DNA of 64,000 bases from an uncultured Acidimicrobiia bacterium. Lineage in GTDB: Bacteria; Actinomycetota; Acidimicrobiia; Spongiisociales; UBA11373. The translations under genes were made by a program, and so were the position numbers. The notes beneath the pieces are model-generated. The model made no database searches. It was not told the origin of the DNA and was given only the letters and a program-made list of their open reading frames with translations. Shown here in pieces: positions 1 to 64,000 of this stretch. Position 1 is the first letter of the stretch; every line of letters starts with the position of its first letter. Location of the stretch: contig CAZTJO010000002.1 of the NCBI GenBank assembly GCA_964614095.1, positions 32,043 through 96,042 of the forward strand, given 5' to 3'.

Positions 1-1199
1 TGCCCGCAGACGCCATTCTCGATGCGCTGGCCAATGCGCTTGTGTCGGCATACAAGCGCACCCCCGGAGCCGCCGAAGAGGCGCGTGTCACCATCGATCC
101 CGATACCGGCGAGATCAAGGTCTATGGCCAGGAACTCGACGAGGACGGCAATGTCGTTTCCGAGTGGGAAGACACCCCGGAGGATTTCGGCCGCATCGCC
201 GCACAGACGGCGAAGCAGGTCATCGTGCAGCGTCTGCGCGATGCCAAACGGGCCCAGGTGTTTGATATCTACGACGGACGGGAAGGTGACCTGGTAACCG
301 GCATCGTCCAGCAATCAGACCACCGCTACATCATCCTCGATTTGGGCAATGCCGAGGCAGTGATGCCATCGGGTGAGCGGATTCCCTACGAGCGCCTCGA
401 GCGGGGCGCCCGGGTGAAGGCGCTGATACTCGAGGTGCGCGGTGAGACCAAGGGCCCTCAGATCGTGGTGAGCCGCAGCCACCCCGATTTTATACGCCGG
501 CTCTTCGAGCTGGAGGTTCCGGAGCTGGTAGAGGGGGTCATCGAGATCCGGGCCATCGCTCGTGATGCCGGACATCGCACCAAGATCGCCGTGTCCTCCA
601 CCGATCTGAACGTGGATCCCGTTGGCGCGTGTGTGGGCGCACGAGGATCACGGGTGCGGCAGGTGGTCAATGAGTTGCGCGGTGAGAAAGTCGACATCGT
701 GGAGTGGCGTGACGACGTTAGGCAGTTCATCGCCGAGGCCTTGGGACCGGCGAAGGTGCGTCAGGTCATCCTCAACGATGAGGAGATGGAGGCCGTGGTT
801 GTGGTTCCCGATCACCAGCTCTCGCTGGCCATCGGGAAAGAAGGCCAGAATGCGCGGCTCGCCGCCCGGCTGAGTGGCTACCGCATCGACATACGGTCTG
901 AGACCGAGTATGCCGGAGGCACGTTGGAAGCGGGTGAGGCCGCTGCCGAGGCGGGAGCGACGACCGATTCCAGCGAGGAGCCCGAGGCCGGCCCCGACAC
1001 AAAGCTCGAGGACGAGTCGGCGGGGGAGGCGGAGGCCGAGCCGGAGCCTGCGGACGAGTCGGTGGAGGAGCCGGAGGCGGAGGCCGAGCCGGAGCCTGCA
1101 GACGAGTCGGTGGAGGAGCCGGAGGCAGAGACTGCGAACGAGCCCGAGGACCAGCCCGAAACGGACGAGAAGAAGGCCGATGACTCGCCAGAGGATTAG
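1..1199 (+). CDS. nusA: Transcription termination/antitermination factor NusA (5' end lies outside the window); acidic E/P-rich C-terminal tail with a 16-aa tandem repeat
   Basis: Reading frame is open from window position 1. S1 and KH-like segments (GDLVTGIVQQ..., VDPVGACVGARGSRV..., LAIGKEGQNARLA) are typical of NusA. Position upstream of infB matches the conserved operon. Confidence 0.93.
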   Translation, partial: PADAILDALANALVSAYKRTPGAAEEARVTIDPDTGEIKVYGQELDEDGNVVSEWEDTPEDFGRIAAQTAKQVIVQRLRDAKRAQVFDIYDGREGDLVTGIVQQSDHRYIILDLGNAEAVMPSGERIPYERLERGARVKALILEVRGETKGPQIVVSRSHPDFIRRLFELEVPELVEGVIEIRAIARDAGHRTKIAVSSTDLNVDPVGACVGARGSRVRQVVNELRGEKVDIVEWRDDVRQFIAEALGPAKVRQVILNDEEMEAVVVVPDHQLSLAIGKEGQNARLAARLSGYRIDIRSETEYAGGTLEAGEAAAEAGATTDSSEEPEAGPDTKLEDESAGEAEAEPEPADESVEEPEAEAEPEPADESVEEPEAETANEPEDQPETDEKKADDSPED

Positions 1200-1241
1200 G
1201 CGAGTCGTGGCACAATGAGCTCCCGAGGAGCCTGAGGAACA

Positions 1242-3248
1242 ATGCGCGTATACGAGCTGGCGAAGGATCTGGGTCTGGAGTCGAAAGACGTCCTGGCGCG
1301 GGCCGCCGAGCTCGGCATAGAGATCAAGACGGCCTCTTCAGGGCTCGACGACGACTCTGCGGCCCTGATTCGGTTGTCATACGAGGAAGAGGGCAAGGTT
1401 GCGCCCGCCGAGGCAGAGCCGGAGGAAGCGGTCGAGGAGCCGGAGAAAGCGGCGCCGGAGCCGGTCGAGCCGGTCAAGCGCAAGATCAAACTCACCGAGG
1501 GCATCACCGTGGCCGAATTCGCCGAGGTTGCGCACCGGCCGGTTGGCCTCGTCGTCAAGACGCTCATCGAACGCGGGCAGATGGCAGGAGCGTCCCAGCC
1601 CATACCTGTTGACCATCTGGCGGCGGTCGCCGACGCCTTTGGCTACGAGGCCGTCATCCAGCAGGCACCCGAAATAGTCGTCGTGAAGGAGCCACTGGTA
1701 CGCGCCAAGCAGGTGCACAAGGACGATCCCTCGGATCTCGAGCCGCGTCCACCCGTCGTCACCGTCATGGGACATGTTGATCACGGCAAGACCAAGCTGC
1801 TCGATGCCATCCGCCGCAGCAACGTGATCGCAGGTGAGGCCGGCGGCATCACCCAGCACATCGGCGCCTATCAGGTGCACCGCGGCGGCAGAAAGATCAC
1901 GTTCATCGACACTCCGGGTCACGAAGCTTTCACCGCGCTGCGTATTCGCGGTGCCGAGGTCACCGACATCGTCGTGCTCGTGGTAGCGGCCGATGACGGT
2001 GTCATGCCGCAGACGATCGAAGCCATCAGCCATGCCAAGGCTGCCAATGTGCCCATTGTGGTGGCCATCAACAAGATCGATCTTCCCACTGCCAACGCCG
2101 GTTCGGTGCGCGCTCAACTCACCGAATACGGGTTGGTTGTCGAGCAGCTTGGCGGTGAGGTGGTGAGCGCCGAGATCTCCGCACTCAAGGGCGATGGTGT
2201 CGAGCAGCTCTTGGACTACATAGACCTCGTTGCCGAGCTCGAGGAGTTCTCGGCAAACGCGAAGGCCCCGGCGTCGGGGACGGTCATCGAGGCCCAGCTC
2301 GACAAGGGCCGGGGCCCGGTGGCCACCGTTGTGGTTCAGCGCGGCACCCTGCGCCGTGGTGATGCCCTGGTCGCCGGCGCGGTGGCGGGCCGGGTACGGG
2401 CCATGTTCGATGAGAACGGGAACCAGGTGCAGGAGGCCACCCCCAGCACACCGGCGCTCATCATGGGCTGGGACGACGTTCCCCAGGCCGGTGACTGGTT
2501 CGAGGTTGCAGACGACGATCGCGCCGCCCGGGCCATCGCTCAGGAGCGTGAGGCGGAGATACGCAGCCGCGATCTTGTTGTTCCCACCGCGGTCGAGCGC
2601 CTGCAGTCACTTCTGGACGATCTTCGGACGGCCGACGATGCCGAGCTCCGGCTGATAGTGAAGGCCGATGCCCACGGCTCGCTGGAAGCTATCAAGGACG
2701 CCGTTGGCAAGGTGACCCCTCGGGGGGGTCGTATCACCGTGGTGCATTCGGCGGTCGGCGGTGTGACCGAGAACGACGTTCTGCTCGCCGAGGCGACCAA
2801 TTCCATCATCTTCGGGTTTGGTGTGCGTCCCGACGCCCAGGCGCGACGCGCCGGCGAGGAATCCGGGATCGAGGTGCGCACCTATCGGGTCATCTACGAG
2901 CTGCTCGATGACGTCGAGGCCATGCTCGTCGGCCGCCTCGCTCCGGAGGAGATCGAGCAGGTCCTGGGCGTGGCCGAGGTCCGGGCCACCTTCCGGGCCC
3001 CGCGCTTTGGAATGGTGGCGGGCTGCTACGTCACCGAGGGGGAGATCCCGAGGAGCTCCCGAATCCGCCTCGTTCGCGACGGCATCGTCACCTACGACGG
3101 CTCCGTCGGGTCGCTGCGCCGCTTCAAGGACGACGTGCGTTCCGTTGCGGCCGGTTTCGAGTGCGGTATCGGGCTGGAGAACTTCCGCGACATCAAGGAG
3201 GGCGACGTCTTGGAAGCGTATGAGATCCGCGAGGTCGCCCGCAGCTAA
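1242..3248 (+). CDS. infB: Translation initiation factor IF-2
   Basis: N-terminal IF2_N motif ([28 protein letters not shown]). G-domain motifs [20 protein letters not shown] and NKID. 668 aa. Confidence 0.95.
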
Positions 3249-3251
3249 CCC

Positions 3252-3542
3252 ATGCACGCCGCTGCGCTCAGACTCGAGCTGCGTATCCCAGCGGTCCGCT
3301 CTCTCAAAGAGAAGCGGAGGATTCTCAAGGCCCTGATGGGCCAGCTCAGCTCGACGTTTCCTCTCACCCTGGCCGAGGTGGGATTCCAGGATCAGTGGCG
3401 CCGGGCGACTGTGGGCGCGGCGCTTGTGGGCGCGCAGTCGGGTCACCTGGACCGGATCATTCATGCCGTGCAGCGGGCGGTGATGGAGCACCCCGATGTG
3501 GAGCTGCTCGAGATGGGAGTGTCCTACCTGGAGGAAGAATGA
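3252..3542 (+). CDS. DUF503 (YlxP-like) family protein
   Basis: 96 aa. LELRIPAVRSLKEKRRILKAL...AEVGFQDQWRRATVGAALVG pattern matches the YlxP/DUF503 proteins commonly found between infB and rbfA. Confidence 0.8.
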   Translation: MHAAALRLELRIPAVRSLKEKRRILKALMGQLSSTFPLTLAEVGFQDQWRRATVGAALVGAQSGHLDRIIHAVQRAVMEHPDVELLEMGVSYLEEE

Positions 3543-3925
3543 CCAGGGGATCGCGTATGCCGCGGGTCGACGAGCTGCTTCGTGAGGTCATCGCCGATGA
3601 GGTGGAGCGGCTCAAGGACCCCGGCCTCGGGTTTGTGACCATCACCGGGGTCGACACCTCACCCGATCTGCGCCGGGCCAGGGTCTACTATTCGGTGCTC
3701 GGCGACGACGCCCAGGCCGAAGAAACCAAGGCCGCGTTCCTGAGAGCGGCCTCCCGAATACGGGCCGTCTTGGGCAGCCAGGTTCGGCTCAAGTACCTGC
3801 CTGAGCTGCATTTTGAACCAGACACCGCCATCGAGCAGGGGATGCGGATCGAACGCATCCTGCGTGAGCTAGGAGAAGAGCGCAGTGAAGGAGGCGACGA
3901 AGGGAGCCCTGCAGAGAGCGGCTGA
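3539..3925 (+). CDS. rbfA: Ribosome-binding factor A
   Basis: MPRVDELLREVIADEVERLKDPGLGFVTITGVDTSPDLRRARVYYSV is a classic RbfA KH-fold sequence. ATG overlaps the DUF503 stop (ATGA). Confidence 0.9.
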   Translation: MTRGSRMPRVDELLREVIADEVERLKDPGLGFVTITGVDTSPDLRRARVYYSVLGDDAQAEETKAAFLRAASRIRAVLGSQVRLKYLPELHFEPDTAIEQGMRIERILRELGEERSEGGDEGSPAESG

Positions 3926-4853
3926 GGTGATCGCCGCCGCCGAGGAGCTTGCGATCACCTGCCATGTTTCGCCCGACGGCGACGCCCTGGGTTCGGTGAT
4001 CGGCATGGCACATGCCGCCTCCGCCGCCGGCAAGCAGGTGGTGGCGTCCTTCGGGTCACCGTTTGCGGTGAGTGAGGCCTACGACTTTCTCGATGTGAGC
4101 GCTCTGGTGCCTCCCCGCGAGTTTCCCACGGAGCCGGAGGTTATGGTCGTCTTTGACGTCGCTGCGGTCGATCGGCTCGGCGAGCTGGCCGAGACGGCAG
4201 ATCGGGCCGGCACGCTCGTCGTCATCGACCATCACATCACCAACGAAGGATTCGGCGACGTGGTTGTTGTTGATGCCGAGGCGGCGGCGGCGGCTCAACT
4301 TGCCTTCTACCTGATTGGTGAGCTGGGCTGGCCGCTTGGTGAGAAGGCGGCCACCGCTCTGCTCACCGGCATCGTCACCGATACCGGTCGTTTTCAGTAC
4401 TCCTCCACGGATGCAGAGGTGTTCCGTGTCGCCGCCGCGCTTACCGAAGCCGGCGCCAGGCCTGAGCAGATAGGTCAGCATCTCTACGAATCGGCACCGT
4501 TCGGGTACCTGCAGGTGTCGGCGGCCGTGCTGGGCCGGGCCCGGCTCGAGCAGGATCTCAGTCTGATCTGGTCGGTGCTGTACGAACACGATCTGCGCAG
4601 CGCCCAGGTGGGCTCGGAGGATCTCGACCCCCTGATCGACCACTTGCGCATCGCGCGCGAAGCCAACGTCACCGCCCTCGTCAAACAACTTGACGTGGGG
4701 TGGAAGGTGAGCCTGCGCTCTCGAGGCAGGATCGATGTCGGCAGCATCGCCGCGATCGAGGGCGGCGGCGGCCATCACAACGCCGCCGGATACAGCAGCG
4801 ACCAGGAGCTCGAGGACATCATCGCCGGCATCAGGGCTCATCTTCATGGCTGA
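3885..4853 (+). CDS. nrnA: DHH-DHHA1 phosphoesterase (NrnA/CnpB-like oligoribonuclease/pAp phosphatase)
   Basis: DHH motif (VVIDHHITNEG) and Asp-rich N-terminal motif (HVSPDGDALGS). Conserved position after rbfA, as in other actinobacteria. Confidence 0.85.
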   Translation: MKEATKGALQRAAEVIAAAEELAITCHVSPDGDALGSVIGMAHAASAAGKQVVASFGSPFAVSEAYDFLDVSALVPPREFPTEPEVMVVFDVAAVDRLGELAETADRAGTLVVIDHHITNEGFGDVVVVDAEAAAAAQLAFYLIGELGWPLGEKAATALLTGIVTDTGRFQYSSTDAEVFRVAAALTEAGARPEQIGQHLYESAPFGYLQVSAAVLGRARLEQDLSLIWSVLYEHDLRSAQVGSEDLDPLIDHLRIAREANVTALVKQLDVGWKVSLRSRGRIDVGSIAAIEGGGGHHNAAGYSSDQELEDIIAGIRAHLHG

Positions 4854-5739
4854 GGGGTTCCTCCTCGTCGACAAGGCGGGCGGGTGGACTTCACACGATG
4901 TAGTGGCCCGCGTGCGAGGATTGTTGGGGGAGCAGAAGATCGGTCACGCCGGCACCCTCGACCCGCTGGCGACCGGCTTGCTGGTCCTCGGCATAGGGAG
5001 GGCAACCAGGCTGCTGCGATATGCTCAGCAGCTTCCCAAGACCTACGTGGCCCACATGGTGATGGGTGTCGCCACTGACACCCTGGACGCCGATGGCGCG
5101 GTCCTCATGCGCCAGCCGATGCCGGTCAGCGAGGAGGAGATCCACACGGCCTCGCGTCGCTTCGTCGGGACCATTCAGCAGATACCGCCGATGGTTTCGG
5201 CCGTGCGTCTGGGAGGCCGGCGACTGTACGAGCTGGCCCGGGAGGGCCGGGAGGTCGAGCGGGCGGCTCGAATGGTGCAAGTGTTCGATCTCGATATCAT
5301 CGATTTTTCGCCGTGTGACTACCCCGAGGTCACGCTGCGGGTGCGCTGCAGCTCCGGCACCTACGTGCGGACACTGGCCGACGACATAGCCCGCGCCCTC
5401 GGTGGCAGGGCGCATTTGACCGCCCTGCGACGTCACCGCATCGGTTCACTGGCCGTCGACGAGGCCCACAGCATTCCCGATATCGAAGAGGCCGGCAGCA
5501 GGGGAGTGGCGGAATCAATGGTCATCAGCGCCGCCGACGGCCTGCGCGACCTGCCCGCCGTGCGAGTGAGCGGCGAGACGGCGCGTGCTGTGTGTCATGG
5601 AGCCGTCTTCCCGGCAGCGGCCCTCGGGTTTCACAGCCCGGTCTCGGGCCCACACCGGGTACTCGGCCAATCGGGCGAGTTGATGGCCGTGTACGACCTC
5701 GAGGGTCGGCGGGCCCGTCCCGAAGTGGTCCTTGGATGA
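4846..5739 (+). CDS. truB: tRNA pseudouridine(55) synthase TruB
   Basis: GFLLVDKAGGWTSHDVVARVRGLLGEQKIGHAGTLDPLATGLLVLGIG is the TruB catalytic-Asp region. ATG at 4846 overlaps the nrnA stop (ATGGCTGA). Confidence 0.93.
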   Translation: MAEGFLLVDKAGGWTSHDVVARVRGLLGEQKIGHAGTLDPLATGLLVLGIGRATRLLRYAQQLPKTYVAHMVMGVATDTLDADGAVLMRQPMPVSEEEIHTASRRFVGTIQQIPPMVSAVRLGGRRLYELAREGREVERAARMVQVFDLDIIDFSPCDYPEVTLRVRCSSGTYVRTLADDIARALGGRAHLTALRRHRIGSLAVDEAHSIPDIEEAGSRGVAESMVISAADGLRDLPAVRVSGETARAVCHGAVFPAAALGFHSPVSGPHRVLGQSGELMAVYDLEGRRARPEVVLG

Positions 5740-6662
5740 AGGTCCTGCGCGGCCCCTTCACGTCTTGGGGGAAGGGGACACGCCGTCGGGCACTCAGCGT
5801 GGGTGTGTTCGACGGCGTGCACCTTGGCCATCGGCAGGTGATCGACCTGCTGCGGCGGCAGGCTGGCGAGGACCGGGACGCCGCCATTGTCACGTTCGAC
5901 CCGCACCCTCTGAGCGTTGTGGCGCCCGGGTACGCCCCGGAGCTGCTCACCACGCTCGATCACCGGCTCGAGTTGTTCGCCGAGCTCGGCGTGGACATGG
6001 TCGCCGTTCTTCCTTTTGATGATCAGGTGCGCGCCATGCCGGCGGCGCAGTTCGCTACCGAAGTGATTGTGGGTGCCATGGAGGCGGAAACGGTTGTGGT
6101 GGGTGAGGACTTCCGTTTTGGGTATGGGCGCCTCGGAGACCTCTCCGCGCTCGTCGGGCTTGGAGAGGTCTGCGGTTTCACCGTCGGGGTGGTGCCTCTT
6201 GCAGGTGGGCCGCAGCCACTCTCGTCTACACACATTCGCCGCGCCATCGCCGGCGGAGAGGTCGCGGCGGCGGCTACCGCCCTGGGGCGCCCACACGAGG
6301 TGCGCGGCGCCGTCGTCACCGGCGAAGGTCGCGGGCGAGATGTCGGTTTTCCCACCGTGAACGTGGAGCTTTCCTCAGGCATTGCAGTGCCGGCGCGTGG
6401 GGTGTACGCGGTGCGGGTGGCGCCGCTGGGAGAGACGCTGGGCCCGGGTGTGGCCAACCTCGGGGTCAGGCCCACGTTTGGCGGAGGCGAGCAGGTTCTC
6501 GAGGTGCATTTGCTGGGCGGCGAGACGGATCTCGGCGGGCGGAAGGTGCGAGTGGCGTTCATCGATCGGCTGCGGCCCGAGATCCGCTTCTCCGGGAAGC
6601 AGGAGCTGGCGGCGCAGATTCGCTCGGACATCGCCACGGCGCGGCGCCTACTGGGGGATTAG
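5736..6662 (+). CDS. ribF: Bifunctional riboflavin kinase / FMN adenylyltransferase
   Basis: VGVFDGVHLGHRQVI (FAD synthetase HxGH motif) and GRPHEVRGAVVTGEGRGRDVGFPTVN (riboflavin kinase motif). ATG overlaps the truB stop (ATGA). Confidence 0.93.
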   Translation: MKVLRGPFTSWGKGTRRRALSVGVFDGVHLGHRQVIDLLRRQAGEDRDAAIVTFDPHPLSVVAPGYAPELLTTLDHRLELFAELGVDMVAVLPFDDQVRAMPAAQFATEVIVGAMEAETVVVGEDFRFGYGRLGDLSALVGLGEVCGFTVGVVPLAGGPQPLSSTHIRRAIAGGEVAAAATALGRPHEVRGAVVTGEGRGRDVGFPTVNVELSSGIAVPARGVYAVRVAPLGETLGPGVANLGVRPTFGGGEQVLEVHLLGGETDLGGRKVRVAFIDRLRPEIRFSGKQELAAQIRSDIATARRLLGD

Positions 6663-6734
6663 GCCGGCAGAGAGGGCGTTCTGGGAGAGCGACCTGCTAC
6701 ACTCTGCGCCCGCCGGGCCATCCCCGGTTTCCGT

Positions 6735-6989
6735 ATGGATACCCAGACGATCATCAGCGAATTCGGCACGCATGGTACTGACACCGGTTCTCCGGAGGTC
6801 CAGATAGCTTTGTTCACCGAACGCATAAACCACCTCACCGAGCACCTGAAGATCCACAAGAAGGATCATCACAGCCGGCGTGGGCTGCTAATGATGGTCG
6901 GCAAGCGGCGCCGCCTGCTCGACTACCTGAAAGCTCAGGATGTCGAGCGGTACCGAAACGTCATTGCACGTCTCGGCTTGCGACGCTGA
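6735..6989 (+). CDS. rpsO: 30S ribosomal protein S15
   Basis: 84 aa with [48 protein letters not shown], an unmistakable S15 sequence. Confidence 0.96.
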
Positions 6990-7020
6990 GGGGCGAATAG
7001 CCGCCTCTTGGTTGTTGCGG

Positions 7021-7053
7021 GAGCCTGTTGCGCCCGGGATAGAACACAGGCTC
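7021..7053 (+). terminator. Hairpin after rpsO (GAGCCTGT...ACAGGCTC), a candidate rpsO terminator/attenuator or RNase processing stem
   Basis: 8-bp inverted repeat GAGCCTGT/ACAGGCTC with a ~17-nt loop, 30 nt downstream of the rpsO stop. No U-tract, as is common in high-GC genomes. Confidence 0.4.
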
Positions 7054-7124
7054 GGGGGAGAGTCCGAACCAGTTGCTAGTTGCCACTTCTTGAGAAATCG
7101 AGGTGTGACCACTGGTAATTGGCT

Positions 7125-7157
7125 CGTTCTCTTCCTCCGAAGAAGGAGCTGAGAACG
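7125..7157 (+). promoter_or_regulatory. pnp leader hairpin that occludes the Shine-Dalgarno and GTG start
   Basis: Inverted repeat CGTTCTC (7125-7131) / GAGAACG (7151-7157). The loop holds a TTCCTCC...GGAG sub-palindrome and the AAGGAG RBS. The 3' arm ends in the GTG start codon of pnp. This is consistent with the known autoregulated/RNase III-processed pnp leader. Confidence 0.5.
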
Positions 7158-9511
7158 TGTCGGAACACACTGTTCGAGCCACCGTGGGCGACGTTGAGAT
7201 CGTCTTCCAGGCCGGCAAACTTGCCCCCCAGGCCGACGGCGCCGTTGTTGTTGCCATGGGTGGAACGGAAGTCCTCGTTACGGCGACTGCCGCCAGGCAG
7301 CCGCGAGAAGGCGTCGACTTCTTCCCATTGACGGTCGACCTCGAGGAGCGGATGTATGCCGCCGGGAAGATCCCGGGATCATTCTTCCGACGTGAGGGCC
7401 GGCCCACTGAGAAGGCGATCCTGACGGCGCGCCTCATAGACCGGCCGCTGCGGCCGCTTTTCCGTGATGACTATCGATGCGAAACGCACATCGTCGCCAC
7501 CGTGCTGTCTGTGGACGACGTGCACCCCTACGACGTGGTTGCGCTCAACGGTGCCTCGGCTGCGCTGAGCATCAGCCCGATCCCCTTTGAAGGGCCCGTT
7601 GGGGCCGTGAGCATGGCGTATGCCGACGGCAAATGGATCCCCTTGCCGACATTTCCCCAACTCGAGGAGGCCGTCTTCCTCATGGTTGTTGCCGGGAAGC
7701 GCAACGAGCAGGGCAACGTGGACATAGCCATGGTCGAAGGGGGCGCCACTCCCGAAGCGCTGCGCCTCATTGCGGGCGGCCAGGCTCCCATCGACGAAGC
7801 TGCCGTGGCCCGGGGCCTCGAAGATGCCAAAGGCTACATCACCAATCTCATTGATCTGCAGCTCGGCCTGCACGACGAAATGGGGGAGATCCCGAAGGTG
7901 GAATGGCCCGCGGTGATCGACTACAGCGAGGAGTTGCTGGCCAAGGTCGACGAGGCGGCAAGGCCGCGTCTCGCCGAGGTCATCATCATCGTCGGCAAGC
8001 GGGAGCGCCAGGATGCCGAGGCGGCGGCTCGCGAGGCAACTCTTGCCGAGCTGGGCATCGACGAGGACCACGAAGACTTCGCCGCCGCCGGCCGCTGTTT
8101 CCGGGCGGTGTCCAAGAAGATGATGCGGGAGCGCATCATCGCCGAAGGGACGCGTCTCGATGGCCGCGCCGTGAACGAGGTCAGGCCCATAAGCATCGAG
8201 GTCGGTACGGTGGCCCGGGCCCACGGCTCAGGGCTCTTCCAGCGCGGTGAGACCCAGGTGCTCAACGTGGCCACTCTGGGCATGCTGCGTATGGAGCAGA
8301 TGTTGGACACGATCTCCGCCGAGGAGACCAAGCGCTACATGCACCACTACAACTTCCCGCCGTTCTCGACGGGTGAGACCGGTTTCATGCGCGGGCCGCG
8401 CCGACGCGAGATCGGGCATGGCGCACTTGCCGAGAAGGCGCTGCTTCCCGTTGTGCCCACGGCCGAGGTGTTCCCCTACGCATTTCGCCTGGTCTCCGAG
8501 GTGCTGTCGTCCAATGGCTCGTCGTCGATGGCTTCGGTGTGCGGATCGAGCCTTTCGCTCATGGACGCCGGGGTGCCGGTGGCGGCGCCGGTTGCCGGCG
8601 TGGCCATGGGTCTCATCGCCCACGATGAGGGTTTTGTGACGCTCACCGACATCCTCGGTGCCGAGGACGCTCTGGGCGACATGGACTTCAAGGTGGCCGG
8701 CACCGAAAACGTCGTCACCGCGTTGCAGCTCGACACCAAGATCGAAGGCCTTCCCGCCGACGTGCTCGTTGGTGCTCTCGAGGAGGCTCGGGTGGCGCGG
8801 CTGCACATCCTCGGCAAGATGAACGAGGTGATCGGCGAGCCCAGGGCGGAGCTCAACCCGTACGCTCCCCGCATCGAAGCCGTGCAGATTCCTCGGGACA
8901 AGATCGGTGAGGTCATCGGCCCCAAGGGCAAGATCATCCGCGAGATCGAAGAGGAGACCGGGGCCACATTGGAGATCGAGGACGACGGAACGGTTCGTAT
9001 CGGCGCTACCGACGGTCCGAGCCTCGCCGCGGCAAAGGAGCGGGTGATGAGCATCGCTTTCCCGCCCGAGGCCGAGATCGGCGCGACCTACGAGGGCGAG
9101 GTGGTGAACATCACCGCCTTTGGTGCCTTCGTAAACATCCTTCCAGGGCGCGACGGGCTACTGCACATATCGAAGATGGGCGGCGGCAAGCGGGTTGACC
9201 GGGTCGAAGACATCTACAGCCTTGGTGACAAGGTCGAGGTTGTGGTGCGGGAGATCGACCGCAACGGGAAGGTGAGCCTCGAGCTTCCGGGTGCTGCCGA
9301 CTCCGGCGACGGAGGCGGCGGTGAGCGCCGTTCCTCCGATGGTGGCGGCGGGCGCGGTGGTCGTGGCCGTGGAGGCCGCAGCGGTGGCGACCGTGGTGGT
9401 CGTGACCGTGGAAGCCGCGAAGGCGGCCGCGAGCGCAAGCCGCGTCCTCAGAGTGACAAGCCGGGCCGCAAGGTGGTGTCCTTCGAGGACGACTACGAGA
9501 AGGGCCTCTAG
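7157..9511 (+). CDS. pnp: Polynucleotide phosphorylase (PNPase) with a C-terminal Gly/Arg-rich (RGG-like) extension
   Basis: Two RNase PH-like domains, a KH domain (IPRDKIGEVIGPKGKIIREIEEETG) and an S1 domain (GEVVNITAFGAFVNILPGRDGLLHISK). The final ~70 aa are GGGGRGGRGRGGRSGGDRGGRDRG... GTG start. Confidence 0.96.
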   Translation: MSEHTVRATVGDVEIVFQAGKLAPQADGAVVVAMGGTEVLVTATAARQPREGVDFFPLTVDLEERMYAAGKIPGSFFRREGRPTEKAILTARLIDRPLRPLFRDDYRCETHIVATVLSVDDVHPYDVVALNGASAALSISPIPFEGPVGAVSMAYADGKWIPLPTFPQLEEAVFLMVVAGKRNEQGNVDIAMVEGGATPEALRLIAGGQAPIDEAAVARGLEDAKGYITNLIDLQLGLHDEMGEIPKVEWPAVIDYSEELLAKVDEAARPRLAEVIIIVGKRERQDAEAAAREATLAELGIDEDHEDFAAAGRCFRAVSKKMMRERIIAEGTRLDGRAVNEVRPISIEVGTVARAHGSGLFQRGETQVLNVATLGMLRMEQMLDTISAEETKRYMHHYNFPPFSTGETGFMRGPRRREIGHGALAEKALLPVVPTAEVFPYAFRLVSEVLSSNGSSSMASVCGSSLSLMDAGVPVAAPVAGVAMGLIAHDEGFVTLTDILGAEDALGDMDFKVAGTENVVTALQLDTKIEGLPADVLVGALEEARVARLHILGKMNEVIGEPRAELNPYAPRIEAVQIPRDKIGEVIGPKGKIIREIEEETGATLEIEDDGTVRIGATDGPSLAAAKERVMSIAFPPEAEIGATYEGEVVNITAFGAFVNILPGRDGLLHISKMGGGKRVDRVEDIYSLGDKVEVVVREIDRNGKVSLELPGAADSGDGGGGERRSSDGGGGRGGRGRGGRSGGDRGGRDRGSREGGRERKPRPQSDKPGRKVVSFEDDYEKGL

Positions 9512-9565
9512 CCGTTCAAGCCGGTAGGCGGCATTTTCGACTCCGGGTGGGCTACGCTTGTGTTA

Positions 9566-9581
9566 TCGAACATACGTTCGA
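9566..9581 (+). promoter_or_regulatory. LexA (SOS) box TCGAACATACGTTCGA upstream of imuA'
   Basis: Perfect 16-bp palindrome matching the actinobacterial LexA operator TCGAAC-N4-GTTCGA. It lies 34 bp upstream of the ATG at 9615. Confidence 0.8.
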
Positions 9582-9614
9582 TACAATGCGAGGCCCATTA
9601 TTGGAGCGTTGGGC

Positions 9615-10238
9615 ATGCTGGAGCGGGTGCGGGCGGTGGGTCGTGTAACTGCGCCGTTTGTGGCTCCGGGCCGGGTGCTCGGACTGGTCGGTTCTCCGGG
9701 ACTCGGGCTCACCCGCCTCGGGCTGGCGCTGCTGGCCGATCCCGCCCATGGCGCCACGGTGGCGTTTGTCGACGTGCGGGGCTGGCTGTCACCCCTTTCC
9801 GCTTGGGAGGCGGGTATACCCCCGAAGCACCTCATTGTGGTGCGTTGTCCCGGACGGGATATTTGGGGGCAGGTGACCGCCGCTCTCCTCGAAGGGCTCT
9901 CCGCGGTGTATGCAGAGGTACCGGCCGGCGTCGACGGCAGTGTGCTGCGGCGCCTGGGCGCTCTGGCGCGGGCCCGTCGCGCCGTACTCATCCTGCGCCC
10001 GTTAAACGGCCGCCTCCCTTCCGGCTTGGCTCATCTCAAGCTTGTTGCCGAAAGGGTGCACTGGGAAGGTGCCGACTCCGGCCACGGCCGCATCGTGCGG
10101 CGCCTGCTGACTCTGCGCGCCGCCGGCAAGGGGGTAGGAGGTATCGAGTGGCTCTACGAGGTGGAGGATGAGGGCACGGACGTTGTGCGTGTGGTTTCCG
10201 AACTGGCCGCTGCGGAGGCCGGACGCGCCGCCGGATAA
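9615..10238 (+). CDS. imuA: ImuA'-like RecA-fold SOS mutagenesis protein (mutasome accessory)
   Basis: ~207-aa protein with a degenerate P-loop-like GLVGSPGLGLTRLGLALLA, directly downstream of a LexA box and upstream of imuB. Start chosen at ATG 9615 so the operator is not inside the CDS; the track ORF from 9558 would contain the box. Confidence 0.6.
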   Translation: MLERVRAVGRVTAPFVAPGRVLGLVGSPGLGLTRLGLALLADPAHGATVAFVDVRGWLSPLSAWEAGIPPKHLIVVRCPGRDIWGQVTAALLEGLSAVYAEVPAGVDGSVLRRLGALARARRAVLILRPLNGRLPSGLAHLKLVAERVHWEGADSGHGRIVRRLLTLRAAGKGVGGIEWLYEVEDEGTDVVRVVSELAAAEAGRAAG

Positions 10239-11613
10239 CCCCTGCCAGGTGGTCGGCGCCGACGGGGTGGTGACTGCGGCCAACGATCTCGCCTTTGCCG
10301 GCGGTGTTCGAGTTGGCATGCCGCGCCGCCGCGCCGAGACCCTGTGTCCGTCGGTCGTTACCCTGCCCGCCGATCCCGGTGCAGAGGCGGCCGCTTTCGA
10401 GATGGTGGCGCGAGCTGTGGAAACGGTGGCCCCCGGTGTCGAGATTGCCGAACCGGGGCTGCTGTTCCTCAACGTCTCTGGAGCTGTGCGCTATTACGGG
10501 GGCGAGGAGCCTCTTGTCGTCCGCGTCGGTCAGGCGGTTGGGGAGGTGGCTTCCGGGGCCCGGCTCGGCCTTGCCGATGGTCCTTTTGCCGCCCGCATGG
10601 CCGCGGCCGAAGGCGCGGCCATAGTCACCGACACCGATGGTTTTGTCGCCGGTCTCGACATCAGCACACTCGGAGTGCCCGAGATCGTCGGCACCTTCCG
10701 CTGGCTGGGGGTTACCACGCTTGGAGACCTGGCGGCGCTGCCGCGTGAAGCCGTGGCGTCGCGTTTTGGCCAGCCCGGTTTGGAGGTATACCGGCTGGCC
10801 CGTGGCGAGGACCGGGAGGTGTCCCCCCAACCGGTGCCACAGGATATGGAGGCCGAGGAGCGTTTTGATCCGCCGCTGCAAAACTTGGAGCAGGCGGCGT
10901 TTGCCGCCAGGTCGCTGGCGCACCGGCTCCTTGAAGTCGCCGCTCCGGGAATTCCGCACCTGGTAGTGGTGGAGGCCACGTCGGCGGCAGGCGAGGTTCG
11001 ATCCCGCACCTGGCGCAGCGCCGATCCTTTCACCGAGGGCGAGATGGCGGAGCGGATTCGCTGGCAGCTGCGGGCCTGGGTGGAGGGGGGCGGCATTCCC
11101 GGGGGCATGGCACGGCTGCGCCTCGTTCCCGGCGATCGCTCCGATTCAGGGCGCCAGATGTGTTTTGGTGAGGATGTCGCCGCGGCGGCGGAGTCTCGGC
11201 GCGCCCTGGCTCGCGCCCAGGCGCTCGTTGGTCCCGATGCCGTGCTGCAAGCAGTGCCGCAGGGAGGCAGGGAGCCGGGTGAGCGGGTCCGCTGGTATCG
11301 GTGGGGCGAGCCGGCGCCGCTGCCGATACACGACCCGAAGGCGCTGTGGCCCGGCCGCCTGCCCGATCCGGCGCCGGCGCTCTTGCCTCCGCCGCGCCGG
11401 GTGGAGGTGGAGTGGGATGGAGAATGCCCCGTTCGCATGCGGCTGGGGAGCCGCTGGGAGAAGGTGCACAATTGGGCCGGGCCGTGGCGGCGCACCGGTC
11501 GCTGGTGGGATGGGGAGCAGCACGCCGACCGCTATCAGATCGTCACCGGGGCCGGCGCATTCCTCTGCGAGCTGCACGATGGGGACTGTTACCTGGTCGG
11601 CATCTACGACTGA
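10168..11613 (+). CDS. imuB: ImuB (Y-family polymerase-like, catalytically inactive mutasome scaffold)
   Basis: N-terminus RTLCVWFPNWPL resembles the ImuB W-CPDWP start. UmuC/DinB-like fold segments (VGMPRRRAETLCP...). 481 aa. Overlaps the imuA' end by 70 nt in a different frame. Confidence 0.75.
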   Translation: MRARTLCVWFPNWPLRRPDAPPDNPCQVVGADGVVTAANDLAFAGGVRVGMPRRRAETLCPSVVTLPADPGAEAAAFEMVARAVETVAPGVEIAEPGLLFLNVSGAVRYYGGEEPLVVRVGQAVGEVASGARLGLADGPFAARMAAAEGAAIVTDTDGFVAGLDISTLGVPEIVGTFRWLGVTTLGDLAALPREAVASRFGQPGLEVYRLARGEDREVSPQPVPQDMEAEERFDPPLQNLEQAAFAARSLAHRLLEVAAPGIPHLVVVEATSAAGEVRSRTWRSADPFTEGEMAERIRWQLRAWVEGGGIPGGMARLRLVPGDRSDSGRQMCFGEDVAAAAESRRALARAQALVGPDAVLQAVPQGGREPGERVRWYRWGEPAPLPIHDPKALWPGRLPDPAPALLPPPRRVEVEWDGECPVRMRLGSRWEKVHNWAGPWRRTGRWWDGEQHADRYQIVTGAGAFLCELHDGDCYLVGIYD

Positions 11614-11644
11614 CCGGCGATTCTGCCCGCTACTCTCCGCCCTT

Positions 11645-12241
11645 GTGGATCGGAAGAGATGGGATCAGCGCCATTGCCAGAGCGATTATGTGACCGCGGC
11701 CGAGCCGAATAGGTTCCTGGCCGAGACGGTGGCCGCATTCGAGCCCGGTCGGGCCCTCGACCTGGCCGCAGGCCAGGGCCGCAACGCCGTTTGGCTGGCG
11801 GAGCAGGGGTGGGCGGTGACGGCGGTCGAGTGGTCGGGCGTGGCCGTCGAGCGCGGGCGCGAGCTGGCGGAGCGTCGGGGAGTATCCGTCGATTGGATCC
11901 TCGCCGATCTGCGGGAGTGGAAGCCGCCCCTGCAGGCTTTTGAGCTTGTGGTGATCTCCTATCTGCATCCACCCAGGGCGGAGCAGCGAGTCCTCTGGCT
12001 GATGGCGGCGGGAGCGGTGACGGCCGGGGGGCACTTCGTTGTGATTGGGCACGACCTGCGCAATCTCAGCGACGGTGCCGGCGGGCCCGGTGATCCTGAG
12101 CATCTCTATACGGCGGGGGACGTCGTCGAGGCTCTCGGCGGGGAGTTCGAGATCATCCGTGCCGAGGAGGTCCTGCGTGCCGTCGAAGGCGCGCCGTCTG
12201 CCATCGACAACATTGTGGTGGCGAGGCGGTCTTCGGCCTAG
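11645..12241 (+). CDS. Class I SAM-dependent methyltransferase (TehB-like small MTase); start uncertain (GTG 11645 or GTG 11690)
   Basis: LDLAAGQGRNAVWLAEQGWAVTAVEWS is a Rossmann SAM motif; ELVVISYLHPP is motif-II-like. It lies 30-75 bp after the imuB stop on the same strand. Confidence 0.6.
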   Translation: MDRKRWDQRHCQSDYVTAAEPNRFLAETVAAFEPGRALDLAAGQGRNAVWLAEQGWAVTAVEWSGVAVERGRELAERRGVSVDWILADLREWKPPLQAFELVVISYLHPPRAEQRVLWLMAAGAVTAGGHFVVIGHDLRNLSDGAGGPGDPEHLYTAGDVVEALGGEFEIIRAEEVLRAVEGAPSAIDNIVVARRSSA

Positions 12242-13002
12242 CGGCGCCGAGCCGAATCCTGGTGGCGAATACGTTCGTGGGTGGCGCCGACTATCTCATG
12301 AACCCGGGAGCGCAGGGCGTCGATGTCGTCGGAGCCGAGGCCGGCGGTGGGAATGGGCTCGTGGAACACCATCTTGGCCCGGCCTCTCCGGATGATCTTC
12401 GATTCAGGCGGCCAGATCTCGTAGAGGCCGGCGATGGCGACGGGAAGCACCGGCATGCCGTTGTCGATGGCGATGCGGAAGGCTCCTTTCTTGAATTCGT
12501 GCAGCTCGCCATCGCGAGAGCGGGTGCCCTCCGGGTAGACGATGAGCGACCGCCCCATCTCCACTACCCGGGCCACCTGTTCGTTGATCTTGCGGTGGGC
12601 GGCGGCACGGGCTTGGCGATCCGTCTCCACCATGCCGATGGAGCGCATGGCGCGGCCGAATATGGGGATCTTGTACAGCTCCTTCTTGGCAAGGAAGCGG
12701 ATCCCGACGGGCACAAAGGCGAGGTGGAACGGGGCATCCAGGTTCGAGATATGGTTCGAGACGAAAACGTAGGATTGGGCGGCGTCCACGTGCTCGATGC
12801 CTTCAAAGGTGGCCCGGACCCCGCAGGCGGCGCAGAAGACTCTTCCCCAGCTGCGCGCCACGGTATCTACATGTGGTGAGGTGGGCCGGAACCTGGTGAA
12901 CACGATGAGATAGCTGGAGACGGCAATGGTGTACAGCACCGCGATGGTGAGTCCCACTGCGGTGCGGATGGCCGAGCCGACGGTGCCCAGGGTCTTGAGC
13001 AT
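12238..13002 (-). CDS. plsC: 1-acyl-sn-glycerol-3-phosphate acyltransferase (lysophospholipid acyltransferase)
   Basis: HX4D motif (SNHISNLD), FLAKKELYKIPIFG and PEGTRS motifs. N-terminal TM segment. Confidence 0.85.
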   Translation of the reverse strand: MLKTLGTVGSAIRTAVGLTIAVLYTIAVSSYLIVFTRFRPTSPHVDTVARSWGRVFCAACGVRATFEGIEHVDAAQSYVFVSNHISNLDAPFHLAFVPVGIRFLAKKELYKIPIFGRAMRSIGMVETDRQARAAAHRKINEQVARVVEMGRSLIVYPEGTRSRDGELHEFKKGAFRIAIDNGMPVLPVAIAGLYEIWPPESKIIRRGRAKMVFHEPIPTAGLGSDDIDALRSRVHEIVGATHERIRHQDSARRR

Positions 13003-13117
13003 GCAGTTAGGCTACCCCGGCCGTACGAGGGAAGGCCGCACCGGGCATGGGCTGCGAATGGAGTAGGACGAGGGCGGTGCTCGTTGTTCGCGCCGAGCCG
13101 TCGGCGCCCTCCGGATC

Positions 13118-14323
13118 ATGAGGCGAATCGATCTGCAGCGTGCCCGGCGGCTGGCACTCGGCGCACAGGGGCTTGCCGAGCCCCGCCCCTCGGGCCGGGT
13201 CGATGTACGCCATCTGCGCCGGCTGATGCGCCGCATCGGGGCGCTCCAGATTGATTCGGTGAATGCCATCGAGCGGGCGCACCACCTCACCTTGTTCTCC
13301 CGGCTGGGAAGCCACGACCGCAGCCTGCTGTGGCGCGCGTTTGAGAACCACCGGCTTCTGTTCGAGTACTGGGGTCACGAGGCGTCGTTTCTTCCCATCG
13401 AGGACTACCCGCTGTTCCGGCACCGCATGGACGAGATGCACCCGTGGGTCAGGGTGGATCGGCTGAACCGGGAGCACCCGGGCTATGTGGAGCGGGTTCT
13501 CGATGAGGTGCACGAGGTGGGTCCGGTGGGCGCCGCCGACCTCTCCGACCCCGGCGAGTGCAAAGGCCCGTGGTGGGGCTGGAACCGCGGCAAGGTGGCC
13601 CTGGAGTGGCTGTTCGCCACCGGCAGGCTCGCCATCGCCGGGCGGCACAATTTCGCCCGTCGCTACGACGTGCCGGAACGGGTGATCCCGCCTGAGTATC
13701 TCCAGGCACCGCCGGTGCCACGCCCCGAGGCACATCGGCGCCTGCTGTTGATGGCGGCGCGCGCCTGTGGGGTGGCTACGGCCAAGGACCTGGCCGACTA
13801 CTACCGGATTCCCCTAGTGGCGGCGCGCCTCGCTCTCGCCGCCCTGGCCGAGGAGGGGACGCTGGAGCTTGTGGAAGTCGAGGGCTGGCGGCAGCCCGCC
13901 TACGTGCATCCGGAGGTGCCGGTGCCGCGCCGGCCGAGTCGGGCTGCCCTGCTGTGCCCCTTCGACCCGGTCGTGTGGAACCGGGAGCGGGTGGAGCGGG
14001 TCTTCGGCTTCAGCTACCGGATCGAGATCTACGTGCCTCGGCCCCAGCGCCGCTGGGGCTACTACGTCCTCCCGTTTCTGCTTGGGGATCGGCTGGTGGC
14101 CCGGGTTGATGTCAAGGCCGATCGCAGCCGCGGCTTGCTGCTGGTGCCCGGGGCCTTCATCGAGTCGGGGGAAGAGCCGGGCCGAGTGGTGCCGCCCCTG
14201 GTCGCAGAGCTGGAGCACCTGGCGTCCTGGCTCGGCCTCGAGGCGGTGACGGTTGGCGAATTCGGAGATCTGGCCCCGCCGCTGCACCGGGCATTCCCAG
14301 ATCGGCATGTATCACAGGACTAG
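13118..14323 (+). CDS. YcaQ/AlkZ-family winged-helix DNA glycosylase (DUF1006; interstrand-crosslink unhooking)
   Basis: ~400 aa with the N-terminal wHTH architecture of DUF1006. Contains RIGALQIDSVN, i.e. a Q-Phi-D catalytic motif of YcaQ type. Confidence 0.65.
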   Translation: MRRIDLQRARRLALGAQGLAEPRPSGRVDVRHLRRLMRRIGALQIDSVNAIERAHHLTLFSRLGSHDRSLLWRAFENHRLLFEYWGHEASFLPIEDYPLFRHRMDEMHPWVRVDRLNREHPGYVERVLDEVHEVGPVGAADLSDPGECKGPWWGWNRGKVALEWLFATGRLAIAGRHNFARRYDVPERVIPPEYLQAPPVPRPEAHRRLLLMAARACGVATAKDLADYYRIPLVAARLALAALAEEGTLELVEVEGWRQPAYVHPEVPVPRRPSRAALLCPFDPVVWNRERVERVFGFSYRIEIYVPRPQRRWGYYVLPFLLGDRLVARVDVKADRSRGLLLVPGAFIESGEEPGRVVPPLVAELEHLASWLGLEAVTVGEFGDLAPPLHRAFPDRHVSQD

Positions 14324-14363
14324 CCTCGGCCGAGGAGAGCGCGGCGAGTCAAGGAGGTCGGGG

Positions 14364-15266
14364 ATGATCGAGTTCCAGGACCGTGTCGCCATCGTCACCG
14401 GTGCCGGGCGGGGGCTCGGTGCCAGCCATGCCAGATTGCTGGCTTCCAGAGGAGCCGCCGTCGTCGTCAACGACTCCGGGGTCGCCGCCGATGGGAGTGG
14501 CGCCGAGACCCGACCCGCCGACGAAGTGGTTGCCGAGATAACCGAGGCGGGCGGCACCGCCGTTGCCGACTACTCCTCGGTAGCCGAGCCGGCCGGCGGC
14601 GAGGCCGTCGTGGCCACGGCCGTCGACGAATACGGGCGGATGGACATCCTCGTGAACAACGCCGGCATACTGCGCGACAAGGCCTTTCACAACCTGGAGT
14701 GGCCCGATGTCGATGCGGTGCTTGATGTACACCTGAGGGGCTCCTTTTTTGTCACCCGGCCTGCTCTCAGGGTCATGCGTGAGCAGTCGTACGGACGTAT
14801 CGTCATGACTGCGTCTAATGCGGGCATCCTGGGCAATTTCGGTCAGTCGAACTACGGCGCGGCCAAGATGGGCGTCGTCGGCCTCGCCAACGTTCTCAAG
14901 CTCGAGGGGGCCAAGTACAACATCAGGGTCAACGTGCTGGCTCCTGTGGCCCGCACCCGGATGACCGAGCAGCTTCTGGGACCGGTGGCGGAGAAGCTTG
15001 ATCCCGAGATGGTCTCGCCCGTGGTGGCGTTCTTCTGCTCCGAGGAGTGCGCGTTCACCGGAGAGATCTGGTCGGTGGCCGGCGGCAATGTGAGCCGCTT
15101 CTTCATCGCCCGCACCACCGGCTACTTCAAACCTCCAGCGGAGGGGCCTCTCAGCGTTGAAGACGTCGCCGCCAACGTGGACCGAATTCGTGACGAGGCC
15201 GACTATTCGGTGCTCGGGTCTGCCACCGAGGAGCTGCAGGCTCTGGCGCCCCGGCTCTTCTCGTAG
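14364..15266 (+). CDS. SDR-family oxidoreductase (MFE-2/FabG-like short-chain dehydrogenase)
   Basis: TGAGRGLG cofactor motif, NNAG, and the catalytic S...YxxxK (SNYGAAK). AAGGAGG RBS 7 nt upstream of ATG 14364. Confidence 0.85.
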   Translation: MIEFQDRVAIVTGAGRGLGASHARLLASRGAAVVVNDSGVAADGSGAETRPADEVVAEITEAGGTAVADYSSVAEPAGGEAVVATAVDEYGRMDILVNNAGILRDKAFHNLEWPDVDAVLDVHLRGSFFVTRPALRVMREQSYGRIVMTASNAGILGNFGQSNYGAAKMGVVGLANVLKLEGAKYNIRVNVLAPVARTRMTEQLLGPVAEKLDPEMVSPVVAFFCSEECAFTGEIWSVAGGNVSRFFIARTTGYFKPPAEGPLSVEDVAANVDRIRDEADYSVLGSATEELQALAPRLFS

Positions 15267-15269
15267 CCG

Positions 15270-17552
15270 GTGTTGCGGCCAGCATCCACAGCAGGCAAGG
15301 CCGAGTGGCGAGAGTGGGGGCGCGCCATACGATCCGGGCTCGACCTGCACGCCATCTCGATGCATATCGTCGGTGGACTGCGCCGCTGGGGAGGCCTGCC
15401 CGGTGCCCGAGTGCTGCTCTATCAGCCTCTCCCCGATGAGCCGGATATCACCGCACTCCGCTTCGAAGCGGCGTCGTTCCTGACCCGTACCCCCGAGCGT
15501 GGTGAGCTCACCGTGCATCCCTTCGCGGGCCCGATGGAGCGGCACCGCTTCGGTTTCTTGCAGCCGAGGGATTCGGCGCCCGTGGTGGACCCGGCGCAGA
15601 TCGATGTAGCCCTGGTGCCCGGCGTCGTATTTGATGCTCAGGGGGTGCGCCTGGGGCGGGGGTCGGGATACCTCGATCGGTTCCTGGCCCGTCTCCGCCC
15701 CGACGCGCTCCGCATCGGAGTGGCCCCCTCGGAACTCGTTGTTGATCGGTTGCCCGTCGCCGAGCACGACGTCCCGATGACCCACCTCGCCACCGAGGCG
15801 GGTGTGGCGGCCGTAGGTGATGCGCTCGGGGCGGCGCTTCCGGAGGAGCTGCTGGTGAAGACGCGGGCCTGGATTGCCGGTGATCCCGACCCGGAGACCC
15901 GGGCGCAGCTGGAGCGCCTCATTGCGCTCGGCGCGGTCGACGAGCTGTCGGAACGTATGGCGGGCAGCCTCGAGTTCGGTACCGCAGGGATTCGTGGGGC
16001 GGTGGAGGCCGGCTCGAATCGAATGAATCGGGCCACGGTGATCCGAACCACAAAGGGATTGGCCGACTACCTCATCGAATTTCGGCCCGAGGGCGGGCCG
16101 GTGGTAGTGGGCTACGACGCCCGGCTCAGCAGCCCGACTTTTGCCGCCGACGCCGTTGCCGTGCTTGTTGCCGCCGGCATTCCCGTGCGGTATTTCGAGG
16201 AGCCGGTTCCCACCCCGCTTGTGGCCTACGCCGCACGTGTCTTCGGAGCCCGGGCTGCGGTGGTGGTGACGGCCAGCCACAATCCGCCGCGGGACAACGG
16301 CTACAAGGTGTACGACGCCAACGCCGCTCAGATCATCCCGCCGGTGGATACCGAGATTGCCGATTCCATCGAACGGGTGGGGGCCGCCGCCGATGTCCCC
16401 CGCTGTGAAGGAGCGCTTGAGGGGGAAAACGAACAGGCCGTGCCGATCGAGCCGGCGTGGCAAGAGAGATACGTCGACGATCTCCTCGGGATCCGGCCAC
16501 AAGGTGAGGCCGACCGCGATCTGTGCATCGTCTACTCGCCGCTGCACGGCGTGGCCGGACACCTGGCCGAGCGGTCGCTCGCCGCCGCCGGCTACCACGA
16601 GGTGCACACGGTCCCGGAACAGGCCGAGCCCAACGGCCGTTTCCCCACGGTCCCTTTCCCCAATCCCGAAGAGCCCGGCGCTCTAGACCTCGCCCTCGGC
16701 CTCGCCGGCGACGTCGGCGCCGATTTGGTGCTCGCCAACGATCCCGACGGTGACCGGCTCGCCGTCTGCCTCCCCGGCCCGGAAGGGTGGGTGCATCTCA
16801 CCGGCAACCAGACCGGCATCGTGCTCGGGGACTTCCTCCTCGAGAAGTATGCGGGCGAGGCTCCTCCACTGGTGATCAGCAGCATCGTCTCCTCGCCGAT
16901 GCTGGCGGCCGTCGCTGCTGCTCACGGGGCTCGCTACGAGTCCACCCTCACCGGGTTCAAGTGGATCGCCAATGCCGCTCTTGATCTCGAGGAGGCCGAG
17001 GGGCTGGAGTTCGTCTTCGGGTACGAAGAGGCCATCGGGTACACGGTGGGCCGGCTGGTTCGGGACAAGGACGGTGTCTCCGCCGCCGTGGTCTTTGCCG
17101 ATCTGGTGGCACAGGATCGGGCACGGGGAAAAACGGTCTTTGATCGCCTGGAGCGCCTGTACCGGCAGCATGGGCTCTGGGTCGGCACCCAGCTCAGTGT
17201 GATGCGGCCTGGTGAGCAGGGGGCGGCCGAGATCAATGCCGCCATGGACGGGTTGGCGGAGCACACCCCGGCGGTGCTCGGCGGATTTGAGGTCGATGCG
17301 GTTCTCGATTTTCGCGCCGGCGCCGAGAAACGTCCCCGGTGGCTGCCGGCGGCGGCGCTCGTCGTTTTTGATCTCGGGGCGGCGGGCCGGGCCCTGGTCC
17401 GGCCCAGCGGCACCGAACCCAAACTGAAGATCTACGTCGACCTACGCCGTGAGCTCGGGGCCGGCGACGAGCCGAGCGGCGCCGAGGCGGCGGCCCGGGA
17501 CCAGGCGGGACGGATTGCCTCGGATCTCGCCAAGTTCCTCGGATTCAGCTAG
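15270..17552 (+). CDS. In-frame fusion: N-terminal 5-formyltetrahydrofolate cyclo-ligase domain (~aa 1-180) + C-terminal phosphomannomutase/phosphoglucomutase
   Basis: The 5-FCL signature FDAQGVRLGRGSGYLDRF (GxGxGYYDR) and HDVPMTHLATE lie at the domain end. They are followed, without a stop, by the alpha-D-phosphohexomutase active site TASHNPPRDNGYKV and Mg loop. Confidence 0.8.
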   Translation: MLRPASTAGKAEWREWGRAIRSGLDLHAISMHIVGGLRRWGGLPGARVLLYQPLPDEPDITALRFEAASFLTRTPERGELTVHPFAGPMERHRFGFLQPRDSAPVVDPAQIDVALVPGVVFDAQGVRLGRGSGYLDRFLARLRPDALRIGVAPSELVVDRLPVAEHDVPMTHLATEAGVAAVGDALGAALPEELLVKTRAWIAGDPDPETRAQLERLIALGAVDELSERMAGSLEFGTAGIRGAVEAGSNRMNRATVIRTTKGLADYLIEFRPEGGPVVVGYDARLSSPTFAADAVAVLVAAGIPVRYFEEPVPTPLVAYAARVFGARAAVVVTASHNPPRDNGYKVYDANAAQIIPPVDTEIADSIERVGAAADVPRCEGALEGENEQAVPIEPAWQERYVDDLLGIRPQGEADRDLCIVYSPLHGVAGHLAERSLAAAGYHEVHTVPEQAEPNGRFPTVPFPNPEEPGALDLALGLAGDVGADLVLANDPDGDRLAVCLPGPEGWVHLTGNQTGIVLGDFLLEKYAGEAPPLVISSIVSSPMLAAVAAAHGARYESTLTGFKWIANAALDLEEAEGLEFVFGYEEAIGYTVGRLVRDKDGVSAAVVFADLVAQDRARGKTVFDRLERLYRQHGLWVGTQLSVMRPGEQGAAEINAAMDGLAEHTPAVLGGFEVDAVLDFRAGAEKRPRWLPAAALVVFDLGAAGRALVRPSGTEPKLKIYVDLRRELGAGDEPSGAEAAARDQAGRIASDLAKFLGFS

Positions 17553-17665
17553 CGAACGGCGACTGGTTCCCCTCATCGGACAACAACCGACCTAGCCGCG
17601 GTGTTGTCGGGCGGTGGCGGGGGCGATCGGGGCTAGCCTGGTTCCCTCCCCACGAGAAGGTCGAG

Positions 17666-18466
17666 GTGACGCAGAAGCGTCCTGCCCAGAAGCGGCCGGG
17701 GCCGGCAACTGCAGTGCCGCAGTCGGGTTCTGCCGCCGGTTCGGTATGGGTGATCCTGCCCACGTACAACGAGGCGGAGAACCTCGCCGAAGTCGTGGCG
17801 CGCGTGCTGGAGCACCCCTATTCCGTTCTTGTCGTCGATGACAACTCAGCGGATGGCACCGGTCGGCTCGCCGACGAGCTCGCCGCCGCGGAGCCGCGCC
17901 TCTCCGTGCTCCATCGCCCCGCCAAGCAGGGTCTCGGCCCGGCCTATGCCGAGGGTTTTGCTGTGGCCCTGGCCGCGGGCGCCGAGACACTCTGCGGAAT
18001 GGATGCCGATCTCTCTCACGATCCGGCCCAGCTCCCCACGCTTGTTGCCGCCATCGACAACGGGGCCGATCTCGCCATCGGGAGCCGGTTTGTGCCCGGC
18101 GGAGCCATCGAAGGATGGCCGCGCCGCCGGCGTTTCCTGTCCCGCGGGGGCAACCGCTACGCCCGTTTTATGCTTGGTACTCCGATGCGAGACCTCACCA
18201 GCGGCTTCCGCGCCTTCCGGGCGGACGCGCTGCGGCGACTCCGGGCCGATACCTGCCGTTCGGCGGGTTATGTCTTCCTGGTGGAGATGGCGTGGCGGGC
18301 GCATCTGCTCGGCTGCAAGGTTGTCGAGGTTCCGATCACGTTCCGGGAACGATGCCGAGGGGAATCCAAGCTCGACGGGCGCATCATTCGGGAGGCCATG
18401 TGGCTGGTGACCCGCTGGGGAATGGGAAGGCTGCTGCGGCGGCGGCCTGAGGGTTTTGCGACGTGA
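17666..18466 (+). CDS. ppm1: Polyprenol-phosphate mannose synthase (GT2; Ppm1/DPM1-like)
   Basis: VILPTYNEAENL, VVDDNSADGT and DADLSHDP motifs of GT2 dolichyl/polyprenyl-phosphate mannosyltransferases. Confidence 0.85.
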   Translation: MTQKRPAQKRPGPATAVPQSGSAAGSVWVILPTYNEAENLAEVVARVLEHPYSVLVVDDNSADGTGRLADELAAAEPRLSVLHRPAKQGLGPAYAEGFAVALAAGAETLCGMDADLSHDPAQLPTLVAAIDNGADLAIGSRFVPGGAIEGWPRRRRFLSRGGNRYARFMLGTPMRDLTSGFRAFRADALRRLRADTCRSAGYVFLVEMAWRAHLLGCKVVEVPITFRERCRGESKLDGRIIREAMWLVTRWGMGRLLRRRPEGFAT

Positions 18467-20074
18467 GTGCGGTCCCGGCGCCTTGGGGCGGGGCGGCTTG
18501 CCGGGCCGGTTTCGGGTAGAGGCACGGCGGTGAGTTCCGCGTCAACAGCGTCCGGGCCGGGTGCAAGTGGCGGCCGTTCGCTGTGGGGGCGGCTCGGCGA
18601 CGTTCGGCAGGACGGATGGGGCGGCGCCGGGCCGGGGGCAGCGGTGCTGCGGCTGGCCAAACGTATTGGGGCCCCGCGGCTCATCCTCGCCGGAGTGATG
18701 ATCACGTGGTTCATCGTTTTCGCCGTGCTCGTCTTCATGCGGCATGACCGTTTCGGCAGCTTCGGATTTGACCTTGGCATCTTCGACCAGTCGATCTGGC
18801 TGCACAGCCGCGGCGCCGGTTTCAACACGGTGCGCGGGATGCAGACGCTCGGCCACCACGGCTCGTTCGGGTTCTTCCTGCTGGTTCCGTTCTATTGGCT
18901 TGGCGCCGGTCCCCACTTCCTCAACCTGTTCCAGGTAGCTGTTGTTGTGCTCGGAGGAGTGCCTGTGTTCATGGCGGCAAAGCGTGTGCTCGGCAACGAG
19001 TGGCACGCGCTGATCCCGGCCATCGCCTTTGTCGTTAACGGGGTTCTGCAGTGGCATTTCCAGGAGATGTTCCATCCCGAGGTCATTGCCATCACGCCGT
19101 TCCTCTGTGCCTATGTGGCGGCTCAGCGCCGGCGCTGGCTCCCGTACGCCCTGTTCCTCGCCCTCGCTGTCTGCTGGAAGGAAGACGTTGCCTTGGCTGC
19201 GCTCATGCTGGGCGTCCTGCTCCTGTGGCGGGGGCAACGCAAGGTGGGCCTGCTGACGATGCTCGGTGCCGCCGCCTGGTTCGCCTTCGTCAACCAAGCG
19301 CTCATCCCTCTCTTCAACAGCGAGGGGGCGTTCTACGGGCAGTTTTTTGGTGATCTGGGCAGCTCGCCGATTGAGGTGATCGGTTCGGTGATCACCAACC
19401 CGGGCCTGATCCTGGAGCGGTTGTGGGAGGCCGATATCCTGTGGTACCTGTGGTATCTGGCCGTGCCCTTCGGCCTGCTGTCGTTCCTCTCTCCCGGGGT
19501 GCTGCTCATCGGGCTGCCGCAAATCCTCATCAACCTGCTGTCCGTCAATTCGTTCACCTGGGAATATAGGTTCCACTACGCCGCCCTTCCGGTGCTCGCC
19601 TTCACCATCGCCATGATCGAGGGCCTGGGGAAGTTCAGGCGCCTGCCGACGCGCCGTTTCGCTTTAGGCCTCATTGCCGTTCTGGGCCTGTGTTCCGTTG
19701 TTGTGATCGGCATCTCCCCGGTCAGTACCCACTTCCGAGACGGCCATTGGCCACTCGCCGGGAACCAGAGGCAGCAGGTTATGGAGCGTGCCCTGACGCT
19801 GCCGGGACCGGACGACACCGTCTCGGCCACCTACGGGTTTGTGCCCCACCTCACCCATCGGCACGAGATCTATGAGTTCCCCAACCCGTGGATCCCGTAC
19901 AACTGGGGGGTCAGGAATGAGAACCAGCGTTCTGCCGAATCGGTGGAGTGGCTTGTCGTCAACGAGTGGTCGATAGGGGAAGAGGATCGTGCCCTGGTCG
20001 ACACCATCGTGGCCGGGGAAGGGTGGGAAGTGGTGTTCTATGAGGAGGGCGTGCTTGTGGCGCAGCACAGATGA
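18467..20074 (+). CDS. Polytopic membrane protein, DUF2079-like (candidate GT-C-type glycosyltransferase using polyprenyl-P-mannose); N-terminal ~70 aa low-complexity, so the true start may be downstream
   Basis: Ten or more predicted TM helices with the FDLGIFDQSIW motif. Starts immediately after the ppm1 stop. Family call is from memory of DUF2079 and not verified. Confidence 0.5.
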   Translation: MRSRRLGAGRLAGPVSGRGTAVSSASTASGPGASGGRSLWGRLGDVRQDGWGGAGPGAAVLRLAKRIGAPRLILAGVMITWFIVFAVLVFMRHDRFGSFGFDLGIFDQSIWLHSRGAGFNTVRGMQTLGHHGSFGFFLLVPFYWLGAGPHFLNLFQVAVVVLGGVPVFMAAKRVLGNEWHALIPAIAFVVNGVLQWHFQEMFHPEVIAITPFLCAYVAAQRRRWLPYALFLALAVCWKEDVALAALMLGVLLLWRGQRKVGLLTMLGAAAWFAFVNQALIPLFNSEGAFYGQFFGDLGSSPIEVIGSVITNPGLILERLWEADILWYLWYLAVPFGLLSFLSPGVLLIGLPQILINLLSVNSFTWEYRFHYAALPVLAFTIAMIEGLGKFRRLPTRRFALGLIAVLGLCSVVVIGISPVSTHFRDGHWPLAGNQRQQVMERALTLPGPDDTVSATYGFVPHLTHRHEIYEFPNPWIPYNWGVRNENQRSAESVEWLVVNEWSIGEEDRALVDTIVAGEGWEVVFYEEGVLVAQHR

Positions 20075-21640
20075 GTGGGGCCGGAGCACCGGGCCGGCGG
20101 CAGGGCTTCGATGACTGAGCCTGCCAACGGCACCCGGAGCCGGGCGGACTCTCGGATCGACCCTCGCCTCCTGGCGAAGAGAGATCCTTTCATCGACGTC
20201 GTGCGGGTGGCATGCATCTGCATCGTTGTGTTCGGCCATTGGCTGACCACGACTGTGGTATGGGCCGACGGCGGCGTCGACGCGGTCAACGCGCTCGAAG
20301 TGATCCGGGCCGGCCGGCTGACCACTTGGCTGGTTCAGGTGATGCCGCTGGTGTTTTTTGTCGGCGGGTTTGCCAACGCGGTGAGCCTGTCTCGTCACCG
20401 CGGGTACCTGCCCTACCTGGAAGCGCGTTTGGGGCGGCTGCTGCGCCCCGCCTACGTGTTTCTTGCGGTGTGGCTCGCCGTTGCCGCCATCATCGAGATT
20501 GTGGACCCCGGCGCTCCGGGTAAGGCCGAGGCGGCGGAGGTGGCGGCGCTGCCGCTGTGGTTCCTCGGCATCTACGTCGTGGTGGTGGCGCTGGCGCCGG
20601 CGGCGTGGAGGCTGCACCAGCGGGCCCGCTTCACCACCATCATCGCCCTCGGTCTGGGCGTGGCCGTGGTGGACATCGTCTCCCTTGGAGGCGGGATGAC
20701 CGACCTGGGCGGTCTCAACTACGCCCTCATGTGGATCCTGGCGCATCAGATCGGCTTTCTCTACGCCGATGGGACGCTGGGGCGTCTGGGTTGGCGCGGG
20801 GCCGCCCTGCTTGCCGGTGCCGGCCTGGCCGGGCTTGTCCTTCTTACCACCGTCGGCAATTACCCGGTGAGCCTGGTCGGGGTGCCCGGGCAGGCTCGGT
20901 CGAACGCGCAGCCTCCCAGCGTTGCCATGGTCGCCCTCACTGTGTGGCTCCTGGGCCTGGCTCTCCTGCTTCGCCACCCCGTCCGGCGGCTGTTGTCCCA
21001 CCGCTGGTTCTCTAGTGCGGTGACTCGAATCCACGCCGTGGTGCTGACGATGTTCCTTTGGCATGTGACCGCCATCTCGGTGGCCGGAGGGGTTTGGCAC
21101 TCCGTGGGCCTGCCTGAGCCGGAGATCGGCTCCCTGCAGTGGTGGGCGCTGCGTCCGCTGTGGCTGCTGATGGCGGTGATTCCTTTGGCGGCGCTGCTTC
21201 TTGTGTTCGGCCGCATCGAGAGGCACCCGGAGGGCAAGCCGGGAGGGCTCTCGGCCGGGCGGGCGGCCGCGGCCGGCTTCGGCGTGTTTGCCGTCGCCAT
21301 CGGCGTGCTCGGCTTCGGCGAAACGGGTTTTTTGCCGCTGGCGCCTGCCCAGGGTGAGGCTCTGCTCATGTTCGACCTGAATCCGCTGCAGAACGTCTTT
21401 CACCTTCTTGTAGGGACCGCCGTGGTACTAACGCTGCGGCGCGGGAGGGCGCCATCCGCCGCGGTGGCGCTGGTCGGAGCCCTACTTTTTGTGGGTTTTG
21501 GGCTGCTGGCGATCTTGGGCTGGGGAATCGTCGACCCGCTCGGTATGGACGGATTCACCGGCGACGCCCACATCGTCGCCGGGGGCGCCGCTGTGCTCTT
21601 GCTGCTCGTGGTGCTGGCGCTGGAACGAGTCAGGAGCTGA
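20075..21640 (+). CDS. Acyltransferase family 3 (integral membrane O-acyltransferase)
   Basis: RDPFIDVVRVACICIVVFGHW N-terminal signature of acyltransferase_3, with many TM helices. Start may be ATG 20111. Confidence 0.7.
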   Translation: MGPEHRAGGRASMTEPANGTRSRADSRIDPRLLAKRDPFIDVVRVACICIVVFGHWLTTTVVWADGGVDAVNALEVIRAGRLTTWLVQVMPLVFFVGGFANAVSLSRHRGYLPYLEARLGRLLRPAYVFLAVWLAVAAIIEIVDPGAPGKAEAAEVAALPLWFLGIYVVVVALAPAAWRLHQRARFTTIIALGLGVAVVDIVSLGGGMTDLGGLNYALMWILAHQIGFLYADGTLGRLGWRGAALLAGAGLAGLVLLTTVGNYPVSLVGVPGQARSNAQPPSVAMVALTVWLLGLALLLRHPVRRLLSHRWFSSAVTRIHAVVLTMFLWHVTAISVAGGVWHSVGLPEPEIGSLQWWALRPLWLLMAVIPLAALLLVFGRIERHPEGKPGGLSAGRAAAAGFGVFAVAIGVLGFGETGFLPLAPAQGEALLMFDLNPLQNVFHLLVGTAVVLTLRRGRAPSAAVALVGALLFVGFGLLAILGWGIVDPLGMDGFTGDAHIVAGGAAVLLLLVVLALERVRS

Positions 21641-21726
21641 GCCCGGCCCCGCCGGCGGAAGTGGCGGCGACGGCGCTCGTCAAGGTCGGTGAGCGGCCAC
21701 AATGGGGTGGGCGAGCCGGGAGCGGG

Positions 21727-22284
21727 ATGCACGACGGGTTCGATCCATGGGCCGATGACGAGCGGGCCGAGGCTTCCGCGCCGGAAGCGGCCGATATCGA
21801 GCTGCTCGCCATCGAATTCGAGGACGGCCTGCGCGCCCAGGAGGCCCTGATCGCCTCGCTGCGGCTGCACCGGCGCGGGGCTATTCGCCTCGACGACGCT
21901 GCCATTGTGGTAAAGGACCCCCGAGGCAAGATCCGTATCCACCAGACCAAGGATGTGACCCCGGGCCAGGGGGCGATGGCCGGAACCTGGCTGGGCATGC
22001 TGGCCGGCCTGTTCTTTCTGGTGCCGTTTGTGGGTGCAGCACTCGGGGCGGCCATCGGGGGGATCTGGGCCAAGCTGCGGGACATCGGCATCTCCGACCG
22101 GCAGATGAAAGAAATGGGCGAAGAGCTGGCGCCCAAATCGGCGGCACTCTTCCTTCTCCTCGATCCGGCGGCGCCGACAACCCTGGTACGCGAGATGCGG
22201 CGTTTTGACGGCAGGGTGCTGCACTCCACGCTCGACGAGGGCCTCACCTCCGAGATCAGGGCTGCTCTTGATGAGGTGGTGTAG
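21727..22284 (+). CDS. DUF1269-family membrane protein (general stress-type)
   Basis: AIVVKDPRGKIRIHQTKD...GAAIGGIWAKLRDIGISDRQMKEMGEELAPKSAALFLLLD resembles DUF1269. Start chosen at ATG 21727. Confidence 0.6.
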   Translation: MHDGFDPWADDERAEASAPEAADIELLAIEFEDGLRAQEALIASLRLHRRGAIRLDDAAIVVKDPRGKIRIHQTKDVTPGQGAMAGTWLGMLAGLFFLVPFVGAALGAAIGGIWAKLRDIGISDRQMKEMGEELAPKSAALFLLLDPAAPTTLVREMRRFDGRVLHSTLDEGLTSEIRAALDEVV

Positions 22285-23293
22285 TCGATTCTCGGAGAAC
22301 AGTGACGCCGCCGGGCTCGACGGCTAGGCGTATCGTGGTACCCGGCTTGGGGGCGCCCCGCAGCAGGGCTTCGATGACAATGTCACCGGTTTCGATCTCG
22401 ACGAGATAGTCGGTGCCTCTGAAGAGCCGGGAGCGCAACACTCCTTCGATGGGGCCTCTGGGATCGACGGACAAGGCCTCTGGGCGAATGACCAGGCGGG
22501 CTGGCCCCTCGGCGGCATCACGGGGGGCCGGGATGACGCCGAGCGGTGTGGTGGCCCAGCCGCCCTCGATGGTGCCCGGCACCAGGTTTTGCTGGCCGAG
22601 GAATCTGGCCACGGTTTCGTTGGCCGGGCGGGTCCAGACACCTTCCGCGGTCCCTATCTGAAGTATGGAGCCTTTATCGAGCACGGCGACACGGTCGGCG
22701 AGGGTGAATGCCTCGGTCTGATCGTGGGTCACGTAGAGGGCGGTGATGCCGAGACGGGTCAGCAGAGATCTCAACTCGATGCTGAGACGCTCTCGCAGTG
22801 CCCGGTCCAGTGAGCCGAGGGGCTCGTCGAGGAGGAGCATGCGCGGTCCCGGGGCCAGGGCGCGGGCCAGGGCAACTCGCTGCGCCTCGCCACCGGACAG
22901 TGTGCCCATGCGGCGCTTCTCAAAGCCGCGCAGCTCAACCCGTTCCAGGGCTTCGGCGGTGCGCCGCCGGCGCTGCTCGGCGGGAACACCCTGCATGCGC
23001 AGTCCGAAGGCCACATTGCCGGCCACGTCGAGGTGGGGGAACAGGGCGAAATCCTGGAACATGAGCCCGAAGTTGCGCTGATGGGTGGGCACGGTGGTGA
23101 GATCCTCGCCGTTCCAGGTGACACTGCCCGTGTGCAGCGGTTGCAGGCCGGCGACGGCGCGCAACAGGGTGGTTTTGCCCGAACCGCTGGGCCCGAGCAC
23201 GGCCACCACCTCGCCGTCGGCCACCGATATGGAAACGTCGTCGAGGGCCACGGTCTCCGAGAACCGGACGTTGGCGGTGAGCACGGCGAGCAT
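22256..23293 (-). CDS. thiQ: ABC transporter ATP-binding protein (ThiQ/FbpC-type, with C-terminal TOBE-like domain) of the thiamine uptake system
   Basis: Walker [12 protein letters not shown], signature LSGGEAQRVALARAL, Walker B LLLDEPL. ATG overlaps the permease stop (TGATG). The 735-aa track ORF carries a spurious N-terminal extension. Confidence 0.85.
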   Translation of the reverse strand: MLAVLTANVRFSETVALDDVSISVADGEVVAVLGPSGSGKTTLLRAVAGLQPLHTGSVTWNGEDLTTVPTHQRNFGLMFQDFALFPHLDVAGNVAFGLRMQGVPAEQRRRRTAEALERVELRGFEKRRMGTLSGGEAQRVALARALAPGPRMLLLDEPLGSLDRALRERLSIELRSLLTRLGITALYVTHDQTEAFTLADRVAVLDKGSILQIGTAEGVWTRPANETVARFLGQQNLVPGTIEGGWATTPLGVIPAPRDAAEGPARLVIRPEALSVDPRGPIEGVLRSRLFRGTDYLVEIETGDIVIEALLRGAPKPGTTIRLAVEPGGVTVLRESTTPPHQEQP

Positions 23294-24957
23294 CAGAACG
23301 TCCCCAGTCCCGGGGTGCGAAAACGTTCGATCAGGAAGATCGAGATGGCGGTGACGATCATCAGGATGACACTCATCGCCATTGCCCGGCCGAAGTTGAA
23401 CGCTCCCGGCTGGCCCAGGAAGCGGTAGATGGCCAGCGGAAGCGTCTGAGATGTCTGGGGCCGGGCTACGAGTGAGGTAGCGCCAAATTCGCCGAGTGAG
23501 ACGGCAAAGGCGAAGCCGGCTCCGACGGCGGTGGCGCGCGCCACGATGGGCAGATCTATCTCGCGCCACACGCGGTGGGGCGGGGCGCCGAGCACGGCGG
23601 CCGCCTCGCGCAGGCGCTGGCGCACCGAACGCATCACCGGCACCACGGAACGCACCACAAAGGGCACGGCCACCAGGGCATGGGCGAGCGGGATCAGGAT
23701 CCAGGAGGCGCGCAGGTCGATGGGGGCATCGAGGGCGACCAGGAAGCCGAAGCCGATGGTGACCGCGGAGGTCCCGAGGGGCAGCATTAACAGGGCGTCG
23801 AACCAGCGTGAAAGGCGGCCCCGCCTGCGGGCGATGACGGCGGCGGCACAGAGGCCGACGAGCAGCGCGATACCAGTGGCGACCACGGCGAATGAGGCCG
23901 AGTTGCTGATGGCCTTGATGGGATCGGCGATTTGGGCTCCGGTGCGGGTGCCCTCGCCGAGATCCCGGTAGAAGCCGAAACCGTAGCCGGCCTCGCCGTG
24001 CAGCGATCGTTCCACCAGCACGGCGATGGGCCCGCCGAGCAGGAGAGCCATCGAGGCGAGCACACCGGCGACCAGGGCGCGCTGGCCGCGGGTGCGCGGC
24101 CGGGTCGCTACCTCGGCGGCGGGTCGCAGGCCCTGCTCTACCGCGCTGCGCTCCTGATACCGGGAATAGGCGGTGAGGATGGCGGTGACCCCGATCATCT
24201 GGATGATCGCCAACACGGCGGCCGTGGGGAGATCCAGAAGCTGTTTGGCCTGGCGGTAGATCTCCACCTCCAGCGTGGCCAGCCCGGGCCCGCCGAGGAT
24301 CAGGACCACGCCGAACGAGGTGAAGGTGAAGAGGAAGACGATCGAGGCGGCGGCGGCAATGGCGGGACGCAGCAGGGGCAGGGTGACGCCGGTGAAGGCC
24401 CGCCACCGGCTGGCTCCCAGTGAGCGGGCCGCCTCCTCGAGGGCGGGATCCAGATGGGACCACAGGCCGCCGACGGTGCGCAGGACGACGGCGTAGTTGA
24501 AGAACACATGGGCGGCGAGGATGGCCCAGATGGTCCCGTCGAGATCTACGCCCAGCAGTCCGTTGCTCCCCACGAGTGCCAGGAACGCGGTGCCGACGAC
24601 AACCGTGGGGAGCACAAAGGGCACGGTGGCCGCGGCCCGCAGGAAACGTTTGCCGGGAAAGTCATAGCGGGCGAAGACGTAGGCGCCGGGAAGGGCGACG
24701 ATGAGGGTGAGCACGGTCGAGGCGGCGGCCTGCCACAAGGTGAACCAGGCTACGCCGAGCAGGTCGGCGTTGGTGAGCACCTCACGCAGCGATGTGAAAT
24801 CGAATCGGCCGCCGGGGGAGAGGCTGGTGAAGATGATCGAGGCCACCGGCCATATGAAGAACATGGCCAGGAAGGCCAACGGAATCGCGGCCAGCGCCGC
24901 AATGGCCCAGGAGAATCGCCTCACCGCACCACTATTGTCGTCCACTCGTCGAGCCAA
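23293..24957 (-). CDS. thiP: Thiamine/iron-type ABC transporter permease with two fused transmembrane domains (ThiP-like)
   Basis: Two repeats of the binding-protein-dependent transport EAA-loop pattern (EEAARSLGASRWRAF... and REAAAVLGAPPHRVWREI...). 554 aa with about 12 TM helices. Confidence 0.85.
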   Translation of the reverse strand: MARRVDDNSGAVRRFSWAIAALAAIPLAFLAMFFIWPVASIIFTSLSPGGRFDFTSLREVLTNADLLGVAWFTLWQAAASTVLTLIVALPGAYVFARYDFPGKRFLRAAATVPFVLPTVVVGTAFLALVGSNGLLGVDLDGTIWAILAAHVFFNYAVVLRTVGGLWSHLDPALEEAARSLGASRWRAFTGVTLPLLRPAIAAAASIVFLFTFTSFGVVLILGGPGLATLEVEIYRQAKQLLDLPTAAVLAIIQMIGVTAILTAYSRYQERSAVEQGLRPAAEVATRPRTRGQRALVAGVLASMALLLGGPIAVLVERSLHGEAGYGFGFYRDLGEGTRTGAQIADPIKAISNSASFAVVATGIALLVGLCAAAVIARRRGRLSRWFDALLMLPLGTSAVTIGFGFLVALDAPIDLRASWILIPLAHALVAVPFVVRSVVPVMRSVRQRLREAAAVLGAPPHRVWREIDLPIVARATAVGAGFAFAVSLGEFGATSLVARPQTSQTLPLAIYRFLGQPGAFNFGRAMAMSVILMIVTAISIFLIERFRTPGLGTF

Positions 24958-26021
24958 GCCTCACGGTTGGCGTCGATTGTGGCCGGGTCGATGGTCAGGG
25001 GGCTCCGGGGCACCGAGGTGTTCTCCAGAAACTCGGCGGGGAGATCGGCTTTGGCGTTGGCCGGGTACATGTACATGTTGAGCGGGATGTCTTCCTGGAA
25101 CCGCTCCGAGAGCATGAAGTCGATGAGCAGCGCTGCGCCTTCGGGATTGGCGGCGCCGCGCAGGATGCCGGCAAACTCGATCTGACGAAAGCAGCCTTCG
25201 CTGACAACAGCGGTGGGCGCCTCCTCGAGGGGTTCCTCGGCGTTGATGATCTCGGCCGGAGGCGACGAGGCATAGGAGACCACGATAGGGCGGTCACCGG
25301 TGCCCGAGCCTCCGGAGAATGCTCCGTAGTAGGCGGTCTCCCACCCATCGGTGACGAGCACGTCGTTGTTTCTCAGATCGGCCCAGTAGTCGCGCCAGGT
25401 GTAGTCGGCGTCCTCGGGGAAAGTGGCGATGGTGGCGAGCAGGAAGGCGAGGCCGGGAGAGGACGTTGCCGGATTCTCGACGACGAGTTTGCCCGCGTAG
25501 GCCGGGGCGACCAGATCCAGGAGAGTTCCGGGCGGGGCCAGAGCGTCGAAAGCCTCCTTGTCGTAGTTGAGGCAGACGTCGCCGTAGTCAATCGGGGTGG
25601 CCCGGAACTCCGGGTCAAGCTGCAGCTCTGCAGGCACATCGGCCAGGCCGGGACTCTCATAGGGGACCAGGACGTCGTTGTCGAGGGCGCGCGAGAGAAA
25701 GGTGTTGTCCACTCCAAAGATCACATCGGCAAAGGGATTCCCTGCGGTGAGTATCGCCTGGTTGAGCACCAGGCCGGCGTCACCGGCGGCGAGGATCTCG
25801 ACCTCGAAGCCGGTGGCGGCGGTGAATTCGTCGAGCACTGCCTCGGAAACGAGGAACGAATCGTGGGTGAGGAGGCGCACGACGCCGGCCGGCGTCGAAG
25901 AAGAGGTGGCTTCTTCAACGCCGGCGGACGTCGTTGGTGCCCCACCCGTTGCCGTGGCGTCGTCACCGCAGGCGGTGGCGGCAAAGACGAGAACCGAAAG
26001 CGCGGCAATCCGTGCCCTCAC
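24921..26021 (-). CDS. tbpA: Thiamine ABC transporter substrate-binding lipoprotein (TbpA/ThiB-like)
   Basis: Signal peptide with lipobox (VLVFAATAC|GDD) and periplasmic-binding-protein fold segments. GTG start at 26021 overlaps the TPK stop (GTGA). Confidence 0.75.
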   Translation of the reverse strand: MRARIAALSVLVFAATACGDDATATGGAPTTSAGVEEATSSSTPAGVVRLLTHDSFLVSEAVLDEFTAATGFEVEILAAGDAGLVLNQAILTAGNPFADVIFGVDNTFLSRALDNDVLVPYESPGLADVPAELQLDPEFRATPIDYGDVCLNYDKEAFDALAPPGTLLDLVAPAYAGKLVVENPATSSPGLAFLLATIATFPEDADYTWRDYWADLRNNDVLVTDGWETAYYGAFSGGSGTGDRPIVVSYASSPPAEIINAEEPLEEAPTAVVSEGCFRQIEFAGILRGAANPEGAALLIDFMLSERFQEDIPLNMYMYPANAKADLPAEFLENTSVPRSPLTIDPATIDANREAWLDEWTTIVVR

Positions 26022-26665
26022 ATCTGCCGCCCCACTCGGATGACGATGAGCACTCCCTCGTCCACGATGATCGTGGCCGAGTGACCGGTCAATTCGTTGC
26101 TTACCCCCCGAGTGGAACCTGGTGAGAGAGTCTCGCTGGCCAGGGGCCAACGGAGATTGTTTGAAGAGACGCCCTGGGCGGGCCCACCGGCGGCAAGGAG
26201 GGTCACTTTGTCGCCGGGCTCTCCCCGGAGTACGACCCGGTCGTGCACGATGGCCACGTGCGCTCCCTTGACCCACCAGCGCGGACGAAGGCCGGCAAAT
26301 CGAGGGGAGGCAAGCAGGAGGGCGTTGGCCAGCAAATGGTCGATGCGGTCCCATCCCGCGCCCCCCACCACGATTGCAGGAGAGAGACCGCGGGCAGCTG
26401 CGGCCTCCAGTGCCAGTTCGAGATCGGAGACGTCCTTGTCCTCCGGATGGCGCTCGATTTTGGCGCCCGCTTCGGTTGCTGCGGCGAGCTCGGCCGGATC
26501 GGCCGAATCCAGGTCACCGACGACCAGATCCACGTTGACCTTGAGGCCGATTGCGGTGTGGAGGCCCGAGTTGGCGGCGATCACGAACGCATCGCTCGGA
26601 AGCATGGGGGACACGTCGCGCGTCACCGGATCGCCCCCGGCGAAGATGATGACTGGCGTCTCCAT
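26018..26665 (-). CDS. thiN: Thiamine pyrophosphokinase (TPK)
   Basis: 215 aa with VIIFAGGDP N-terminus and VVGDLDSADP (GDxDS Mg site). First gene of the operon downstream of the TPP riboswitch. Confidence 0.75.
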   Translation of the reverse strand: METPVIIFAGGDPVTRDVSPMLPSDAFVIAANSGLHTAIGLKVNVDLVVGDLDSADPAELAAATEAGAKIERHPEDKDVSDLELALEAAAARGLSPAIVVGGAGWDRIDHLLANALLLASPRFAGLRPRWWVKGAHVAIVHDRVVLRGEPGDKVTLLAAGGPAQGVSSNNLRWPLASETLSPGSTRGVSNELTGHSATIIVDEGVLIVIRVGRQM

Positions 26666-26770
26666 GGCTCCCTCCGCTGGAATTACCCAGATCAGGTTCC
26701 GCGGGTCGGTGACGTTGCCTTGCGGCCGGCCACCCTCTCAGCTCGGCTAGCCCGAGCTCCCCGGAGCCCT
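26666..26770 (-). ncRNA. TPP (thiamine pyrophosphate) riboswitch controlling TPK-tbpA-thiPQ
   Basis: Minus strand reads ...GGGGAGCUCGGGCUAGCCGAGCUGAGAGGGUGGCCGG...GCGGAACCUGAUCUGGGUAAUUCCAGCGGAGGGAGCC-AUG. It has the conserved CUGAGA and ACCUGAUCUGGGUAAUnCCAGCGnAGGGA cores. The SD (GGAGGGAG) is embedded in the 3' end, immediately 5' of the TPK ATG. Confidence 0.85.
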
Positions 26771-26822
26771 TCAATCGTACCACTGGGGCTGTGGACAAGT
26801 TCGTGGTAGGGGGGGCCGTGCC

Positions 26823-27596
26823 TCAGAAGGCGGTGCGGCTTCGTCGAATAGCGATGCTGAGCGCGGCCCGGAGAGCGGGCAGCGTCTCCTCGGCGAGGAC
26901 GCGGTGCCCCTCGTCGGAGGCGTGGAACAGATCTGCGGCAAAGAGTGAGGGGTCTTCCCAGAAGGCCGTGGAGATGGGTCCACGGGTGTATACCTTCACC
27001 GTTGTGGGTCGGGAAACGGCGATGGATGCGCAGATGTCGTCGAAGACGCGTGCTCTCCACGACAGAAAGGGGCGAAGGGCGTGAGGGAGTCGGGGGATGG
27101 AGCCCAGGTCGCCGATGCCCGTGAGCACGGTGGCGCCGGCGCCGTGCTCAAGCCGGGAGATTATGTGAGCCATCGACGTTCGATAGGCCCGTGTGGGCGT
27201 GGCGCGGATCGCGTCGTTGGCTCCGACGGCGACGAGGGCGATGTCGGGGCGTAGCGCTACCGCCTCTTCCAGCTGGCCGTCGACGACATCCTGGACTCTC
27301 GATCCGCCCACGCCGAGCGAAATCAGCTCGACGCGATAGTCGGTGGCCAGGCGGGAGGCAAGCCGTCGTACCCAGATGTTGTCCAGGTGGGCCAGTCCGG
27401 GTCCGGTTAGGGAGCTGTCTCCGAGGGCAACAAACCGCAGCGGCGGCGATTCGGGATCCCCAAACAGCCCGGAGGCATCGGCGTTGGAGAAAGAGGGCAG
27501 GTCCTTGCGATTGGCGGCGCGAAGTACTTGCGAGGCGAGATACCCGGCAGCCGTCAGTGGCAGCGCTGGGACGGTGGCGAGGAGGCGTCTGGCCAT
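26823..27596 (-). CDS. SGNH/GDSL-family hydrolase; start uncertain (track ORF extends to 27782)
   Basis: FVALGDSSLTG (GDS block I), GANDA block III, and DEGH (DxxH) catalytic block. ATG at 27596 gives MARRLLATVPALPL... Confidence 0.7.
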   Translation of the reverse strand: MARRLLATVPALPLTAAGYLASQVLRAANRKDLPSFSNADASGLFGDPESPPLRFVALGDSSLTGPGLAHLDNIWVRRLASRLATDYRVELISLGVGGSRVQDVVDGQLEEAVALRPDIALVAVGANDAIRATPTRAYRTSMAHIISRLEHGAGATVLTGIGDLGSIPRLPHALRPFLSWRARVFDDICASIAVSRPTTVKVYTRGPISTAFWEDPSLFAADLFHASDEGHRVLAEETLPALRAALSIAIRRSRTAF

Positions 27597-27633
27597 GGGG
27601 GGCGAGCCTATCAGGGCGGAGCTATGCCCGATC

Positions 27634-27837
27634 TCAGCGGAGCCGACGGTCGGTGGCAGCCATGTCGGCGGCGTACCAACACAGGCCGGCGATGAGAAAG
27701 GCAACGCCGCCGAGAATGACGGCGAGAAACGAGGCGAATACCGTCGCCCAAAAAACGAGGCCCGACCCGGCGAGGGCGGCAATTATGCCGAGTGCGCCGG
27801 CAGGTCGGGCCAGCCAGTCGGGGAGGTCGGCGAGCAT
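27634..27837 (-). CDS. Possible small two-TM membrane protein (67 aa)
   Basis: Hydrophobic 67-aa ORF (GIIAALAGSGLVFWATVFASFLAVILGGVAFLIAGLCWY) upstream of the SGNH gene on the same strand. No homolog recognised. Confidence 0.25.
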   Translation of the reverse strand: MLADLPDWLARPAGALGIIAALAGSGLVFWATVFASFLAVILGGVAFLIAGLCWYAADMAATDRRLR

Positions 27838-28073
27838 CTTTGGACTCTACCGTGCCGGATCAAACGTATTCACCCGGCCAGGTTCTTGTCGGCTCTCGAC
27901 GATCGTGGTGTCGGGTGGATTGCGGTAGCGTGCGGTTTGATGTGCAGTTGCCTTCTGGCCGGGGCCGGTGCCCGATCGGCGTCAGCGCTCGGTCGGACCG
28001 GAGGAGAGAAACCGGATGGGCATGGCACGGCGCGGCCCGGAGCCTGCGGCGGCGAGATTCCGGGCAGGACCGC

Positions 28074-29087
28074 ATGACTCGCCGCATTGCCGAAGCCGTG
28101 GAGCGTGGCGACCTCGACGAACTGGTCGGGCTGGTCCATTTGTTTTGTGGTGAGGGCGATTGGGGAGGGATCGTGGAGCTGCGGGGCCGTTGCCGACACG
28201 CCCTGGAGCGAGGCCTGCAGCTGTGGCCCGCCGCCGAGTACGCCGAGTACCGCCTTGCTCTCGAAGCCCCCGCCGATCTTGCCGGCTCCGTTGTCGTCGA
28301 AGGCGCCGGCCGGTTTGCCCTAGGGCCCCTCTGGGAGGTGGCGGCCAGCACACATTCATGGGCAGAGTTGGCGCCACACCTGGCCACCGGCCCGGCCCGA
28401 TCGATGGCGGCTCACGAGCGGGTGGTGAGAGGCGAGGATCTGGAGGACGATACGAGCATCGATCGCAACGTGCTCGAGGTTCCGCTGAGACTGCAGCCGT
28501 GGGAGCCCCGCTACGTGGTCGCCGGCTACCACTCCGACAAAGCCGATTTCCCGGCGCCCGCTCGGCCGCGTCTGCGGCATCTTCGGCTTTCGGCACCAGG
28601 CCGGCCGCTGGACGACGAGGAATCGGTAGCGGCTCTTTTCGATCTGGGCCGGGTGTGGGCCGAGCAGTCGAACGGAGCCATCGACGTCGCCGTCGTCGCG
28701 GGCGACGCCTCGGCGGCGATTGCCGCCCTCGGCCATCGAGAGGTTCTCGCCGCCGATCTCGATGTCGCCGGCGCTCTTGCCTGGATGGGTTGGGCCGGAG
28801 CCAGTGGGGGCGCATACGGGCGGCGCCGGGGCACTCCGGCGGGCCGTTTTGCCGCTTGGTGGGCGGTGGCGTCACTGGCCGATCTCGGGTGGCCGGCGGC
28901 GCCGGAGGTGCTCGGAGAGTCGGCCGGCCGCATGCGCTGGATGCTGTGGGAACCTCACGATCTGGCCGCGGGCTGGGGCCTGCACCTGGCCGCCGAGTGT
29001 GAGGGGACGGCCTTTGCTGTAGCGGCCGTGGATTCACACCGTGAGGAGGATGAGGAGGAGGACGAGGGAGAGGACGAGGGCGGCTAG
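28074..29087 (+). CDS. Hypothetical protein (337 aa) with an acidic C-terminal tail (EEDEEEDEGEDEGG)
   Basis: Long ORF with balanced composition. The ATG at 28074 is the first ATG in this frame; upstream in-frame GTG starts were not examined. No recognisable motif. Confidence 0.45.
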   Translation: MTRRIAEAVERGDLDELVGLVHLFCGEGDWGGIVELRGRCRHALERGLQLWPAAEYAEYRLALEAPADLAGSVVVEGAGRFALGPLWEVAASTHSWAELAPHLATGPARSMAAHERVVRGEDLEDDTSIDRNVLEVPLRLQPWEPRYVVAGYHSDKADFPAPARPRLRHLRLSAPGRPLDDEESVAALFDLGRVWAEQSNGAIDVAVVAGDASAAIAALGHREVLAADLDVAGALAWMGWAGASGGAYGRRRGTPAGRFAAWWAVASLADLGWPAAPEVLGESAGRMRWMLWEPHDLAAGWGLHLAAECEGTAFAVAAVDSHREEDEEEDEGEDEGG

Positions 29088-29962
29088 GCCGTCGGTTCGT
29101 ATCCGAATCGTCTCATGGGCCGGCTGCAGATTTGCTCCACTGCGGCGACGTGCTCGGCGGCGAGTTCCTCCTGCCAACGGCCTATTGATTGGCTGGACAG
29201 CTCCGTGCCGACGAGGCGGGCGTTGTTATGGCGAGTGTGCAGGATGCTCGCCTTGGAGTCCCAGTACCGGCGCACCTCGTCGCCGTAGTCGAGGTCGAGC
29301 ATTCCGAAGATGCGCTCGTACTGCGGCTCGGGATCGTTGACCAGATCCTCATAACGCACCGCAGCCGTGCGCCTGGGGTGCAGCAGGCTGAATCGCCAGA
29401 ACCGATTCACGTAGTCCCTCCAGTGTTCCGCAATCTGCGGAACCGAGCGCTCGAAGCCTCGAGCGAGCTGCGAGGTGACGATATCGCGCGGGTCACGGGC
29501 GATGAGGACAAAGGCGCTGCCGGGGAAGTTGCGACGGAACACGCCAAAACGTGAGGTCAGCACCTTGCATCCGCTGAGGGCGGCACTCTCCTTTTCCCGC
29601 TTGCACTCGACCACGGCCATGGCGAGCCGGGCCTGGTCGCGCATGGTGCGAACCTCGGTGGTGCCCTCGGCGATGAAGCGGCGGAGGATGCGCAGGAGAT
29701 CATGTCCATTGAGCCGAGCCCAGCGTGAGTGAATCAGGTACGTTCCCACGTCGTAGGTGGCCTTGTGGCGGCGGAGGGCCCGCTCGGGACGCTCTTTTTC
29801 CCGCTGCTGCACCGCCTTCTGCAGCGCTTCGAGAGCGCCGGGCAGATCGGAGAGGGGCTGCATCAGCTCGTAGCCCATCGAGATCTGCGGGTGCGCGTCG
29901 AGGATGGTGGTGAGCAGAGTCGTCCCCGAGCGCGAATACCCGCAGACAAAGACGTGTTTCAT
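29084..29962 (-). CDS. Sulfotransferase-family protein (PAPS-dependent)
   Basis: 5'-PSB motif KHVFVCGYSRSGTTLL and 3'-PB-like FVLIARDPRDIVTS. Start at ATG 29962. Confidence 0.75.
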   Translation of the reverse strand: MKHVFVCGYSRSGTTLLTTILDAHPQISMGYELMQPLSDLPGALEALQKAVQQREKERPERALRRHKATYDVGTYLIHSRWARLNGHDLLRILRRFIAEGTTEVRTMRDQARLAMAVVECKREKESAALSGCKVLTSRFGVFRRNFPGSAFVLIARDPRDIVTSQLARGFERSVPQIAEHWRDYVNRFWRFSLLHPRRTAAVRYEDLVNDPEPQYERIFGMLDLDYGDEVRRYWDSKASILHTRHNNARLVGTELSSQSIGRWQEELAAEHVAAVEQICSRPMRRFGYEPTA

Positions 29963-30010
29963 ACCACTAATGATGGCAGGCGCGCCGGCGAAGCCGCGCG
30001 GTAGGGTGGC

Positions 30011-30970
30011 ATGGTGGCCGTTCCCGTCACCCTGGCTGATGTTGAGGAGGCCCTCGATCTGATATCGGGCCGCCTGCACCGCACACCGCTCGTCTCCAGT
30101 CGGACTCTGAGCGAGTTTCTGGGGACCCGGGTGTCACTGAAGCTGGAGCTTTTTCAGAAGACCGGATCGTTCAAGCCGCGGGGGGCCTTCAATGAGCTGA
30201 TCCATCTGTCCAAGCAGCAGCGGAAACGGGGTGTGGTCGGTGTCAGCGGCGGCAACTTTGCCCGGGGTCTGGCATTCGCCGGCGGGGAGCTTGGTGTGCC
30301 CACGAAGATACTCATGCCCAAAGGCACACCGGACCACTCCATTGAGGCCACCCGGGCCTACGGTGCCGAGGTCGAGATAGTGCCCACCATCGCCGAGGCC
30401 TTCAGGCGTGCCGAGACCGGCGCCGAGTCGGGCCTCTCCCTTATGCACCCCTTCGACGACCCGCACATGATGGCGGGCAACGGCACTCTCGGCCTTGAGG
30501 TAGCTGCAGACGCCCCCGATGCCACCGATGTGTTTGTGAGCATCGGCGGAGGCGGGCTCATGGCCGGCGTGGGCGTTGCCCTGAAGGGACGCTCCCCGGA
30601 CGTCCGCATCTGGGGCGTGGAGACCGAGGGTGCCGACGCCATGCGGCGTGCTCTGGATGCCGGCAAGATCGTGGAGATGCAGCCCACCTCGATTGCCAAG
30701 ACCTTGGCCGCACCCTGGGTGTGTGAAGGGACTCTGAGCGCGGCGCAGGAGCTGCTCGAGGACGTTGTTGTTGTGCCCGACTCCGCCGCCTTCGCCGCGC
30801 TGGTGTTCCTCCTCGAGCGGGCCAAGGTGCTCACGGAGCCCGCAGCGTCCTGCACGCTGGCGGCGGCGGAGGCGCTGCGGGGGCGTCTCGGCGAGCACGT
30901 TGTTCTCATCCTCTGCGGGGGAAACGTGTCGGTCGGCGAGATAGAGGCCTGGAAGAAGAGTTTTGGGTAG
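30011..30970 (+). CDS. PLP-dependent serine/threonine dehydratase-family enzyme (threonine ammonia-lyase-like, fold type II)
   Basis: Lys motif SFKPRGAF and glycine-rich PLP-phosphate loop GVSGGNFARGLAFAG. ~319 aa, catabolic type without an ACT domain. Confidence 0.8.
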   Translation: MVAVPVTLADVEEALDLISGRLHRTPLVSSRTLSEFLGTRVSLKLELFQKTGSFKPRGAFNELIHLSKQQRKRGVVGVSGGNFARGLAFAGGELGVPTKILMPKGTPDHSIEATRAYGAEVEIVPTIAEAFRRAETGAESGLSLMHPFDDPHMMAGNGTLGLEVAADAPDATDVFVSIGGGGLMAGVGVALKGRSPDVRIWGVETEGADAMRRALDAGKIVEMQPTSIAKTLAAPWVCEGTLSAAQELLEDVVVVPDSAAFAALVFLLERAKVLTEPAASCTLAAAEALRGRLGEHVVLILCGGNVSVGEIEAWKKSFG

Positions 30971-31000
30971 GGCGTTCCTCAGTCGGAACCGGCTGGACTG

Positions 31001-31195
31001 CTAGTCCAGCACGGCCACTATGGCTGGGATCGTGGTTGTCGGAGGTGCCGGTGTTTGCCTGCGGGAGGTGCAGGTCGACATCAGCATGAGCAGAAGCAGG
31101 GACCCGGCGGCCAAGACGGCAATGGTCCCGAGCACTCCGCGCCGGCGCAGCAGGGGGGTGGGGTAGTACTCCTTTTCATCGGGATCGGGCCCCAT
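31001..31195 (-). CDS. Possible small single-TM membrane protein (64 aa), divergent from tetR
   Basis: ORF MGPDPDEKEYYPTPLLRRRGVLGTIAVLAAGSLLLLMLM... with one hydrophobic helix. No homolog recognised. Confidence 0.2.
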   Translation of the reverse strand: MGPDPDEKEYYPTPLLRRRGVLGTIAVLAAGSLLLLMLMSTCTSRRQTPAPPTTTIPAIVAVLD

Positions 31196-31309
31196 AGCGG
31201 CGAGGTTAGGGGTCCCAAGATTCCATAGTCGGGTTTGAGTGTGGAGGTTGTGCCGTTCGGCTCCTCGCGGCACGATTTCCTGCAGGATGCTGAACAGCCG
31301 TATAGACTA

Positions 31310-31325
31310 TTGAACATGAGTTCAA
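31310..31325 (+). promoter_or_regulatory. 16-bp perfect palindrome TTGAACATGAGTTCAA overlapping the tetR start codon (operator; core GAAC-N4-GTTC)
   Basis: Perfect inverted repeat centred on the ATG at 31316. A second TGAACA half-site lies 20 bp upstream (31291-31296). Confidence 0.55.
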
Positions 31326-32023
31326 CTCCTTCCGGTTCCGGTCGTGGTGTGTCGGTGGACGACCGGACGGCCAGAGCCCGCATTCGGGATGCCGCAGTCG
31401 GTTGTTTTGCCGAGCACGGCATCGCCGGGACGACGGCCCGTAAGGTTGCCGCTGCTGCCGGTGTCTCACCGGGCCTGGTGATGCATCACTTTGGCTCGAT
31501 GGAGGGCCTGCGCCGGGCCTGTGACGAGTACGTGACCGACACCATCCGCCGGGAGAAGCAGAGAGCGCTGGCGACCGGCCCCGGGCTTGATGTGCTGGCG
31601 GCGCTACGCGACAGCGACGCGGTCTCGCTGATGGGCTACCTGGCCCGGGTGCTGGCCGATGACTCGCCGGCGGTGGCCCAGTTGGTCGACGACCTGGTGG
31701 CCGACGCGGTCGACTACCTGCGGCAAGGCGAGGAGACGGGAATGCTGCGTCCGGCCCCCGACCGGCGGGGACGTGCGGCCGTGCTCACGCTCTGGTCGCT
31801 GGGGGCGTTGGTGCTGCACCGCCACCTGAAGCGCATCCTGGGGGTCGACCTCGTCAACCCAGAGGCCGCTACGGGTCCCGCCATCGCCTCTTACCTCGGG
31901 CCGAGCTACGAGATCCTTGGCGAGGGTATCTTCACCGAGGCGGTGGCGGCACAATTGAGCGCCGCCGTTGCGGAGATTGAGGGTGACGATCTGAGGGTTG
32001 GGCCCGCAACTCCGAGAACATGA
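31316..32023 (+). CDS. TetR/AcrR-family transcriptional regulator
   Basis: N-terminal HTH (RIRDAAVGCFAEHGIAGTTARKVAAAAGVSPGLVMHHFGSMEGL). Upstream of an ABC-2 exporter. Confidence 0.85.
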   Translation: MSSTPSGSGRGVSVDDRTARARIRDAAVGCFAEHGIAGTTARKVAAAAGVSPGLVMHHFGSMEGLRRACDEYVTDTIRREKQRALATGPGLDVLAALRDSDAVSLMGYLARVLADDSPAVAQLVDDLVADAVDYLRQGEETGMLRPAPDRRGRAAVLTLWSLGALVLHRHLKRILGVDLVNPEAATGPAIASYLGPSYEILGEGIFTEAVAAQLSAAVAEIEGDDLRVGPATPRT

Positions 32024-32946
32024 AGCAAAGGAAACCGATGACAGATCAGATCTCCATCCACACTGAGGGCTTGACTAAACACTACGGAGACGTCCGGGCC
32101 CTGGTGGACCTGGATCTCGATGTCCGCGCCGGTGAGGTGTTCGGATTCCTCGGGCCGAACGGTGCCGGCAAGACGACCACGATCAGGACCATCCTCGATG
32201 AGATCAGGCCCACCTCAGGACGGGCCTCGATCCTGGGGATGGACACCCACCAGGACTCCGTGGAGATCCGCCGGCACATCGGATATGTGCCCGGCGATCT
32301 GGCCATGTACCCCAATCTCACCGGCCGGGACACCCTGACCTACTTCGCCAACCTTCGAGGTGGTGTCGACTGGTTGTACGTCGACGAACTCGTTGATCGT
32401 CTCGATGCCGACTTGACCAAGAAGATTGGTGACCTGTCGTCGGGGAACCGCCAGAAGGTGGGGCTGATCCAGGCCTTCATGAACAAGCCCGAGGTGCTGA
32501 TCATGGATGAGCCCAGTTCCGGGCTGGATCCGCTCATGCAGCGTCAGTTCCAAGCGATGATGCGTGAGGTGGCCTCCGCGGGTCGCACGGTGTTCCTCTC
32601 CAGCCACACCCTGTCCGAGGTGCAGCGGATCGCCGACCGGGTCGGGATCATCCGCCACGGCCTCCTCGTGGCCGTGGAATCTGTCGCCGATCTCCGGTCG
32701 AAGGCGATGCGGCGTGTCGAGTTTGAGTTCGCCTCGCCGGTGGACGCCGCGGTGTTCGAGGCGGTCCCCGGGGTGCGGGATGTCACCGTGCAAGATCACC
32801 GGGCCGTCCTGTCCTACGACGGCAAGATGGATGTTCTCCTGAAGACCGTCGCCAGTCGCTACGACGTGGTGGACATCACGACGCAGGAAGCCGATCTCGA
32901 GGAGATCTTCCTCACCTACTACCGGGATGAGGAGGAGTCGGTCTGA
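32020..32946 (+). CDS. ABC transporter ATP-binding protein (ABC-2/DrrA-type exporter)
   Basis: Walker A GPNGAGKTT, signature LSSGNRQKVGL, Walker B LIMDEPSSGLD. Confidence 0.9.
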   Translation: MKQRKPMTDQISIHTEGLTKHYGDVRALVDLDLDVRAGEVFGFLGPNGAGKTTTIRTILDEIRPTSGRASILGMDTHQDSVEIRRHIGYVPGDLAMYPNLTGRDTLTYFANLRGGVDWLYVDELVDRLDADLTKKIGDLSSGNRQKVGLIQAFMNKPEVLIMDEPSSGLDPLMQRQFQAMMREVASAGRTVFLSSHTLSEVQRIADRVGIIRHGLLVAVESVADLRSKAMRRVEFEFASPVDAAVFEAVPGVRDVTVQDHRAVLSYDGKMDVLLKTVASRYDVVDITTQEADLEEIFLTYYRDEEESV

Positions 32947-34601
32947 TGCTCGCCAACGTCTACACCAAGACGATCCGGGACCGCTGGAAGGGCATGACCA
33001 TTGGTGCCGTCAGCCTGGCGACCATGCTGTTGGTCGGGATGGCCGTCTACCGCGACATCGACATGTCCATTTACACCAGCATGCCCGAGGCATTCCGGGC
33101 GCTGATGAACATCACCGCAGACACCGATGCGAGTGGCCTTGCCTACGGCGCCATCTACAGCTCCTATGGAGCGTTGACGCTGGCCGCGTTGGCCCTCTCT
33201 ATAGGCGCAGTCTCCATTGCCGGAGAGGAGCGGAACGGCACCATCGGTCTGCTGTTGGGCAATCCGCGCAGCCGTACCCATGTGCTTCTCTCGAAAGGGG
33301 CGTCCATGGTGACGCTCACGGGGTTTGGGGCCCTGGTCCTGTGGGGCGCCGGGCGCGCCGTCCCGGCGGTGTTCGACGTCGACGTAAGCGGGATGCACGT
33401 TGGTGCACTGGTCCTGCACATGTTTGTCATCTCGATCTTCTTTGGCTTTCTGGCGATGGCGATCGGCGGCTGGACCGGCAATCGAGGCTTGGCGTCGGGG
33501 TCGACCGCGGGGATACTGGTCTTCTCCTTTTTTGCAGTCGGTCTTCTGCCCTTCATCGAGGGATTGGCAGGCGCCGCCAAGGCGTTTCCCTGGTACTACT
33601 ACGACTCGAGCAAGCCCATCTCGAACGGAGTCCATTGGGGCCACCTTGGGTTGCTCCTAGGTGCCTCGGCGATCCTCGGCGCGGCGGCGGTGTATGGGAT
33701 CAATCGGCGTGATCTGAAAGAGCAGGGGGTTGCCGTCACCCTGCTCGACCGCCTGCGCAAAAACCCACGGACTCAGAAGCTGATGGAGCGGCTTGCCGGC
33801 TCGGCCCGGGTGTCACGGGTCTCGGTCAAGACCACCTCAGACCACCAGCGGCTCGTGATCATCGTCGGGTACATCGTGCTGCTGGTGGGCGTCATGATGG
33901 GGCCCTTCTATCTGCTCATCGACGACGCTCTCAAGAAATTCGCCGACCAGTTCCCTGAAGCTCTTCTCGCCATGATCGGGTACGCCGACATGGGAACCCC
34001 GGAGGGCTGGTACCAGACCGAGAACTTCAGCCTCACGCTCCCGATCGCACTCATCGTCGTCACCACGGTGATGGGGGCGCGGGCCTTGGCCGGCGAGGAA
34101 GCCGGTCGCACGATGGGGCTCCTTCTGGCCAACCCGATCAGCCGCACCTCGGTGGTTGTCGAGAAGGCGCTGGCGATGCTCACAGCCGCGGGAGCGCTTG
34201 GGGTGCTGACCTTCGCCGGCACGGCGCTGGGATCGCTGCTCGGCGGTCTCGACATGAGCATGGTCAACATCACGGCCGCGTCGCTGCTGGTCACACTGCT
34301 GGCTCTGTTGTTTGGGGCGCTCGCTCTGGCTTTCAGCGCGGCCACGGGCCGGGTGAACGTTGCCGCCTCCGCCACGGCCGGGCTGGCCCTGGCGTTTTAT
34401 GTCCTCAACTCGTTCCTGCCCCTGAACGACGGCCTGGCCGGGTATGCCAAGTGGTCACCGTTCTACTACTACCTGACCAGCGACCCGCTCAACAACGGGA
34501 TGCCCTGGGGTCACGCCGGGGTCCTCACCGCTCTTGCGGTGGGGCTGGTTGCTCTGGCGATCCTCCTCTTTCAGCGTCGTGACCTGCGGCAGGTGGGGTG
34601 A
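32946..34601 (+). CDS. ABC-2 family permease, internally duplicated (two 6-TM halves)
   Basis: 551 aa with two homologous hydrophobic halves. Overlaps the ATPase stop (start at 32946). Confidence 0.8.
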   Translation: MLANVYTKTIRDRWKGMTIGAVSLATMLLVGMAVYRDIDMSIYTSMPEAFRALMNITADTDASGLAYGAIYSSYGALTLAALALSIGAVSIAGEERNGTIGLLLGNPRSRTHVLLSKGASMVTLTGFGALVLWGAGRAVPAVFDVDVSGMHVGALVLHMFVISIFFGFLAMAIGGWTGNRGLASGSTAGILVFSFFAVGLLPFIEGLAGAAKAFPWYYYDSSKPISNGVHWGHLGLLLGASAILGAAAVYGINRRDLKEQGVAVTLLDRLRKNPRTQKLMERLAGSARVSRVSVKTTSDHQRLVIIVGYIVLLVGVMMGPFYLLIDDALKKFADQFPEALLAMIGYADMGTPEGWYQTENFSLTLPIALIVVTTVMGARALAGEEAGRTMGLLLANPISRTSVVVEKALAMLTAAGALGVLTFAGTALGSLLGGLDMSMVNITAASLLVTLLALLFGALALAFSAATGRVNVAASATAGLALAFYVLNSFLPLNDGLAGYAKWSPFYYYLTSDPLNNGMPWGHAGVLTALAVGLVALAILLFQRRDLRQVG

Positions 34602-34643
34602 CCGTCGGCAACCTCGAGCGAGGGTGGCGGAGTGGTCTGCGGG

Positions 34644-35456
34644 CTACTGCCCAATCTTGTAGGAGAGGCCTTTGCCTCCAGAGGCGGTGATCGTGAGCCG
34701 GTCTCCGTCGATCTCGGCGGTGAACCCGCCTTCGAGCACGGTGATGACCTGACCGTCCTGCCATTCGATCTCGCCGGGGCACTCGCCTTGGGCGCGGAAC
34801 GAGGTGAACTGCACCGTGTCGCCCGACACGATGTACTCGCCGGAGAGGTCGCGGCAGCCGGTGCCGCCGGTGAAGGTCCCGTCGGCGTTGAGGAGCAGCA
34901 TGGCGGGGTCGGCGCCGGCAGTCGTCGAGGTGGCGGCTTCGCCCTGGATGATGGTGTCGAGCACCCACGTGGGTCCGATCAGCTCGGCGGTGGGCACGGG
35001 CGGGAGCAACTCGAACGTGTACTCGACACCGTCGCCGCTGAGCAAGGCGGTGTCACCGGACCGAATCGCGGTGGAGACCCCGAGCAGGCCCTGTAGGAAA
35101 GCCGACTCGATCTCCATGACGGCCGGCTCACAGGCCATCTCGGTGTGGGAGATCTCTCCGACGGAAAAGGAGTCGTTGGTGATCGAGACGGAACCGCCGT
35201 AGCCGTTGCACGCGGCCCGTCCACCGATCTCGGAGCCGTCGATCGTCATCGTGACCCGATACTCGTCGTTCAGCGACAGAGACACCCCGTCGACGATGGC
35301 GGCAACCAGCACCCAGGTACCGTCGAGGGGCGGGCCGCCGGTGGGTTGCTCGCCGGCAGAAGTTCCAGACGGATACAGCTCATCGTCTCCACAGGCGGTG
35401 AGTGCCAGCACGACGACCACGAGGAGCAGCACGAAGTGACGCCTTGCAGGTCTCAC
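34644..35456 (-). CDS. Lipoprotein with two META (HslJ-like/DUF306) domains
   Basis: Signal and lipobox (LLLVVVVLALTAC|GDD). Two repeats carry the CNGYGG / GGTGCRDLSGEY META-domain pattern. GTG start at 35456. Confidence 0.65.
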   Translation of the reverse strand: MRPARRHFVLLLVVVVLALTACGDDELYPSGTSAGEQPTGGPPLDGTWVLVAAIVDGVSLSLNDEYRVTMTIDGSEIGGRAACNGYGGSVSITNDSFSVGEISHTEMACEPAVMEIESAFLQGLLGVSTAIRSGDTALLSGDGVEYTFELLPPVPTAELIGPTWVLDTIIQGEAATSTTAGADPAMLLLNADGTFTGGTGCRDLSGEYIVSGDTVQFTSFRAQGECPGEIEWQDGQVITVLEGGFTAEIDGDRLTITASGGKGLSYKIGQ

Positions 35457-35556
35457 GCCGATCAGACGTCCGATTCCACTCACACGGTTCCCGGGGCTGC
35501 GGTTCTTGTCCTCGTTCGGGAGTCTCAGATACTGCGGGATTTTCGGGTCGTCGGCA

Positions 35557-36054
35557 TCAAGCACGGTGGCGCACCAAGCGCCACAATCCGGCGACGAAGT
35601 TCCAGCCCGGCACACGCTCCATGTACTCGAGGTATTCGTCGCCGAATTTGACGATGGCGAGAGCGTCCACACTACGGAAGTCCACACACGCCAGCACGAA
35701 CGCCACCGCGCCCATGATGATGACCACCGGGTGCTGTGACACGAGCGCGACTGCGACGGCCATCAGCGGCCAGGCCACATACTGCGGATGGCGCACGATC
35801 GCATAGAGTCCGGTATCGACGAGCCGGGTCGTTTTGACGTAGCTGTCACCCTTGGCGACGCCGCCGCCTCTTCTGAACTGGTAGATGGGCACCCATCCGA
35901 AGACGGCCGCAAGCGCCCATAGAGCGAAGCCGATGTAGCGGAGCCAGGCGATGTCACCTCCGCCGAACACGATCAGCAGGACGATCTGGCCCATCACGAG
36001 TCCGGTAGCGATCCACGACGCGATCCACTTGGGCCGTTTGGCCACAACGATCAC
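35557..36054 (-). CDS. ICMT/PEMT-family membrane methyltransferase
   Basis: RLVDTGLYAIVRHPQYVAW...FGDEYLEYMERVPGWNF is the isoprenylcysteine carboxyl methyltransferase-family C-terminal signature. 4-5 TM helices. The N-terminal part of the 456-aa track ORF is antisense to dnaE2 and was rejected. Confidence 0.65.
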   Translation of the reverse strand: MIVVAKRPKWIASWIATGLVMGQIVLLIVFGGGDIAWLRYIGFALWALAAVFGWVPIYQFRRGGGVAKGDSYVKTTRLVDTGLYAIVRHPQYVAWPLMAVAVALVSQHPVVIIMGAVAFVLACVDFRSVDALAIVKFGDEYLEYMERVPGWNFVAGLWRLVRHRA

Positions 36055-36213
36055 CCCCGTTGCCAACCTACCAGTTGGCGGGCGCTCTCTCCGGTCTCGG
36101 CGTGCCGTACCAGTCGGCGCCCGATCCGGCACGCTCGCCGGGGACTTCGAATCACGGCTGAGGCCCGGCTCGGTGACACTTACTTCGGCTCGAGACGGCT
36201 GACCCCAGTGTGA

Positions 36214-36229
36214 TCGAACATATGTTCGA
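36214..36229 (+). promoter_or_regulatory. LexA (SOS) box TCGAACATATGTTCGA upstream of dnaE2
   Basis: Perfect 16-bp palindrome of the actinobacterial LexA operator, 18 bp upstream of the dnaE2 ATG. It differs from the imuA' box by 2 nt in the spacer. Confidence 0.8.
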
Positions 36230-36246
36230 CTACACTGGAGGGTTCC

Positions 36247-39200
36247 ATGACTCGTTATGCCGAGCTGCATTGCCACACCAACTTCTCGTTTCGCGACGGG
36301 GCCTCGCACCCGCACGACCTGGTGCGGCGGGCTGCCGATCTCGGCTACGAGGCGCTGGCCGTCACCGACCACAACGGCTTCTACGGCGCCCCCAAATTCC
36401 GCACTGCGGCGCAAGAGGTGGGGCTGCCCACCGTGTATGGGGTCGAGGTGGCGCTGGACGCCCCCGAGGGCGAATCCCTCGAGCACCTCGTGCTGCTGGC
36501 ACCCGACCCGGCGGGCTACGCCGCCCTCTGCCGGCTGGTCACCCGGGCCCAATTCCGCGGCGGGAAGGAGCATCCCGTCTACGACGAGGGCGAGCTGGCC
36601 GAGGCCTCGTCCACCGGTCGCCTCGTCGCCCTCACCGGGTGCCGGCGGGGAGCGGTGCCGCAGGCCGCGCAGGACGGCGACCTCGATGCGGCGATGCGGG
36701 CCGCAGTCCGGCTGCGCGAGATTTTCCCCGGCCGTCTCTACGTGGAGCTGTGGCACCATGCCATGCCCGAGGACGATGCCCGCAACGACGTGCTCGCCGA
36801 GGTGGCCGCCCGGCTGGGCCTTCCCTTGGTGGCCACCAACAACGTGCACTATCACGACCGCTCCGAGGCCGATCTCGCCGAGGTGCTCGCCGCCATAGGG
36901 GGCCGGCGTTCCCTCGACGGCGGGCACGGGTTCTGGTCGGCGACGGACGAGCGCTACCTGAAGCCGCCCGGCCAGATGGCGCGCCGCTTTCTCCGCTATC
37001 CGGGTGCGGTGGAACGTGCCGCTGATCTGGGGGCCGCCCTCGCCTTCGACCTTTCCCTAGTGGCGCCGCGCCTCCCCGACTTCCCCATGCCCGGGGCCTT
37101 CCTCAATGAGATGGAGTACCTGCGCCACCTGACCTTTCAGGGTGCCGTCGAGGTGTACCCGGGCGACGGGCCCGGCGGCATCGATCCGCGGGCGATCACC
37201 CGCCTCGATCACGAGCTGGGGGTCATCGGAGAACTCGGCTTCCCCGGCTACTTCCTCGTGGTGTGGGACATCGTGCAGTTCGCCCGCCGCCGGGACATCT
37301 ACTGTCAGATCAGGGGCTCGGGCGGCGATTCTGTGGTGTGTCGCTGCCTCGGGCTCACCCGGGTCGATCCTCTGCGCCTTGCTCTGCCCTTCGAGCGTTT
37401 TCTCTCCGCCGAGCGAGGCCGCCCTCCCGACATCGACGTCGACTTCGAGGCAGAGCGGCGTGAGGAGGTCATCCAGTACTGCTACGAGCGCTACGGGCGG
37501 GAGCGGGCGGCGATGGTGGCCAACGTGATCACGTACCGGGCCCGCTCCGTTTTGCAGGACGTGGGCAAGGCCTTTGGGCTCACCCAGGCCCAGGTGAACG
37601 GCCTCACCAAGTACCTCGACAGCCGCAGGACAGAGGCGATTCCCGAGTTTGTCGACCTGCCGGAAGGGCTCAGCGGCGAGCTCATCCTCGACGCCTGCCG
37701 CCGCCTCGACGGTTTTCCCCGCCACCTCGGCATCCACTCGGGAGGCATGGTCATCGCCGACCGGCCCCTCTGGGAGGTGGTACCTCTGGAGTGGGGGCGC
37801 ATGGAGGACCGTTCGGTGTTGCAGTGGGACAAGGACGACTGCGCCTCCATGGGCATCGTCAAGTTCGATCTCCTGGGTCTGGGCATGCTCAACGCTCTCC
37901 ACCTCACCGTCGACCTCATCGCCGACGTGCACGGCGTCGACGTCGATCTGGCTTCGCTGCCACAGGAGCCGGTGGTCTACGAGATGCTGACCAAGGCCGA
38001 CACGGTCGGTGTTTTCCAGGTGGAGTCGCGGGCCCAGATGGCAACGCTGCCGCGTGTGAAGCCGAAGACTTTCTACGACCTCGCCATCGAGGTAGCCCTC
38101 ATCCGTCCCGGCCCCATCCAGGGGCACTCGGTGCATCCGTTCTTGCGCCGGCGCAACGGCGAGGAGCCGGTGAGTTACCCCCATCCCACTGCCGAGCCCA
38201 TCCTGTACAAGACGCTGGGCATTCCCGTTTTCCAGGAGCAGCTGATGGAGCTGGCCCGGGTGTGCGCCGGCTACAGCGCCGGGCAGTCCGATCGTCTGCG
38301 CCAGGCGATGACCCACAAACGCTCCGAGGAGGAGATGGCCAAGCTCCGGGCAGAGACTTACGTCGGCATGGCCGGCAACGGGATCACCGGCTCCGCCGCC
38401 GACGAGATCTGGGAGAAGCTCCAAGGGTTCGCCTCGTTTGGCTTTCCCGAGAGCCATTCGGTGTCGTTCGCTTACATCGTGTACATGTCGGCGTGGCTCA
38501 AGTATCACTGGCCCGCTGAACTGCTCGCCGGCCTCCTCAACGCCCAGCCCATGGGTTTTTACAGCCCGAATTCACTCGTTCAGGACGCCCGCCGGCACGG
38601 GGTTATCGTGCTGCCTCCCGACGTGAACGAGTCTTCGTGCGACTGCACGGTGGTGCCGCATCCCGCCGATCCCGAGGACACGGCCACTTACTACGGGATG
38701 ACGTGGCGGCGGGGCAGAGGGGCGCACGACGACCCCATTCGACTGGCGACGGCGGTGCGTATGGGGCTGCGCTACGTGCGCAACTTGGGCGAGGCCGAGA
38801 TTGCCCGCATCGAGGCCGCCCGGTTCCTCGGGGGGCCCTTCGCCGACATGGTCGATCTGGCGCAACGCACCGGGCTGGCGGTGAAGGGGCTTGAGGGCCT
38901 GGCCGCCTCCGGTGCCCTTTCCTCGCTGGGTGTGGAACGCCGCCGGGGCCTGTGGGCGGCCGGGGCACTGGCCGGTATGGGTCCGGGGCGGCTTGCCCTG
39001 GCCGAGGGGGTCGATGCTCCGGCGCTGGAACCGATGACCGAGGTCGAGTCGACCCAGGCCGACCTGTGGTCGACGGGGGTCTCGGTTTTTCATCCCGTCG
39101 AGTTCCTTCGCGAGTGGCTTGAGGGTCGGGGGTGTTTGTCCATCGCTTCCGCCCTCGCCGGCGGCAACGGAAAGCGGGCGGCGGTTGGAGGTGTCATCAC

Positions 39201-39465
39201 CCACCGTCAGCGCCCGATGACGGCCAAGGGGGTGATCTTCCTCAATCTCGAGGACGAGACCGGCATCCTCAATGTGATCGTGCTCCCTGAGGTGTGGCAG
39301 GCATATCGCGAGATCGCCCGGCGCGCCGTCGGGATTGTGATCGAAGGGGTGCTCGAATACCGGGACGGGGTCACCAACCTCGTTGCCTTCCGTTTCCATC
39401 CCTGGCCGCATGAGGTGAAGGGCATCCACTGCCGCAACTGGGCGTACTGGGGGCGCAGGAGCTGA
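36247..39465 (+). CDS. dnaE2: Error-prone DNA polymerase DnaE2 (ImuC)
   Basis: PHP domain start (YAELHCHTNFSFRDGASHPHDL), the polymerase III alpha core, and ~1072-aa length typical of DnaE2. A LexA box lies immediately upstream. Confidence 0.9.
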   Translation: MTRYAELHCHTNFSFRDGASHPHDLVRRAADLGYEALAVTDHNGFYGAPKFRTAAQEVGLPTVYGVEVALDAPEGESLEHLVLLAPDPAGYAALCRLVTRAQFRGGKEHPVYDEGELAEASSTGRLVALTGCRRGAVPQAAQDGDLDAAMRAAVRLREIFPGRLYVELWHHAMPEDDARNDVLAEVAARLGLPLVATNNVHYHDRSEADLAEVLAAIGGRRSLDGGHGFWSATDERYLKPPGQMARRFLRYPGAVERAADLGAALAFDLSLVAPRLPDFPMPGAFLNEMEYLRHLTFQGAVEVYPGDGPGGIDPRAITRLDHELGVIGELGFPGYFLVVWDIVQFARRRDIYCQIRGSGGDSVVCRCLGLTRVDPLRLALPFERFLSAERGRPPDIDVDFEAERREEVIQYCYERYGRERAAMVANVITYRARSVLQDVGKAFGLTQAQVNGLTKYLDSRRTEAIPEFVDLPEGLSGELILDACRRLDGFPRHLGIHSGGMVIADRPLWEVVPLEWGRMEDRSVLQWDKDDCASMGIVKFDLLGLGMLNALHLTVDLIADVHGVDVDLASLPQEPVVYEMLTKADTVGVFQVESRAQMATLPRVKPKTFYDLAIEVALIRPGPIQGHSVHPFLRRRNGEEPVSYPHPTAEPILYKTLGIPVFQEQLMELARVCAGYSAGQSDRLRQAMTHKRSEEEMAKLRAETYVGMAGNGITGSAADEIWEKLQGFASFGFPESHSVSFAYIVYMSAWLKYHWPAELLAGLLNAQPMGFYSPNSLVQDARRHGVIVLPPDVNESSCDCTVVPHPADPEDTATYYGMTWRRGRGAHDDPIRLATAVRMGLRYVRNLGEAEIARIEAARFLGGPFADMVDLAQRTGLAVKGLEGLAASGALSSLGVERRRGLWAAGALAGMGPGRLALAEGVDAPALEPMTEVESTQADLWSTGVSVFHPVEFLREWLEGRGCLSIASALAGGNGKRAAVGGVITHRQRPMTAKGVIFLNLEDETGILNVIVLPEVWQAYREIARRAVGIVIEGVLEYRDGVTNLVAFRFHPWPHEVKGIHCRNWAYWGRRS

Positions 39466-39471
39466 GGGGCC

Positions 39472-41022
39472 TCAATCGTCGAAACGAATGTCGCCCGAAG
39501 AGATGCTGATCAGGGTGTCGTTGCCGTCGTGTCCCCAGAGGACGTTGTTGCCGCTGCCGCCTTCGAGAGTGTCGTCGCCACCTCCGCCGTAGAGGAGATC
39601 GTTGCCGGCGTCGCCGTAGAGCAGATCGCCGTCGGTGCCGCCCTCGAGGATGTCGGCGCCGTCCCCGCCCCATACCGTGTCGAAGCCGGTGTCACCGTGG
39701 AGAACGTCGTCGCCCCTGCCGCCTTCGAGGGTGTCGCCTCCCGTGCCCCCGGCAATGTGGTCGTTGCCGTCACCCCCACAGACGACGTCGTCACCGCCGT
39801 GGCCCCAGATGGTGTCGCCCCCGGCGCGCCCGACGATCACGTCGTTGCCCGCTGTGCCGACGAGGAGGTCGGAACTGTAGGTGCCGGCGATGGTGGCGAT
39901 GCGGCCTCGGCACAGCAGTGCGGGCCAATCCGCTGGTGTAGTGACGGCGTTCTCGAACTGGGTCAAGTGGCCCAGACTACGTTCTCGCGAGGCCTGCAGC
40001 TCTGCCTGCCAGGCGCCGGCGCCGTGGGCGAGTGTGTAGTCGATGGGCAGCACAGTCTTGTTCACCGGTTCCACCCAGATGGGGGTGAACTGCACCTCGC
40101 TGACCGCGAACGTGCCATCGGGCTGCTCGGTGACGGTGAGGTGCACAATAACCCCGTCACCTCCGCCGGTGGGTTTGCGGATGTCGGTGAGGAAGTCGCC
40201 CATGCCGTAGACGACCAGCTTGCCGTTGATCCAGTCGATGGGTTGCACAGCGTGGGTGTGGTGGCCGACCAGCACGTCGATGTTGGGGGAGGCGAGAAGC
40301 GTTTCGGCCAGGCGATATTGGTCGTCGGTCGGTTCCACCTGATAACCCTCGCCCCAGTGCAGGCTGACGATGACAAAGGCGGCGCCCTGGTCCCGGGCCC
40401 AGGCGGCATCGGCGAGGATCGCCTCGGCATCGATCACGTTCACCGTCCACTCCGGCTCCTGCATCAGCGGAGGATTTACCTGGATCGAGTAGGCGATGTG
40501 GGCCACGGCGACGCCGTTGAGCACGTGCAGGTTGGGTAAACGCTCTTCCGGTGTGCGGGCGGTACCGGCGTGGTCGACCCCTACACGGTCCAGGACCTCG
40601 ATGGTCTCTTGGAGACCTTCCCAGTCCTCGTCCCAGGAGTGGTTGTTGGCGGTCGAGCAGGTGTCGAAGCCGGCGGCGGCGACGGCATCCGTTATGTCTC
40701 CCGGGCCGTTGAACAGGGGGAAGATCACGCCGGGGGCCTCGTAGACCAGACCGGTGTTGTCCGCCGACAGTGGGCCCTCGATGTGGCAGATGGCGAGGTC
40801 GGCCTCGCTTATCCACGGCTCGATGGCCTCGATCATCGGGGTGAAGTCGTAGCCCGCGCCGCCTGCGTTGCGGGCGGCGATATCGGCCATGCTCCGCATG
40901 ACAAGAATGTCGCCGGCGGCGGCGATGGTGAAAGAACGCGGCTCCGTTTCTGCCGCGGCTCTCGGCGCCACGCCGGCGGCCAGAGTCAACGCGGCGACGG
41001 CAACAAGCGGGCCTCTTCTCAT
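39472..41022 (-). CDS. Secreted CapA-family (PGA_cap metallophosphatase-like) protein fused to C-terminal RTX/hemolysin-type Ca-binding repeats (paralog 1)
   Basis: Sec signal (MRRGPLVAVAALTLAAGVAPRAAA). CapA/metallophosphatase motifs (GDIL..., ADLAICHIEG, NNHSWD, GHHTHAVQPIDW, VVYGMGDF). The C-terminal LLCRG...ATIAGT...DLLVGT...DVIVG block is followed by GGxGxDxhxG nonapeptide repeats. Confidence 0.75.
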   Translation of the reverse strand: MRRGPLVAVAALTLAAGVAPRAAAETEPRSFTIAAAGDILVMRSMADIAARNAGGAGYDFTPMIEAIEPWISEADLAICHIEGPLSADNTGLVYEAPGVIFPLFNGPGDITDAVAAAGFDTCSTANNHSWDEDWEGLQETIEVLDRVGVDHAGTARTPEERLPNLHVLNGVAVAHIAYSIQVNPPLMQEPEWTVNVIDAEAILADAAWARDQGAAFVIVSLHWGEGYQVEPTDDQYRLAETLLASPNIDVLVGHHTHAVQPIDWINGKLVVYGMGDFLTDIRKPTGGGDGVIVHLTVTEQPDGTFAVSEVQFTPIWVEPVNKTVLPIDYTLAHGAGAWQAELQASRERSLGHLTQFENAVTTPADWPALLCRGRIATIAGTYSSDLLVGTAGNDVIVGRAGGDTIWGHGGDDVVCGGDGNDHIAGGTGGDTLEGGRGDDVLHGDTGFDTVWGGDGADILEGGTDGDLLYGDAGNDLLYGGGGDDTLEGGSGNNVLWGHDGNDTLISISSGDIRFDD

Positions 41023-41034
41023 GACGGGTTCACG

Positions 41035-42552
41035 CTAGGGACGGTGGCCGAGCCGTGGCAACAGCGGGGTGCAGGAGACGGGGTCGGCGCCGTCGTGACA
41101 GGAGTCGTCGCCGCCGCCCGGGCGCAGGATGTCATCGGGCAGGACAGCCCACAGCGTGTCGTCACCGGCCCCTCCTTCGAGGGTGTCGTCACCGGCATCA
41201 CCCCACAGGGTGTCGTCGCCGGTGTCGCCAAGCAGGGAATCATCTCCCCGGTCTCCGTAGATGTTGTCGTTGCCGGTCCCGCCGGCGACATGATCGTTAC
41301 CGTCACCGCCGCAGATGAGGTCGATTCCGCTGTGCCCCCAGATGGTGTCGCCCCCGCCGAGCCCGACGATCACATCGTCGTAGGGAGTGCCCACGAGTAG
41401 ATCCGCGCTGTGGGTGCCGATGATGGTGGCCATCTGACCGCGGCACAGCAGCGGGGGCCAATCGGCCGGGGTGGGCTCGGCGTCGGTGAGCAGGGTGAGG
41501 CCGCTCATGGTTCGTTCCCAGGCCGTCTCGAGATCCGAATGCAGCCACTCGGAGCCGTAGGCGAGTGTGTAGGAGATCGGCAGCACCGTCTTCTGCCAGG
41601 TCTCTACCCAGGTGGGGGTGAACTGGACTTCGCTGGTGGCAAAACTTCCGTCGGGCTGCTCGGTGACGGTGAGGTGCACGATGACGCCGAACCCTCCGCC
41701 CGAGGGCCCGCGGATGTTGGAGATGAAGTCACCCATGCCGTAGACGACGAGCTTGCCGTGGATCCAGTCGATGGGCTGCACCAAATGAGTGTGATGGCCC
41801 AGCAGCACGTCAATATCGGGAGAGGCCAGCAGCGTTTCGGCCAGCGACTGCTGAGCGGGGCTTGGCTCCACCTGGTACTGGTCACCCCAATGCAGGCTGA
41901 CCACAACAAACTCGGCGCCCTGGTCTCGGGCCCAGGCGGCGTCGGCGAGGATGGCGTCGGGATCGATGACGTTGACCGACCACGACGGCCGCTGCTGGAG
42001 CCCGGCGTTCATGGAGATGGAATAGGCGATGTGGGCCACGGTGACACCGTTGAGCTCGTGGAGATTGGGGCGCGTCTCCTCCAGGTTGCGGGCGGTGCCG
42101 GCATGGGCCACCCCGGCACGATCCAGCATCACCAGCGTGTCCTCCAGGCCGCGCCAACCGTTGTCCCAGGAGTGGTTGCTGGCGGTGGAACAGGTGTCGA
42201 AGCCGGCGACGGCGATGGCTTCGGCCATCTCGCCGGGGCCGTAGAAGAATGCCGGGTGGTCGTAGCCGATCTGGTAGGAGAGGCCGACGTTGTCCACCGA
42301 CAGCGTGCCCTCGACGTGGCAGATGGCGAGGTCGGCGTCGCCGATCCACGGCTCTATCTGCTCGAACATGGGAGTGAAGTCATATCCGCTGCCGCCGGCG
42401 TTATAGCGGGCCGCGACGGCGACGGCCTCGTGGATGAGGATGTCGCCGGCGGCAGCGATGGTGAACGACCGTGGCTCCGTTCGCGCCGAGGCGCCGGGCG
42501 CAGCAGCGGTGGCGAGGACGAGGGCGGCCAGAGTGGCCTGAGTCCTTCTCAT
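41035..42552 (-). CDS. Secreted CapA-family protein with C-terminal RTX repeats (paralog 2)
   Basis: Same architecture and about 70% aa identity by eye to paralog 1. Start at ATG 42552 (MRRTQATLAALVLATAAAPGASA), analogous to paralog 1. Confidence 0.75.
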   Translation of the reverse strand: MRRTQATLAALVLATAAAPGASARTEPRSFTIAAAGDILIHEAVAVAARYNAGGSGYDFTPMFEQIEPWIGDADLAICHVEGTLSVDNVGLSYQIGYDHPAFFYGPGEMAEAIAVAGFDTCSTASNHSWDNGWRGLEDTLVMLDRAGVAHAGTARNLEETRPNLHELNGVTVAHIAYSISMNAGLQQRPSWSVNVIDPDAILADAAWARDQGAEFVVVSLHWGDQYQVEPSPAQQSLAETLLASPDIDVLLGHHTHLVQPIDWIHGKLVVYGMGDFISNIRGPSGGGFGVIVHLTVTEQPDGSFATSEVQFTPTWVETWQKTVLPISYTLAYGSEWLHSDLETAWERTMSGLTLLTDAEPTPADWPPLLCRGQMATIIGTHSADLLVGTPYDDVIVGLGGGDTIWGHSGIDLICGGDGNDHVAGGTGNDNIYGDRGDDSLLGDTGDDTLWGDAGDDTLEGGAGDDTLWAVLPDDILRPGGGDDSCHDGADPVSCTPLLPRLGHRP

Positions 42553-42594
42553 GACCGGCTCACGGTGGGGGGGCTCGCCGGGTCTGGGCAAGGC

Positions 42595-44082
42595 TCAATG
42601 GACGCAGGGCACGTCTTCGTGGTCGTCAAAGCAAGTGTTGTTGCCACCGCCGCCGACCAGTAGGTCGCTGCCGCCGCCGTGCAGGAGATCATCGTCGGAG
42701 CCGCCCTCCAAGCTGTCGGCGCCATCGTCTCCCCATAGGACATCGGCACCGGTGTCGCCGTGGAGGAAGTCGTCGCCGTCGCCTCCACTGAGGGTATCGC
42801 TGCCGGTGCCCCCGGCAACGTAGTCGTTGCCGCCGCCGCCGCAGATGAGATCATCGCCGCTATGGCCCCAGATGGTGTCGCCTCCGCCGCGCCCGACGAT
42901 CACGTCGTCACCGCTGGTGCCTATCAGCAGGTCGGGCCTTTCAGTGCCGACTATGGTGGCGGCCCGGCCCTGGCACATCACGGGGGGCCATTCCGCCGGG
43001 GTGGGCTCGGCGTCGGTGAGCATGGTGAAGCGGCTCACCGTGTGCTGCCAGGATGCCTCTAGATACGAGTGCAGCTCCTCGGGCCCGTAGGCGAGGCTGA
43101 AGGCCACAGGCAGTATGTCGTAGCCGTGCCAATTGACCCAGGTGGGGGTGAACTGGACATCGCTGGTGGCGAAGCTCCCGTCGGGCTGCTCGGTGACGGT
43201 GAGGTGCACCACCACCCCATCCTCTGTGGCGTAATAGTCGGGGCCGTACACCGGGTTCTGGTTCGAGAGATGATTGCCCATGCCGTAGACGACCAGCTTG
43301 TTGCCTATCCAGTCGATGGGCTGTATCACGTGGGCGTGATGCCCGAGAATGAGGTCGACGTCGGTCGAGGTGAGCAGGATCTCGGCGAGTGCCTGCTGCT
43401 GGGGGGTCGGGGGCGGGTTCCTCTCGGCCCCCCAGTGCAGGCTGACGATGACGAACTCAGCGCCCTGGGCTCGGGCCCAGGCGGCATCGGCGAGGATGGC
43501 GTCGGCGTCGATCACGTTGACCACACACTCGCCGAGTCGTGAGGAGCCGTTGACCCCATATGTGTAGGAGATGTGCCCCACGATGACTCCGTTGACCTCG
43601 TATTTGTTGGGCAGCCGCTCGTCTTCGCTGCAGCCGGTTCCGGTGTGAGGCATGCCCCGGGAGTCGAATACCTCGATGGCCTCCCGGATTCCACGTTCGC
43701 CGCCGTCGGTGGCGTGGTTGCTGGCGAGCGAGCAGTCGTCGTAGCCGGCGGCAGCGATGGCGTCGACTATCTCATAGGGGGCGACGTAGACATAGGGCTC
43801 GAAAGAGAGGTGGGTGTCGTCGACTGAGAGAGCGCTTTCCAGATGACAAATAGCCAGATCAGCCTCACTGATCCACGGCTCTATCGGGGTCAGCATCGGG
43901 GTGAAGTCGTAGCCGTCGCCGCCGGCGTATTGGTGGGCAAAATCGGCTACCCGGCCGTGGATGAGGATGTCCCCGGCGGCGGCGACGGTGAAGGAACGCG
44001 GGGGCTCGGCGGCGCCGGCTGCAGGGGCCGATAGCACGGCACAGACTGCGATCAGGGCCAGCGAGCTAGGCAATCGGGACAT
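42595..44082 (-). CDS. Secreted CapA-family protein with C-terminal RTX repeats (paralog 3)
   Basis: Signal peptide MSRLPSSLALIAVCAVLSAPAAGAA. CapA motifs conserved (GHHAHVIQPIDW). C-terminal Cys-containing junction plus GGxGxD repeats. Confidence 0.75.
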   Translation of the reverse strand: MSRLPSSLALIAVCAVLSAPAAGAAEPPRSFTVAAAGDILIHGRVADFAHQYAGGDGYDFTPMLTPIEPWISEADLAICHLESALSVDDTHLSFEPYVYVAPYEIVDAIAAAGYDDCSLASNHATDGGERGIREAIEVFDSRGMPHTGTGCSEDERLPNKYEVNGVIVGHISYTYGVNGSSRLGECVVNVIDADAILADAAWARAQGAEFVIVSLHWGAERNPPPTPQQQALAEILLTSTDVDLILGHHAHVIQPIDWIGNKLVVYGMGNHLSNQNPVYGPDYYATEDGVVVHLTVTEQPDGSFATSDVQFTPTWVNWHGYDILPVAFSLAYGPEELHSYLEASWQHTVSRFTMLTDAEPTPAEWPPVMCQGRAATIVGTERPDLLIGTSGDDVIVGRGGGDTIWGHSGDDLICGGGGNDYVAGGTGSDTLSGGDGDDFLHGDTGADVLWGDDGADSLEGGSDDDLLHGGGSDLLVGGGGNNTCFDDHEDVPCVH

Positions 44083-44192
44083 ATGCTGTGGCCAACGCTA
44101 CCCGCTGGCAATTCGGCCGCAAGTGGTGTTGACTTGCCCACGTAGGGTGGTTGTGCTCTATTCTTGGTCCTTCGCGACCCGATAGAGGAGAG

Positions 44193-46409
44193 ATGAGGCA
44201 CTTCCCCGCCCTCCGCAAGATTGTTGTGCTCTCGACCGCCATCGCCCTGTTCGGCGTGCTCCCGGCAACGGGCTCCGCCGCCGACGGCGCCTCTGCCGAC
44301 GGCAAGCCGCCGGGGCTGGAATCCCGGCTCTACCGTGCCCAGCTGGCCGTGACCGAGCAGGGTGCGGCGGCCGGCCATGCCCAGGCCGAGGATATGGGCC
44401 TGGAAGTGCAGGCGGGCAAGGTGGTGGTGGAGGTGTATCCCGCCGGCGATCTGGCCGCGGCCATCGACGCGGTAGAGGCCGCGGGCGGAACAGTCGCGTA
44501 TCCCGGTGACGGGCTGGGGTTTGTTGGGGCGCTGGTGCCGATGGGGACACTGATGGCGCTCTCAGAGGATGCCGCAGTGCGCTGGGTGCAGTCCCCGCCA
44601 CAACCGTTTGCCGAGGCAGTGACCGGACAGGGTGTCGCCTTCACCGATGCCGACGACTGGCATGCCGTCGGCATCACCGGCGCCGGGGTCAAGGTTGCCG
44701 TGGTCGATCTGGGCTTCACCGGATACGCCTCGGCGCAGGCGAGCGGAGATCTGCCGGCAACGCTGACCACACAGAGCTACTGCGGCGGCGGCATCGGCGG
44801 GACCACCGCGCACGGAACCGCAGTGGCCGAGATCGTGCATGAGATGGCCCCCGACGCCGAGATCTACCTCATCTGCGTAAGCAACACCGGTCATATCGAT
44901 TCCGCCCTCGACTACATGAACGCCCAGGGCGTCGACATCATCAGCCACTCGGTGGGCTGGTTCAACACCGAGCGAGGCGACGGCACCGGGCCCTTCCTCA
45001 CCCTGTCGAACAAGGCGGAGGGCTACGGCATCGCCTGGTTCAATTCGGCAGGCAACTACGCCGAGCGCCACTGGTCGGGCAACTTCAACGACAGCAACGA
45101 CGGCGACGGCACCCATGAATTCTCCGGTGCCGACGAGCGCAACACCTTCACCCTCGACAGCGGTGATCAGGTCTACGTCTCCCTCAAGTGGGACGAATGG
45201 CCCACATCGAGCAACGATTTCGATCTGTACCTGCTCGACATCACCGGCGGAGGTGGCGTGGTCGACTCGTCTACCGATCCCCAGACCGGCACCCAGCCGC
45301 CGACGGAGTTGATTACCTACACCAATCCGACCGGTGGCACCCGTACCTACGCCGTCGAGATCCGCGAGTTCTCTGCCATGACGACGCCGGACATGGACCT
45401 GTTTGTGCTCAGTCCGGACGATCTGGAGTACCCCGTCACCGCCCGCAGCCTCAACGAGAACTCGACCGTGCCCAACATCTACTCTGCCGGGGCGGTGTGG
45501 TACTTCGATGGCCTGATCGAGGATTTCTCCTCGGAGGGGCCCACCATCGACGGCCGCACCAAACCCGATATCTCGGGGCCCGACGGGGTGGCCAGTTTCA
45601 CCTACGGGTCGTTTGGCGGCACCTCGGCGTCGGCCCCGCACGTCAGCGGCGCCGCGGCCCTGCTGCTGTCGGTGTACCCGTGGATGTCGCCGGCCGAGCT
45701 GCGCGCCGCAGTTTCGAGCCGCACTCACGACGCCGGCCCGGCGGGACCGGATAACGAGTACGGCGTCGGCGTCCTCGATCTGGGCGCTCCACCCGCGGTG
45801 AGCTGCGCCGGGCAGCCGGTCACCATCGTCGGTACGGAGAACGATGACGTCCTCGTCGGCACCGACGGCAGGGATGTGATCGCAGGTCTGGGCGGCAACG
45901 ACCACATCAGTGGTTTTGATGGTGGCGATTTGATCTGCGGCGGTGCCGGCAACGACAGGATCTACGGCGGCAAGGGCAACGACACGATCTTCGGCGACAC
46001 CGGGGTCGACTTGATCTGGGGCAACCAGGGCAAAGACGTGCTCGACGGGGGCAAGGGCAACGACAAACTCATCGGAAGCATGGGACTGGACCGGATCATG
46101 GGCCGCGGTGGAAACGATGTCATCACCGGGAATGCCGGTGACGACGGCCTCCGTGGTGGTGTGGGCGACGATTACATCACCGGCGACGAGGACGACGATC
46201 ACATCTACGGCAACGGCGACGATGACACGCTCAGCGGTGGCGCGGGCAGTGACATTGTCTACGGTGGTCCGGGCAACGATCTGCTGCGCGGCAACAGCGG
46301 CAGTGACGAGCTGTACGGCGGATCCGGGACCGACGTCGACAAGGGCGGAACCGCCTACGACTACTGCACCGAGGCCGTTTCCTACAGGAGCTGCGAGGTC
46401 ATCGGGTAG
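44193..46409 (+). CDS. Secreted S8-family (subtilisin-like) serine peptidase with C-terminal RTX repeats
   Basis: Signal peptide. Catalytic triad motifs D (VAVVDLG), H (HGTAVAEIVHEMAP) and S (GTSASAPHVSGAAALLLS). The C-terminal 190 aa repeat the same junction (VSCAGQPVTIVGTENDDVLVGTDGRDVIAG) and GGxGxD nonapeptides as the CapA paralogs. Good RBS GAGGAG. Confidence 0.85.
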   Translation: MRHFPALRKIVVLSTAIALFGVLPATGSAADGASADGKPPGLESRLYRAQLAVTEQGAAAGHAQAEDMGLEVQAGKVVVEVYPAGDLAAAIDAVEAAGGTVAYPGDGLGFVGALVPMGTLMALSEDAAVRWVQSPPQPFAEAVTGQGVAFTDADDWHAVGITGAGVKVAVVDLGFTGYASAQASGDLPATLTTQSYCGGGIGGTTAHGTAVAEIVHEMAPDAEIYLICVSNTGHIDSALDYMNAQGVDIISHSVGWFNTERGDGTGPFLTLSNKAEGYGIAWFNSAGNYAERHWSGNFNDSNDGDGTHEFSGADERNTFTLDSGDQVYVSLKWDEWPTSSNDFDLYLLDITGGGGVVDSSTDPQTGTQPPTELITYTNPTGGTRTYAVEIREFSAMTTPDMDLFVLSPDDLEYPVTARSLNENSTVPNIYSAGAVWYFDGLIEDFSSEGPTIDGRTKPDISGPDGVASFTYGSFGGTSASAPHVSGAAALLLSVYPWMSPAELRAAVSSRTHDAGPAGPDNEYGVGVLDLGAPPAVSCAGQPVTIVGTENDDVLVGTDGRDVIAGLGGNDHISGFDGGDLICGGAGNDRIYGGKGNDTIFGDTGVDLIWGNQGKDVLDGGKGNDKLIGSMGLDRIMGRGGNDVITGNAGDDGLRGGVGDDYITGDEDDDHIYGNGDDDTLSGGAGSDIVYGGPGNDLLRGNSGSDELYGGSGTDVDKGGTAYDYCTEAVSYRSCEVIG

Positions 46410-46710
46410 CCGGGCGCGGGGCGGCGCCGGGATCGTTGAGGCTAGGCGTTGCCTCAATCGGACGATCGCCGTCCGGTTCGCTGGAGCCCGCCGGCATCTG
46501 CAGCTGCTCGCCGCAGTCCGCCGCCGGTGGCATGTCCTCCTCGCCCCGCAGGAGCCGCGCCAGTCGATTGAGCACGCGCTCCAGTTCGCTCATGGCTTGA
46601 TGATGCTTGCCGGTGCGGTGCGGTTCCAGGGGCCTTCGGCCCCCACCGGCCCAGCATCAGGACCTGTCACCCGGCGCAGGTGAGGGGTGGCGGCACGGTG
46701 ACGGCGGTGC

Positions 46711-47952
46711 TCAGCCGGACTGTTCTGCGGCCAGGTCGGCGATACGGTCGCCGATGGCGAGCGCAGCCGTGGCCGCAGGGGACGGCGCGTTGAGCACGTT
46801 GACCAGGCCGGGTTTGGCGACGAGCACAAAGTCATCGACCAGGCGTCCCCTGCCATCGACGGCCTGGGCCCGGATCCCCGACCCGGCCGCCTCGAGATCG
46901 GCGGTGCGGAGTCCGGCAATGAGGCGTCGGGCGGCCCGGGCATAGAGCGCCTTGCTGCGTGACCGGGACAGCTCGGTGAACCCAAGGCGCCAGTAGCGCA
47001 GAGCGAGGTTCCAGAAGCCGCCGAAGCGGAGCATCTCGCCGACGTCGCGCCAGCCGACACCCTCTCCCCGATAGTGATGGCGTCCCAAGGCCAGGAGAGC
47101 GCTGGGCCCGACGTCGACGTCGCCGTCGAGACGCCGGGTGAAGTGCACCCCGAGGAAGGGCAGGCCGGGCCTGGGCACCGGGTAGATGAGGTGTCTCACC
47201 TGGTGCTCCGCTTCCGGGGTGAGCCGGTAGTACTCGCCGCGGAAGGGCACGATCCGCACCGGGGGGGTTTCACCGGCGAGGAGTGCCACGCGGTCCGACT
47301 GCAGGCCGGCGCAATTGATCACCGTCTTGGCTTGGAGCCGGAGTCCGGAGGCACAGACGACCTCCCAACCCTCCGGAAGACGAGGCAGGCCGGTGACGCG
47401 CTGCCCCAGCAAAACGCGGTGGCCTGCAGCCTCCAGGTTGCGCGCCAGCCGCCGGGCTACCGCCACAAAATCGACGACTCCGGTCTCGGGGACGATGAGC
47501 CCTTCGACCCCGGAGACGTACGGCTCCCTTTCCCTCAGCTCATCGATGCCGGCCCTATGCAGGCCGCGGAGACCGTTGGCTCGGCCCCGGCGCTCCATTT
47601 CGTTGAGGAGTGTCACCTCTTCCGGGTGGGCGGCGACGACGATCTTGCCGCAGCGGCGCAGCGGAAGGCCTTCCTCCTCGCAGAAGCGAGCCATGCGGCG
47701 GGCTCCGTCCACACAGAGGAGTGCCTTCTCCGAACCGGGCCGGTAGGGGAGGCCGGAATGCAGCACACCGCTGTTGCGCCCCGTTTGGTGGGCGCCGAGG
47801 CGGTCTTCGGCCTCGAGAACCACGATCGACGCATCAGGACGGCGCCCATGCAGCGCCCGGGCAGCAGCGAGGCCGACGATTCCGGCACCGACGATTGCGA
47901 TGTCGCAGCGGTCTTCCACAGGCTGCACGATAGGCCCGATGTGAGGGGGCAT
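46711..47952 (-). CDS. lhgO: FAD-dependent L-2-hydroxyglutarate oxidase/dehydrogenase (LhgO-like)
   Basis: N-terminal dinucleotide-binding fold CDIAIVGAGIVGLAAA. ~413-aa DAO-family protein with LhgO-like organisation. Confidence 0.75.
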   Translation of the reverse strand: MPPHIGPIVQPVEDRCDIAIVGAGIVGLAAARALHGRRPDASIVVLEAEDRLGAHQTGRNSGVLHSGLPYRPGSEKALLCVDGARRMARFCEEEGLPLRRCGKIVVAAHPEEVTLLNEMERRGRANGLRGLHRAGIDELREREPYVSGVEGLIVPETGVVDFVAVARRLARNLEAAGHRVLLGQRVTGLPRLPEGWEVVCASGLRLQAKTVINCAGLQSDRVALLAGETPPVRIVPFRGEYYRLTPEAEHQVRHLIYPVPRPGLPFLGVHFTRRLDGDVDVGPSALLALGRHHYRGEGVGWRDVGEMLRFGGFWNLALRYWRLGFTELSRSRSKALYARAARRLIAGLRTADLEAAGSGIRAQAVDGRGRLVDDFVLVAKPGLVNVLNAPSPAATAALAIGDRIADLAAEQSG

Positions 47953-48014
47953 AGGATGTCGCTATGTCGCAGACGCTTGCCTAAATCGCGGTCGGGCTCG
48001 TCTTCCTGCGGGGC

Positions 48015-48338
48015 ATGGCATACGTGATCCCCACCAGACAAGTTGTGGCCGGCTTCGGCGAGATGCCAGAGGACGATCGCTGGGTTCTCATCATGGAGTG
48101 GGTGGCCGAGGAGCGCGCTATGTGGTTTGTTGCCGCGCTAGTGGCGGCCGTGGCCGCCTTCGGGAGCGATGGAGAAGCCGCCGTCGCTTTCGTGTACCGG
48201 CTCTCGGCAGGCTTCCTGGTCGTGGTGGGCGCCTGGACGGCCCTCACCGGGGCGCGCGGCCCGGTGATCTGGTTCAAGCTCTGCCCGGTGGCGCGCGGCA
48301 CCACCGCCGGTCTGCTCGTCGCCGCCAGCCTTCTATAG
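48015..48338 (+). CDS. Possible small membrane protein (107 aa)
   Basis: ORF with two hydrophobic segments, in the gap between lhgO and the lipoprotein gene. No homolog recognised and the SD is weak. Confidence 0.3.
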   Translation: MAYVIPTRQVVAGFGEMPEDDRWVLIMEWVAEERAMWFVAALVAAVAAFGSDGEAAVAFVYRLSAGFLVVVGAWTALTGARGPVIWFKLCPVARGTTAGLLVAASLL

Positions 48339-48358
48339 ACGCTGCGCCCCAGCCGGAG

Positions 48359-49883
48359 TCATGAGATATCCCGGATCATGTGGGCGTCGATCACGCCGGG
48401 GATGCCGGCAGGCGGCACAATCAGATCGGCGACGGTGCTGCCGTTGGTAGCCATGAGGTGCAGGCTTCCTTCCTCTTGACCACAGCCCATCCAGCGCCAC
48501 ACCACGAGGTTGCCGCCAAGAACACCGATCATCTGCTCGCCGTCGACGGCGCCGGTGATGGTGACGACGTTGCCTGAGTCGACCCGGCCGACCGTTGAAG
48601 CTCCGCAGTCACCCCACCACTGCACGTACGTCGAGCCACCGATCCGGAAGGCATCCGAGTATCCGAAGTCGACGATGTTCGGTGTCAATGTGGGGGCGGG
48701 GGTGACGGCGGTGGCCGCGGAGCCATCAGTGGGCACCCGCCACAGCTGGTGGTAGTACGACATCGGCTCTGCGGCGAGCACGTCCGACGGCACGCAGGCG
48801 GCGACCACCGTGGATGTGTCCCACCATCGCACCGGAATGCAGTAGTCGCCGGTGTCGGCCAGGTCCCTGATGAGATTGCCGTGATTGTCGAGGAAGTGGA
48901 GCCCGTCGCCGTCGCCGGTGACGACGGTGAGGCCGTCGAGCCCATAGAGCCAATGGGTCCACTCGCGGTAATCGGCCGCTCGGGGCCGGTCGACAAACAC
49001 CGAGAACAGCGATCCGTCGGTATGGCGGCACTCGACCCGTTCGGTGGCGGCATCGGCAACGCTGACGACGATGTCGCGCCCGGTGGGCCGGGTGAAGCTG
49101 GCGGCCCCGGTCGGCGACACTGACGGGATGGCCTCGACCAGCGCCGAGGTGCGCGCCGGCAGATCGAGGAGTCGCGTCTCCCGGTCCCAGGTGGCGGCAT
49201 CGGTCAAGGTGACCAGCACCGATTGGCCACCCGGCTTCCAGTCGTTGATGGTGAAGGGCCACTCGTCCGTCGGCCACGAGAAGACTTCGTAGGTGTCGCC
49301 GTAGGGGCTGAGCATGTACAGCACGGTCTGACCCGAGATGTCGCCACCGTACAGGGCGAGGATCCATTGCTCGTTGACGTACTCCCAGGGCAGCAGGCTC
49401 CCGCTGAGGGCATAGGGGTAGTTGGCTCCGCTGATGGGGGCCGGCGAGGCCACTGCGGCGTTGCAGGGTGCGGGGATCAGGTACCAGGAGGCCGACCATC
49501 CGGTTCCGTCTCCGAATTCGATCTCGAACCAGATGTTGCCGTTGCTGTCGGGAGCGGCAATGCCGGTCGCCGGCACGCCGGTGGCGTTGTAGGCGAGGTC
49601 TCCGATGTCGTCGTGCTCGCCGCCGGGCCCGGTGCGTACGTTGAGGACGTCGGTGGGCGCGGTGCCGCGCACGCAGTAGGACTCATTGGCCACGGCAAAG
49701 GAGCCCGGAAGGGTGGTGCTGGTGGCCGAGGGTTCGGTCGGCGTCACCTCGGCAGTGGTAGTCGTCGCTTCGGTAGGTGATGTGGTCGTCGTAGTGCTCT
49801 CGGGGGTGGTGGTGGCGGCGTTGCCGCCGCAGGCGACCACCAACAGGCACAGGACGACGAGCAGAAGGCTGGCTCGGCGCATG
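48359..49883 (-). CDS. Lipoprotein of unknown function with a Thr-rich linker
   Basis: Signal and lipobox MRRASLLLVVLCLLVVAC|GG, then a T/S/E-rich low-complexity linker and a ~450-aa globular region. Start at ATG 49883. Confidence 0.55.
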
Positions 49884-49974
49884 TTGATGTTCCTCTCTGT
49901 CGCCAGAAGCCTACCGAGCACTTCAGCGGAGGACGGTTGCCGGCAGGCAGGCGGCGAGGCATTACCGTCAAAGC

Positions 49975-50901
49975 GTGCACAGGCCCGTGAAACCACCGCG
50001 TCTGCGCCCCGGTGATCGTGTCGCCGTGGTGGCGCCGGCGGGGCCCGTCGAGGCGAGGCCGGTGGCCGCCGGCCTCGATCTGGTCCGCTCTTGGGGCCTG
50101 GAGCCGGTGGAGATGCCCCACCTCTACGACCGATCCGGTTACCTGGCCGGGAACGACGACGCTCGCCTAGCCGATCTCCAAGCCGCTCTCGACGATCCGT
50201 CTGTGGGCGGAGTGTTTGCCGCTCGAGGCGGCTACGGCGTCCAGCGGATAATCGACGATCTCGACCTGGCTTCCGCCGTTCCCAAGGTGGTCGTCGGATT
50301 CAGCGATATCACTGCTCTGCATCTCACCCTGTGGCGGCAGATGGGTCTGGTCACCTTTCACGCTCCCGGGCTCTCGTGGCACCAGGAGCGCACGGGAGAG
50401 GCTTCGGCCGAGTCGCTGCGCCGAGCCGTTATGGAAGAGGGGCCCATCGGCGATGTGCTGATGCCCGCAGGCTCAGCAGAGCCGGTGACCCTGGTCGGAG
50501 GTACTGCCGAAGGGCCGCTGCTCGGTGGGAATCTGGCGCTGGTGGCGGCGTCGGTGGGGACTCAAGACGAGCCGGATCTGGCCGGGGCAGTCGTCCTGCT
50601 GGAGGACGTGGGCGAGCCGGTGTACCGGATCGACCGGATGCTCACCCAGGTGCTTCGGGCCGGGCTGTTGGAGCAAGCCGGCGGGGTGGCCTTCGGCGAT
50701 ACCCCCCTGCCGGAGGACGGCTCCACACACGACCTCTTGGCGGTGTTGGAGGATCGTCTCGGAGGATTGCGCATCCCGGTGCTGTACGGGCTGCCCTTGG
50801 GGCACCGGCGACAGCAGCAGACCGTCCCCTTGGGGGTGCGGGCGTGCCTCGACGCAGGAGCAGGAGTCCTCTCCATCGTTGAGGCGGCGACGAGCGGCTA
50901 A
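49975..50901 (+). CDS. LD-carboxypeptidase (peptidase S66, muramoyltetrapeptide carboxypeptidase LdcA-like)
   Basis: Ser nucleophile context VVGFSDITALH; ~308 aa with two-domain S66 architecture. GTG start. Confidence 0.8.
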   Translation: MHRPVKPPRLRPGDRVAVVAPAGPVEARPVAAGLDLVRSWGLEPVEMPHLYDRSGYLAGNDDARLADLQAALDDPSVGGVFAARGGYGVQRIIDDLDLASAVPKVVVGFSDITALHLTLWRQMGLVTFHAPGLSWHQERTGEASAESLRRAVMEEGPIGDVLMPAGSAEPVTLVGGTAEGPLLGGNLALVAASVGTQDEPDLAGAVVLLEDVGEPVYRIDRMLTQVLRAGLLEQAGGVAFGDTPLPEDGSTHDLLAVLEDRLGGLRIPVLYGLPLGHRRQQQTVPLGVRACLDAGAGVLSIVEAATSG

Positions 50902-51367
50902 GTGGCGCCGACCACAAAAGAGGGACCGGAGCCCTTGCGGGCTCCGGTCCCAGCTGACGAGGGGAGGGGGTCAGCTCGAGAGCGAATGGCGACGACGCAT
51001 GAGGTCCGTTCTCGCCTGCTGCAGCGCCCCAAACGCCTCGGCGACTTCGTGCACGGGAGCACCGAGCCCCTTAAGCACCTCGTAGTGATGCCACGTACGT
51101 AGCAGGGTCCATACCGCGTCGATGAGATCGTCCTGCGGTGTGGACTCCAAAGACGCCAGGTCGGGGGCGAACACAGTCACGCTCTCAGCACTCAATTCAA
51201 GTGCGCTTCGCGTTGTATGTATGCCGTCTGGCGGACTATTCCGGTGCTAATATCTTTTTTTTGCAGCTATTACGTAAAGTGAATAGCTCATAATGCCTGG
51301 CAAATGGGCCTTGTGGCGGTGTGCACAAGCCTGAGGGCCTTGACTTACGCGCGTTCGAAGGAGGGAC

Positions 51368-51823
51368 ATGCGGCTCGACGATATCGACTGGCGAATCCTG
51401 GGTGAGCTACAGCGAGATGGGAGAGTTGGCTTCCGTGAGCTGGGCCGGCGGGTCGGGCTCAGCGCGCCTGCAGTGACCGCTCGGGTGCGCCGGCTCGAAG
51501 AGTCGGGGGTCATCGCCGGCTACCGGGCCGATGTTGACCCGGTACGTCTCGGCCACACGGTGCAGGCGTTTGTTCGTATGAGCGCAGGCGGCCCTCCCGA
51601 CATCGACGAGGAGTTTGTTGCTTATGCCCGGACCATTCCCGAGATCCTCGACGTCTACCGAGTCACCGGCGCGGAAACCTACCTGCTGCGAGTGGTGGTG
51701 GCGACGATGACCGATCTGGAGCGGGTGCTTCGTCCGCTCTGGCGATACGGCGATACCGTCACCGGTGTAGTGATGTCGGTGCCGGTTGCCGACCGGCCCA
51801 TAACCAGGGCCACCGGTGACTAG
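51368..51823 (+). CDS. Lrp/AsnC-family transcriptional regulator
   Basis: HTH LDDIDWRILGELQRDGRVGFRELGRRVGLSAPAVTARVRRLEESGVI plus the C-terminal RAM domain. GAAGGAGGG RBS. Preceded by an AT-rich promoter region. Confidence 0.9.
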   Translation: MRLDDIDWRILGELQRDGRVGFRELGRRVGLSAPAVTARVRRLEESGVIAGYRADVDPVRLGHTVQAFVRMSAGGPPDIDEEFVAYARTIPEILDVYRVTGAETYLLRVVVATMTDLERVLRPLWRYGDTVTGVVMSVPVADRPITRATGD

Positions 51824-51904
51824 TCACTTTTGCATGGCCTTTTGATACGCCGGCAAGGCGACTCGTGGTTAAGGATCGGGGCCTGATCCGCCGAAATCTG
51901 CGGC

Positions 51905-52387
51905 ATGCGCAGGCTAAGGAAGGCGGAGGATGCCTTCACACTCGTCGAGTTGATGGTGGTAATACTCATCATCGGAGTCTTGGTGGCCGTGGCGACGCCG
52001 GCGTATGTAGGCATTCTCAATCGGGCGCGCCATAGGGAGATGCAGGCCGACCTGCGCTCGGGCCTGATGGCGGTCGAGCTGTACTTCATGGAGAACGGCG
52101 AGTACACCGACGATCCCGTCCAGCTGCAGGCTATGGAACCCGTCGTCGCCTACTACTCGCCCGAACAGCCGGTGGGCACCGTTGCCCTGCGTCTCGGAGC
52201 GAGTCCGGAACACGACGAGATCTGCCTGTTCGGGCAGACGGTCGACGGCGAGTGGTACGCCGCATACCGGTCCGTCGACTCCGCGCCCCTTTTCGGGCAA
52301 GCGGAGCTGCAGGACTGCAGCGCCGACCTTGCCGCCGGCTGGAGCCATCAGGCCTGGGAGGCGGCTCCGAGCGTTTCGCTCATCTGA
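51905..52387 (+). CDS. Prepilin-type N-terminal cleavage/methylation domain protein (type IV pilin/pseudopilin-like)
   Basis: N-terminus MRRLRKAEDA|FTLVELMVVILIIGVLVAVATPAY is a class III signal peptide with Glu+5, although Ala rather than Gly sits at -1. 160 aa. Confidence 0.65.
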   Translation: MRRLRKAEDAFTLVELMVVILIIGVLVAVATPAYVGILNRARHREMQADLRSGLMAVELYFMENGEYTDDPVQLQAMEPVVAYYSPEQPVGTVALRLGASPEHDEICLFGQTVDGEWYAAYRSVDSAPLFGQAELQDCSADLAAGWSHQAWEAAPSVSLI

Positions 52388-52464
52388 AAGAGTCTCACCC
52401 AGTGAGGAATGGCCGTGCCTCGGGGCCCGCCGGGTGGTGGTTGAATGCGGCCGTGCTCGATTCG

Positions 52465-53106
52465 ATGATTGCCCGCATCTACGAACCCGTGCTGGGTCGT
52501 TTGGTCGGCGGGCTGCGCCGGGCCGGGCTCGCCCTCCATCCGCCCAGGCCCGGCCTCAAGGTGCTGGACGTCGGCTGCGGAACCGGTGCCCACCTGTCGC
52601 TCTATGCCGATGCGGGGTGCCGGGTCTGTGGCATTGATGTCTCGGCGGCCATGCTCGATGAGGCGCGGCGGCGCCTCGGCGAGGGTGGCCTGCTCGTGGG
52701 CGCCGATGCCCGTGAGCTGCCTTTTGCCGACGCGGCCTTCGATCTCGTCGTGGCGGTGACTCTGCTGCACGGCCTCCCGGCGGGGGCACGTGTCGGCGCA
52801 CTGGAGGAGATGGCCCGCGTCGCCGGGCGCCGGGGCCGGGTATTGGTCATCGATCATGCTCCTGAGCCGGCACGAGGCTTTGTGACCCGAACGGCGCGGG
52901 CGCTGGGCGTATCGATAGAGGCACTGAGTGGGCACCTTGCCGGCTGCCGATCGTTTTGGGCCGCCGGCGGGGCGCCCGGTCTCGCTCGGGAAGCGGGACT
53001 GGTCGTCGAGCGCCACGAGCCGGCCGCCTACTCGACCTTCGGTGTGTATCTGCTGCGGGCCGCCGGTCCCGTGCCGGCATCCGGCGGCGGCAGGCTGGGC
53101 CCGTAG
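52465..53106 (+). CDS. Class I SAM-dependent methyltransferase (Methyltransf_11/25-like); start uncertain (TTG 52441, GTG 52453 or ATG 52465)
   Basis: VLDVGCGTGAHL motif I, and FDLVVAV motif II-like. Confidence 0.75.
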   Translation: MIARIYEPVLGRLVGGLRRAGLALHPPRPGLKVLDVGCGTGAHLSLYADAGCRVCGIDVSAAMLDEARRRLGEGGLLVGADARELPFADAAFDLVVAVTLLHGLPAGARVGALEEMARVAGRRGRVLVIDHAPEPARGFVTRTARALGVSIEALSGHLAGCRSFWAAGGAPGLAREAGLVVERHEPAAYSTFGVYLLRAAGPVPASGGGRLGP

Positions 53107-53139
53107 ACTTGATTCAGGCGTCGGATCGGACATCGGACC

Positions 53140-53991
53140 ATGCCCCAGGTGGCCACCATCGACTTCCACGTCACCTCGGAGTGCAACGAAGAGTGCGTCT
53201 ATTGCTGGGGCCCGCAGGGAATCGAGGAGGTCGATACCGCGACGGCCGAGGCCATCGTGACCCGCATTGCCGCCAATGGAGCGCGGCGCATCGTGTTCAC
53301 CGGCGGCGATCCGCTCAAGCGGAATGACATCGGATCGCTTATCAAGCTGGCCGGCCGCGTCGGACTTGAGGTGGCCGTCTCCACCACCGGCGACGAGTTG
53401 ACCGCCGAGTTCCTGAAAGAGCACGCCGGGCATATCGACCTGGTCTCGCTGCCGCTCGACGGGCCCAACGAGGAGGTGTCGTCGCGCACCAAAAAGGCCG
53501 GGCATTTCGCTGCGGTGATGCGAGCACTGGAAATGCTGGCTCTCCATCGGGCCATCGACGTCAAGGTGGCGACTCCGGTGACCCGACACAACCTCGACCA
53601 CGTGCCCGACATCGCGACCCTGCTCGACACGCGGGCTGCCGGCATGCCCAACCGTCTCTTCTACAACGTGTTCCAGGCGTTTCCCCGCTCGATGGACGCA
53701 GATGTCCCCTGGGAGGACTTGGTGGTGACCTCCGCCGAGTTCGCCGCCCTTCGGGAGCAGGTGGAGCTGGCACCTCACCGTTTCCGCATCAATTGGCTGA
53801 GCCACGAGACGCTCGACCGGCTGTACGTCATGGTGTTTCCTGATGGCACCCTCACCATTCCGGTCGGCGGCCGGTACGTCGGCTATGGGCCGTTTCTCGA
53901 GGTCGAGGATCTCGATACCGTGCTCGAGCAGGCCTCCTTCGACATCGCCAAACACCTGCTGCACGCTGAGGGCTGGCAACGGTCGGGGTGA
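53140..53991 (+). CDS. Radical SAM enzyme with a single [4Fe-4S] cluster (CX3CX2C; only three Cys in the protein); specific family undetermined
   Basis: TIDFHVTSECNEECVYC (CX3CX2C), IVFTGGDPL (GGE-like motif), VSLPLDG. 283 aa with no SPASM or auxiliary Cys cluster. Confidence 0.8.
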   Translation: MPQVATIDFHVTSECNEECVYCWGPQGIEEVDTATAEAIVTRIAANGARRIVFTGGDPLKRNDIGSLIKLAGRVGLEVAVSTTGDELTAEFLKEHAGHIDLVSLPLDGPNEEVSSRTKKAGHFAAVMRALEMLALHRAIDVKVATPVTRHNLDHVPDIATLLDTRAAGMPNRLFYNVFQAFPRSMDADVPWEDLVVTSAEFAALREQVELAPHRFRINWLSHETLDRLYVMVFPDGTLTIPVGGRYVGYGPFLEVEDLDTVLEQASFDIAKHLLHAEGWQRSG

Positions 53992-54036
53992 TGTATCCAC
54001 GAGTCGCGAACGCAGGAAGGCTGTGGAGTAGATCGG

Positions 54037-55128
54037 CTACTCGCCGGCGGGGGCCTCGGGGCGGGACATCCACTGCCGGCCCTGCAGCATCATCTCGGTG
54101 AAGCTCTCGCGGTCGTCGCCGAGGACCCAGCCGGACAACTCGTCGAATTCGCGGCGGAGAGCCTGGTAGAGGTCGGGGGTGAATGGATTGAGCCGCTGGA
54201 TCATGTAGTAGAGCCCGGGGTCCTCTCCGATGACGGTACTGGCCGTCTCCACCTGGGCGTGGAACGTTGTGCTGCCCACCCGATCGAGGCTGGCGAAATC
54301 GGCGTTCCCGCCCATCAGCACCTTGGCAAAAAGCAGGTTGACCAGGTGGGAGAGCCCAAGAACGTAGAGGACCACCCGATCGTGCTCCTCGAGTGACAGC
54401 TCCACGATGGTGGCCGCGGTGTCGGAGAAGAGGTCTCTGACCCGGTGGGCGGCGGCGGTGTCGCCGCAATCGCAGACGCAAATAACCTGGTCCGCCAGTG
54501 TCCGGGTCTCCGGGCCGAACATGGGATGGATGCTCGTCACCGAGAGGCCGGCTTCTCCGGCGTCGGTTATGGCCGGGCGGAGGTGGTCCTTGAGGCTGGC
54601 GATGTCGAAGGCGGTGCCCTGGTAGCCGCAAGAAGCAAGAGAGCCGAGCACCAGGGGCACAGTGTCCGGAGGGGTGGCGATGAGGGCCAGCGATGTTCCG
54701 GCCGTGGCATCTTCGAGGGAGGGGCCGGCGGGATCGGCAGGATCGCTGATCGAGACGTGGTGTCCCTGGTTGCGGAAGAAGTCGACGAACCAGCGCCCCA
54801 TGCGGCCCGCCCCTCCGATGACGGCGATGCTCTCAGCCGAGCCCTGGTAAGTGGAGAAGGAGATGCGCTCCTGCTCGGCCCGGGCCGCAGAGATGAGCAC
54901 CTGCATGAGCGACCGGACGGTGGTCGGGGAGAGGCCGAGCTCGACGGCGCTTTCGGCGGCCCGGTCGAGCACTGCTCGTTCCACCCCCCAGTCGCGCAGA
55001 GGCACGCCGGCCTCTCGCTTCTGGCGGCCGGCGGCGCGCGCCGCCTCGAGTCGCTCGGCGACCAATTGGAGTATCTGCTCGTCGATGCGTCGGATATGCT
55101 CGCGCAGCTCATCAAGCTCGTGTGCCAC
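54037..55128 (-). CDS. tyrA: Bifunctional chorismate mutase / prephenate dehydrogenase (TyrA, T-protein type)
   Basis: N-terminal AroQ chorismate-mutase helix (LDELREHIRRIDEQILQLVAERLEAA). It is followed by the prephenate dehydrogenase Rossmann fold (IAVIGGAGRMGRWF) and the PDH catalytic region (HPMFGPE). GTG start. Confidence 0.85.
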   Translation of the reverse strand: MAHELDELREHIRRIDEQILQLVAERLEAARAAGRQKREAGVPLRDWGVERAVLDRAAESAVELGLSPTTVRSLMQVLISAARAEQERISFSTYQGSAESIAVIGGAGRMGRWFVDFFRNQGHHVSISDPADPAGPSLEDATAGTSLALIATPPDTVPLVLGSLASCGYQGTAFDIASLKDHLRPAITDAGEAGLSVTSIHPMFGPETRTLADQVICVCDCGDTAAAHRVRDLFSDTAATIVELSLEEHDRVVLYVLGLSHLVNLLFAKVLMGGNADFASLDRVGSTTFHAQVETASTVIGEDPGLYYMIQRLNPFTPDLYQALRREFDELSGWVLGDDRESFTEMMLQGRQWMSRPEAPAGE

Positions 55129-55261
55129 GGCCCCATGATGGCGTACTTCGCCATCGGTAGGATCGATCCGGGTCCGGATCCGGCTTGCTCGAGGTGTCGT
55201 CTCAGGGTGCTGCCGTCGTTTCGACTACACCCGTGTGCCGTTATTCGCGTACTCTGTGGCC

Positions 55262-56497
55262 ATGGGAAGGATGCTGAGAAGGATCTTCCCCGCTGTCGGG
55301 GCGGCCCTGGCGCTGGTTGCTGCCGCCTGCTCGGGCGAGGCTGCACCCACCACCGTGCCCACCACTACGACATCCACGACGACAACCACACTGGGTGACG
55401 TCATCACGCTGGAACAGAACGGGCCAGCCTTTGTCATCCAGGGGCAGCGAGGCGCCTACGTCGAAGCGCTTCAGCACTACCTCGTCTGCGACGGATACGG
55501 CGAACCGGTGCCCGGAGAGGGAACCGTGAGCGTCGACGGCGTCTACGGCCCCATCACCGGCCGGGCCGTTGCCTACGTCCAGGCCTCGTTGCGCCGGGTG
55601 CCGTCGGGCAATCCCGACGAGGGCACCTTTGCCATGCTCGCCCGGGAGTGCAGCGAGGACCGTGGGTTGGTGTTCACCGACAGGGACACGATGCAGCAGA
55701 TCGCGGGCAATGTGGCCGATGAGGACGACGAGGTCTTTGCTCTCAGCGGCGTTGAGGGCCGGGTGTTTTCCATTGTGGTGTCCGAAGGCGAGGTCGAGGT
55801 CACGATCGAGAGGGAAGACGGCAACCAGGTGCGATATCTGGGCCCGGGTGGCAGCTGGGCAGGCCAGCTGCCCTCAGAGAGCAACTACAGCATCCGGGTA
55901 TCGGCCACGGCGCCCACTTCATATCTCGTCGATGTCGAGGCGGCCCGTCCCCACGTCGTCAACGTCGATTTTGGTGACATGTACCTGGGCCCGGGCTCGG
56001 GTGGTATTGGGATCGCCGCTTTCGGCGATGACGCCGATGATGTCATCGCCCTGCTGACCCAGCTGCTCGGCGAGCCCTCGGCCGACACCGACTGGCAGAC
56101 CGGTGATGCCGGCGGTCTCACCTGCAGGGGCACAAACCGGCACCTCACCTGGCTGATCCAGGCCGCAGAATCGGGCTCGGAGAATCCTGCTCTCCTGACC
56201 ATCGACTTCAGCGATGTGGCCGATGGAACACGGGTTTTGGCCCAATACACCTACGAGTCAGATGATCCCCGGGCGGTCGACATTGGGGCCATGGCACTTG
56301 CCACCGCCGAGGGGGTGACCATCGGCCGCAGCCGTGACGAGTTTGTGGCCATCTACGGGCAGCCCAGCTTTTTTGATGCCAACAGGGGTCTGACCTGGGG
56401 CGGCGGCATCGTGTTTGGCATCACCGCCATCGAAGAGGGCGAGAACCTCATCTACTACGTGAGCGCCGGCTCGGACGGCTGTGACGATTTCTCCTGA
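55262..56497 (+). CDS. Lipoprotein with a peptidoglycan-binding (PG_binding_1-like) domain
   Basis: Lipobox ALALVAAAC|SG and Thr-rich linker. GQRGAYVEALQHYLVCDGY...VDGVYGPITGRAVAYVQ resembles PG-binding domain 1. Confidence 0.55.
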   Translation: MGRMLRRIFPAVGAALALVAAACSGEAAPTTVPTTTTSTTTTTLGDVITLEQNGPAFVIQGQRGAYVEALQHYLVCDGYGEPVPGEGTVSVDGVYGPITGRAVAYVQASLRRVPSGNPDEGTFAMLARECSEDRGLVFTDRDTMQQIAGNVADEDDEVFALSGVEGRVFSIVVSEGEVEVTIEREDGNQVRYLGPGGSWAGQLPSESNYSIRVSATAPTSYLVDVEAARPHVVNVDFGDMYLGPGSGGIGIAAFGDDADDVIALLTQLLGEPSADTDWQTGDAGGLTCRGTNRHLTWLIQAAESGSENPALLTIDFSDVADGTRVLAQYTYESDDPRAVDIGAMALATAEGVTIGRSRDEFVAIYGQPSFFDANRGLTWGGGIVFGITAIEEGENLIYYVSAGSDGCDDFS

Positions 56498-56579
56498 GCC
56501 GGCCCAGTGATCGATCGACCGCGAGATTCTTAGCTCGGCCCTCGCCGGTGCAGCCACCCGCCGGCGAATATCCTCAACG

Positions 56580-58220
56580 ATGCTTCACCAACTCTGGTTG
56601 AATTGGGGTGACGACGTGTGGGGGACTATGCGTTGGCAGGAAGCTGGTTTCTGGCATCGCCGCTCTCTCGTGGCGCTCACGACGGGCGTTCCGGTGGCCG
56701 AGGGGATCATTCTCCTGCTCCTCGGCATCCCATCGGGGCTCAGCCTGGCGCCTCAGGTGACCGCGCTCGGCCCCTTCGGCACTTTTCACGATCTCCGCTG
56801 GCTATTTGTTTTTCACGACTCAATCGTCGGCTTTGTCGGGGGCTTGGCCTTGCTGGTGGCGTTGCGCTCTGCGCTGATCGCGCTGCTGGTGCGAGCGGCG
56901 TGGCCCTCCGGGCAGGAGCGGCCCAGCTTCATCATCACCCTGAGGCACTCGGCGGTGGTGACGGTTTTTGCCGTCGTTCTGTTGTCACCGTGGGTCACCC
57001 TTCTTTTTGGCGCTGCGGTGGTGCCGCTGTCGTGGGTGTTCTTTGCCGCGTTGCCTCCCGCCATCGCCACCATCCTGTTCATTCACCACGGTGGCATCGA
57101 TGGCCAATGGTGGCGACGCCTGCCTCCGGCCCGGTCCGCCGCTTGGGCGGCACTCTCCTTTGTTGTCCTGAGCCTGGCCGCACTGGCGGTGGCGGGCCAC
57201 AGTGACGGCTGGGAGCTGGTGGTGATCGCCGCCGTCGGCCTCTTCAACGCTTGGGTTTGGCATCACAGCGTGAAGACCATCGTGCTCGGCCTCCCGGCTC
57301 GGCGCCGGCGGGTGGTGCCGGTGACGGTGGTGGCCATCGTGACCCTGTTTGTGGTGGTCGTCGGGGGCACACGCCTCGGCTTTGCCGCTTTTGCCAGTGA
57401 GGATCCGGGCGGAGACGGCCGGCGGGTGTCACTCGAAGGCGATCATGCGGTGCTGCTGGTTGCCGGGTTTGCCAGCGGCTGTTGCGAGGAGGCGGCCGAT
57501 CTGGAGGAGATGGCACCGGAATTGACCGTGGAGCAGTTCTCCTATGCCGGTCTCGATTATGAAGGACGTCCCCGGCCTCACGCCGGGGTGTCGACCGATG
57601 CCGACATCGCCGATGTCGCAGTTCTCATGAACGCACAGGTGACGGTGCTGGCACACCGGCACGGAGGGCCGGTGGCGATCGTGGCCGAGAGCGAGGGGAC
57701 TCTGGTGGCGATCGCCTTCCTCAATCGGTATCCCGACGCCGATGTGGATCGGCTCATGCTGCTGAGCCCGATAGTCGAGCCGGGCCGGGTCACCTACCCC
57801 GATGCGGGCGAGGAGGGCAGGGGCATGGTTACGGGCTATCAGCTGCGGGCCTTGGCCGCGCTCATCGATTCTCTGGCACCGATCGCACTGTCCGCCGACG
57901 GCCCCTTTGCCGATTCGCTGCGCCGCGACGCTGAGGAGCTGGCGCGCGCCCTCTATGACTGGCCCGGTCTCGAGGAGGTGGTGATCCTGCCTCTCGCCGA
58001 CGCGGTCACCAATCCCAGCGATCTCGAATACGGGAGCGTCGAGGTGATCGTGGTCCCCGGTTTCCACGGAGGCCTGCGCGGCAGAGAGGATGTGCAGGAG
58101 ATGATCGGGACCTGGGTGCAAGGGGGAGACATCTCCAGCTCGGAGGTGTGGATGACGCTGGAGCGGATCATCACGGGGACGGCGTCGGCCTGGCAGGTCC
58201 CCGAGCTCGAGAGTTTCTAG
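56580..58220 (+). CDS. Membrane protein with N-terminal multi-TM region and C-terminal alpha/beta-hydrolase-like domain (AxSxG nucleophile motif); start uncertain
   Basis: Five or more hydrophobic helices in the first 250 aa. HRHGGPVAIVAESEGTLVA is a lipase-like nucleophile elbow. Confidence 0.45.
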   Translation: MLHQLWLNWGDDVWGTMRWQEAGFWHRRSLVALTTGVPVAEGIILLLLGIPSGLSLAPQVTALGPFGTFHDLRWLFVFHDSIVGFVGGLALLVALRSALIALLVRAAWPSGQERPSFIITLRHSAVVTVFAVVLLSPWVTLLFGAAVVPLSWVFFAALPPAIATILFIHHGGIDGQWWRRLPPARSAAWAALSFVVLSLAALAVAGHSDGWELVVIAAVGLFNAWVWHHSVKTIVLGLPARRRRVVPVTVVAIVTLFVVVVGGTRLGFAAFASEDPGGDGRRVSLEGDHAVLLVAGFASGCCEEAADLEEMAPELTVEQFSYAGLDYEGRPRPHAGVSTDADIADVAVLMNAQVTVLAHRHGGPVAIVAESEGTLVAIAFLNRYPDADVDRLMLLSPIVEPGRVTYPDAGEEGRGMVTGYQLRALAALIDSLAPIALSADGPFADSLRRDAEELARALYDWPGLEEVVILPLADAVTNPSDLEYGSVEVIVVPGFHGGLRGREDVQEMIGTWVQGGDISSSEVWMTLERIITGTASAWQVPELESF

Positions 58221-58309
58221 TTCGACGCTGCGGCGGCATGCCGGGTTAGGCTGCGCGTGCACAAGAGGGAGGGAGCGCTAAGCGCAGGCTTCTGGTTCTG
58301 CTCCTTGCT

Positions 58310-58879
58310 GTGGTTCTGCTGGGCGTCGCCTGCGGCGACGACGATGCGGCAACCACTGAGGCACCGACCACAACGGTCCAGGCCACGACGATTGTTTCCA
58401 CCACAGTGGTTGAGGAGACGACCACCACCATTTCGCCGGCACAGGTTGCCGTCATGATGGCGCAGGCCCTCGTCGGCGACTACACGGGGGAGTGGTCCAA
58501 CACCATGTACGGTTCCAGCGGATCGATTGAGGCCGAGGTCTTTGTCGATGCCGCAACTGCAACGGCGACGGTGAACGTCGATCTCGGCGGCTTCGTGCTC
58601 GGGATCGGCGATCCGCCGGCCGAGACGTTCACGTTTGAAATCGGGGGTGAGCCGCCGCTCACCGGCACGAGTGAGGTCGTAGGCGATTTCACGCTCGATG
58701 TGGCCATGGACGGCACGTTCGGGTTGACCGCCGATGCGATTCCTGACCCGTCGGGCCGTGTCACCGCTCTCACGATGACCGGGTCGATCGGCATGGACGG
58801 CAGCATCGAAGGCGACTACATGGTGAACTTCAGTGACGGCACCACAGCCGAGGGGACGGTTTCCGTAGCCAAAAGTTAG
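58310..58879 (+). CDS. Small Thr-rich lipoprotein-like protein (189 aa); start codon uncertain
   Basis: VLLGVAC|GDDD lipobox directly after the GTG at 58310. In-frame upstream sequence encodes KRRLLVLLLAVVLLGVAC but has no canonical start codon. Confidence 0.4.
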   Translation: MVLLGVACGDDDAATTEAPTTTVQATTIVSTTVVEETTTTISPAQVAVMMAQALVGDYTGEWSNTMYGSSGSIEAEVFVDAATATATVNVDLGGFVLGIGDPPAETFTFEIGGEPPLTGTSEVVGDFTLDVAMDGTFGLTADAIPDPSGRVTALTMTGSIGMDGSIEGDYMVNFSDGTTAEGTVSVAKS

Positions 58880-59026
58880 GCGGCGCGTACATCCGCAACG
58901 GCATCCGCCACCTAGGACGCCGATTTGTGCACTTGAATCTCGTCGCCGGCTCCTCCGGCCTCCGACCGGGTGTTACGGCCGTTTGGCCCTCGCCGCCCGG
59001 CGCCGTTTCCGCTTGTATAGGTCCCT

Positions 59027-59917
59027 GTGCTGATACTCGACGGACTGCAGAAACGTTATGGCGACGTTGTTGCTCTCGACGCCTGCTCGTTTGATGTTCG
59101 CCCGGGACAGATGGTGGGGTTTCTGGGCCCCAACGGTGCCGGCAAGACCACCGCCATGCGTTCGGTGTTTGGGCTTGTCGACCTCGACACCGGTGTCATC
59201 ACTTGGAATGGAAAGCCGGTGGACAGAAGCACCTGGCTCGGCTTTGGGTACATGCCCGAGGAACGGGGCCTCTACCCCCGGATGAGGGTGCTGGACCAGG
59301 TGTGCTACTTCGGGCGGCTCCACGGCATGAATCGCTCGGATGCAACTGCTGCCGCCGGGAGGCTTCTTGCGGAATTCGGCCTCGAGGATCGTGCCCACGT
59401 CCGCCTGCAGGACCTCTCTCACGGCAATCAGCAGCGGGTGCAGCTGACCGTCGCTCTCGTGCACGGGCCTAGGGTGCTCGTGCTCGATGAGCCGTTCTCC
59501 GGGCTGGACCCGGTGGCCGCCGAGATGATGGCGGCGGTTCTCCGTGATCAAGCCGACAACGGGGCGGCGGTGCTCTTCTCCAGCCACCAGCTCGACGTGG
59601 TGGAGCATCTCTGTGAGGACGTGGTCATCATCAACGAAGGCCGTGTCGTCCTGTCGGGCCGGGTCGACGCGCTACGAGCCGCGTCGCCGCACCGATACGT
59701 CGATGTGCTGCTCGACGGAGCAGGGACGGATTGGGCCGAAGGCGTGCGGGGAGCCGAGATCGTGATGCGCAACGCCGACCGGGTGCGTCTGATGGTCGAT
59801 CGGGACAGCGACCCGGCGGAGCTGGTGGCGCTGGCTCGGAAGGCCGGTGAGATCGTCGAGTTCGCCTTCCTCCCGCCGCGACTATCCGAGGTCTTCCGTG
59901 AGGCGGTGACACGATGA
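59027..59917 (+). CDS. ABC transporter ATP-binding protein (ABC-2 exporter type)
   Basis: Walker A GPNGAGKTT, signature LSHGNQQRVQL, Walker B LVLDEPFSGLD. Confidence 0.9.
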   Translation: MLILDGLQKRYGDVVALDACSFDVRPGQMVGFLGPNGAGKTTAMRSVFGLVDLDTGVITWNGKPVDRSTWLGFGYMPEERGLYPRMRVLDQVCYFGRLHGMNRSDATAAAGRLLAEFGLEDRAHVRLQDLSHGNQQRVQLTVALVHGPRVLVLDEPFSGLDPVAAEMMAAVLRDQADNGAAVLFSSHQLDVVEHLCEDVVIINEGRVVLSGRVDALRAASPHRYVDVLLDGAGTDWAEGVRGAEIVMRNADRVRLMVDRDSDPAELVALARKAGEIVEFAFLPPRLSEVFREAVTR

Positions 59918-60762
59918 AGCCGTGGCGCAGCGTGCTGCTGGTGATGGGCCGGGAGTTCCGGGCCCGAAAGAAGGGGTTCCTCATCGTGTCGCTCGTGCTC
60001 ATGTTGCTTGCGGCGGGCGGCATGGTGATCGCGGATGCTGCAGCCGCAACGCAGGGCAGGGCGCGGATGTCAAGCTCCGAGGCCGACCAGCTGCTGGGGG
60101 CGCTGAGCGTCATCCTGCTCTTCCTGGCCATCGTCGTCACTGGGCAGGTGATCATGGAGGGCGTCGCCGAGGAGAAGCGCAGCCGTGTCGTCGAAGTTGT
60201 TCTCGGCACCATGCATCCCCGCCACCTTCTCACCGGGAAGGTGACGGCCATCGGTCTGCTGGGGTTCGCCGAGATCGTGCTCGCAGTGGGTTCGCTGCTC
60301 GTGACCGCCGAGATATTCGATGTCTTCGAGGTTCCGAAGGGGACCGCTCTGGGATTAGTCACCGTCGCAGTCTGGTTCCTGCTCGGTTTTTCGCTGTACT
60401 CGATGGTCTACGGAGCCGCCGGGTCGCTGGTGGCACCGCACGAGAACGTGGCCAATGCGGCATTCCCCATCAATATCGTCTTGCTGATCCCGTACTTCGT
60501 GACGCTCGCCTCGGCCGGGACGGGAGACACGGTGGCTTTGCGGGTCCTTTCACTGGTGCCTTTGACCGCACCCCTGAGTATGCCCACGCGTATGGTCCGC
60601 GGTTTTGCGGCTCCCTGGGAGGTGGCGGTCTCCATGGCGCTTGTGGTCGTCACCACCTATGGTTTCATCCGGCTTGCCGGGCGGCTCTACGCCGGAGCCG
60701 TGATGCAGGGCGGCAAGGTGCGCTGGCGTCAGGCCTGGCGCAGCGCCGGCGACATGCGCTGA
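59914..60762 (+). CDS. ABC-2 family transporter permease
   Basis: 282 aa with 6 TM helices. Overlaps the ATPase stop by 4 nt. Confidence 0.8.
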   Translation: MKPWRSVLLVMGREFRARKKGFLIVSLVLMLLAAGGMVIADAAAATQGRARMSSSEADQLLGALSVILLFLAIVVTGQVIMEGVAEEKRSRVVEVVLGTMHPRHLLTGKVTAIGLLGFAEIVLAVGSLLVTAEIFDVFEVPKGTALGLVTVAVWFLLGFSLYSMVYGAAGSLVAPHENVANAAFPINIVLLIPYFVTLASAGTGDTVALRVLSLVPLTAPLSMPTRMVRGFAAPWEVAVSMALVVVTTYGFIRLAGRLYAGAVMQGGKVRWRQAWRSAGDMR

Positions 60763-60804
60763 GCTTGCCGCGTGGCCTGAACGCCGGCCGGCGCCGGTTT
60801 GAGC

Positions 60805-60987
60805 CTATGAGGTCTGCCCTTTCTGACGAACGGGAAACAGGAACCCGTGGCTGAGAGAGCTGACGTGACCATCATCCCACGCCACCTCGACGGTTTGGCC
60901 GTGCACGCTGAGCACCTTGCCCTGACGCGGCACCTGGCCGACCTTTTTGGTCAGTTCCCGGACCCGCATTCCCTTCTGCAGCTTCAT
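60805..60987 (-). CDS. Small DUF1918-like beta-barrel protein (60 aa)
   Basis: MKLQKGMRVRELTKKVGQVPRQGKVLSVHGQTVEVAWDDGHVSSLSHGFLFPV fits the short actinobacterial DUF1918 pattern. Strong SD GGAGGGAG 4 nt upstream of the ATG. Confidence 0.5.
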   Translation of the reverse strand: MKLQKGMRVRELTKKVGQVPRQGKVLSVHGQTVEVAWDDGHVSSLSHGFLFPVRQKGQTS

Positions 60988-61167
60988 GTCTCCCTCCGTC
61001 CAACGCTAGAGGATGGCCTTCTGGCGTGCGGCCGGTACGCCGTGGGGGTGTCTGCCGTGGTTCGTTGATTGGCGGAAACTGGGACTTCTCGCGCGCATCG
61101 CGCGGGAAATCCCACCCAGGGCGCGCAAGGCGTGGTTTGCTAGGGGTGCGCACACAGGGAGCGCAGG

Positions 61168-61416
61168 ATGACGGATCGAGCCATCGATTGGGGATCTCCC
61201 CGCCCGGCCGCCGAATGGATGGAGGCTCGGGAGAGGATCGTGGCGCGTGTGCCGGTGGAGGTGGTGCGAGCCCTTCGGGAACGGGCTCGTGTCGAAGGTG
61301 TCTCGCTGTCGGTGCTGGTGGGGCGGCTTCTCGCCGCGTCGGTCGATATGGCTTACGAAGATCGTATAGGCTCTCGAGAGCCCTGGCCGGCCGCAGCCGA
61401 CGCTCTTTTCGACTGA
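61168..61416 (+). CDS. Ribbon-helix-helix (CopG/antitoxin-like) domain protein (82 aa)
   Basis: VPVEVVRALRERARVEGVSLSVLVGRLL is an RHH beta-strand plus helix motif. AGGGAG RBS. Confidence 0.45.
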   Translation: MTDRAIDWGSPRPAAEWMEARERIVARVPVEVVRALRERARVEGVSLSVLVGRLLAASVDMAYEDRIGSREPWPAAADALFD

Positions 61417-61580
61417 CTGCGAGCCGGCATCGGCCGACAGAGAAGCGGTCTTGGCGCCGTTTGTTCTTCCGCAAACGATCCCTGAGCGCACGGTGGGCGG
61501 GCAGATTCGACGCGATGGGACAACGGGTAGACAGCCTCCCGCCACTCTGCCGCCGGAATTGCCTCGGCGGGGGGAGACAA

Positions 61581-61787
61581 ATGACGGGAATAGGGGAGCT
61601 GCGCGATCTGATCTGTGCCGCCACCGAAGGAGCGGCAGGGGGCCTGGAGGCGCTGCGCGCCGTCGGATTGGCGATAGACCTCGACGACTTTGCCGTCGAA
61701 GTCAACTACGCCGACGGCGACCCCGGACAACCTGGAGAGGTGGGCGCCACCATCAGGCTCAGCTTCGGCGCCGCCGCCGGTTCCTGA
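61581..61787 (+). CDS. Possible small protein (68 aa) with strong SD
   Basis: GGGGAGACAA-ATG context. MTGIGELRDLICAATEGAAGGLEALRAVGLAIDLDDFAVEVNYADGD... No homolog recognised. Confidence 0.25.
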   Translation: MTGIGELRDLICAATEGAAGGLEALRAVGLAIDLDDFAVEVNYADGDPGQPGEVGATIRLSFGAAAGS

Positions 61788-62000
61788 AGACCGGGCGGGC
61801 CGGTCCAGCTCGGCTGCCGCAGGAGTCGGCGGCCTCCCGGAGCACGATTCCGCCCCAACCGCCGCCTTCACCGTTCGCCGCGACGTCGCCTAGATCCGGC
61901 CGGGTGGGGAGAGCGACGGAGCCGTGCCCAAGGAGAGGATGTGCTCTCCCGGTACTCCGGCGAAACATCCTTCTCACCGCTTGAGATGGGCATGAACAAG

Positions 62001-62014
62001 CTATAAACTTATAG
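62001..62014 (+). promoter_or_regulatory. Palindrome CTATAAACTTATAG in an AT-rich promoter, 12 bp upstream of tetR (candidate TetR operator/-10 region)
   Basis: Perfect 6-2-6 inverted repeat in the only AT-rich stretch of the 600-bp intergenic region. Confidence 0.5.
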
Positions 62015-62025
62015 CGATTATAAAT

Positions 62026-62649
62026 ATGGAGAACCTGCAGACAGAGGGCCTGCGCCATCGCAAGAAGCAACGCACCAGAGAACTGATCCTGGCGGAGGCC
62101 AGGAGGCTTTTTGAGGCTCGAGGGCTCGACGGGACCACGATGGAGGACATAGCCGGGGCGGCCGAGGTCTCGGTGGGGACGCTGTACAACTACTTCGGAT
62201 CGAAGAGCACCCTCCTGCTGGCTCTCTTCAACGAGTGGATGGCGTCGATGACGGCGAGCAGCGCCGGCGTCCTCGCCGATCCGGGTGATGACCCGGTGCA
62301 GGCGGTGAAGGCGCTGTTCGACGTCTACCTCGACTTCCTGCTCGACCTCGACCGCCGCTTGCTGCAGGACGTGTTCGTTGCCGGGATGTCCGGGCACAGC
62401 ATCTCGGGCGAGCTGATGGCGATGGATGTCCGACTCATGGTAGAGCTTGGCGGCCTGCTGGCCGGGTTCCGCAAACGTGGCCTGGCCGGTTCCTCGGTGC
62501 CGCTGGAGGAGGCGACGATGCTTCTCTATTCAGTGCTCATCATGCAGCTATTCATGTTTGTGATGGTTGGGGCGATTCAGTCGGAGGACGTCCGGGCGGC
62601 AACGGCCCGGCAGGTCGAGGCCGCCTTCCACGGCATGGCAGAAAGATAG
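62026..62649 (+). CDS. TetR/AcrR-family transcriptional regulator
   Basis: HTH ILAEARRLFEARGLDGTTMEDIAGAAEVSVGTLYNYFGSKSTLL. Confidence 0.85.
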   Translation: MENLQTEGLRHRKKQRTRELILAEARRLFEARGLDGTTMEDIAGAAEVSVGTLYNYFGSKSTLLLALFNEWMASMTASSAGVLADPGDDPVQAVKALFDVYLDFLLDLDRRLLQDVFVAGMSGHSISGELMAMDVRLMVELGGLLAGFRKRGLAGSSVPLEEATMLLYSVLIMQLFMFVMVGAIQSEDVRAATARQVEAAFHGMAER

Positions 62650-62662
62650 AAGTGAGGAGAAG

Positions 62663-63364
62663 ATGATTTCGCTGAACGGAGTGGGGAAGACCTACGGCGA
62701 AGGTGTGGCCGCAGTCCATGCTTTGCGCGACGTGGACCTCGAGATACCGGACGGGGAGCTGACCGTCATCCTCGGGCCCAGCGGCTCGGGGAAGACGACC
62801 CTGCTGAACCTGGTGGGAGCTATCGACGACCTCAGCTCGGGTTCGTTGCGGGTCGGCGATGTCGACCTCGCGGCACTGAGCGCCGATGCGCGTGTCGACT
62901 ACCGCCGCACCCAGGTGGGTTTTGTGTTCCAGTTCTTCAATCTCATTCCCACTCTGACTGCTGCCGAGAACGTTGAGCTCGTCGCCGAGCTGACCCGCGG
63001 CAATGGGGCCCAGCGGGCGCGAACGGCTCTGGAGCAGGTGGGCTTGGCCGAGCGGCTCGACCATTTCCCGTCGCAGCTGTCGGGAGGGGAGCAGCAGCGG
63101 GTGGCCATTGCCCGGGCTCTGGCCAAAGAGCCGCCGATCCTGCTGTGTGATGAGCCTACCGGCGAGCTCGATTTCGAGACCGGGAGGCTCATACTCGGCC
63201 TGCTGCGCCGGCTGGGCCGGGAGAACGGCCAGACCGTGCTGCTGGTGACTCACAATGCCGCCATAGGGGAGATGGCGGACCGTGTGGTACGGCTGCGGTC
63301 CGGGGAGATCGTCGAGGATCGCCACATCGAGTCCCCGGTGGATGCAGAGACGCTGACATGGTGA
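62663..63364 (+). CDS. ABC transporter ATP-binding protein (MacB/LolD/FtsE-type)
   Basis: Walker [12 protein letters not shown], signature [15 protein letters not shown], Walker [21 protein letters not shown]. Start at ATG 62663. Confidence 0.9.
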
Positions 63365-64000
63365 AGCCGCTCACCCGAAAGCTCTTCCGTGACATCGGCC
63401 GCCATCGGGCCCAGTTCATCGCGGTCATGGTGACGGTGTTTCTCGGGGTGACAATCTTCGCCGCCACCTACGACTCATACCAGAACCTGGTGGCGTCCTA
63501 CGAGACGACGTTCTCGGAGTACCACTTTGCCAATCTCACTGTGGCCGGCGGCGACATCGAGGCCATCGCCGCCGCTGCCGCCGAGACACCGGGTGTGGAG
63601 GCGGCACATTCCCGGACGATTGCCGATGTCCCGCTGCGTGCCGATGAGACGAAGCTCCTGGGCCGGGCCGTGGGCTTGCCCGTCACCGGGCAGCCGGCGG
63701 TGAACCAGTTGAAGGTGCTCGACGGCACCTACCTCGATGCGGCTCGGCCCGGCGGCGTGCTTGTCGAGGAGCACATGGCCGACCACTTCGGCCTGGTCCC
63801 TGGGAGTACCGTCGAAGTGCTGTGCGGCACCGACTGGCGAGTGCTGGAGATCGTCGGTGTGGTGTCGTCGCCCGAGTACATCTGGCCGGCACGAAGCCGC
63901 CAGGAGATCCTCACGACGCCGGACAACTTTGGGGTGGTTTTCACCGGCGAGTCGCTGGCCCGCGAGTTGGCCGGAGTTGAATCGCCCAATGAGGTCGTTC
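63358..64000 (+). CDS. FtsX/MacB-like ABC transporter permease (3' end outside the window)
   Basis: Own translation: [44 protein letters not shown]... It has the N-terminal TM helix plus the start of an extracytoplasmic MacB_PCD-like domain. ATG overlaps the ATPase stop (ATGGTGA). Confidence 0.75.
   Translation, partial: MVKPLTRKLFRDIGRHRAQFIAVMVTVFLGVTIFAATYDSYQNLVASYETTFSEYHFANLTVAGGDIEAIAAAAAETPGVEAAHSRTIADVPLRADETKLLGRAVGLPVTGQPAVNQLKVLDGTYLDAARPGGVLVEEHMADHFGLVPGSTVEVLCGTDWRVLEIVGVVSSPEYIWPARSRQEILTTPDNFGVVFTGESLARELAGVESPNEVV

Follow-up and report, generated by a model that had tools for sequence, protein, structure and literature searches.

The whole stretch of DNA analyzed here, 64 kb in length and referred to as the window, carries the known actinobacterial split imuA'-imuB/dnaE2 SOS mutagenesis cassette, in this case in an uncultured Acidimicrobiia host. 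The gene for a class I SAM-dependent methyltransferase that follows imuB is, on balance, probably a clade-specific neighbor of this cassette, with a predicted transcript that would be mainly its own, leaderless and independent of LexA. The features on which this reading is based are compiled in Table 1.

Table 1. Positions (in the window) of the genes and regulatory elements of the split SOS cassette and its neighbors.
Feature	Position	Strand	Characteristics
LexA operator TCGAACATACGTTCGA	9566-9581	no strand	perfect match to TCGAAC-N4-GTTCGA (actinobacterial consensus)
Putative -10 hexamer TACAAT of the imuA' promoter	9582-9587	+	abuts the LexA box; read from the sequence
imuA'	9615-10238	+	207 aa; RecA-fold accessory factor
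imuB	10168-11613	+	481 aa; alternative start TTG 10183
TACTCT, -10-like TANNNT hexamer	11631-11636	+	8 nt 5' of the methyltransferase start; predicted leaderless promoter
Class I SAM-dependent methyltransferase	11645-12241	+	198 aa; GTG start; Slr1183/TehB-like
plsC-like 1-acylglycerol-3-phosphate acyltransferase	12238-13002	-	convergent; stop codon overlaps the methyltransferase stop
Second perfect LexA operator TCGAACATATGTTCGA	36214-36229	no strand	followed by TACACT; 17 nt 5' of dnaE2
dnaE2 (imuC)	36247-39465	+	1072 aa; error-prone C-family DNA polymerase

LexA operators of the two mutasome units

A perfect LexA operator before imuA' had been noted in the preliminary description of this DNA, and the 16-mer was indeed located there, with 33 nt between its end and the ATG of imuA' at 9615. 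A scan of the 64-kb window for TCGAAC-N4-GTTCGA revealed a second perfect box, before dnaE2, which had been missed. Both boxes match the TCGAAC-N4-GTTCGA consensus at 12 of 12 positions and stand directly before mutasome genes, and these two perfect matches compare with 0.00 expected from 100 dinucleotide shuffles of the window. The consensus was defined for M. tuberculosis, where the top LexA ChIP-seq peaks include Rv3395c (imuA') and dnaE2 (PMC3381160); as in the actinobacterial LexA regulon, both operators in the window are placed in promoter regions. Moreover, the imuA' box was found with zero to two mismatches in all 26 related loci having upstream sequence (perfect in 17 of them), at positions from -136 to +8 nt relative to the estimated imuA' start. 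The earlier assignment of a LexA-boxed imuA'-imuB mutasome operon is thus strengthened by the presence of dnaE2 with its own box and by the conservation of the imuA' box in these 26 loci. The -10 hexamer TACAAT abutting the imuA' box is given as putative because a consensus sigma-70 scan returned no full -35/-10 promoter at imuA'; the TACACT trailing the dnaE2 box is analogous to it.

The GAAC-N4-GTTC core also occurs in another, different palindrome, TTGAACATGAGTTCAA, observed at 31310-31325, at a TetR gene. Together with the fact that a crude scan of the 64-kb window with a regular expression for the S24-peptidase motif detected no lexA, this palindrome might be taken to mean that the boxes are chance occurrences or sites of another regulator and that imuA'-imuB is not under SOS control. 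Such an explanation is highly improbable, as it would have to accommodate two perfect matches where 0.00 are expected, both fronting mutasome genes, the retention of the box in 26 orthologous loci and the identical motif and targets in M. tuberculosis.

ImuA', ImuB and DnaE2

The ATG of imuA' is preceded at a distance of 8 nt by the Shine-Dalgarno sequence GGAG (9603-9606). Its ORF matches the NCBIfam model for ImuA' (NF058630) only just above the cut-off (65.3 as compared to 65 bits), and its orthologues carry the Pfam domain PF27531 MT3502_N. Likeness to the P-loop region of RecA is weak and local, and the Walker A lysine is replaced (GSPGLGLT as compared to GPESSGKT in RecA, the change from GKT to GLT being visible in the alignment). 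This ImuA'-family protein is encoded immediately 5' of imuB and coupled to it: in agreement with the preliminary description, whose coordinates were right, the two genes overlap. The shared stretch is 71 nt long, or 56 nt should imuB begin at TTG 10183, and an overlap of 56-71 nt is conserved in relatives.

ImuB matches the Pfam family IMS (7e-14), hits to Pol IV being sub-threshold only, and shows 85% identity to the protein of the nearest MAG and about 32% to those of Microbacteriaceae. In the alignment, ImuB has G-L (PGLLFLNV) where the Pol IV motif SIDEAYLDV has its catalytic D-E, a difference conserved in the homologues, and the N-terminus CVWFPNWP, also conserved among homologues, appears to replace the N-terminal DxD region, a part of the protein that lies outside the tool alignment. 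Judged by these residues, ImuB is a catalytically inactive homologue of Y-family polymerases. Residues 329-334 (RQMCFG) follow an RQ[LM]x[LF] motif shared by the homologues; the corresponding alignment column, which reads RQLx[LF][FL] throughout Acidimicrobiia, resembles the clamp consensus QLxLF, and RQMCFG represents a candidate beta-clamp motif. The polymerase gene dnaE2 sits 26 kb from imuA'-imuB, and its product was recognized by the model 'error-prone DNA polymerase' (NF004225) with 1255.6 bits at a cut-off of 939, with DnaE1 models below their cut-offs and with the domains PHP, DNA_pol3_alpha, finger, HHH_6 and OB. We infer that DnaE2 is the catalytic partner of ImuA'-ImuB.

Since the mechanism is transferred from the M. 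tuberculosis system, we propose it in conditional form. In uninduced cells, LexA bound to the perfect palindromes abutting the -10 hexamers would repress both promoters, one of which would drive the translationally coupled imuA'-imuB (9615-11613) and the other dnaE2 (36247-39465). Upon DNA damage, RecA-stimulated cleavage of LexA would de-repress both promoters, and the catalytically dead ImuB on the beta clamp would, together with ImuA', recruit DnaE2 for error-prone lesion bypass.

The split mutasome of M. tuberculosis was reportedly described by Warner and colleagues in 2010, and mycobacterial ImuB carries a clamp motif of the QLPLWG type. The system comprises imuA' (Rv3395c)-imuB (Rv3394c) and dnaE2 (Rv3370c) and is LexA-regulated (PMC3381160; PMC10421592). 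The window shares with it the two-gene imuA'-imuB unit and the separate dnaE2, each with a TCGAAC-N4-GTTCGA box in front, as well as an ImuB without the catalytic acidic residues, an ImuA' of the actinobacterial (primed) type and a DnaE2 recognized by the error-prone model. By contrast, the host here is an uncultured member of the Acidimicrobiia, no more than 26 kb lies between the two units, imuB is followed by a methyltransferase gene, and the candidate clamp motif is RQMCFG and not of the mycobacterial type. The proteobacterial lexA-imuA-imuB-dnaE2 cassette (imuABC; Erill et al., 2006, and studies on Caulobacter and Pseudomonas) represents the same functional module, with DnaE2, a RecA-like factor and an inactive Y-family hub protein under LexA control; however, it is contiguous, encodes ImuA in place of ImuA' and ImuB1 in place of ImuB2, and has other LexA motifs, whereas the cassette described here is split and of the actinobacterial type.

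The methyltransferase encoded 3' of imuB

The preliminary description had placed a class I SAM methyltransferase gene 3' of imuB on the same strand, which is borne out by its scores against Methyltransf_25 (PF13649; 47.3 bits, cut-off 27) and Methyltransf_11 (PF08241; 32.6 bits, cut-off 21.2), i.e., a Rossmann-fold SAM-binding domain above the Pfam gathering score. A gap of 31 nt separates the stop codon of imuB from GTG 11645; this gap contains no in-frame start codon, and the GTG start is backed by the N-terminus M/V-D-R-x-x-W-D-x-R-Y conserved in 36 homologues. The GC content of the gene (0.68-0.69) is like that of its neighbors, so that no compositional anomaly points to recent transfer.

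The best solved relative of the protein is Slr1183 (2KW5/3MER), matched over residues 6-182 (9e-35); TehB is matched over the SAM-binding half (3e-10). It resembles both in consisting of a Rossmann-fold methyltransferase domain alone, about 200 aa in length, and it has in common with TehB the GxGRN motif. The Pfam model for TehB gave 28.1 bits, restricted to the SAM-binding part (profile positions 23-74 of 193), and the TehB equivalog cut-offs were missed (NF008992, 38.2 vs 303 bits; NF008405, 34 vs 218 bits; TIGR00477, 30.2 vs 219.5 bits). An identity as TehB tellurite-resistance protein is not supported by these scores, which are far under the cut-offs. The homologues share 27 invariant residues, among them the motif GxGRNAxWLA, whereas the imuB-linked subfamily differs from Slr1183 and TehB proteins at large by its own signature residues VDWS and DNIVVA. 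The papers found to mention Slr1183 describe no function for it. Most likely, the enzyme methylates a small molecule by TehB/TPMT-type chemistry, and not DNA. One paralogue of the methyltransferase is encoded between a thioredoxin and a CsoR-type metal sensor, a context that suggests a role of the family in stress or detoxification.

Promoter and terminator signals between imuB and the methyltransferase gene

It had been proposed that the methyltransferase gene is probably co-transcribed as a third member of the operon, a view that a promoter or terminator in the gap would call into question. As regards the 31-nt gap and the terminator, the proposal stood: no terminator-like site was detected in 11613-11645 (folding z = -0.29), and the intergenic RNA of relatives, when folded alone, formed no significant or conserved hairpin at this junction. 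Putative terminators in loci L073 and L007 were discarded, being significant only with the coding flanks included and lost when the intergenic RNA was folded alone. An Rfam scan of the whole window returned nothing in the imuA'-imuB-methyltransferase locus. Hence, imuB and the methyltransferase gene resemble an operon in strand, short gap and lack of a terminator. What did not stand is the absence of an internal promoter, since a conserved TANNNT hexamer predicts one before the methyltransferase gene.

In all 12 distinct imuB-linked loci for which DNA was available, a TANNNT hexamer (TACTCT, TAGCCT, TACCCT or TATACT) precedes the methyltransferase start by 6-8 nt and a Shine-Dalgarno sequence is missing, and the gaps between imuB and the methyltransferase gene, 28-127 nt in length, are unalignable apart from this hexamer. 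As background, of the 4133 codons reading ATG or GTG in the window, 18 (0.44%) show TANNNT at 6-8 nt without a Shine-Dalgarno sequence, eight of which open ORFs of more than 190 aa, namely those of the methyltransferase, of plsC and of six others. TANNNT is found 7-12 bp upstream of 73% of the transcription start sites in M. tuberculosis, where 26% of the genes are leaderless, and the motif and its spacing at the methyltransferase gene match these start sites (PMC3898074). As in leaderless actinobacterial genes (Cortes et al., 2013; PMC3898074), TANNNT stands a few nt before ATG or GTG without a Shine-Dalgarno sequence, the signature here being predicted from sequence and comparison. We regard this combination as an actinobacterial leaderless-promoter signature and, thus, as a predicted promoter of the methyltransferase gene; a -35 element was not identified for it. 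Among paralogues of the methyltransferase not linked to imuB, a strict TANNNT was present before 3 of 56; visual inspection alone suggested less strict NANNNT hexamers in many of them, and these sequences were left out of the evidence. No LexA box was found at the methyltransferase gene itself or at its paralogues elsewhere (metagenome scan of 323 kb of methyltransferase loci), the sole box with at most one mismatch, apart from the imuA' box of the imuB-linked locus L073, lying inside a coding region.

Given the conserved TANNNT at 6-8 nt from a start codon that has no Shine-Dalgarno sequence, the main mRNA of the methyltransferase would most likely be leaderless, beginning at or beside GTG 11645, and LexA-independent. 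SOS read-through RNA from imuB probably also covers the gene, because no terminator follows imuB; its translation is expected to be poor, since the methyltransferase start would then be internal and without a Shine-Dalgarno sequence. Dual control, by a constitutive leaderless promoter and a meaningful contribution of SOS read-through, can be entertained as a tentative possibility, with the enzyme serving as a peripheral, damage-boosted detoxification enzyme that has no physical role in the mutasome. The coexistence of a predicted internal promoter with the lack of a terminator after imuB is consistent with this arrangement, as is the stress-related context of the paralogue described above, but it would require internal initiation at a gene lacking a Shine-Dalgarno sequence, and classical stop-start coupling would need a shorter gap than the 31 nt found here or the up to 127 nt of other loci.

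Phylogenetic distribution and gene order

On the basis of species-representative genomes, in which it was seen in 2 of about 25 Acidimicrobiia loci, the methyltransferase gene had been taken for a rare insertion. This reading was overturned by look-ups from the methyltransferase side and dropped because every member of the subfamily adjoins imuB: the gene forms one orthologous subfamily (46-73% identity), located directly 3' of imuB in 13 of 13 contexts examined. Neighbor-joining trees of ImuB and of the methyltransferase are congruent, the linked loci forming one clade in each, and the junction is kept in loci whose further downstream genes are not the same (L133 with SDRs, L135 with an RTX-repeat gene, L137 and L138 with unknown genes). 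The synteny comparison asked for in the preliminary description thus gave a divided answer, as the adjacency extends throughout one sub-clade and is missing in sister clades and other Actinomycetota. The order imuA'-imuB-methyltransferase is limited to a single monophyletic Acidimicrobiia sub-clade (the 13 contexts); beside imuB, the methyltransferase gene is absent in the sister Acidimicrobiia clades, in the Microbacteriaceae and Planctomycetota loci and in all other imuA'B/imuAB loci retrieved. In sister clades, plsC directly abuts imuB (L004, L005, L014, L018-L022), or the slot after imuB is taken by MarR, DUF1706/DinB_2, GNAT or DUF222 genes, and other subfamilies of the methyltransferase, i.e., paralogues, occur in unrelated contexts, not at imuB.

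The plsC product was identified by an Acyltransferase match (1e-30) and by TIGR00530 (112.6 bits, cut-off 103), and the start of its gene is preceded by its own TAGCCT-N6-ATG. This gene, which does not belong to the mutasome, indicates where the imuB locus ended ancestrally on its 3' side. The most likely history of the methyltransferase gene is a single insertion between imuB and the convergent plsC before one Acidimicrobiia sub-clade diversified, with vertical inheritance thereafter; selection for linkage could alternatively explain why the junction is kept in all 13 contexts. Synteny extends to the same degree to unrelated neighbors, with PNPase on the upstream side and plsC and AlkZ on the other, and therefore the conserved order is not specific evidence of function here.

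These observations also bear on a true three-gene SOS operon, in which the methyltransferase would be expressed mainly from the LexA-controlled imuA' promoter, be induced by damage and act with the mutasome, for example by methylating a mutasome protein or neutralizing a genotoxic small molecule, roles that it might have. We consider such an operon unlikely. It would be in line with the shared strand, the gaps of 28-127 nt, the lack of a terminator in the window, the congruent trees and the fact that in each of the 13 subfamily contexts the gene comes right after imuB despite different downstream neighbors; against this weigh the missing gene in sister Acidimicrobiia clades and in all other imuA'B/imuAB loci retrieved, the equal synteny of PNPase, plsC and AlkZ and a literature search for a methyltransferase tied to the imuA/imuB cassette, which found none. 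As stated in the preliminary description, a methyltransferase is not part of the canonical cassette. That the imuB-linked subfamily is a functional SOS mutasome accessory, damage-induced by read-through and acting on a mutasome protein or a genotoxic small molecule, appears quite unlikely.

Implications

The mycobacterial SOS mutasome, with identical operator and split architecture, is now extended to uncultured Acidimicrobiia, and the SOS operator constitutes a strong phylogenetic footprint across this class. The methyltransferase linkage offers a clean test case for the question of whether conserved order beside an SOS operon means co-regulation, and the leaderless-promoter signature at the methyltransferase gene predicts that it is not co-regulated with the SOS operon. 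If this prediction were wrong, the Slr1183-type family, for which a structure has been solved, would gain its first functional context, in DNA-damage tolerance; and if the methyltransferase were truly a mutasome accessory, imuA'-imuB-methyltransferase would add a three-gene form to the known types of this cassette.

The imuA'-imuB and dnaE2 Loci

The preliminary description of this region had proposed a LexA-boxed imuA'-imuB operon, and its LexA box, the imuA'/imuB overlap (71 nt, or 56 nt if imuB starts at TTG 10183) and the downstream methyltransferase gene were all recovered where it had placed them (see table). Perfect matches to the SOS box TCGAAC-N4-GTTCGA number two in the window, as compared to 0.00 expected from 100 dinucleotide-preserving shuffles, and matches with up to two mismatches number eight (2.3 expected). 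Among the related loci having sequence upstream of imuA' (n=26), all 26 carry, at or 5' of the estimated imuA' start (offsets -136 to +8 nt), an SOS box that is perfect in 17 cases and has no more than two mismatches in the others, so that the operator is a phylogenetic footprint and no chance palindrome. In M. tuberculosis, the TCGAAC(N4)GTTCGA consensus is experimentally defined, and the strongest LexA ChIP-seq peaks include Rv3395c (imuA') and dnaE2 (PMC3381160).

Features of the window
Feature	Position	Strand	Description
PNPase gene	7157-9511		C-terminal tail beyond S1 domain, 9227-9511
LexA box TCGAACATACGTTCGA	9566-9581		perfect TCGAAC-N4-GTTCGA, upstream of imuA'
TACAAT	9582-9587		abuts 3' end of the imuA' LexA box
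GGAG	9603-9606		precedes imuA' ATG 9615
imuA'	9615-10238	+	207-aa ORF, ATG start
imuB	10168-11613	+	481-aa ORF, TGA stop
methyltransferase gene	11645-12241	+	class I SAM-dependent, 198 aa, GTG start, 31 nt after imuB TGA
plsC	12238-13002	-	convergent acyltransferase gene
AlkZ-like gene	13118-14323	+	DNA glycosylase, PF06224 2.5e-69
fusion ORF	15270-17552	+	760 aa
TPP riboswitch	26654-26773	-	RF00059, 60 bits, gathering score 54.3
palindrome TTGAACATGAGTTCAA	31310-31325		overlaps start codon of TetR-family gene
TetR-family gene	31316-32023	+	first gene of ABC-transporter cluster
PEMT/ICMT-family gene	~35557-36060	-	membrane methyltransferase
LexA box TCGAACATATGTTCGA	36214-36229		perfect, TACACT next, 17 nt 5' of dnaE2
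dnaE2	36247-39465		1072-aa ORF, NF004225 'error-prone DNA polymerase' 1255.6 bits, cut-off 939

The imuA' ORF barely passed the cut-off of NCBIfam NF058630 for ImuA', the accessory factor of DnaE2-dependent mutagenesis (65.3 bits; cut-off 65), and its orthologues on related contigs carry PF27531 MT3502_N in precomputed Pfam. ImuA' shows weak local similarity to the RecA P-loop region, but its Walker A lysine is replaced (GSPGLGLT vs GPESSGKT in RecA). In the imuB ORF, a Y-family IMS domain was detected (7e-14), with Pol IV scores remaining sub-threshold, and alignments to solved Pol IV structures placed Gly-Leu of 'PGLLFLNV' at the catalytic Asp-Glu of 'SIDEAYLDV'. This replacement is common to the ImuB homologues, as are an N-terminal CVWFP[ND]WP and an RQ[LM]x[LF] motif resembling the clamp-binding motif; judged by these predicted features, the ORF matches ImuB as described, namely a catalytically dead mutasome hub (PMC6511836; PMC10421592).

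The second perfect box and dnaE2 had previously been overlooked. Their presence completes a split imuA'-imuB / dnaE2 cassette with a perfect SOS box per unit, the same arrangement as in M. tuberculosis, and Shine-Dalgarno-type GGAG or GGAGG precedes the start codons of imuA' and dnaE2. The LexA-boxed operon is real and ordinary, a new Acidimicrobiia example of the known split mutasome; that imuA'-imuB escapes SOS control altogether is extremely improbable. The PEMT/ICMT-family gene is divergent from dnaE2, and their common intergenic region of ~190 nt holds the second LexA box; hence both mutasome loci have a methyltransferase neighbour, the two being unrelated. The palindrome TTGAACATGAGTTCAA has the GAAC-N4-GTTC core in common with the SOS box; it could serve TetR autoregulation or bind LexA weakly.

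Elsewhere in the window, the fusion ORF joins a 5-formyltetrahydrofolate cyclo-ligase domain to all four phosphoglucomutase/phosphomannomutase domains, a fusion also called on a related contig, and the TPP riboswitch is the sole Rfam match. The PNPase tail of ~70 aa has a high content of Arg, Gly, Asp and Glu (GGGGERRSSDGGGGRGGRGRGGRSGGDRGGRDRGSREGGRERKPRPQ...).

Identity of the Methyltransferase

The methyltransferase scored 47.3 bits with Methyltransf_25 and 32.6 bits with Methyltransf_11, and its GTG start is backed by a conserved N-terminus, M/V-D-R-x-x-W-D-x-R-Y. A profile of 37 homologues found Slr1183 of Synechocystis (2KW5/3MER) as the closest solved protein (9e-35), the papers found to mention that protein describing no function, and TehB at 3e-10 only. 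Orthology to TehB was ruled out, as TehB equivalogs reached 30-38 bits vs cut-offs of 218-303. DNA-methyltransferase features were absent from the protein. In loci L139/L140 (3621-4896), a paralogous subfamily (53% identical) lies 5 nt downstream of a thioredoxin gene and overlaps a gene for a CsoR-type metal-sensing repressor, which hints at a role of the wider family in redox, metal or chalcogen stress. Given the family resemblance and this paralogue between thioredoxin and a CsoR-type sensor, the substrate is probably a small molecule.

Conservation of the imuB-Methyltransferase Linkage

A search of species-representative genomes for ImuB yielded 49 loci, the nearest in uncultured Acidimicrobiia MAGs (L001 at 85% identity, then 47-62%), followed by Microbacteriaceae (~32%) and then Planctomycetota and Caulobacterales. 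Among the ~25 Acidimicrobiia imuA'-imuB loci of these genomes, the methyltransferase gene lies 3' of imuB only in L001 (73% identical) and L007 (46%). A plsC-like convergent acyltransferase gene abuts imuB in L004, L005, L014 and L018-L022, leaving no space for an extra gene, and in other sister-clade loci the imuB/plsC slot is occupied by unrelated genes, for MarR (L002), DUF1706/DinB_2 (L012), GNAT (L015), DUF222 (L017) or a BTAD regulator (L023). Among these sister clades of Acidimicrobiia, this junction is an insertion site of variable content.

All eight looked-up homologues at 53-72% identity (P0003, P0006, P0008, P0015, P0037, P0041, P0066, P0083) are encoded directly 3' of an IMS-domain gene, and a metagenome scan added two linked loci, L053 and L073. 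The same scan gave 78 further methyltransferase loci (44-54% identity) with no ImuB match, many of them on short contigs with scant upstream sequence, and the P0078 and P0067 methyltransferases have contexts unrelated to imuB. The imuB-methyltransferase junction stays constant while the downstream genes change, which is notable: L133 has two SDRs and NAD kinase downstream, L135 has an RTX-repeat gene, and L137, L138 and L051 have unknown genes. In the ImuB neighbour-joining tree, as in that of the methyltransferase, the linked loci group into one clade, and the ImuB/methyltransferase identities fall in parallel (85/73, 81/72, 70/59, 65/56, 63/49, 61/46). In the simplest history, the gene would have been inserted once at the imuB/plsC junction of the sub-clade ancestor and inherited vertically thereafter. 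As a neighbour of imuB, the methyltransferase gene is specific to this clade and stably linked. Conserved order here is weak evidence of function, since wide synteny also extends to PNPase on the upstream side and to plsC and AlkZ on the downstream side, genes that have no functional link to the mutasome. The AlkZ-like gene, divergent from plsC and three genes 3' of imuB, also occurs near imuB in L001, L004, L005, L073, L135 and the P0083 contig; its upstream region holds no SOS box with up to two mismatches.

Expression of the Methyltransferase Gene

The preliminary description regarded the methyltransferase as a putative third operon member. Co-transcription is favoured by the common strand and short gap, where no terminator-like site was found; folding of the gap was not significant (z = -0.29), and no conserved hairpin was present in relatives when the intergenic RNA alone was folded. 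The stop codons of the methyltransferase gene and plsC overlap (12238-12241, cTAG), leaving these convergent genes without intergenic space and without a terminator between them. Against co-transcription as the main expression mode, TANNNT (TACTCT, TAGCCT, TACCCT or TATACT) stands 6-8 nt before the methyltransferase start in each of the 12 distinct linked loci for which DNA was available, and none of them has a Shine-Dalgarno-like sequence there, in contrast to imuA' and dnaE2; the gaps (28-127 nt) are unalignable apart from this hexamer. No SOS box was found near the methyltransferase gene in the window or near its paralogues. The proposal therefore stood in part, with no terminator and the gene 3' of imuB throughout one sub-clade, and failed in part, the gene being preceded by a predicted promoter of its own and missing at imuB in many relatives; true operon membership is quite unlikely.

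Of the primary transcription start sites of M. tuberculosis, 73% have TANNNT 7-12 bp upstream, a -35 motif is not found, and leaderless genes account for 26% of the total (PMC3898074). TANNNT without a Shine-Dalgarno sequence is the signature of Actinobacteria leaderless mRNAs, and its conservation points to an own promoter and a leaderless methyltransferase transcript. Some RNA probably also reads through from the SOS promoter, its efficient translation being unlikely, and a meaningful dual control by both promoters is rather unlikely. Such a hexamer precedes 18 of the 4133 ATG/GTG codons in the window (0.44%), eight of which open ORFs >190 aa: the methyltransferase gene, plsC (13002, -), the TetR-family gene (31316), which has TATAGA 7 nt upstream of its ATG and is thus of the leaderless type, and ORFs starting at 27596 (-), 30014, 47919 (-), 49975 and 55262. 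This suggests that leaderless mRNAs are common in the source organism, in which the methyltransferase gene is probably an independent leaderless neighbour of imuA'-imuB.

Follow-up and report, generated by a model that had tools for sequence, protein, structure and literature searches.

Validated members of the 5-formyltetrahydrofolate cyclo-ligase family (5-FCL or MTHFS, EC 6.3.3.2), such as the human enzyme (3HXT/3HY3) and that of M. pneumoniae (1U3G), carry the motif GYYD. The closest solved structure to the module described here is that of the stand-alone 184-aa protein TT1367 from Thermus thermophilus HB8 (1WKC). According to PMC3223725, PMC5041015 and PMC4120688, one paralog in COG0212 has no 5-FCL activity, is implicated in thiamin salvage and is routinely mis-annotated as 5-FCL; it is referred to as the At1g76730 type (Pribat et al. 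2011, as cited in PMC3223725 and PMC5041015). Deinococcaceae have a single COG0212 gene, the 'Gram-positive version', which Thermus also has; the extra Thermus paralog is of the archaeal type (PMC1274311).

The Acidimicrobiia also possess stand-alone 573-aa proteins named 'phospho-sugar mutases', which share with the mutase described here an N-terminal helical '…AWIAGDPDP…' extension and the four catalytic loops, but have no N-terminal 5-FCL module. The long-form mutases of this class presumably resemble the PGM2/PgcA/mycobacterial PmmB (Rv3308) type. For mycobacterial PmmB, PMM activity and an effect on LM/LAM have been described (PMC3229593).

In the window (the whole stretch of 64,000 nucleotides that was analysed, from an uncultured Acidimicrobiia bacterium) a 5-FCL is covalently followed by a 570-aa mutase. 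A preliminary description of the locus had read it as a complete 5-FCL fused in frame to a complete long-form phosphohexomutase, and had offered a genuine bifunctional protein, a lost stop codon and a sequencing error as explanations. The reading as a fusion is borne out by the open reading frame (ORF), the Pfam domains and the catalytic motifs.

Results

The fusion ORF and its start codon

The uninterrupted ORF starts with GTG 3 nt past the stop codon of the upstream SDR gene and encodes one 760-aa protein, in which a linker about 6 residues long connects a 5-FCL module (aa 1-182) to a four-domain alpha-D-phosphohexomutase (aa ~189-760; Table 1). In Pfam, PF01812 (5-FCL) covered aa 47-176 (E 4e-23) and the PGM_PMM domains I-IV covered aa 235-723 (E 6e-39 to 2e-6), and because of these E-values a chance ORF was ruled out. 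An exact copy of the ORF was found in two further assemblies (JGI and Logan; loci L090/L091, which are re-assemblies of the window). The same 760-codon ORF, again with GTG 3 nt past the SDR stop, was present in loci L086 and L087, which are 82-83% identical. We concluded that the fusion ORF is genuine and not an error. A 752-aa antisense shadow ORF was noticed at 14349..16607; chance ORFs do arise in this 68% GC DNA.

Public records of the clade to which the window belongs place the start codon too far downstream, giving proteins of 713 or 730 aa instead of 760 aa, so that the conserved Lys/Arg pair at the N-terminus of the 5-FCL is missing from them. Since the K10/R14 motif lies 5' of the database start (M31), GTG at 15270 was taken as the real start. 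Fusion proteins of 737-758 aa are publicly named either '5-formyltetrahydrofolate cyclo-ligase' or 'phosphomannomutase', and either label conceals half of the protein.

Table 1. Features of the fusion gene and its upstream neighbour, in window coordinates.
Feature	Position	Strand	Basis or remark
Upstream SDR gene, 301 aa	14361..15266	+	Pfam adh_short; conserved 5' neighbour of 5-FCL across Acidimicrobiia
Fusion ORF	15270..17552	+	GTG start, 760 codons + stop, uninterrupted
5-Formyltetrahydrofolate cyclo-ligase (MTHFS) module, aa 1-182	15270..15815	+	PF01812, TIGR02727, 1WKC alignment
N-terminal K10-x-x-W-R14 motif	15297..15311	+	Aligns to human MTHFS K10/R14
Gly-rich catalytic loop G129-R-G-S-G-Y-L-D-R137	15654..15680	+	Aligns to human MTHFS G147..D154
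Junction/linker, ~aa 183-188 (GDALGA)	15816..15833	+	Between homology to stand-alone 5-FCLs and to stand-alone mutases
Long-form alpha-D-phosphohexomutase module, aa ~189-760	15834..17549	+	PGM_PMM I-IV; 573-aa stand-alone homologs begin here
Phosphoserine loop T334-A-S336-H-N-P339	16269..16286	+	Invariant in 64 sequences
Metal-binding loop D491-P-D493-G-D495-R496	16740..16757	+	D491, P492, D493 and R496 invariant in 64 sequences; D495 at least 90%
Sugar-binding loop G584-Y-E586-E587-A-I-G590	17019..17039	+	G584, E586, E587, A588 and G590 invariant in 64 sequences
Phosphate-binding loop R711-P-S-G-T-E-P717	17400..17420	+	R711 to E716 invariant in 64 sequences

The linker and possible internal starts

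It had been stated at first that the 5-FCL runs into the mutase without a stop or linker. There is indeed no stop, but a short linker is present, at which the pLDDT of the AF2 model dips to ~70 (aa 181-190); for the whole chain the model reached pLDDT 93.5 and pTM 0.80, with both folds predicted confidently. Among fused relatives the linker varied in length and sequence, and dN/dS for aa 179-197 was 0.46-1.5.

An internal start at GTG 15804 or GTG 15855 could yield free mutase in addition to the fusion protein. Such dual products would be compatible with a fusion of neighbouring genes, and we consider them unlikely. GTG 15804 has GAGG 5 nt before it and GTG 15855 is preceded by GGAG, and an ancestral Met codon is kept, as a vestige, in the linker of some fused relatives (L006-L008). 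When the region before VAAVGDALG was checked for an internal start or RBS, as had been proposed, the RBS and GTG were found merely to encode the conserved T-E-x-G-V end of the 5-FCL. GAGG…GTG is obligatory coding of this end, and split genes have it just the same, although their mutase does not start there; it is therefore not evidence of a start in the window. As to GTG 15855, it was not conserved in L086 or L087.

The 5-FCL module

The bacterial MTHFS equivalog TIGR02727 (cutoff 84.9 bits) matched aa 1-185 with 95.7 bits and the full protein with 91.3 bits. The cutoff was passed by 8 of 8 modules tested, comprising fused, split and stand-alone forms and the Thermus and Meiothermus orthologs; the value of 95.7 was the lowest of the eight, the relatives scoring 100-120 bits. 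Residues 10-182 aligned collinearly to the full length of TT1367 (E 1.5e-29). K10, R14, E57, R127, R130 and D136 were invariant in the family, K10 and R14 in fused, split and stand-alone members alike. Except for E57 these residues align to human MTHFS K10, R14, R145, R148 and D154, which we take to be binders of the ATP phosphates and Mg.

The glycine-rich signature, described earlier as GxGxGYYDR, reads GRGSGYLDR in the window, so that the organism has GYLD where the validated enzymes have GYYD. Y134 aligns to human Y152 and L135 to human Y153. Across 87 loci the second Tyr position was occupied by Y in 73, by F in 12 and by L in this organism only; the first position varied as well (Y, F or H), and most fused relatives have GHYD. 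For the 5-FCL core the dN/dS was 0.085-0.154. Judged by sequence, the N-terminal module is predicted to be a canonical bacterial 5-FCL. Another 5-FCL-like match, at 53278-53553 on the minus strand, was weak, lay antisense to a radical-SAM gene and was dismissed as chance.

We also considered whether the N-terminal module, instead of being a genuine 5-FCL, behaves like the thiamin-linked COG0212 paralog, with which it shares the fold family and the default '5-FCL' annotation; this is very unlikely. In its favour, the window lacks the second Tyr of GYYD, and thiamin genes lie nearby: 4.7-9 kb downstream are a TPP riboswitch, a thiamine diphosphokinase gene and an ABC transporter operon of the thiamin type. 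Homologous transporter clusters lie 1.1-4.1 kb from the 5-FCL in L002, L005, L086 and L092, and near it in L017, L033, L039 and L068. The thiamin operon is, however, convergent with the fusion and not co-transcribed with it, and it stays in place in L001 despite the absence of the 5-FCL there; the proximity therefore looks like block synteny. The paralog is of archaeal/plant type, whereas the window module scored as canonical bacterial MTHFS in common with all modules tested, and the best 80 related loci were all bacterial, including Deinococcaceae. The window module thus falls outside the archaeal/plant-type COG0212 clade.

The mutase module

PF02878, PF02879, PF02880 and PF00408 were all above cutoff, consistent with the four-domain architecture, and the AF2 model matched the mutase fold in Foldseek searches (TM to target 0.74-0.86). 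The TASHNP active site reported earlier is present, with S336, and so are the other three mutase loops. The module was 66-69% identical to the 573-aa stand-alone 'phospho-sugar mutases', and its dN/dS was 0.127-0.147. The two modules retain their catalytic motifs and experience purifying selection of equal strength (dN/dS about 0.1-0.15).

The mutase had been labelled a phosphomannomutase, for the supply of a GDP-mannose precursor. The mutase module did not reach any NCBIfam equivalog cutoff for PMM, PMM/PGM, PGM or GlmM (bits against cutoff: NF007088, 55.9 vs 618; NF011943 CpsG, 38.8 vs 801; NF046027, 73.9 vs 600; PGM, 66.6 vs 778; GlmM, 106 vs 447). Foldseek and sequence searches of the PDB returned only generic mutase matches at ~20% identity, which did not resolve the specificity. 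'Phosphomannomutase' is consequently not supportable as a specific label on the sequence evidence. Downstream of the fusion lie a GT2 gene (polyprenyl-P-hexose-transferase-like, below all cutoffs) and a DUF2079 gene, confined to the subclade of the window; they provide weak context for a phosphomannomutase role.

Conservation of the fusion and gene states at the locus

We compared 121 sequences, namely the window protein and its 120 best matches. The fused architecture was present in 53 of them, at lengths of 698-760 aa and down to 54% identity; all fusion carriers with names were Acidimicrobiia/Actinomycetota MAGs. The fusion also occurs in complete genomes such as CP129495.1. According to precomputed annotation, the database matches with the fusion carry PF01812 and PGM domains. 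The fused ORF was verified in the DNA of eight loci besides the window and its re-assemblies (L002, L006, L007, L008, L010, L086, L087 and L092). The same fusion thus exists in related genomes, as the preliminary description had suggested looking for, and the 5-FCL is a separate upstream gene in some relatives only. A literature search for a 5-FCL/mutase fusion gave an irrelevant proteomics list as its only match.

Three states were found among the relatives: fused genes, split genes and the mutase alone. In split relatives the genes share a 4-nt ATGA overlap (L004) or are separated by 1 nt (L005). Between fused L092 and split L004 the difference is one G within a G-run; the evidence that L004 is split is a single short contig and the length of a homopolymer. 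In L001 the mutase holds the slot and the 5-FCL is absent. Fused and unfused forms interleaved in a neighbour-joining tree that was midpoint-rooted and unbootstrapped.

The SDR gene lies directly 5' of fused, split or stand-alone 5-FCL genes in many loci (L002, L005-L013, L015, L017, L018, L086, L087 and L092), and stand-alone 5-FCL orthologs fill the same SDR/AlkZ slot in many Acidimicrobiia. Most orthologous 5-FCLs were stand-alone and unlinked to any mutase. Where the mutase occurred elsewhere, it stood in a different gene context. The genes around the fusion form a functional patchwork. In relatives the SDR gene adjoins an enoyl-CoA hydratase gene, and we presume that its product resembles MFE-2-type hydroxyacyl-CoA dehydrogenases. 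An OarX-type thiamin SDR was rejected as identity of the upstream gene, for which NCBIfam gave generic SDR/FabG-like matches only, all below cutoff.

Both partners also occur in other fusions. In the sister Acidimicrobiia L033, L039 and L068 an orthologous N-terminal 5-FCL, as in the window protein, has a tRNA_edit (YbaK-like) domain, i.e. an aminoacyl-tRNA editing domain, as its partner in proteins of 333-338 aa in total, whereas the partner in the window is the mutase; in each case the 5-FCL has joined the gene that happens to follow it. All three lie near the same thiamin-type transporter, and L068 occupies the same syntenic locus as the window 5-FCL, with AlkZ upstream. Elsewhere the mutase has RlmN-like, DeoC or epimerase domains as fusion partners. 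One further sequence (P0133) has a 197-aa N-terminal extension in which no Pfam domain was found and which did not look 5-FCL-like by eye.

Discussion

The explanation we favour, and regard as probable, is an opportunistic fusion of neighbouring genes that resulted in a conserved bifunctional protein whose halves act independently. The 5-FCL would be an old resident of the slot directly after the SDR gene. In one sublineage the mutase gene, whose location is different in other Acidimicrobiia, would have become its downstream neighbour, the two genes sharing overlapping stop and start codons (ATGA), and a 1-nt indel would then have set them in one frame. In the resulting protein the 5-FCL module would convert 5-formyl-THF, a dead-end and inhibitory folate, to 5,10-methenyl-THF at the expense of ATP. 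The mutase module would transfer phosphate between C1 and C6 (or C5) of its substrate, which may be a mannose, glucose or pentose phosphate, via phospho-Ser336 and a bisphosphate intermediate. A short, poorly conserved tether of ~6 residues links the modules. We infer that the two act in unrelated pathways and that the fusion merely fixes their co-expression. Its persistence down to 54% identity may mean that selection favours it for more than co-expression, and the whole-chain pTM of 0.80 would be compatible with a defined interface between the modules.

Of the three explanations offered in the preliminary description, the genuine bifunctional protein is thus the one supported, by the conserved architecture and by purifying selection on both halves. 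The lost stop codon holds as evolutionary history, in view of the split relatives and the ATGA overlap, but not as a recent lesion, with dN/dS of 0.09-0.15 in both halves. The sequencing error is refuted by the exact ORF in the JGI and Logan assemblies and by the architecture found in the other sequences and loci.

Alternatively, the fusion may be functionally coupled in the Rosetta-stone sense, either with the 5-FCL-fold ATP module serving the mutase or with both halves feeding one pathway; we regard this as highly improbable. Fusion or tight adjacency lasts across the clade, the tether is short, the pTM of the whole chain is high, and the DeoC aldolase fused to one mutase homolog hints at pentose-phosphate roles in the mutase family. 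On the other hand, the 5-FCL module scores above the cutoff of the canonical MTHFS equivalog, residues aligned to the folate and ATP ligands of validated enzymes are retained in it, and the linker is unconstrained. Moreover, most orthologous 5-FCLs stand alone, the closest mutase clade does without a 5-FCL in the same slot, and an unrelated YbaK-like domain fuses to the 5-FCL at the same locus. The module could serve the mutase by regulation, by using ATP to prime or re-phosphorylate Ser336, or by synthesis of the bisphosphate cofactor; the pair could also supply one-carbon units (methenyl-THF) and ribose-5-P for purines, if the mutase were a pentomutase. An accessory that primes the serine or makes the sugar-bisphosphate activator, or a purine-supply unit, is likewise highly improbable.

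Finally, the notion of separate genes, joined by an error or by a very recent stop loss that left a decaying 5-FCL remnant, is essentially refuted: one base in a G-run, a type of site prone to homopolymer errors, can separate a fused from a split form, and gene callers disagree on the start, but the window junction (…GGT GTG GCG GCC GTA GGT GAT GCG CTC GGG GCG GCG CTT CCG…) is free of long homopolymer runs and shows no sign of a stop/start overlap, the exact ORF recurs in the two other assemblies, L086 and L087 keep the 760-codon frame despite a dS of ~0.7-0.9, and the 5-FCL core is under purifying selection.

Were the two activities coupled, folate repair and sugar-phosphate metabolism would be linked in an unexpected way in Acidimicrobiia; the evidence points the other way. 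With fusion of neighbouring genes as the probable origin, the locus presents a natural series: in compact genomes of high GC content, where stop and start codons overlap, one base toggles between two genes and one fusion. That one gene has fused with different neighbours is a caution against taking every Rosetta-stone fusion as a functional linkage.

Occurrence of the fused gene

The exact 2,283-bp ORF joining the 5-formyltetrahydrofolate cyclo-ligase (5-FCL) and the phosphohexomutase was recovered in the JGI metagenome contig 3300031281 and in the Logan assembly of SRR8556427, which were made with different assemblers from possibly shared raw data. When the window protein was compared together with its 120 best database matches, 53 of the 121 sequences were 698–760 aa long and covered both modules, with identities down to 54%. 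These both-module matches carried PF01812 and the PGM domains. A sequencing error, one of the options in the preliminary description, is refuted by these observations. The fusion was found again in relatives: L086 and L087, the nearest ones (82–83% identical), contained the same 760-codon frame, and on shared synteny L002 and L092 were fused as well as L086, L087 and the window, so that 5-FCL is not a separate upstream gene in all relatives. At 50% identity clustering the fused family collapsed to a single representative, P0045, and was thus regarded as one moderately diverse clade. We concluded that the fusion is a real, conserved and lineage-restricted join of two well-known enzymes. It is already in public databases, only half-annotated there, as the named matches were called either [quoted passage not shown] or, at JGI, "phosphomannomutase".

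Features at the fusion locus (window positions unless a locus is named) and related fusions in other genomes
Feature	Position or accession	Strand	Remarks
AlkZ-like DNA glycosylase	13118-14323	+	PF06224, E 2.5e-69; upstream of SDR
SDR gene	14361-15266	+	immediately upstream of fusion
Fusion ORF	15270-17552	+	760 aa, GTG start (ORF list)
Miscalled start region	15270-15410; L086/L087 9860-10000
GT2, polyprenyl/dolichyl-phosphate hexose transferase-like	17666-18466	+	below all cutoffs
DUF2079 membrane protein	18467-20074	+	start 1 nt past GT2 stop codon
Acyl_transf_3/DUF4383 protein	20075-21640	+
ABC ATPase with TOBE_2 domain	22259-~23400	-
Double-length permease	23296-24957	-
Solute-binding protein, thiamin-type transporter	24924-26354	-
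Thiamine diphosphokinase (TPK)	26021-26665	-	TIGR01378, 122.5 vs 76.4
TPP riboswitch	26654-26773	-	RF00059, 60 bits vs gathering score 54.3; heads operon
5-FCL::YbaK-type fusions	L033:956-1957, L039:41-1042, L068:6001-7017		in-frame
Alternative mutase fusions	P0132, P0229, P0200		mutase homologs
Mutase locus with RlmN-like neighbour	L088/L089 7001-8731		RlmN-like gene upstream of mutase

Reading frame and start sites

Pfam placed the 5-FTHF cyclo-ligase domain at aa 47–176 and four PGM/PMM domains at aa 235–723 (E 6e-39 to 2e-6 for these four). The GC content around the ORF was ~68%, and the plus strand was assigned as coding because the Pfam domain statistics decide, despite long chance ORFs. 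A 752-aa antisense ORF (14349–16607, minus strand) extended over the SDR gene and half of the fusion, the first one. This frame had no domain support and is a typical high-GC shadow ORF, not counted as a gene. The single frame described earlier was indeed uninterrupted over 760 aa, but the modules are not joined without a linker, since a short one exists.

The GTG start lay 3 nt past the TAG of the preceding SDR gene, which suggests that the two genes may be translationally coupled; in L002 the SDR gene and the fusion start overlapped by 4 nt. In public gene calls P0001, identical to the window protein, starts at M31 (730 aa), and P0002 and P0003 start at codon 48 (713 aa). As L086 and L087 share the 760-codon frame and the GTG position, we regarded these shorter versions as start-site miscalls. 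The downstream starts remove a conserved N-terminal K-x-x-W-R motif (K10/R14), which aligned from residue 3 of the stand-alone 184-aa Thermus protein TT1367 (1WKC) and to K10/R14 of human MTHFS.

It is unlikely that a free mutase is produced beside the fusion from an internal start. The GAGG…GTG at 15795–15806 resembles such a start, but it is the coding sequence of the conserved T-E-x-G-V end of 5-FCL and was also present in split genes, whose mutase start is elsewhere. A second GTG at 15855, with GGAG ahead of it, was not conserved in L086 or L087.

Conservation of the two modules

K10, R14, E57, D59, R127, G129, R130, G131 and D136 of the 5-FCL module were invariant among the aligned members, whether these were fused, split or stand-alone. 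Profile alignment to human MTHFS matched R127, R130, Y134, L135 and D136 with R145, R148, Y152, Y153 and D154. The loop reads G-R-G-S-G-Y-L-D-R and not GYYDR as first described. Its second aromatic was Y in 73 and F in 12 of the 87 loci listed, and L occurred among these only in the window organism, which is a caveat for, though probably not disqualifying of, the 5-FCL identity. The complete mutase described from its TASHNP active site was borne out: the phosphoserine loop (S336) was accompanied by the metal (DPDGDR), sugar (GYEEAIG) and phosphate (RPSGTEP) loops, and all four were invariant in 64 sequences except for D495, which was at least 90% conserved.

Nei-Gojobori dN/dS values between the window, L086 and L087 were 0.085–0.154 for the 5-FCL core, 0.127–0.147 for the mutase, 0.17–0.46 for aa 1–47 and 0.46–1.5 for the junction. 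An AlphaFold2 model of the fusion (64 sequences) reached a mean pLDDT of 93.5 and a pTM of 0.80, with a drop to ~70 solely in the block aa 181–190. Judged from sequence, both modules appear functional; they are constrained and neither is decaying.

Identity of the 5-FCL module

From the literature a COG0212 paralog is known that bears the annotation 5-FCL, has no such activity and is found clustered with genes for thiamin (PMC3223725, PMC5041015, PMC4120688). Convergent with the fusion and 4.7–9 kb downstream of it, we found an operon headed by a TPP riboswitch, predicted to be a thiamin uptake and activation unit. This operon lay much nearer to the fusion or 5-FCL in L002, L005 and L092; the homologous transporter cluster was syntenic in L002, L005, L086 and L092, and so was TPK where the locus reached. 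That the N-terminal module is such a paralog and not a true 5-FCL is nevertheless a minor alternative and very unlikely. All eight tested members exceeded the cutoff of TIGR02727, the canonical NCBIfam equivalog for bacterial MTHFS (84.9 bits; 91.3 for the whole fusion and 95.7 for aa 1–185), the relatives among the matches listed were bacterial, including Deinococcaceae, and the thiamin operon was still present in L001, where 5-FCL is lost. The COG0212 protein of Deinococcaceae is the shared bacterial version only, the extra Thermus paralog being archaeal-type (PMC1274311).

Substrate of the mutase

None of the NCBIfam equivalogs PMM, PMM/PGM, PGM and GlmM was approached by the mutase, and the earlier label phosphomannomutase is too specific. 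The best solved relatives were ~20% identical and included PGM, PMM/PGM, an archaeal phosphopentomutase and GlmM. PMM activity is on record for PmmB of mycobacteria, an actinobacterial mutase of the long form (PMC3229593). The GT2, DUF2079 and Acyl_transf_3 genes downstream may form an envelope-glycan module. The first two were found only in the subclade of the window (L086; GT2 also in L090 and L091, re-assemblies of the window locus), and the Acyl_transf_3 gene was also found 3' of the mutase in L001 and L092. The GT2/DUF2079 context weakly favours a hexose-1-phosphate role in envelope glycan synthesis. In the wider family a fusion to a DeoC-type aldolase hints at pentose-phosphate metabolism. 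The defensible name is phospho-sugar mutase.

Origin of the fusion

A scan of species-representative genomes with a 5-FCL-only profile gave at least 80 loci, and each of those listed was classified. Among the matches listed only four new fused loci were found (L006, L007, L008 and L010); the remaining ones, which came from Acidimicrobiia, from Deinococcota (Thermus, Meiothermus, Trueperaceae) and from a small number of further phyla, were stand-alone genes of ~180 aa, and none of these had a mutase gene within 6 kb. Many stand-alone orthologs of Acidimicrobiia occupied the syntenic slot of the fusion, in the conserved block IMS polymerase, acyltransferase (minus strand), AlkZ-like, SDR, 5-FCL (L009, L011–L013, L015, L017, L018) or with 5-FCL directly after AlkZ (L014, L022, L024, L067, L068). 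In relatives an enoyl-CoA hydratase gene lay between the acyltransferase and AlkZ, apparently absent from the window. Across Acidimicrobiia the SDR gene was conserved immediately 5' of 5-FCL, whether the latter was fused, split or stand-alone; the SDR matched generic SDR/FabG-like models only (best NF005861, 254 bits vs cutoff 373) and presumably resembles MFE-2-type hydroxyacyl-CoA dehydrogenases. The mutase of other Acidimicrobiia sits elsewhere, after MazG, an RlmN-like gene and biotin carboxylase. Because stand-alone 5-FCL keeps the slot and the mutase lies elsewhere in the others, we regarded 5-FCL as the old resident and the mutase as the newcomer.

On the synteny shared with the fused loci the genes were split in L004, with a 4-nt overlap (GC-ATGA), and in L005, with a 1-nt separation; L001 had the mutase only, 47 bp past the SDR gene. 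Fused, split and mutase-only states were interleaved in a neighbour-joining tree of the mutase part, which is indicative only because the tree was midpoint-rooted and unbootstrapped. The window mutase was nearer to a 573-aa stand-alone clade (66–69%) than to most fused members. Between fused L092 and split L004 (89% DNA identity) the junction differed by one G of a G-run, GTC GGG GGC ATG AAC versus GTC GGG GCA TGA, and the ancestral Met codon persisted in the linker of several fused relatives.

Both modules have other partners. In other Acidimicrobiia 5-FCL was fused to a YbaK-type tRNA_edit domain (PF04073) in proteins of 333–338 aa, which in L068 took the fusion's own slot after AlkZ and in L033 and L039 lay beside the same thiamin-type transporter; a YbaK-type gene was found at least two genes downstream of the mutase in L002, L005 and L092. 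The mutase family was elsewhere fused to an RlmN-like radical-SAM domain, a DeoC-type aldolase and an NAD-dependent epimerase. The surroundings of the fusion were a patchwork of PNPase, Y-family polymerase, methyltransferase, acyltransferase, AlkZ glycosylase, SDR, GT2, DUF2079 and acyltransferase-3 genes. Since each module fuses to other partners and the surrounding genes are functionally mixed, the observations speak against a specific link between 5-FCL and the mutase. It is highly improbable that the 5-FCL-fold module, which depends on ATP, is truly coupled to the mutase, as their union in one chain might imply.

The architecture is undescribed, though not a new kind of system. The genuine bifunctional protein, another of the options offered earlier, was upheld as a real two-module fusion; bifunctionality, as far as can be read from the genes, is the best explanation, with modules that would be independent. 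Co-directional neighbours would readily be joined in genomes that are compact and high in GC and in which stop codons overlap with start codons, and a weld of 5-FCL and mutase that is harmless or mildly useful for co-expression would be retained. The fusion is thus probably an opportunistic one between neighbours, giving a bifunctional protein whose two parts would act independently.

Follow-up and report, generated by a model that had tools for sequence, protein, structure and literature searches.

The window, as we call the whole 64,000-nucleotide stretch of DNA that was analysed, belongs to the Acidimicrobiia. A related locus (L001) is 80% identical to it, in agreement with a preliminary description that had considered the genome actinobacterial. 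That description had reported four ORFs, here called A to D, and all four were found where it had placed them. Genes A, B and C are tandem CapA/PGA_cap genes on the minus strand, and gene D, oriented divergently from them, encodes a subtilase. Gene A (39472–41022, minus strand) encodes 516 amino acids, comprising a putative signal peptide, a PGA_cap (CapA/MslH-like) domain and an RTX module, and is 100% identical to database protein P0001. Gene B (41035–42552, minus strand) has the same architecture in 505 amino acids, counted from an ATG at 42552; this is the likely true start, agreeing with database protein P0004, and the listed TTG start at 42591 (ORF 41035–42591) is probably an over-extension. 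Gene C (42595–44082, minus strand) again encodes putative signal peptide, PGA_cap domain and RTX module, in 495 amino acids. An exact-sequence look-up returned no database record for protein C, and the record of protein A was used instead. Gene D (44193–46409, plus strand) encodes 738 amino acids: a putative signal peptide, an I9-like prodomain, a subtilase S8 domain with a beta-sandwich insert, and the RTX module. Its likely true start, ATG 44193, agrees with database protein P0391 (listed ORF 44151–46409). In the 110 bp between C and D (44083–44192), a TTGACT hexamer is present and the start of D is preceded by an AGGAGAG ribosome-binding site; judged from sequence only, this interval is presumed to be a promoter region common to both genes. 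A scan for consensus promoters and terminators gave the same counts as in shuffled sequence. Synteny showed that the cluster of a subtilase and three CapA genes is kept in several Acidimicrobiia.

Catalytic domains of the four proteins

Pfam matched PGA_cap (PF09587) in A, B and C with E values of about 1e-60. Across 111 sequences, residues D38, N122, H123, H249 and H251 were invariant and H80 and H216 nearly so; the metal-site motifs GD, NH and GHxxH were invariant as well. The best structural match of the domain was MslH (Foldseek E about 1e-13, identity about 17%), and the likeness to calcineurin-like nucleotidases was at the level of the fold only. MslH, the only characterised PGA_cap relative that we found, is a peptide epimerase, and the CapA family has been linked to poly-gamma-glutamate (PMC8179263). 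Because the one characterised relative is an epimerase, the earlier label of “phosphatases” for A, B and C is unsupported; the three are CapA/MslH-type metallo-enzymes, possibly peptide epimerases rather than phosphatases. They nevertheless differ from both known systems. MslH is a cytoplasmic lasso-peptide C-terminal epimerase, whereas A, B and C carry a putative signal peptide, an extra cysteine pair and a predicted beta-roll. CapA/PgsA is membrane-anchored and acts with PgsB/C, whereas A, B and C have a signal peptide instead of a membrane anchor, and no pgsB- or pgsC-like gene was found in the window.

In protein D, Pfam matched Peptidase_S8 (PF00082, E 2e-25), and the triad D172/H207/S478 and the oxyanion residue N288 were invariant in 66 sequences. 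D belongs to an S8 subfamily with 41–53% identity, and homologues in that subfamily carry CWB2, SLH, PASTA or dockerin modules in the slot where D has its RTX roll. These accessory modules begin at the same point past the catalytic domain as in D, but the roll of D is without a known wall ligand. Ig-like domains also occupy the slot, so it may be a generic accessory position and not an anchor position. None of the known wall anchors LPXTG, SLH, CWB2, LysM and PASTA was detected in A–D, where Pfam returned the catalytic domain and HemolysinCabind only.

Repeat register, predicted fold and cysteine pairs of the module

HemolysinCabind (PF00353) was matched in all four proteins, with E values from 1e-16 to 1e-35. 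Each protein contains 12–21 in-register, tandem GGxGxDxUx nonapeptides, and every canonical unit keeps the Asp of position 6. The four C-termini aligned without gaps over the motif, with 30 invariant positions that included both cysteines, which bore out the claim of a shared cysteine-containing module at the C-terminus. The exact pattern proposed earlier matched B, C and D; A deviates at one position (G-R-A-G-G-D). RTX double motifs are absent from all remaining ORFs of the window in every frame, and chance is therefore not an issue for the shared module.

The module of A (39475–39912, minus strand) has Cys371 and Cys415, then 16 nonapeptide units that continue up to the C-terminus (…SGDIRFDD). 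That of B (41038–41445, minus strand) has the pair Cys370/Cys414, about 13 units and a terminal pair Cys485/Cys494. In C (42598–42975, minus strand) the pair is again Cys370/Cys414, with predicted strands every 9 residues over 377–476 and a terminal hairpin (483–491) at Cys484/Cys493. The module of D (45804–46406, plus strand) has Cys538/Cys582, 21 units (about 20 predicted rungs) and a terminal pair Cys725/Cys734.

The preliminary description had treated the sequence around the first two cysteines as a distinct junction followed by 8–12 nonapeptides, and neither part of this held. From Cys1 through to the C-terminus the 9-residue register is exact, in the junction as in the repeats, and positions 15–73 of the junction align with the beginnings of CyaA RTX blocks, which match the (T/N)-(I/V)-x-G-T-x3-D-x-L-x-G motif of A–D. 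The junction is made up of the first five RTX units; those after it number about 10, 7, 6–7 and 15 in A, B, C and D. When the junction profile was used in a full HMMER scan, giant generic RTX proteins dominated the output, so the junction carries no signal beyond RTX except the cysteines; apart from Cys1, Cys2 and a few residues upstream, nothing in it is special. The best partial matches to the module in NCBIfam were RTX toxins and serralysins, and its PDB sequence matches included AlgE6 R-modules.

AlphaFold2 predicted the CapA-like protein of gene C with pLDDT 95.3 and pTM 0.90, and the gene D protein with pLDDT 89.4. Both models showed the beta-roll named in the preliminary description, with strands every 9 residues at pLDDT above 90, and a terminal hairpin. 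The predicted parallel roll superposed on the CyaA RTX domain with an rmsd of 1.4 Å over 93 columns (Foldseek). The module shares its nonapeptides with CyaA, serralysin/alkaline protease and the family I.3 lipases, all of which are RTX proteins of the type I secretion system (T1SS).

Cysteine content sets the module apart from classical RTX proteins, which have essentially no cysteine. The two module cysteines are exactly 44 residues apart in all of A–D. A second pair, C-x8-C, lies in the last 5–21 residues of B, C and D and had been overlooked earlier; A and its orthologues lack it, so this terminal cap is dispensable. The mature proteins A, B, C and D contain 4, 6, 8 and 6 cysteines, every one of them in conserved pairs. 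Among 120 CapA homologues, the pair at a spacing of 44 was present in 118, and the number of cysteines downstream was two in 92 and zero in 13. Both cysteines were found in 54/59 fragments and Cys1 alone in none, the cysteine count was even in 52 of 54 non-redundant modules, and S8-RTX variants without Cys1 were also without Cys2. In contrast, the 150 top-scoring RTX proteins (2,700–7,700 amino acids), classed as classical T1SS-type by size alone, had a median cysteine fraction of 0.00014, with no cysteine at all in 74; this near-absence agrees with Baumann 2019 (PMC6891781). Across hundreds of relatives, then, the cysteines are lost and gained together, behaving as a conserved pair consistent with the disulfide suggested earlier. 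In ideal beta-roll geometry Cys1 and Cys2 would not obviously be adjacent unless the linker ahead of the first strand crosses the outer face of a sheet. We found no description in the literature of cysteine-paired RTX modules, or of RTX proteins from Acidimicrobiia.

Export signals and distribution of the module

Signal peptides were judged by eye from a basic n-region, a hydrophobic core of 12–16 residues, and AxA or GxA ahead of the mature domain. The N-termini of A–D all had this n-h-c layout, with putative cleavage sites at …PRAAA↓E (A), …GASA↓R (B), …AGA↓A (C) and …GSA↓A (D). The same layout was seen in 60 CapA-RTX homologue N-termini that we inspected, and signal-peptide-like N-termini were present in 55 of 57 N-complete metagenomic carriers. 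The N-terminal Sec signals first proposed for the four proteins were thereby supported. Export by the Tat route was considered and rejected: A and B have RR, but orthologues have TRK, RTS or KRA and F-L-K is absent; the unconserved twin arginine argues for Sec rather than Tat. Lipoprotein export was likewise rejected: the lipobox is absent, and Cys14 of C lies inside the hydrophobic core and is missing in orthologue P0009.

The module is not restricted to these four genes and is present on many unrelated secreted proteins. The junction profile gave 217,314 matches, which reflect generic RTX similarity, and a word-indexed search with the 73-aa profile returned only fragments of 64–130 aa; the census of partner domains was therefore taken from a metagenome scan. 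That scan confirmed at least 445 stretches with the cysteine-bracketed module. It is joined to beta-propellers, to lactonase-like and phytase-like domains and to a toxin domain, it is N-terminal in RTX-YkuD (L,D-transpeptidase) proteins, and at 22 loci it follows the signal peptide directly with no other domain. Some carriers seem to come from diderm lineages, which means that the module is not confined to monoderms. We also considered recent domain shuffling among A–D and rejected it, since the D module is 49–54% identical to A’s and is no closer to it than unrelated modules of other taxa are (42–63%).

Proposed function and alternative readings

We propose, at a probability of roughly 0.65, the following account. 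Each of A–D would be synthesised with a cleavable N-terminal Sec signal peptide and would cross the single membrane of the Acidimicrobiia cell unfolded. Extracellular millimolar Ca2+ would then cause the acidic GGxGxDxUx repeats to fold into a parallel beta-roll. One disulfide would staple the linker, or N-cap, to the roll by joining Cys1, which just precedes the first strand, with Cys2, at position 9 of the fifth repeat unit; a second (C-x8-C) would close a C-terminal beta-hairpin cap. RTX blocks, including those of T1SS proteins, need a C-terminal cap for folding (PMC6891781). The product would be a self-contained, rigid, highly acidic, Ca2+-loaded domain unrelated to type I secretion, which would stabilise the attached enzyme and, more tentatively, hold it at the cell envelope or matrix. 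The analysis shows the domain content, the repeat register, the predicted fold, the conservation of the cysteine pairs, the distribution of the module, the synteny and the lack of T1SS genes in the window; Sec use, disulfide formation, Ca2+ dependence and retention we infer. The best reading is that the proteins leave through Sec, after which Ca2+ drives folding and disulfides lock the roll.

The usual alternative is that a C-terminal RTX block serves as a type I secretion signal or ratchet, with exit through an ABC exporter, perhaps HlyB-like without TolC as proposed for Streptococcus sanguinis. RTX repeats are a hallmark of T1SS substrates, the NCBIfam matches point the same way, and one Firmicute is reported to have an HlyB/HlyD operon beside an RTX gene (PMC3034196). 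T1SS RTX proteins, however, have a C-terminal secretion signal, whereas A–D have a predicted cleavable signal peptide at the N-terminus, as do the 60 homologues inspected. The repeats of A–D extend to 2–25 residues from the C-terminus, the rest being the cysteine hairpin, and no 30–60 residue non-repeat tail follows them, which leaves no room for a T1SS signal. Neither the 64 kb window nor any of five related loci (L117–L121) contained a gene for an HlyB-type ABC protein (ABC_membrane), HlyD or TolC/OEP. The window's only ABC systems are a TOBE-type importer and its solute-binding protein, two ABC-2 exporters resembling DrrAB, and an ABC ATPase (62567–63364) whose partner gene is cut by the window end. 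Conserved cysteine pairs, atypical of T1SS substrates, together with an ordinary N-terminal export signal indicate a self-contained extracellular domain and not a type I secretion tag. The varied placement of the module in relatives, N-terminal or stand-alone, and the missing HlyB/HlyD/TolC genes in the window effectively exclude a T1SS role, as the preliminary description had argued; we regard that reading as close to refuted. A survey by Linhartova in 2010 described the same phenomenon, RTX genes in six Actinobacteria genomes with homologues of HlyB, HlyD or TolC in none (PMC3034196); it did not cover signal peptides, the cysteine bracket, domain partners or the gene cluster, and left the export route open.

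Two further alternatives concern what the roll does once outside. It could be solely an intramolecular chaperone or stabiliser, giving Ca2+-gated folding and rigidity to enzymes that diffuse freely with no envelope association. The pTM of 0.90 for the full-length CapA-like model suggests a roll rigidly packed on the catalytic domain, serralysin and family I.3 lipase structures offer precedents, and the Ig-like spacers in the S8 slot would fit. Yet 22 metagenomic proteins have nothing besides a signal peptide and the module, which must then do something in its own right. L,D-transpeptidases, enzymes that have to stay in the wall, occur fused to it, and in the S8 subfamily the wall-binding modules CWB2, SLH and PASTA replace it. 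We therefore consider a purely stabilising role unlikely. The R-modules of AlgE mannuronan epimerases bind alginate, and the Ca2+-loaded roll might similarly bind the anionic polymer on which the enzymes act (poly-gamma-glutamate, teichoic-type or peptidoglycan). The AlgE6 matches, the CapA/MslH-like cargo of a family tied to poly-gamma-glutamate (PMC8179263) and the neighbouring peptidoglycan enzymes would suit this idea, but the same module sits on beta-propellers, on lactonase-like and phytase-like domains and on a toxin domain. Such different partners disfavour any one specific substrate and make polymer binding improbable.

Returning to the Sec-exported, disulfide-locked roll, the preliminary description had called it a Ca-dependent folding or surface-retention module, and the retention part was overstated. 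Retention in the envelope is plausible, with indirect support from the CWB2, SLH, PASTA and dockerin modules in the RTX slot of the S8 kin of D and from the presence of the module on wall-acting L,D-transpeptidases. Similarly, of the coordinated extracellular degradative system proposed earlier, the conserved cluster of subtilase and three CapA genes stood, but the degradative role is conjecture. Peptidoglycan enzymes are recurrent neighbours in the window and at related loci, so wall remodelling is as much indicated as degradation. A broader and rather doubtful extension would make the cysteine-bracketed roll an undescribed, autonomous extracytoplasmic family (Sec-exported, Ca2+-dependent, with two disulfides, at either end or alone) that tethers enzymes in the envelope. 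In Acidimicrobiia it would mark a conserved system of extracellular MslH/CapA-type peptide epimerases and a subtilase, remodelling wall peptides that contain D-amino acids or gamma-glutamyl polymers; the genes are neighbours of those for L,D-transpeptidases and LD-carboxypeptidase.

Proteins with RTX repeats are commonly taken for type I secretion substrates and given toxin-like annotations, but here is a large class of RTX modules marked by the reverse: a signal peptide at the N-terminus, cysteines in pairs and no fixed place within the protein. Recognising this class would correct annotation, would offer protein engineers a natural disulfide-capped beta-roll scaffold, and raises the question of how Ca2+-driven folding after Sec export is used. 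Attention is likewise drawn to secreted CapA/MslH-like enzymes, which belong to a conserved cluster beside peptidoglycan enzymes.

Organization of the gene cluster and register of the RTX module

Three of the four genes in the cluster, C (42595-44082), B (41035-42552) and A (39472-41022), lie in tandem on the minus strand, with spacers of 42 and 12 nt. The fourth, D (44193-46409, plus strand), diverges from this array across a 110-bp intergenic region. In Pfam searches, A, B and C each gave a PGA_cap domain (E ~1e-60) and D a Peptidase_S8 domain, in every case together with HemolysinCabind repeats. For B and D, the listed TTG codons probably place the start too far upstream; database proteins identical to B (P0004, 505 aa) and D (P0391, 738 aa) begin at ATG 42552 and ATG 44193, respectively. 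Tandem RTX motifs were absent from all other ORFs, in all frames, of the 64-kb window. Its gene content is that of an ordinary chromosome (nusA, infB, truB, ribF, rpsO, pnp ... dnaE2), and an 80% identical locus (L001) places the source organism among the Acidimicrobiia of Actinomycetota.

The C-termini of all four proteins aligned without gaps across the motif proposed in the preliminary description, with 30 invariant positions that include both cysteines (Cys1 and Cys2, 44 residues apart; C+44C). The shared motif was thus upheld, although its exact regular expression matched only B, C and D, because A deviates at one residue. When the modules were cut into 9-mers from Cys1, the register was unbroken to the C-terminus, giving 16 units in A, ~13 in B, ~12-13 in C and 21 in D. 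Cys1 opens the first unit (position 1), and Cys2 closes the fifth (position 9). Given this register, the Cys-containing "junction", previously regarded as a distinct element, is simply the first five RTX units. Profile search and PDB alignment confirm this view. A 73-residue junction profile matched 217,314 cluster representatives, the best being giant RTX proteins with 19-78 matches each at profile positions ~14-73. In the PDB, the same positions aligned to RTX block starts of CyaA (a stretch of 45 residues); these have Leu or Phe where the A-D modules have Cys2, and no solved structure found with the junction carries the Cys pair.

Paired cysteines and predicted structures

Across homologues, the cysteines of the module behave as pairs. 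The C+44C pair was found in 118 of 120 CapA-RTX homologues, 106 of which have an even number of Cys in the mature protein; downstream of Cys2 there were two Cys in 92 and none in 13. Both Cys were present in 54 of 59 short fragments recovered by the profile search, and Cys1 never occurred alone. Modules of S8-RTX relatives that lack Cys1 also lack Cys2 and have only a different terminal pair, and the Cys count was even in 52 of 54 non-redundant metagenomic modules. Mature A, B, C and D contain 4, 6, 8 and 6 Cys, all even. Protein C has an extra pair in its catalytic domain (residues 151 and 186; gene 42595-44082, minus strand), which is present in its orthologues P0009 and P0021 and absent from A and B. 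In a review, Baumann points to the absence of cysteines and disulfides as a striking feature of RTX proteins (PMC6891781). In the 150 top-scoring RTX proteins (2,700-7,700 aa), classed as classical T1SS-type by size alone, the median Cys fraction was 0.00014 and 74 had no Cys.

Proteins B, C and D carry an additional C-x8-C pair inside the final 5-21 residues (SCHDGADPVSC, TCFDDHEDVPC and YCTEAVSYRSC; window 41038-41100, 42598-42640 and 46332-46406, respectively). Its usual form is D-x-C-R-x7-C near the end, and it occurs in ~92 of 120 CapA-RTX homologues. A lacks this pair, as do its orthologues P0002 and P0003; these proteins terminate in S-x-D-[IV]-[RL]-F-[DE]-D. Large S8 + fn3/DUF11 proteins (P0400-type) repeatedly show another RTX terminus, in which the roll starts without Cys and ends in D-x-[IV]-x-C-G-x-G-x-D-x-[VA]-x-[AV]-D-x-x-D-x-[VI]-x-x-x-C-E-x-V-x-R-R, which would be a second kind of Cys-closed C-cap.

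In the model of protein C, built from a 111-sequence alignment (pLDDT 95.3, pTM 0.90), a linker that makes a tight C-x-G turn joins the alpha/beta catalytic domain to a roll whose strands recur at nine-residue intervals between 377 and 476. The terminal C-x8-C pair is predicted to form a beta-hairpin at the protein end (483-486 and 489-491, at Cys484/Cys493). In Foldseek searches, the roll superimposed on the CyaA RTX with an rmsd of 1.4 A over 93 columns, and the catalytic domain resembled the lasso-peptide epimerase MslH (E ~1e-13) and, more remotely, calcineurin-like nucleotidases. The model of D (pLDDT 89.4) begins with a signal helix and an I9-like prodomain; the S8 domain, which carries a beta-sandwich insert, comes next, and then a roll of ~20 rungs with a terminal hairpin like that of protein C. 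The geometry that disulfides would take at the Cys pairs is inferred.

Export route

The proposal that the module is not a type I secretion (T1SS) signal was well supported. The N-termini of A-D have a basic n-region, a hydrophobic core of 12-16 residues and small residues at -3/-1 just before the mature domain, and the same layout was seen in the 60 homologue N-termini inspected. Orthologues do not keep the twin arginine of A and B, which speaks for Sec export over Tat. The repeats reach almost to the C-terminus of A-D, leaving no space for a T1SS signal. In L118/L119 and L121, moreover, the complete module (Cys1...Cys2...Cys3-x7-Cys4-Glu) is N-terminal, lying between the signal peptide and a YkuD L,D-transpeptidase domain (L118:10315-11487, minus; L119:10305-11477, minus; L121:5809-7035, plus), and a second YkuD gene and a CapA-RTX array adjoin. 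The module directly follows the signal peptide (Cys1 within residues 1-60) in at least 22 metagenomic loci, in many of which it makes up nearly the entire mature protein.

The search for T1SS genes suggested earlier, run on the 64-kb window and five related loci (L117-L121), found no ABC_membrane, HlyD or TolC-like gene. The ABC systems of the window are one TOBE-type importer with a solute-binding protein, two DrrAB-like ABC-2 exporters (31235-34601 and 59027-60762) with TetR-family regulators (31235-32023 and 62026-62649), and one further ABC ATPase (62567-63364) that reaches the window end and is incomplete there. The DrrAB-like systems are of the drug-efflux type and not protein exporters. 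Six Actinobacteria genomes with RTX genes and without T1SS homologues have been reported (Linhartova et al. 2010, PMC3034196).

Genomic neighbourhood, possible envelope role and distribution

The label "phosphatase" given previously to the CapA-like proteins is unwarranted, as MslH, the sole characterised PGA_cap relative, epimerises peptides; those who discovered it suggested the same type of activity for CapA (PMC8179263). The PGA_cap metal-site residues were invariant across the family sampled here. An S8-RTX gene diverging from three CapA-RTX genes was also found in L001, L003, L117 and L118/L119, with S8 identity down to 41%; L120 and L121 lack the S8 gene. Peptidoglycan-related neighbours recur: the window has genes for an LD-carboxypeptidase and for SH3_3 and PG_binding_1 proteins, L117 has Mur ligase and D-Ala-D-Ala ligase, and L118 and L121 have YkuD pairs. 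This recurrence hints at remodelling of wall peptides instead of the coordinated degradative system suggested at first.

The region downstream of D (46711-50901) is a cell-wall-flavoured neighbourhood, encoding a DAO-family FAD oxidoreductase, the SH3_3 protein (Thr/Pro-rich, secreted) and the LD-carboxypeptidase (S66); the starts of the latter two, as called, are divergent with a 22-nt overlap, and the PG_binding_1 gene lies farther downstream (55235-56497). A small protein with an N-terminal methylation (type IV pilin-like) motif (51905-52387, plus) follows an AsnC-family regulator that recurs in L117 and L120. A distance of 7 nt separates the end of a DnaE2-type error-prone polymerase gene (36247-39465, plus) from the gene A stop, and dnaE2 also adjoins a CapA-RTX gene in L001, L117 and L120; the gene for a Y-family (IMS, ImuB-like) polymerase (10168-11613, plus) is 25 kb away and not in a cassette with dnaE2.

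Beyond export and folding, we infer the mechanism of the module, and several observations point indirectly to a role at the envelope. Subtilases of the same S8 subfamily as D (41-53% identity) have CWB2, SLH, PASTA, dockerin, Ig-like or T9SS sorting domains exactly where D has RTX. Wall-acting L,D-transpeptidases are among the module carriers, and some proteins are made of a signal peptide and the module only, so that the module must have its own function. These observations favour the cell-surface retention proposed earlier, albeit indirectly; the module may instead be purely stabilising, by analogy with serralysins and lipases, or bind polymer, as AlgE R-modules do. Small RTX-only ORFs were seen between CapA-RTX paralogues on the opposite strand, one (L117:7419-8183, plus) with a signal peptide, a ~120-aa Cys-containing N-domain and a C+44C module, the other (L003:11625-11951, minus) of only 109 aa and possibly partial.

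At least 445 stretches were confirmed when metagenomes were scanned with the junction alignment, and an ORF with a C+44C RTX start was present in 76 of the best 80 metagenomic loci. Among the matches listed, partner domains included FG-GAP, DUF5122 and NHL propellers, SGL/lactonase, RCC1, phytase-like, Cytotoxic domain, PGA_cap and S8. This range of partners marks the module as promiscuous among secreted proteins and not private to A-D. With 49-54% identity, the D module resembles that of A no more than do modules of unrelated taxa (42-63%). The novelty is a widespread form of the RTX beta-roll, bracketed by cysteines and probably exported by Sec, of which we found no description in the literature searched.
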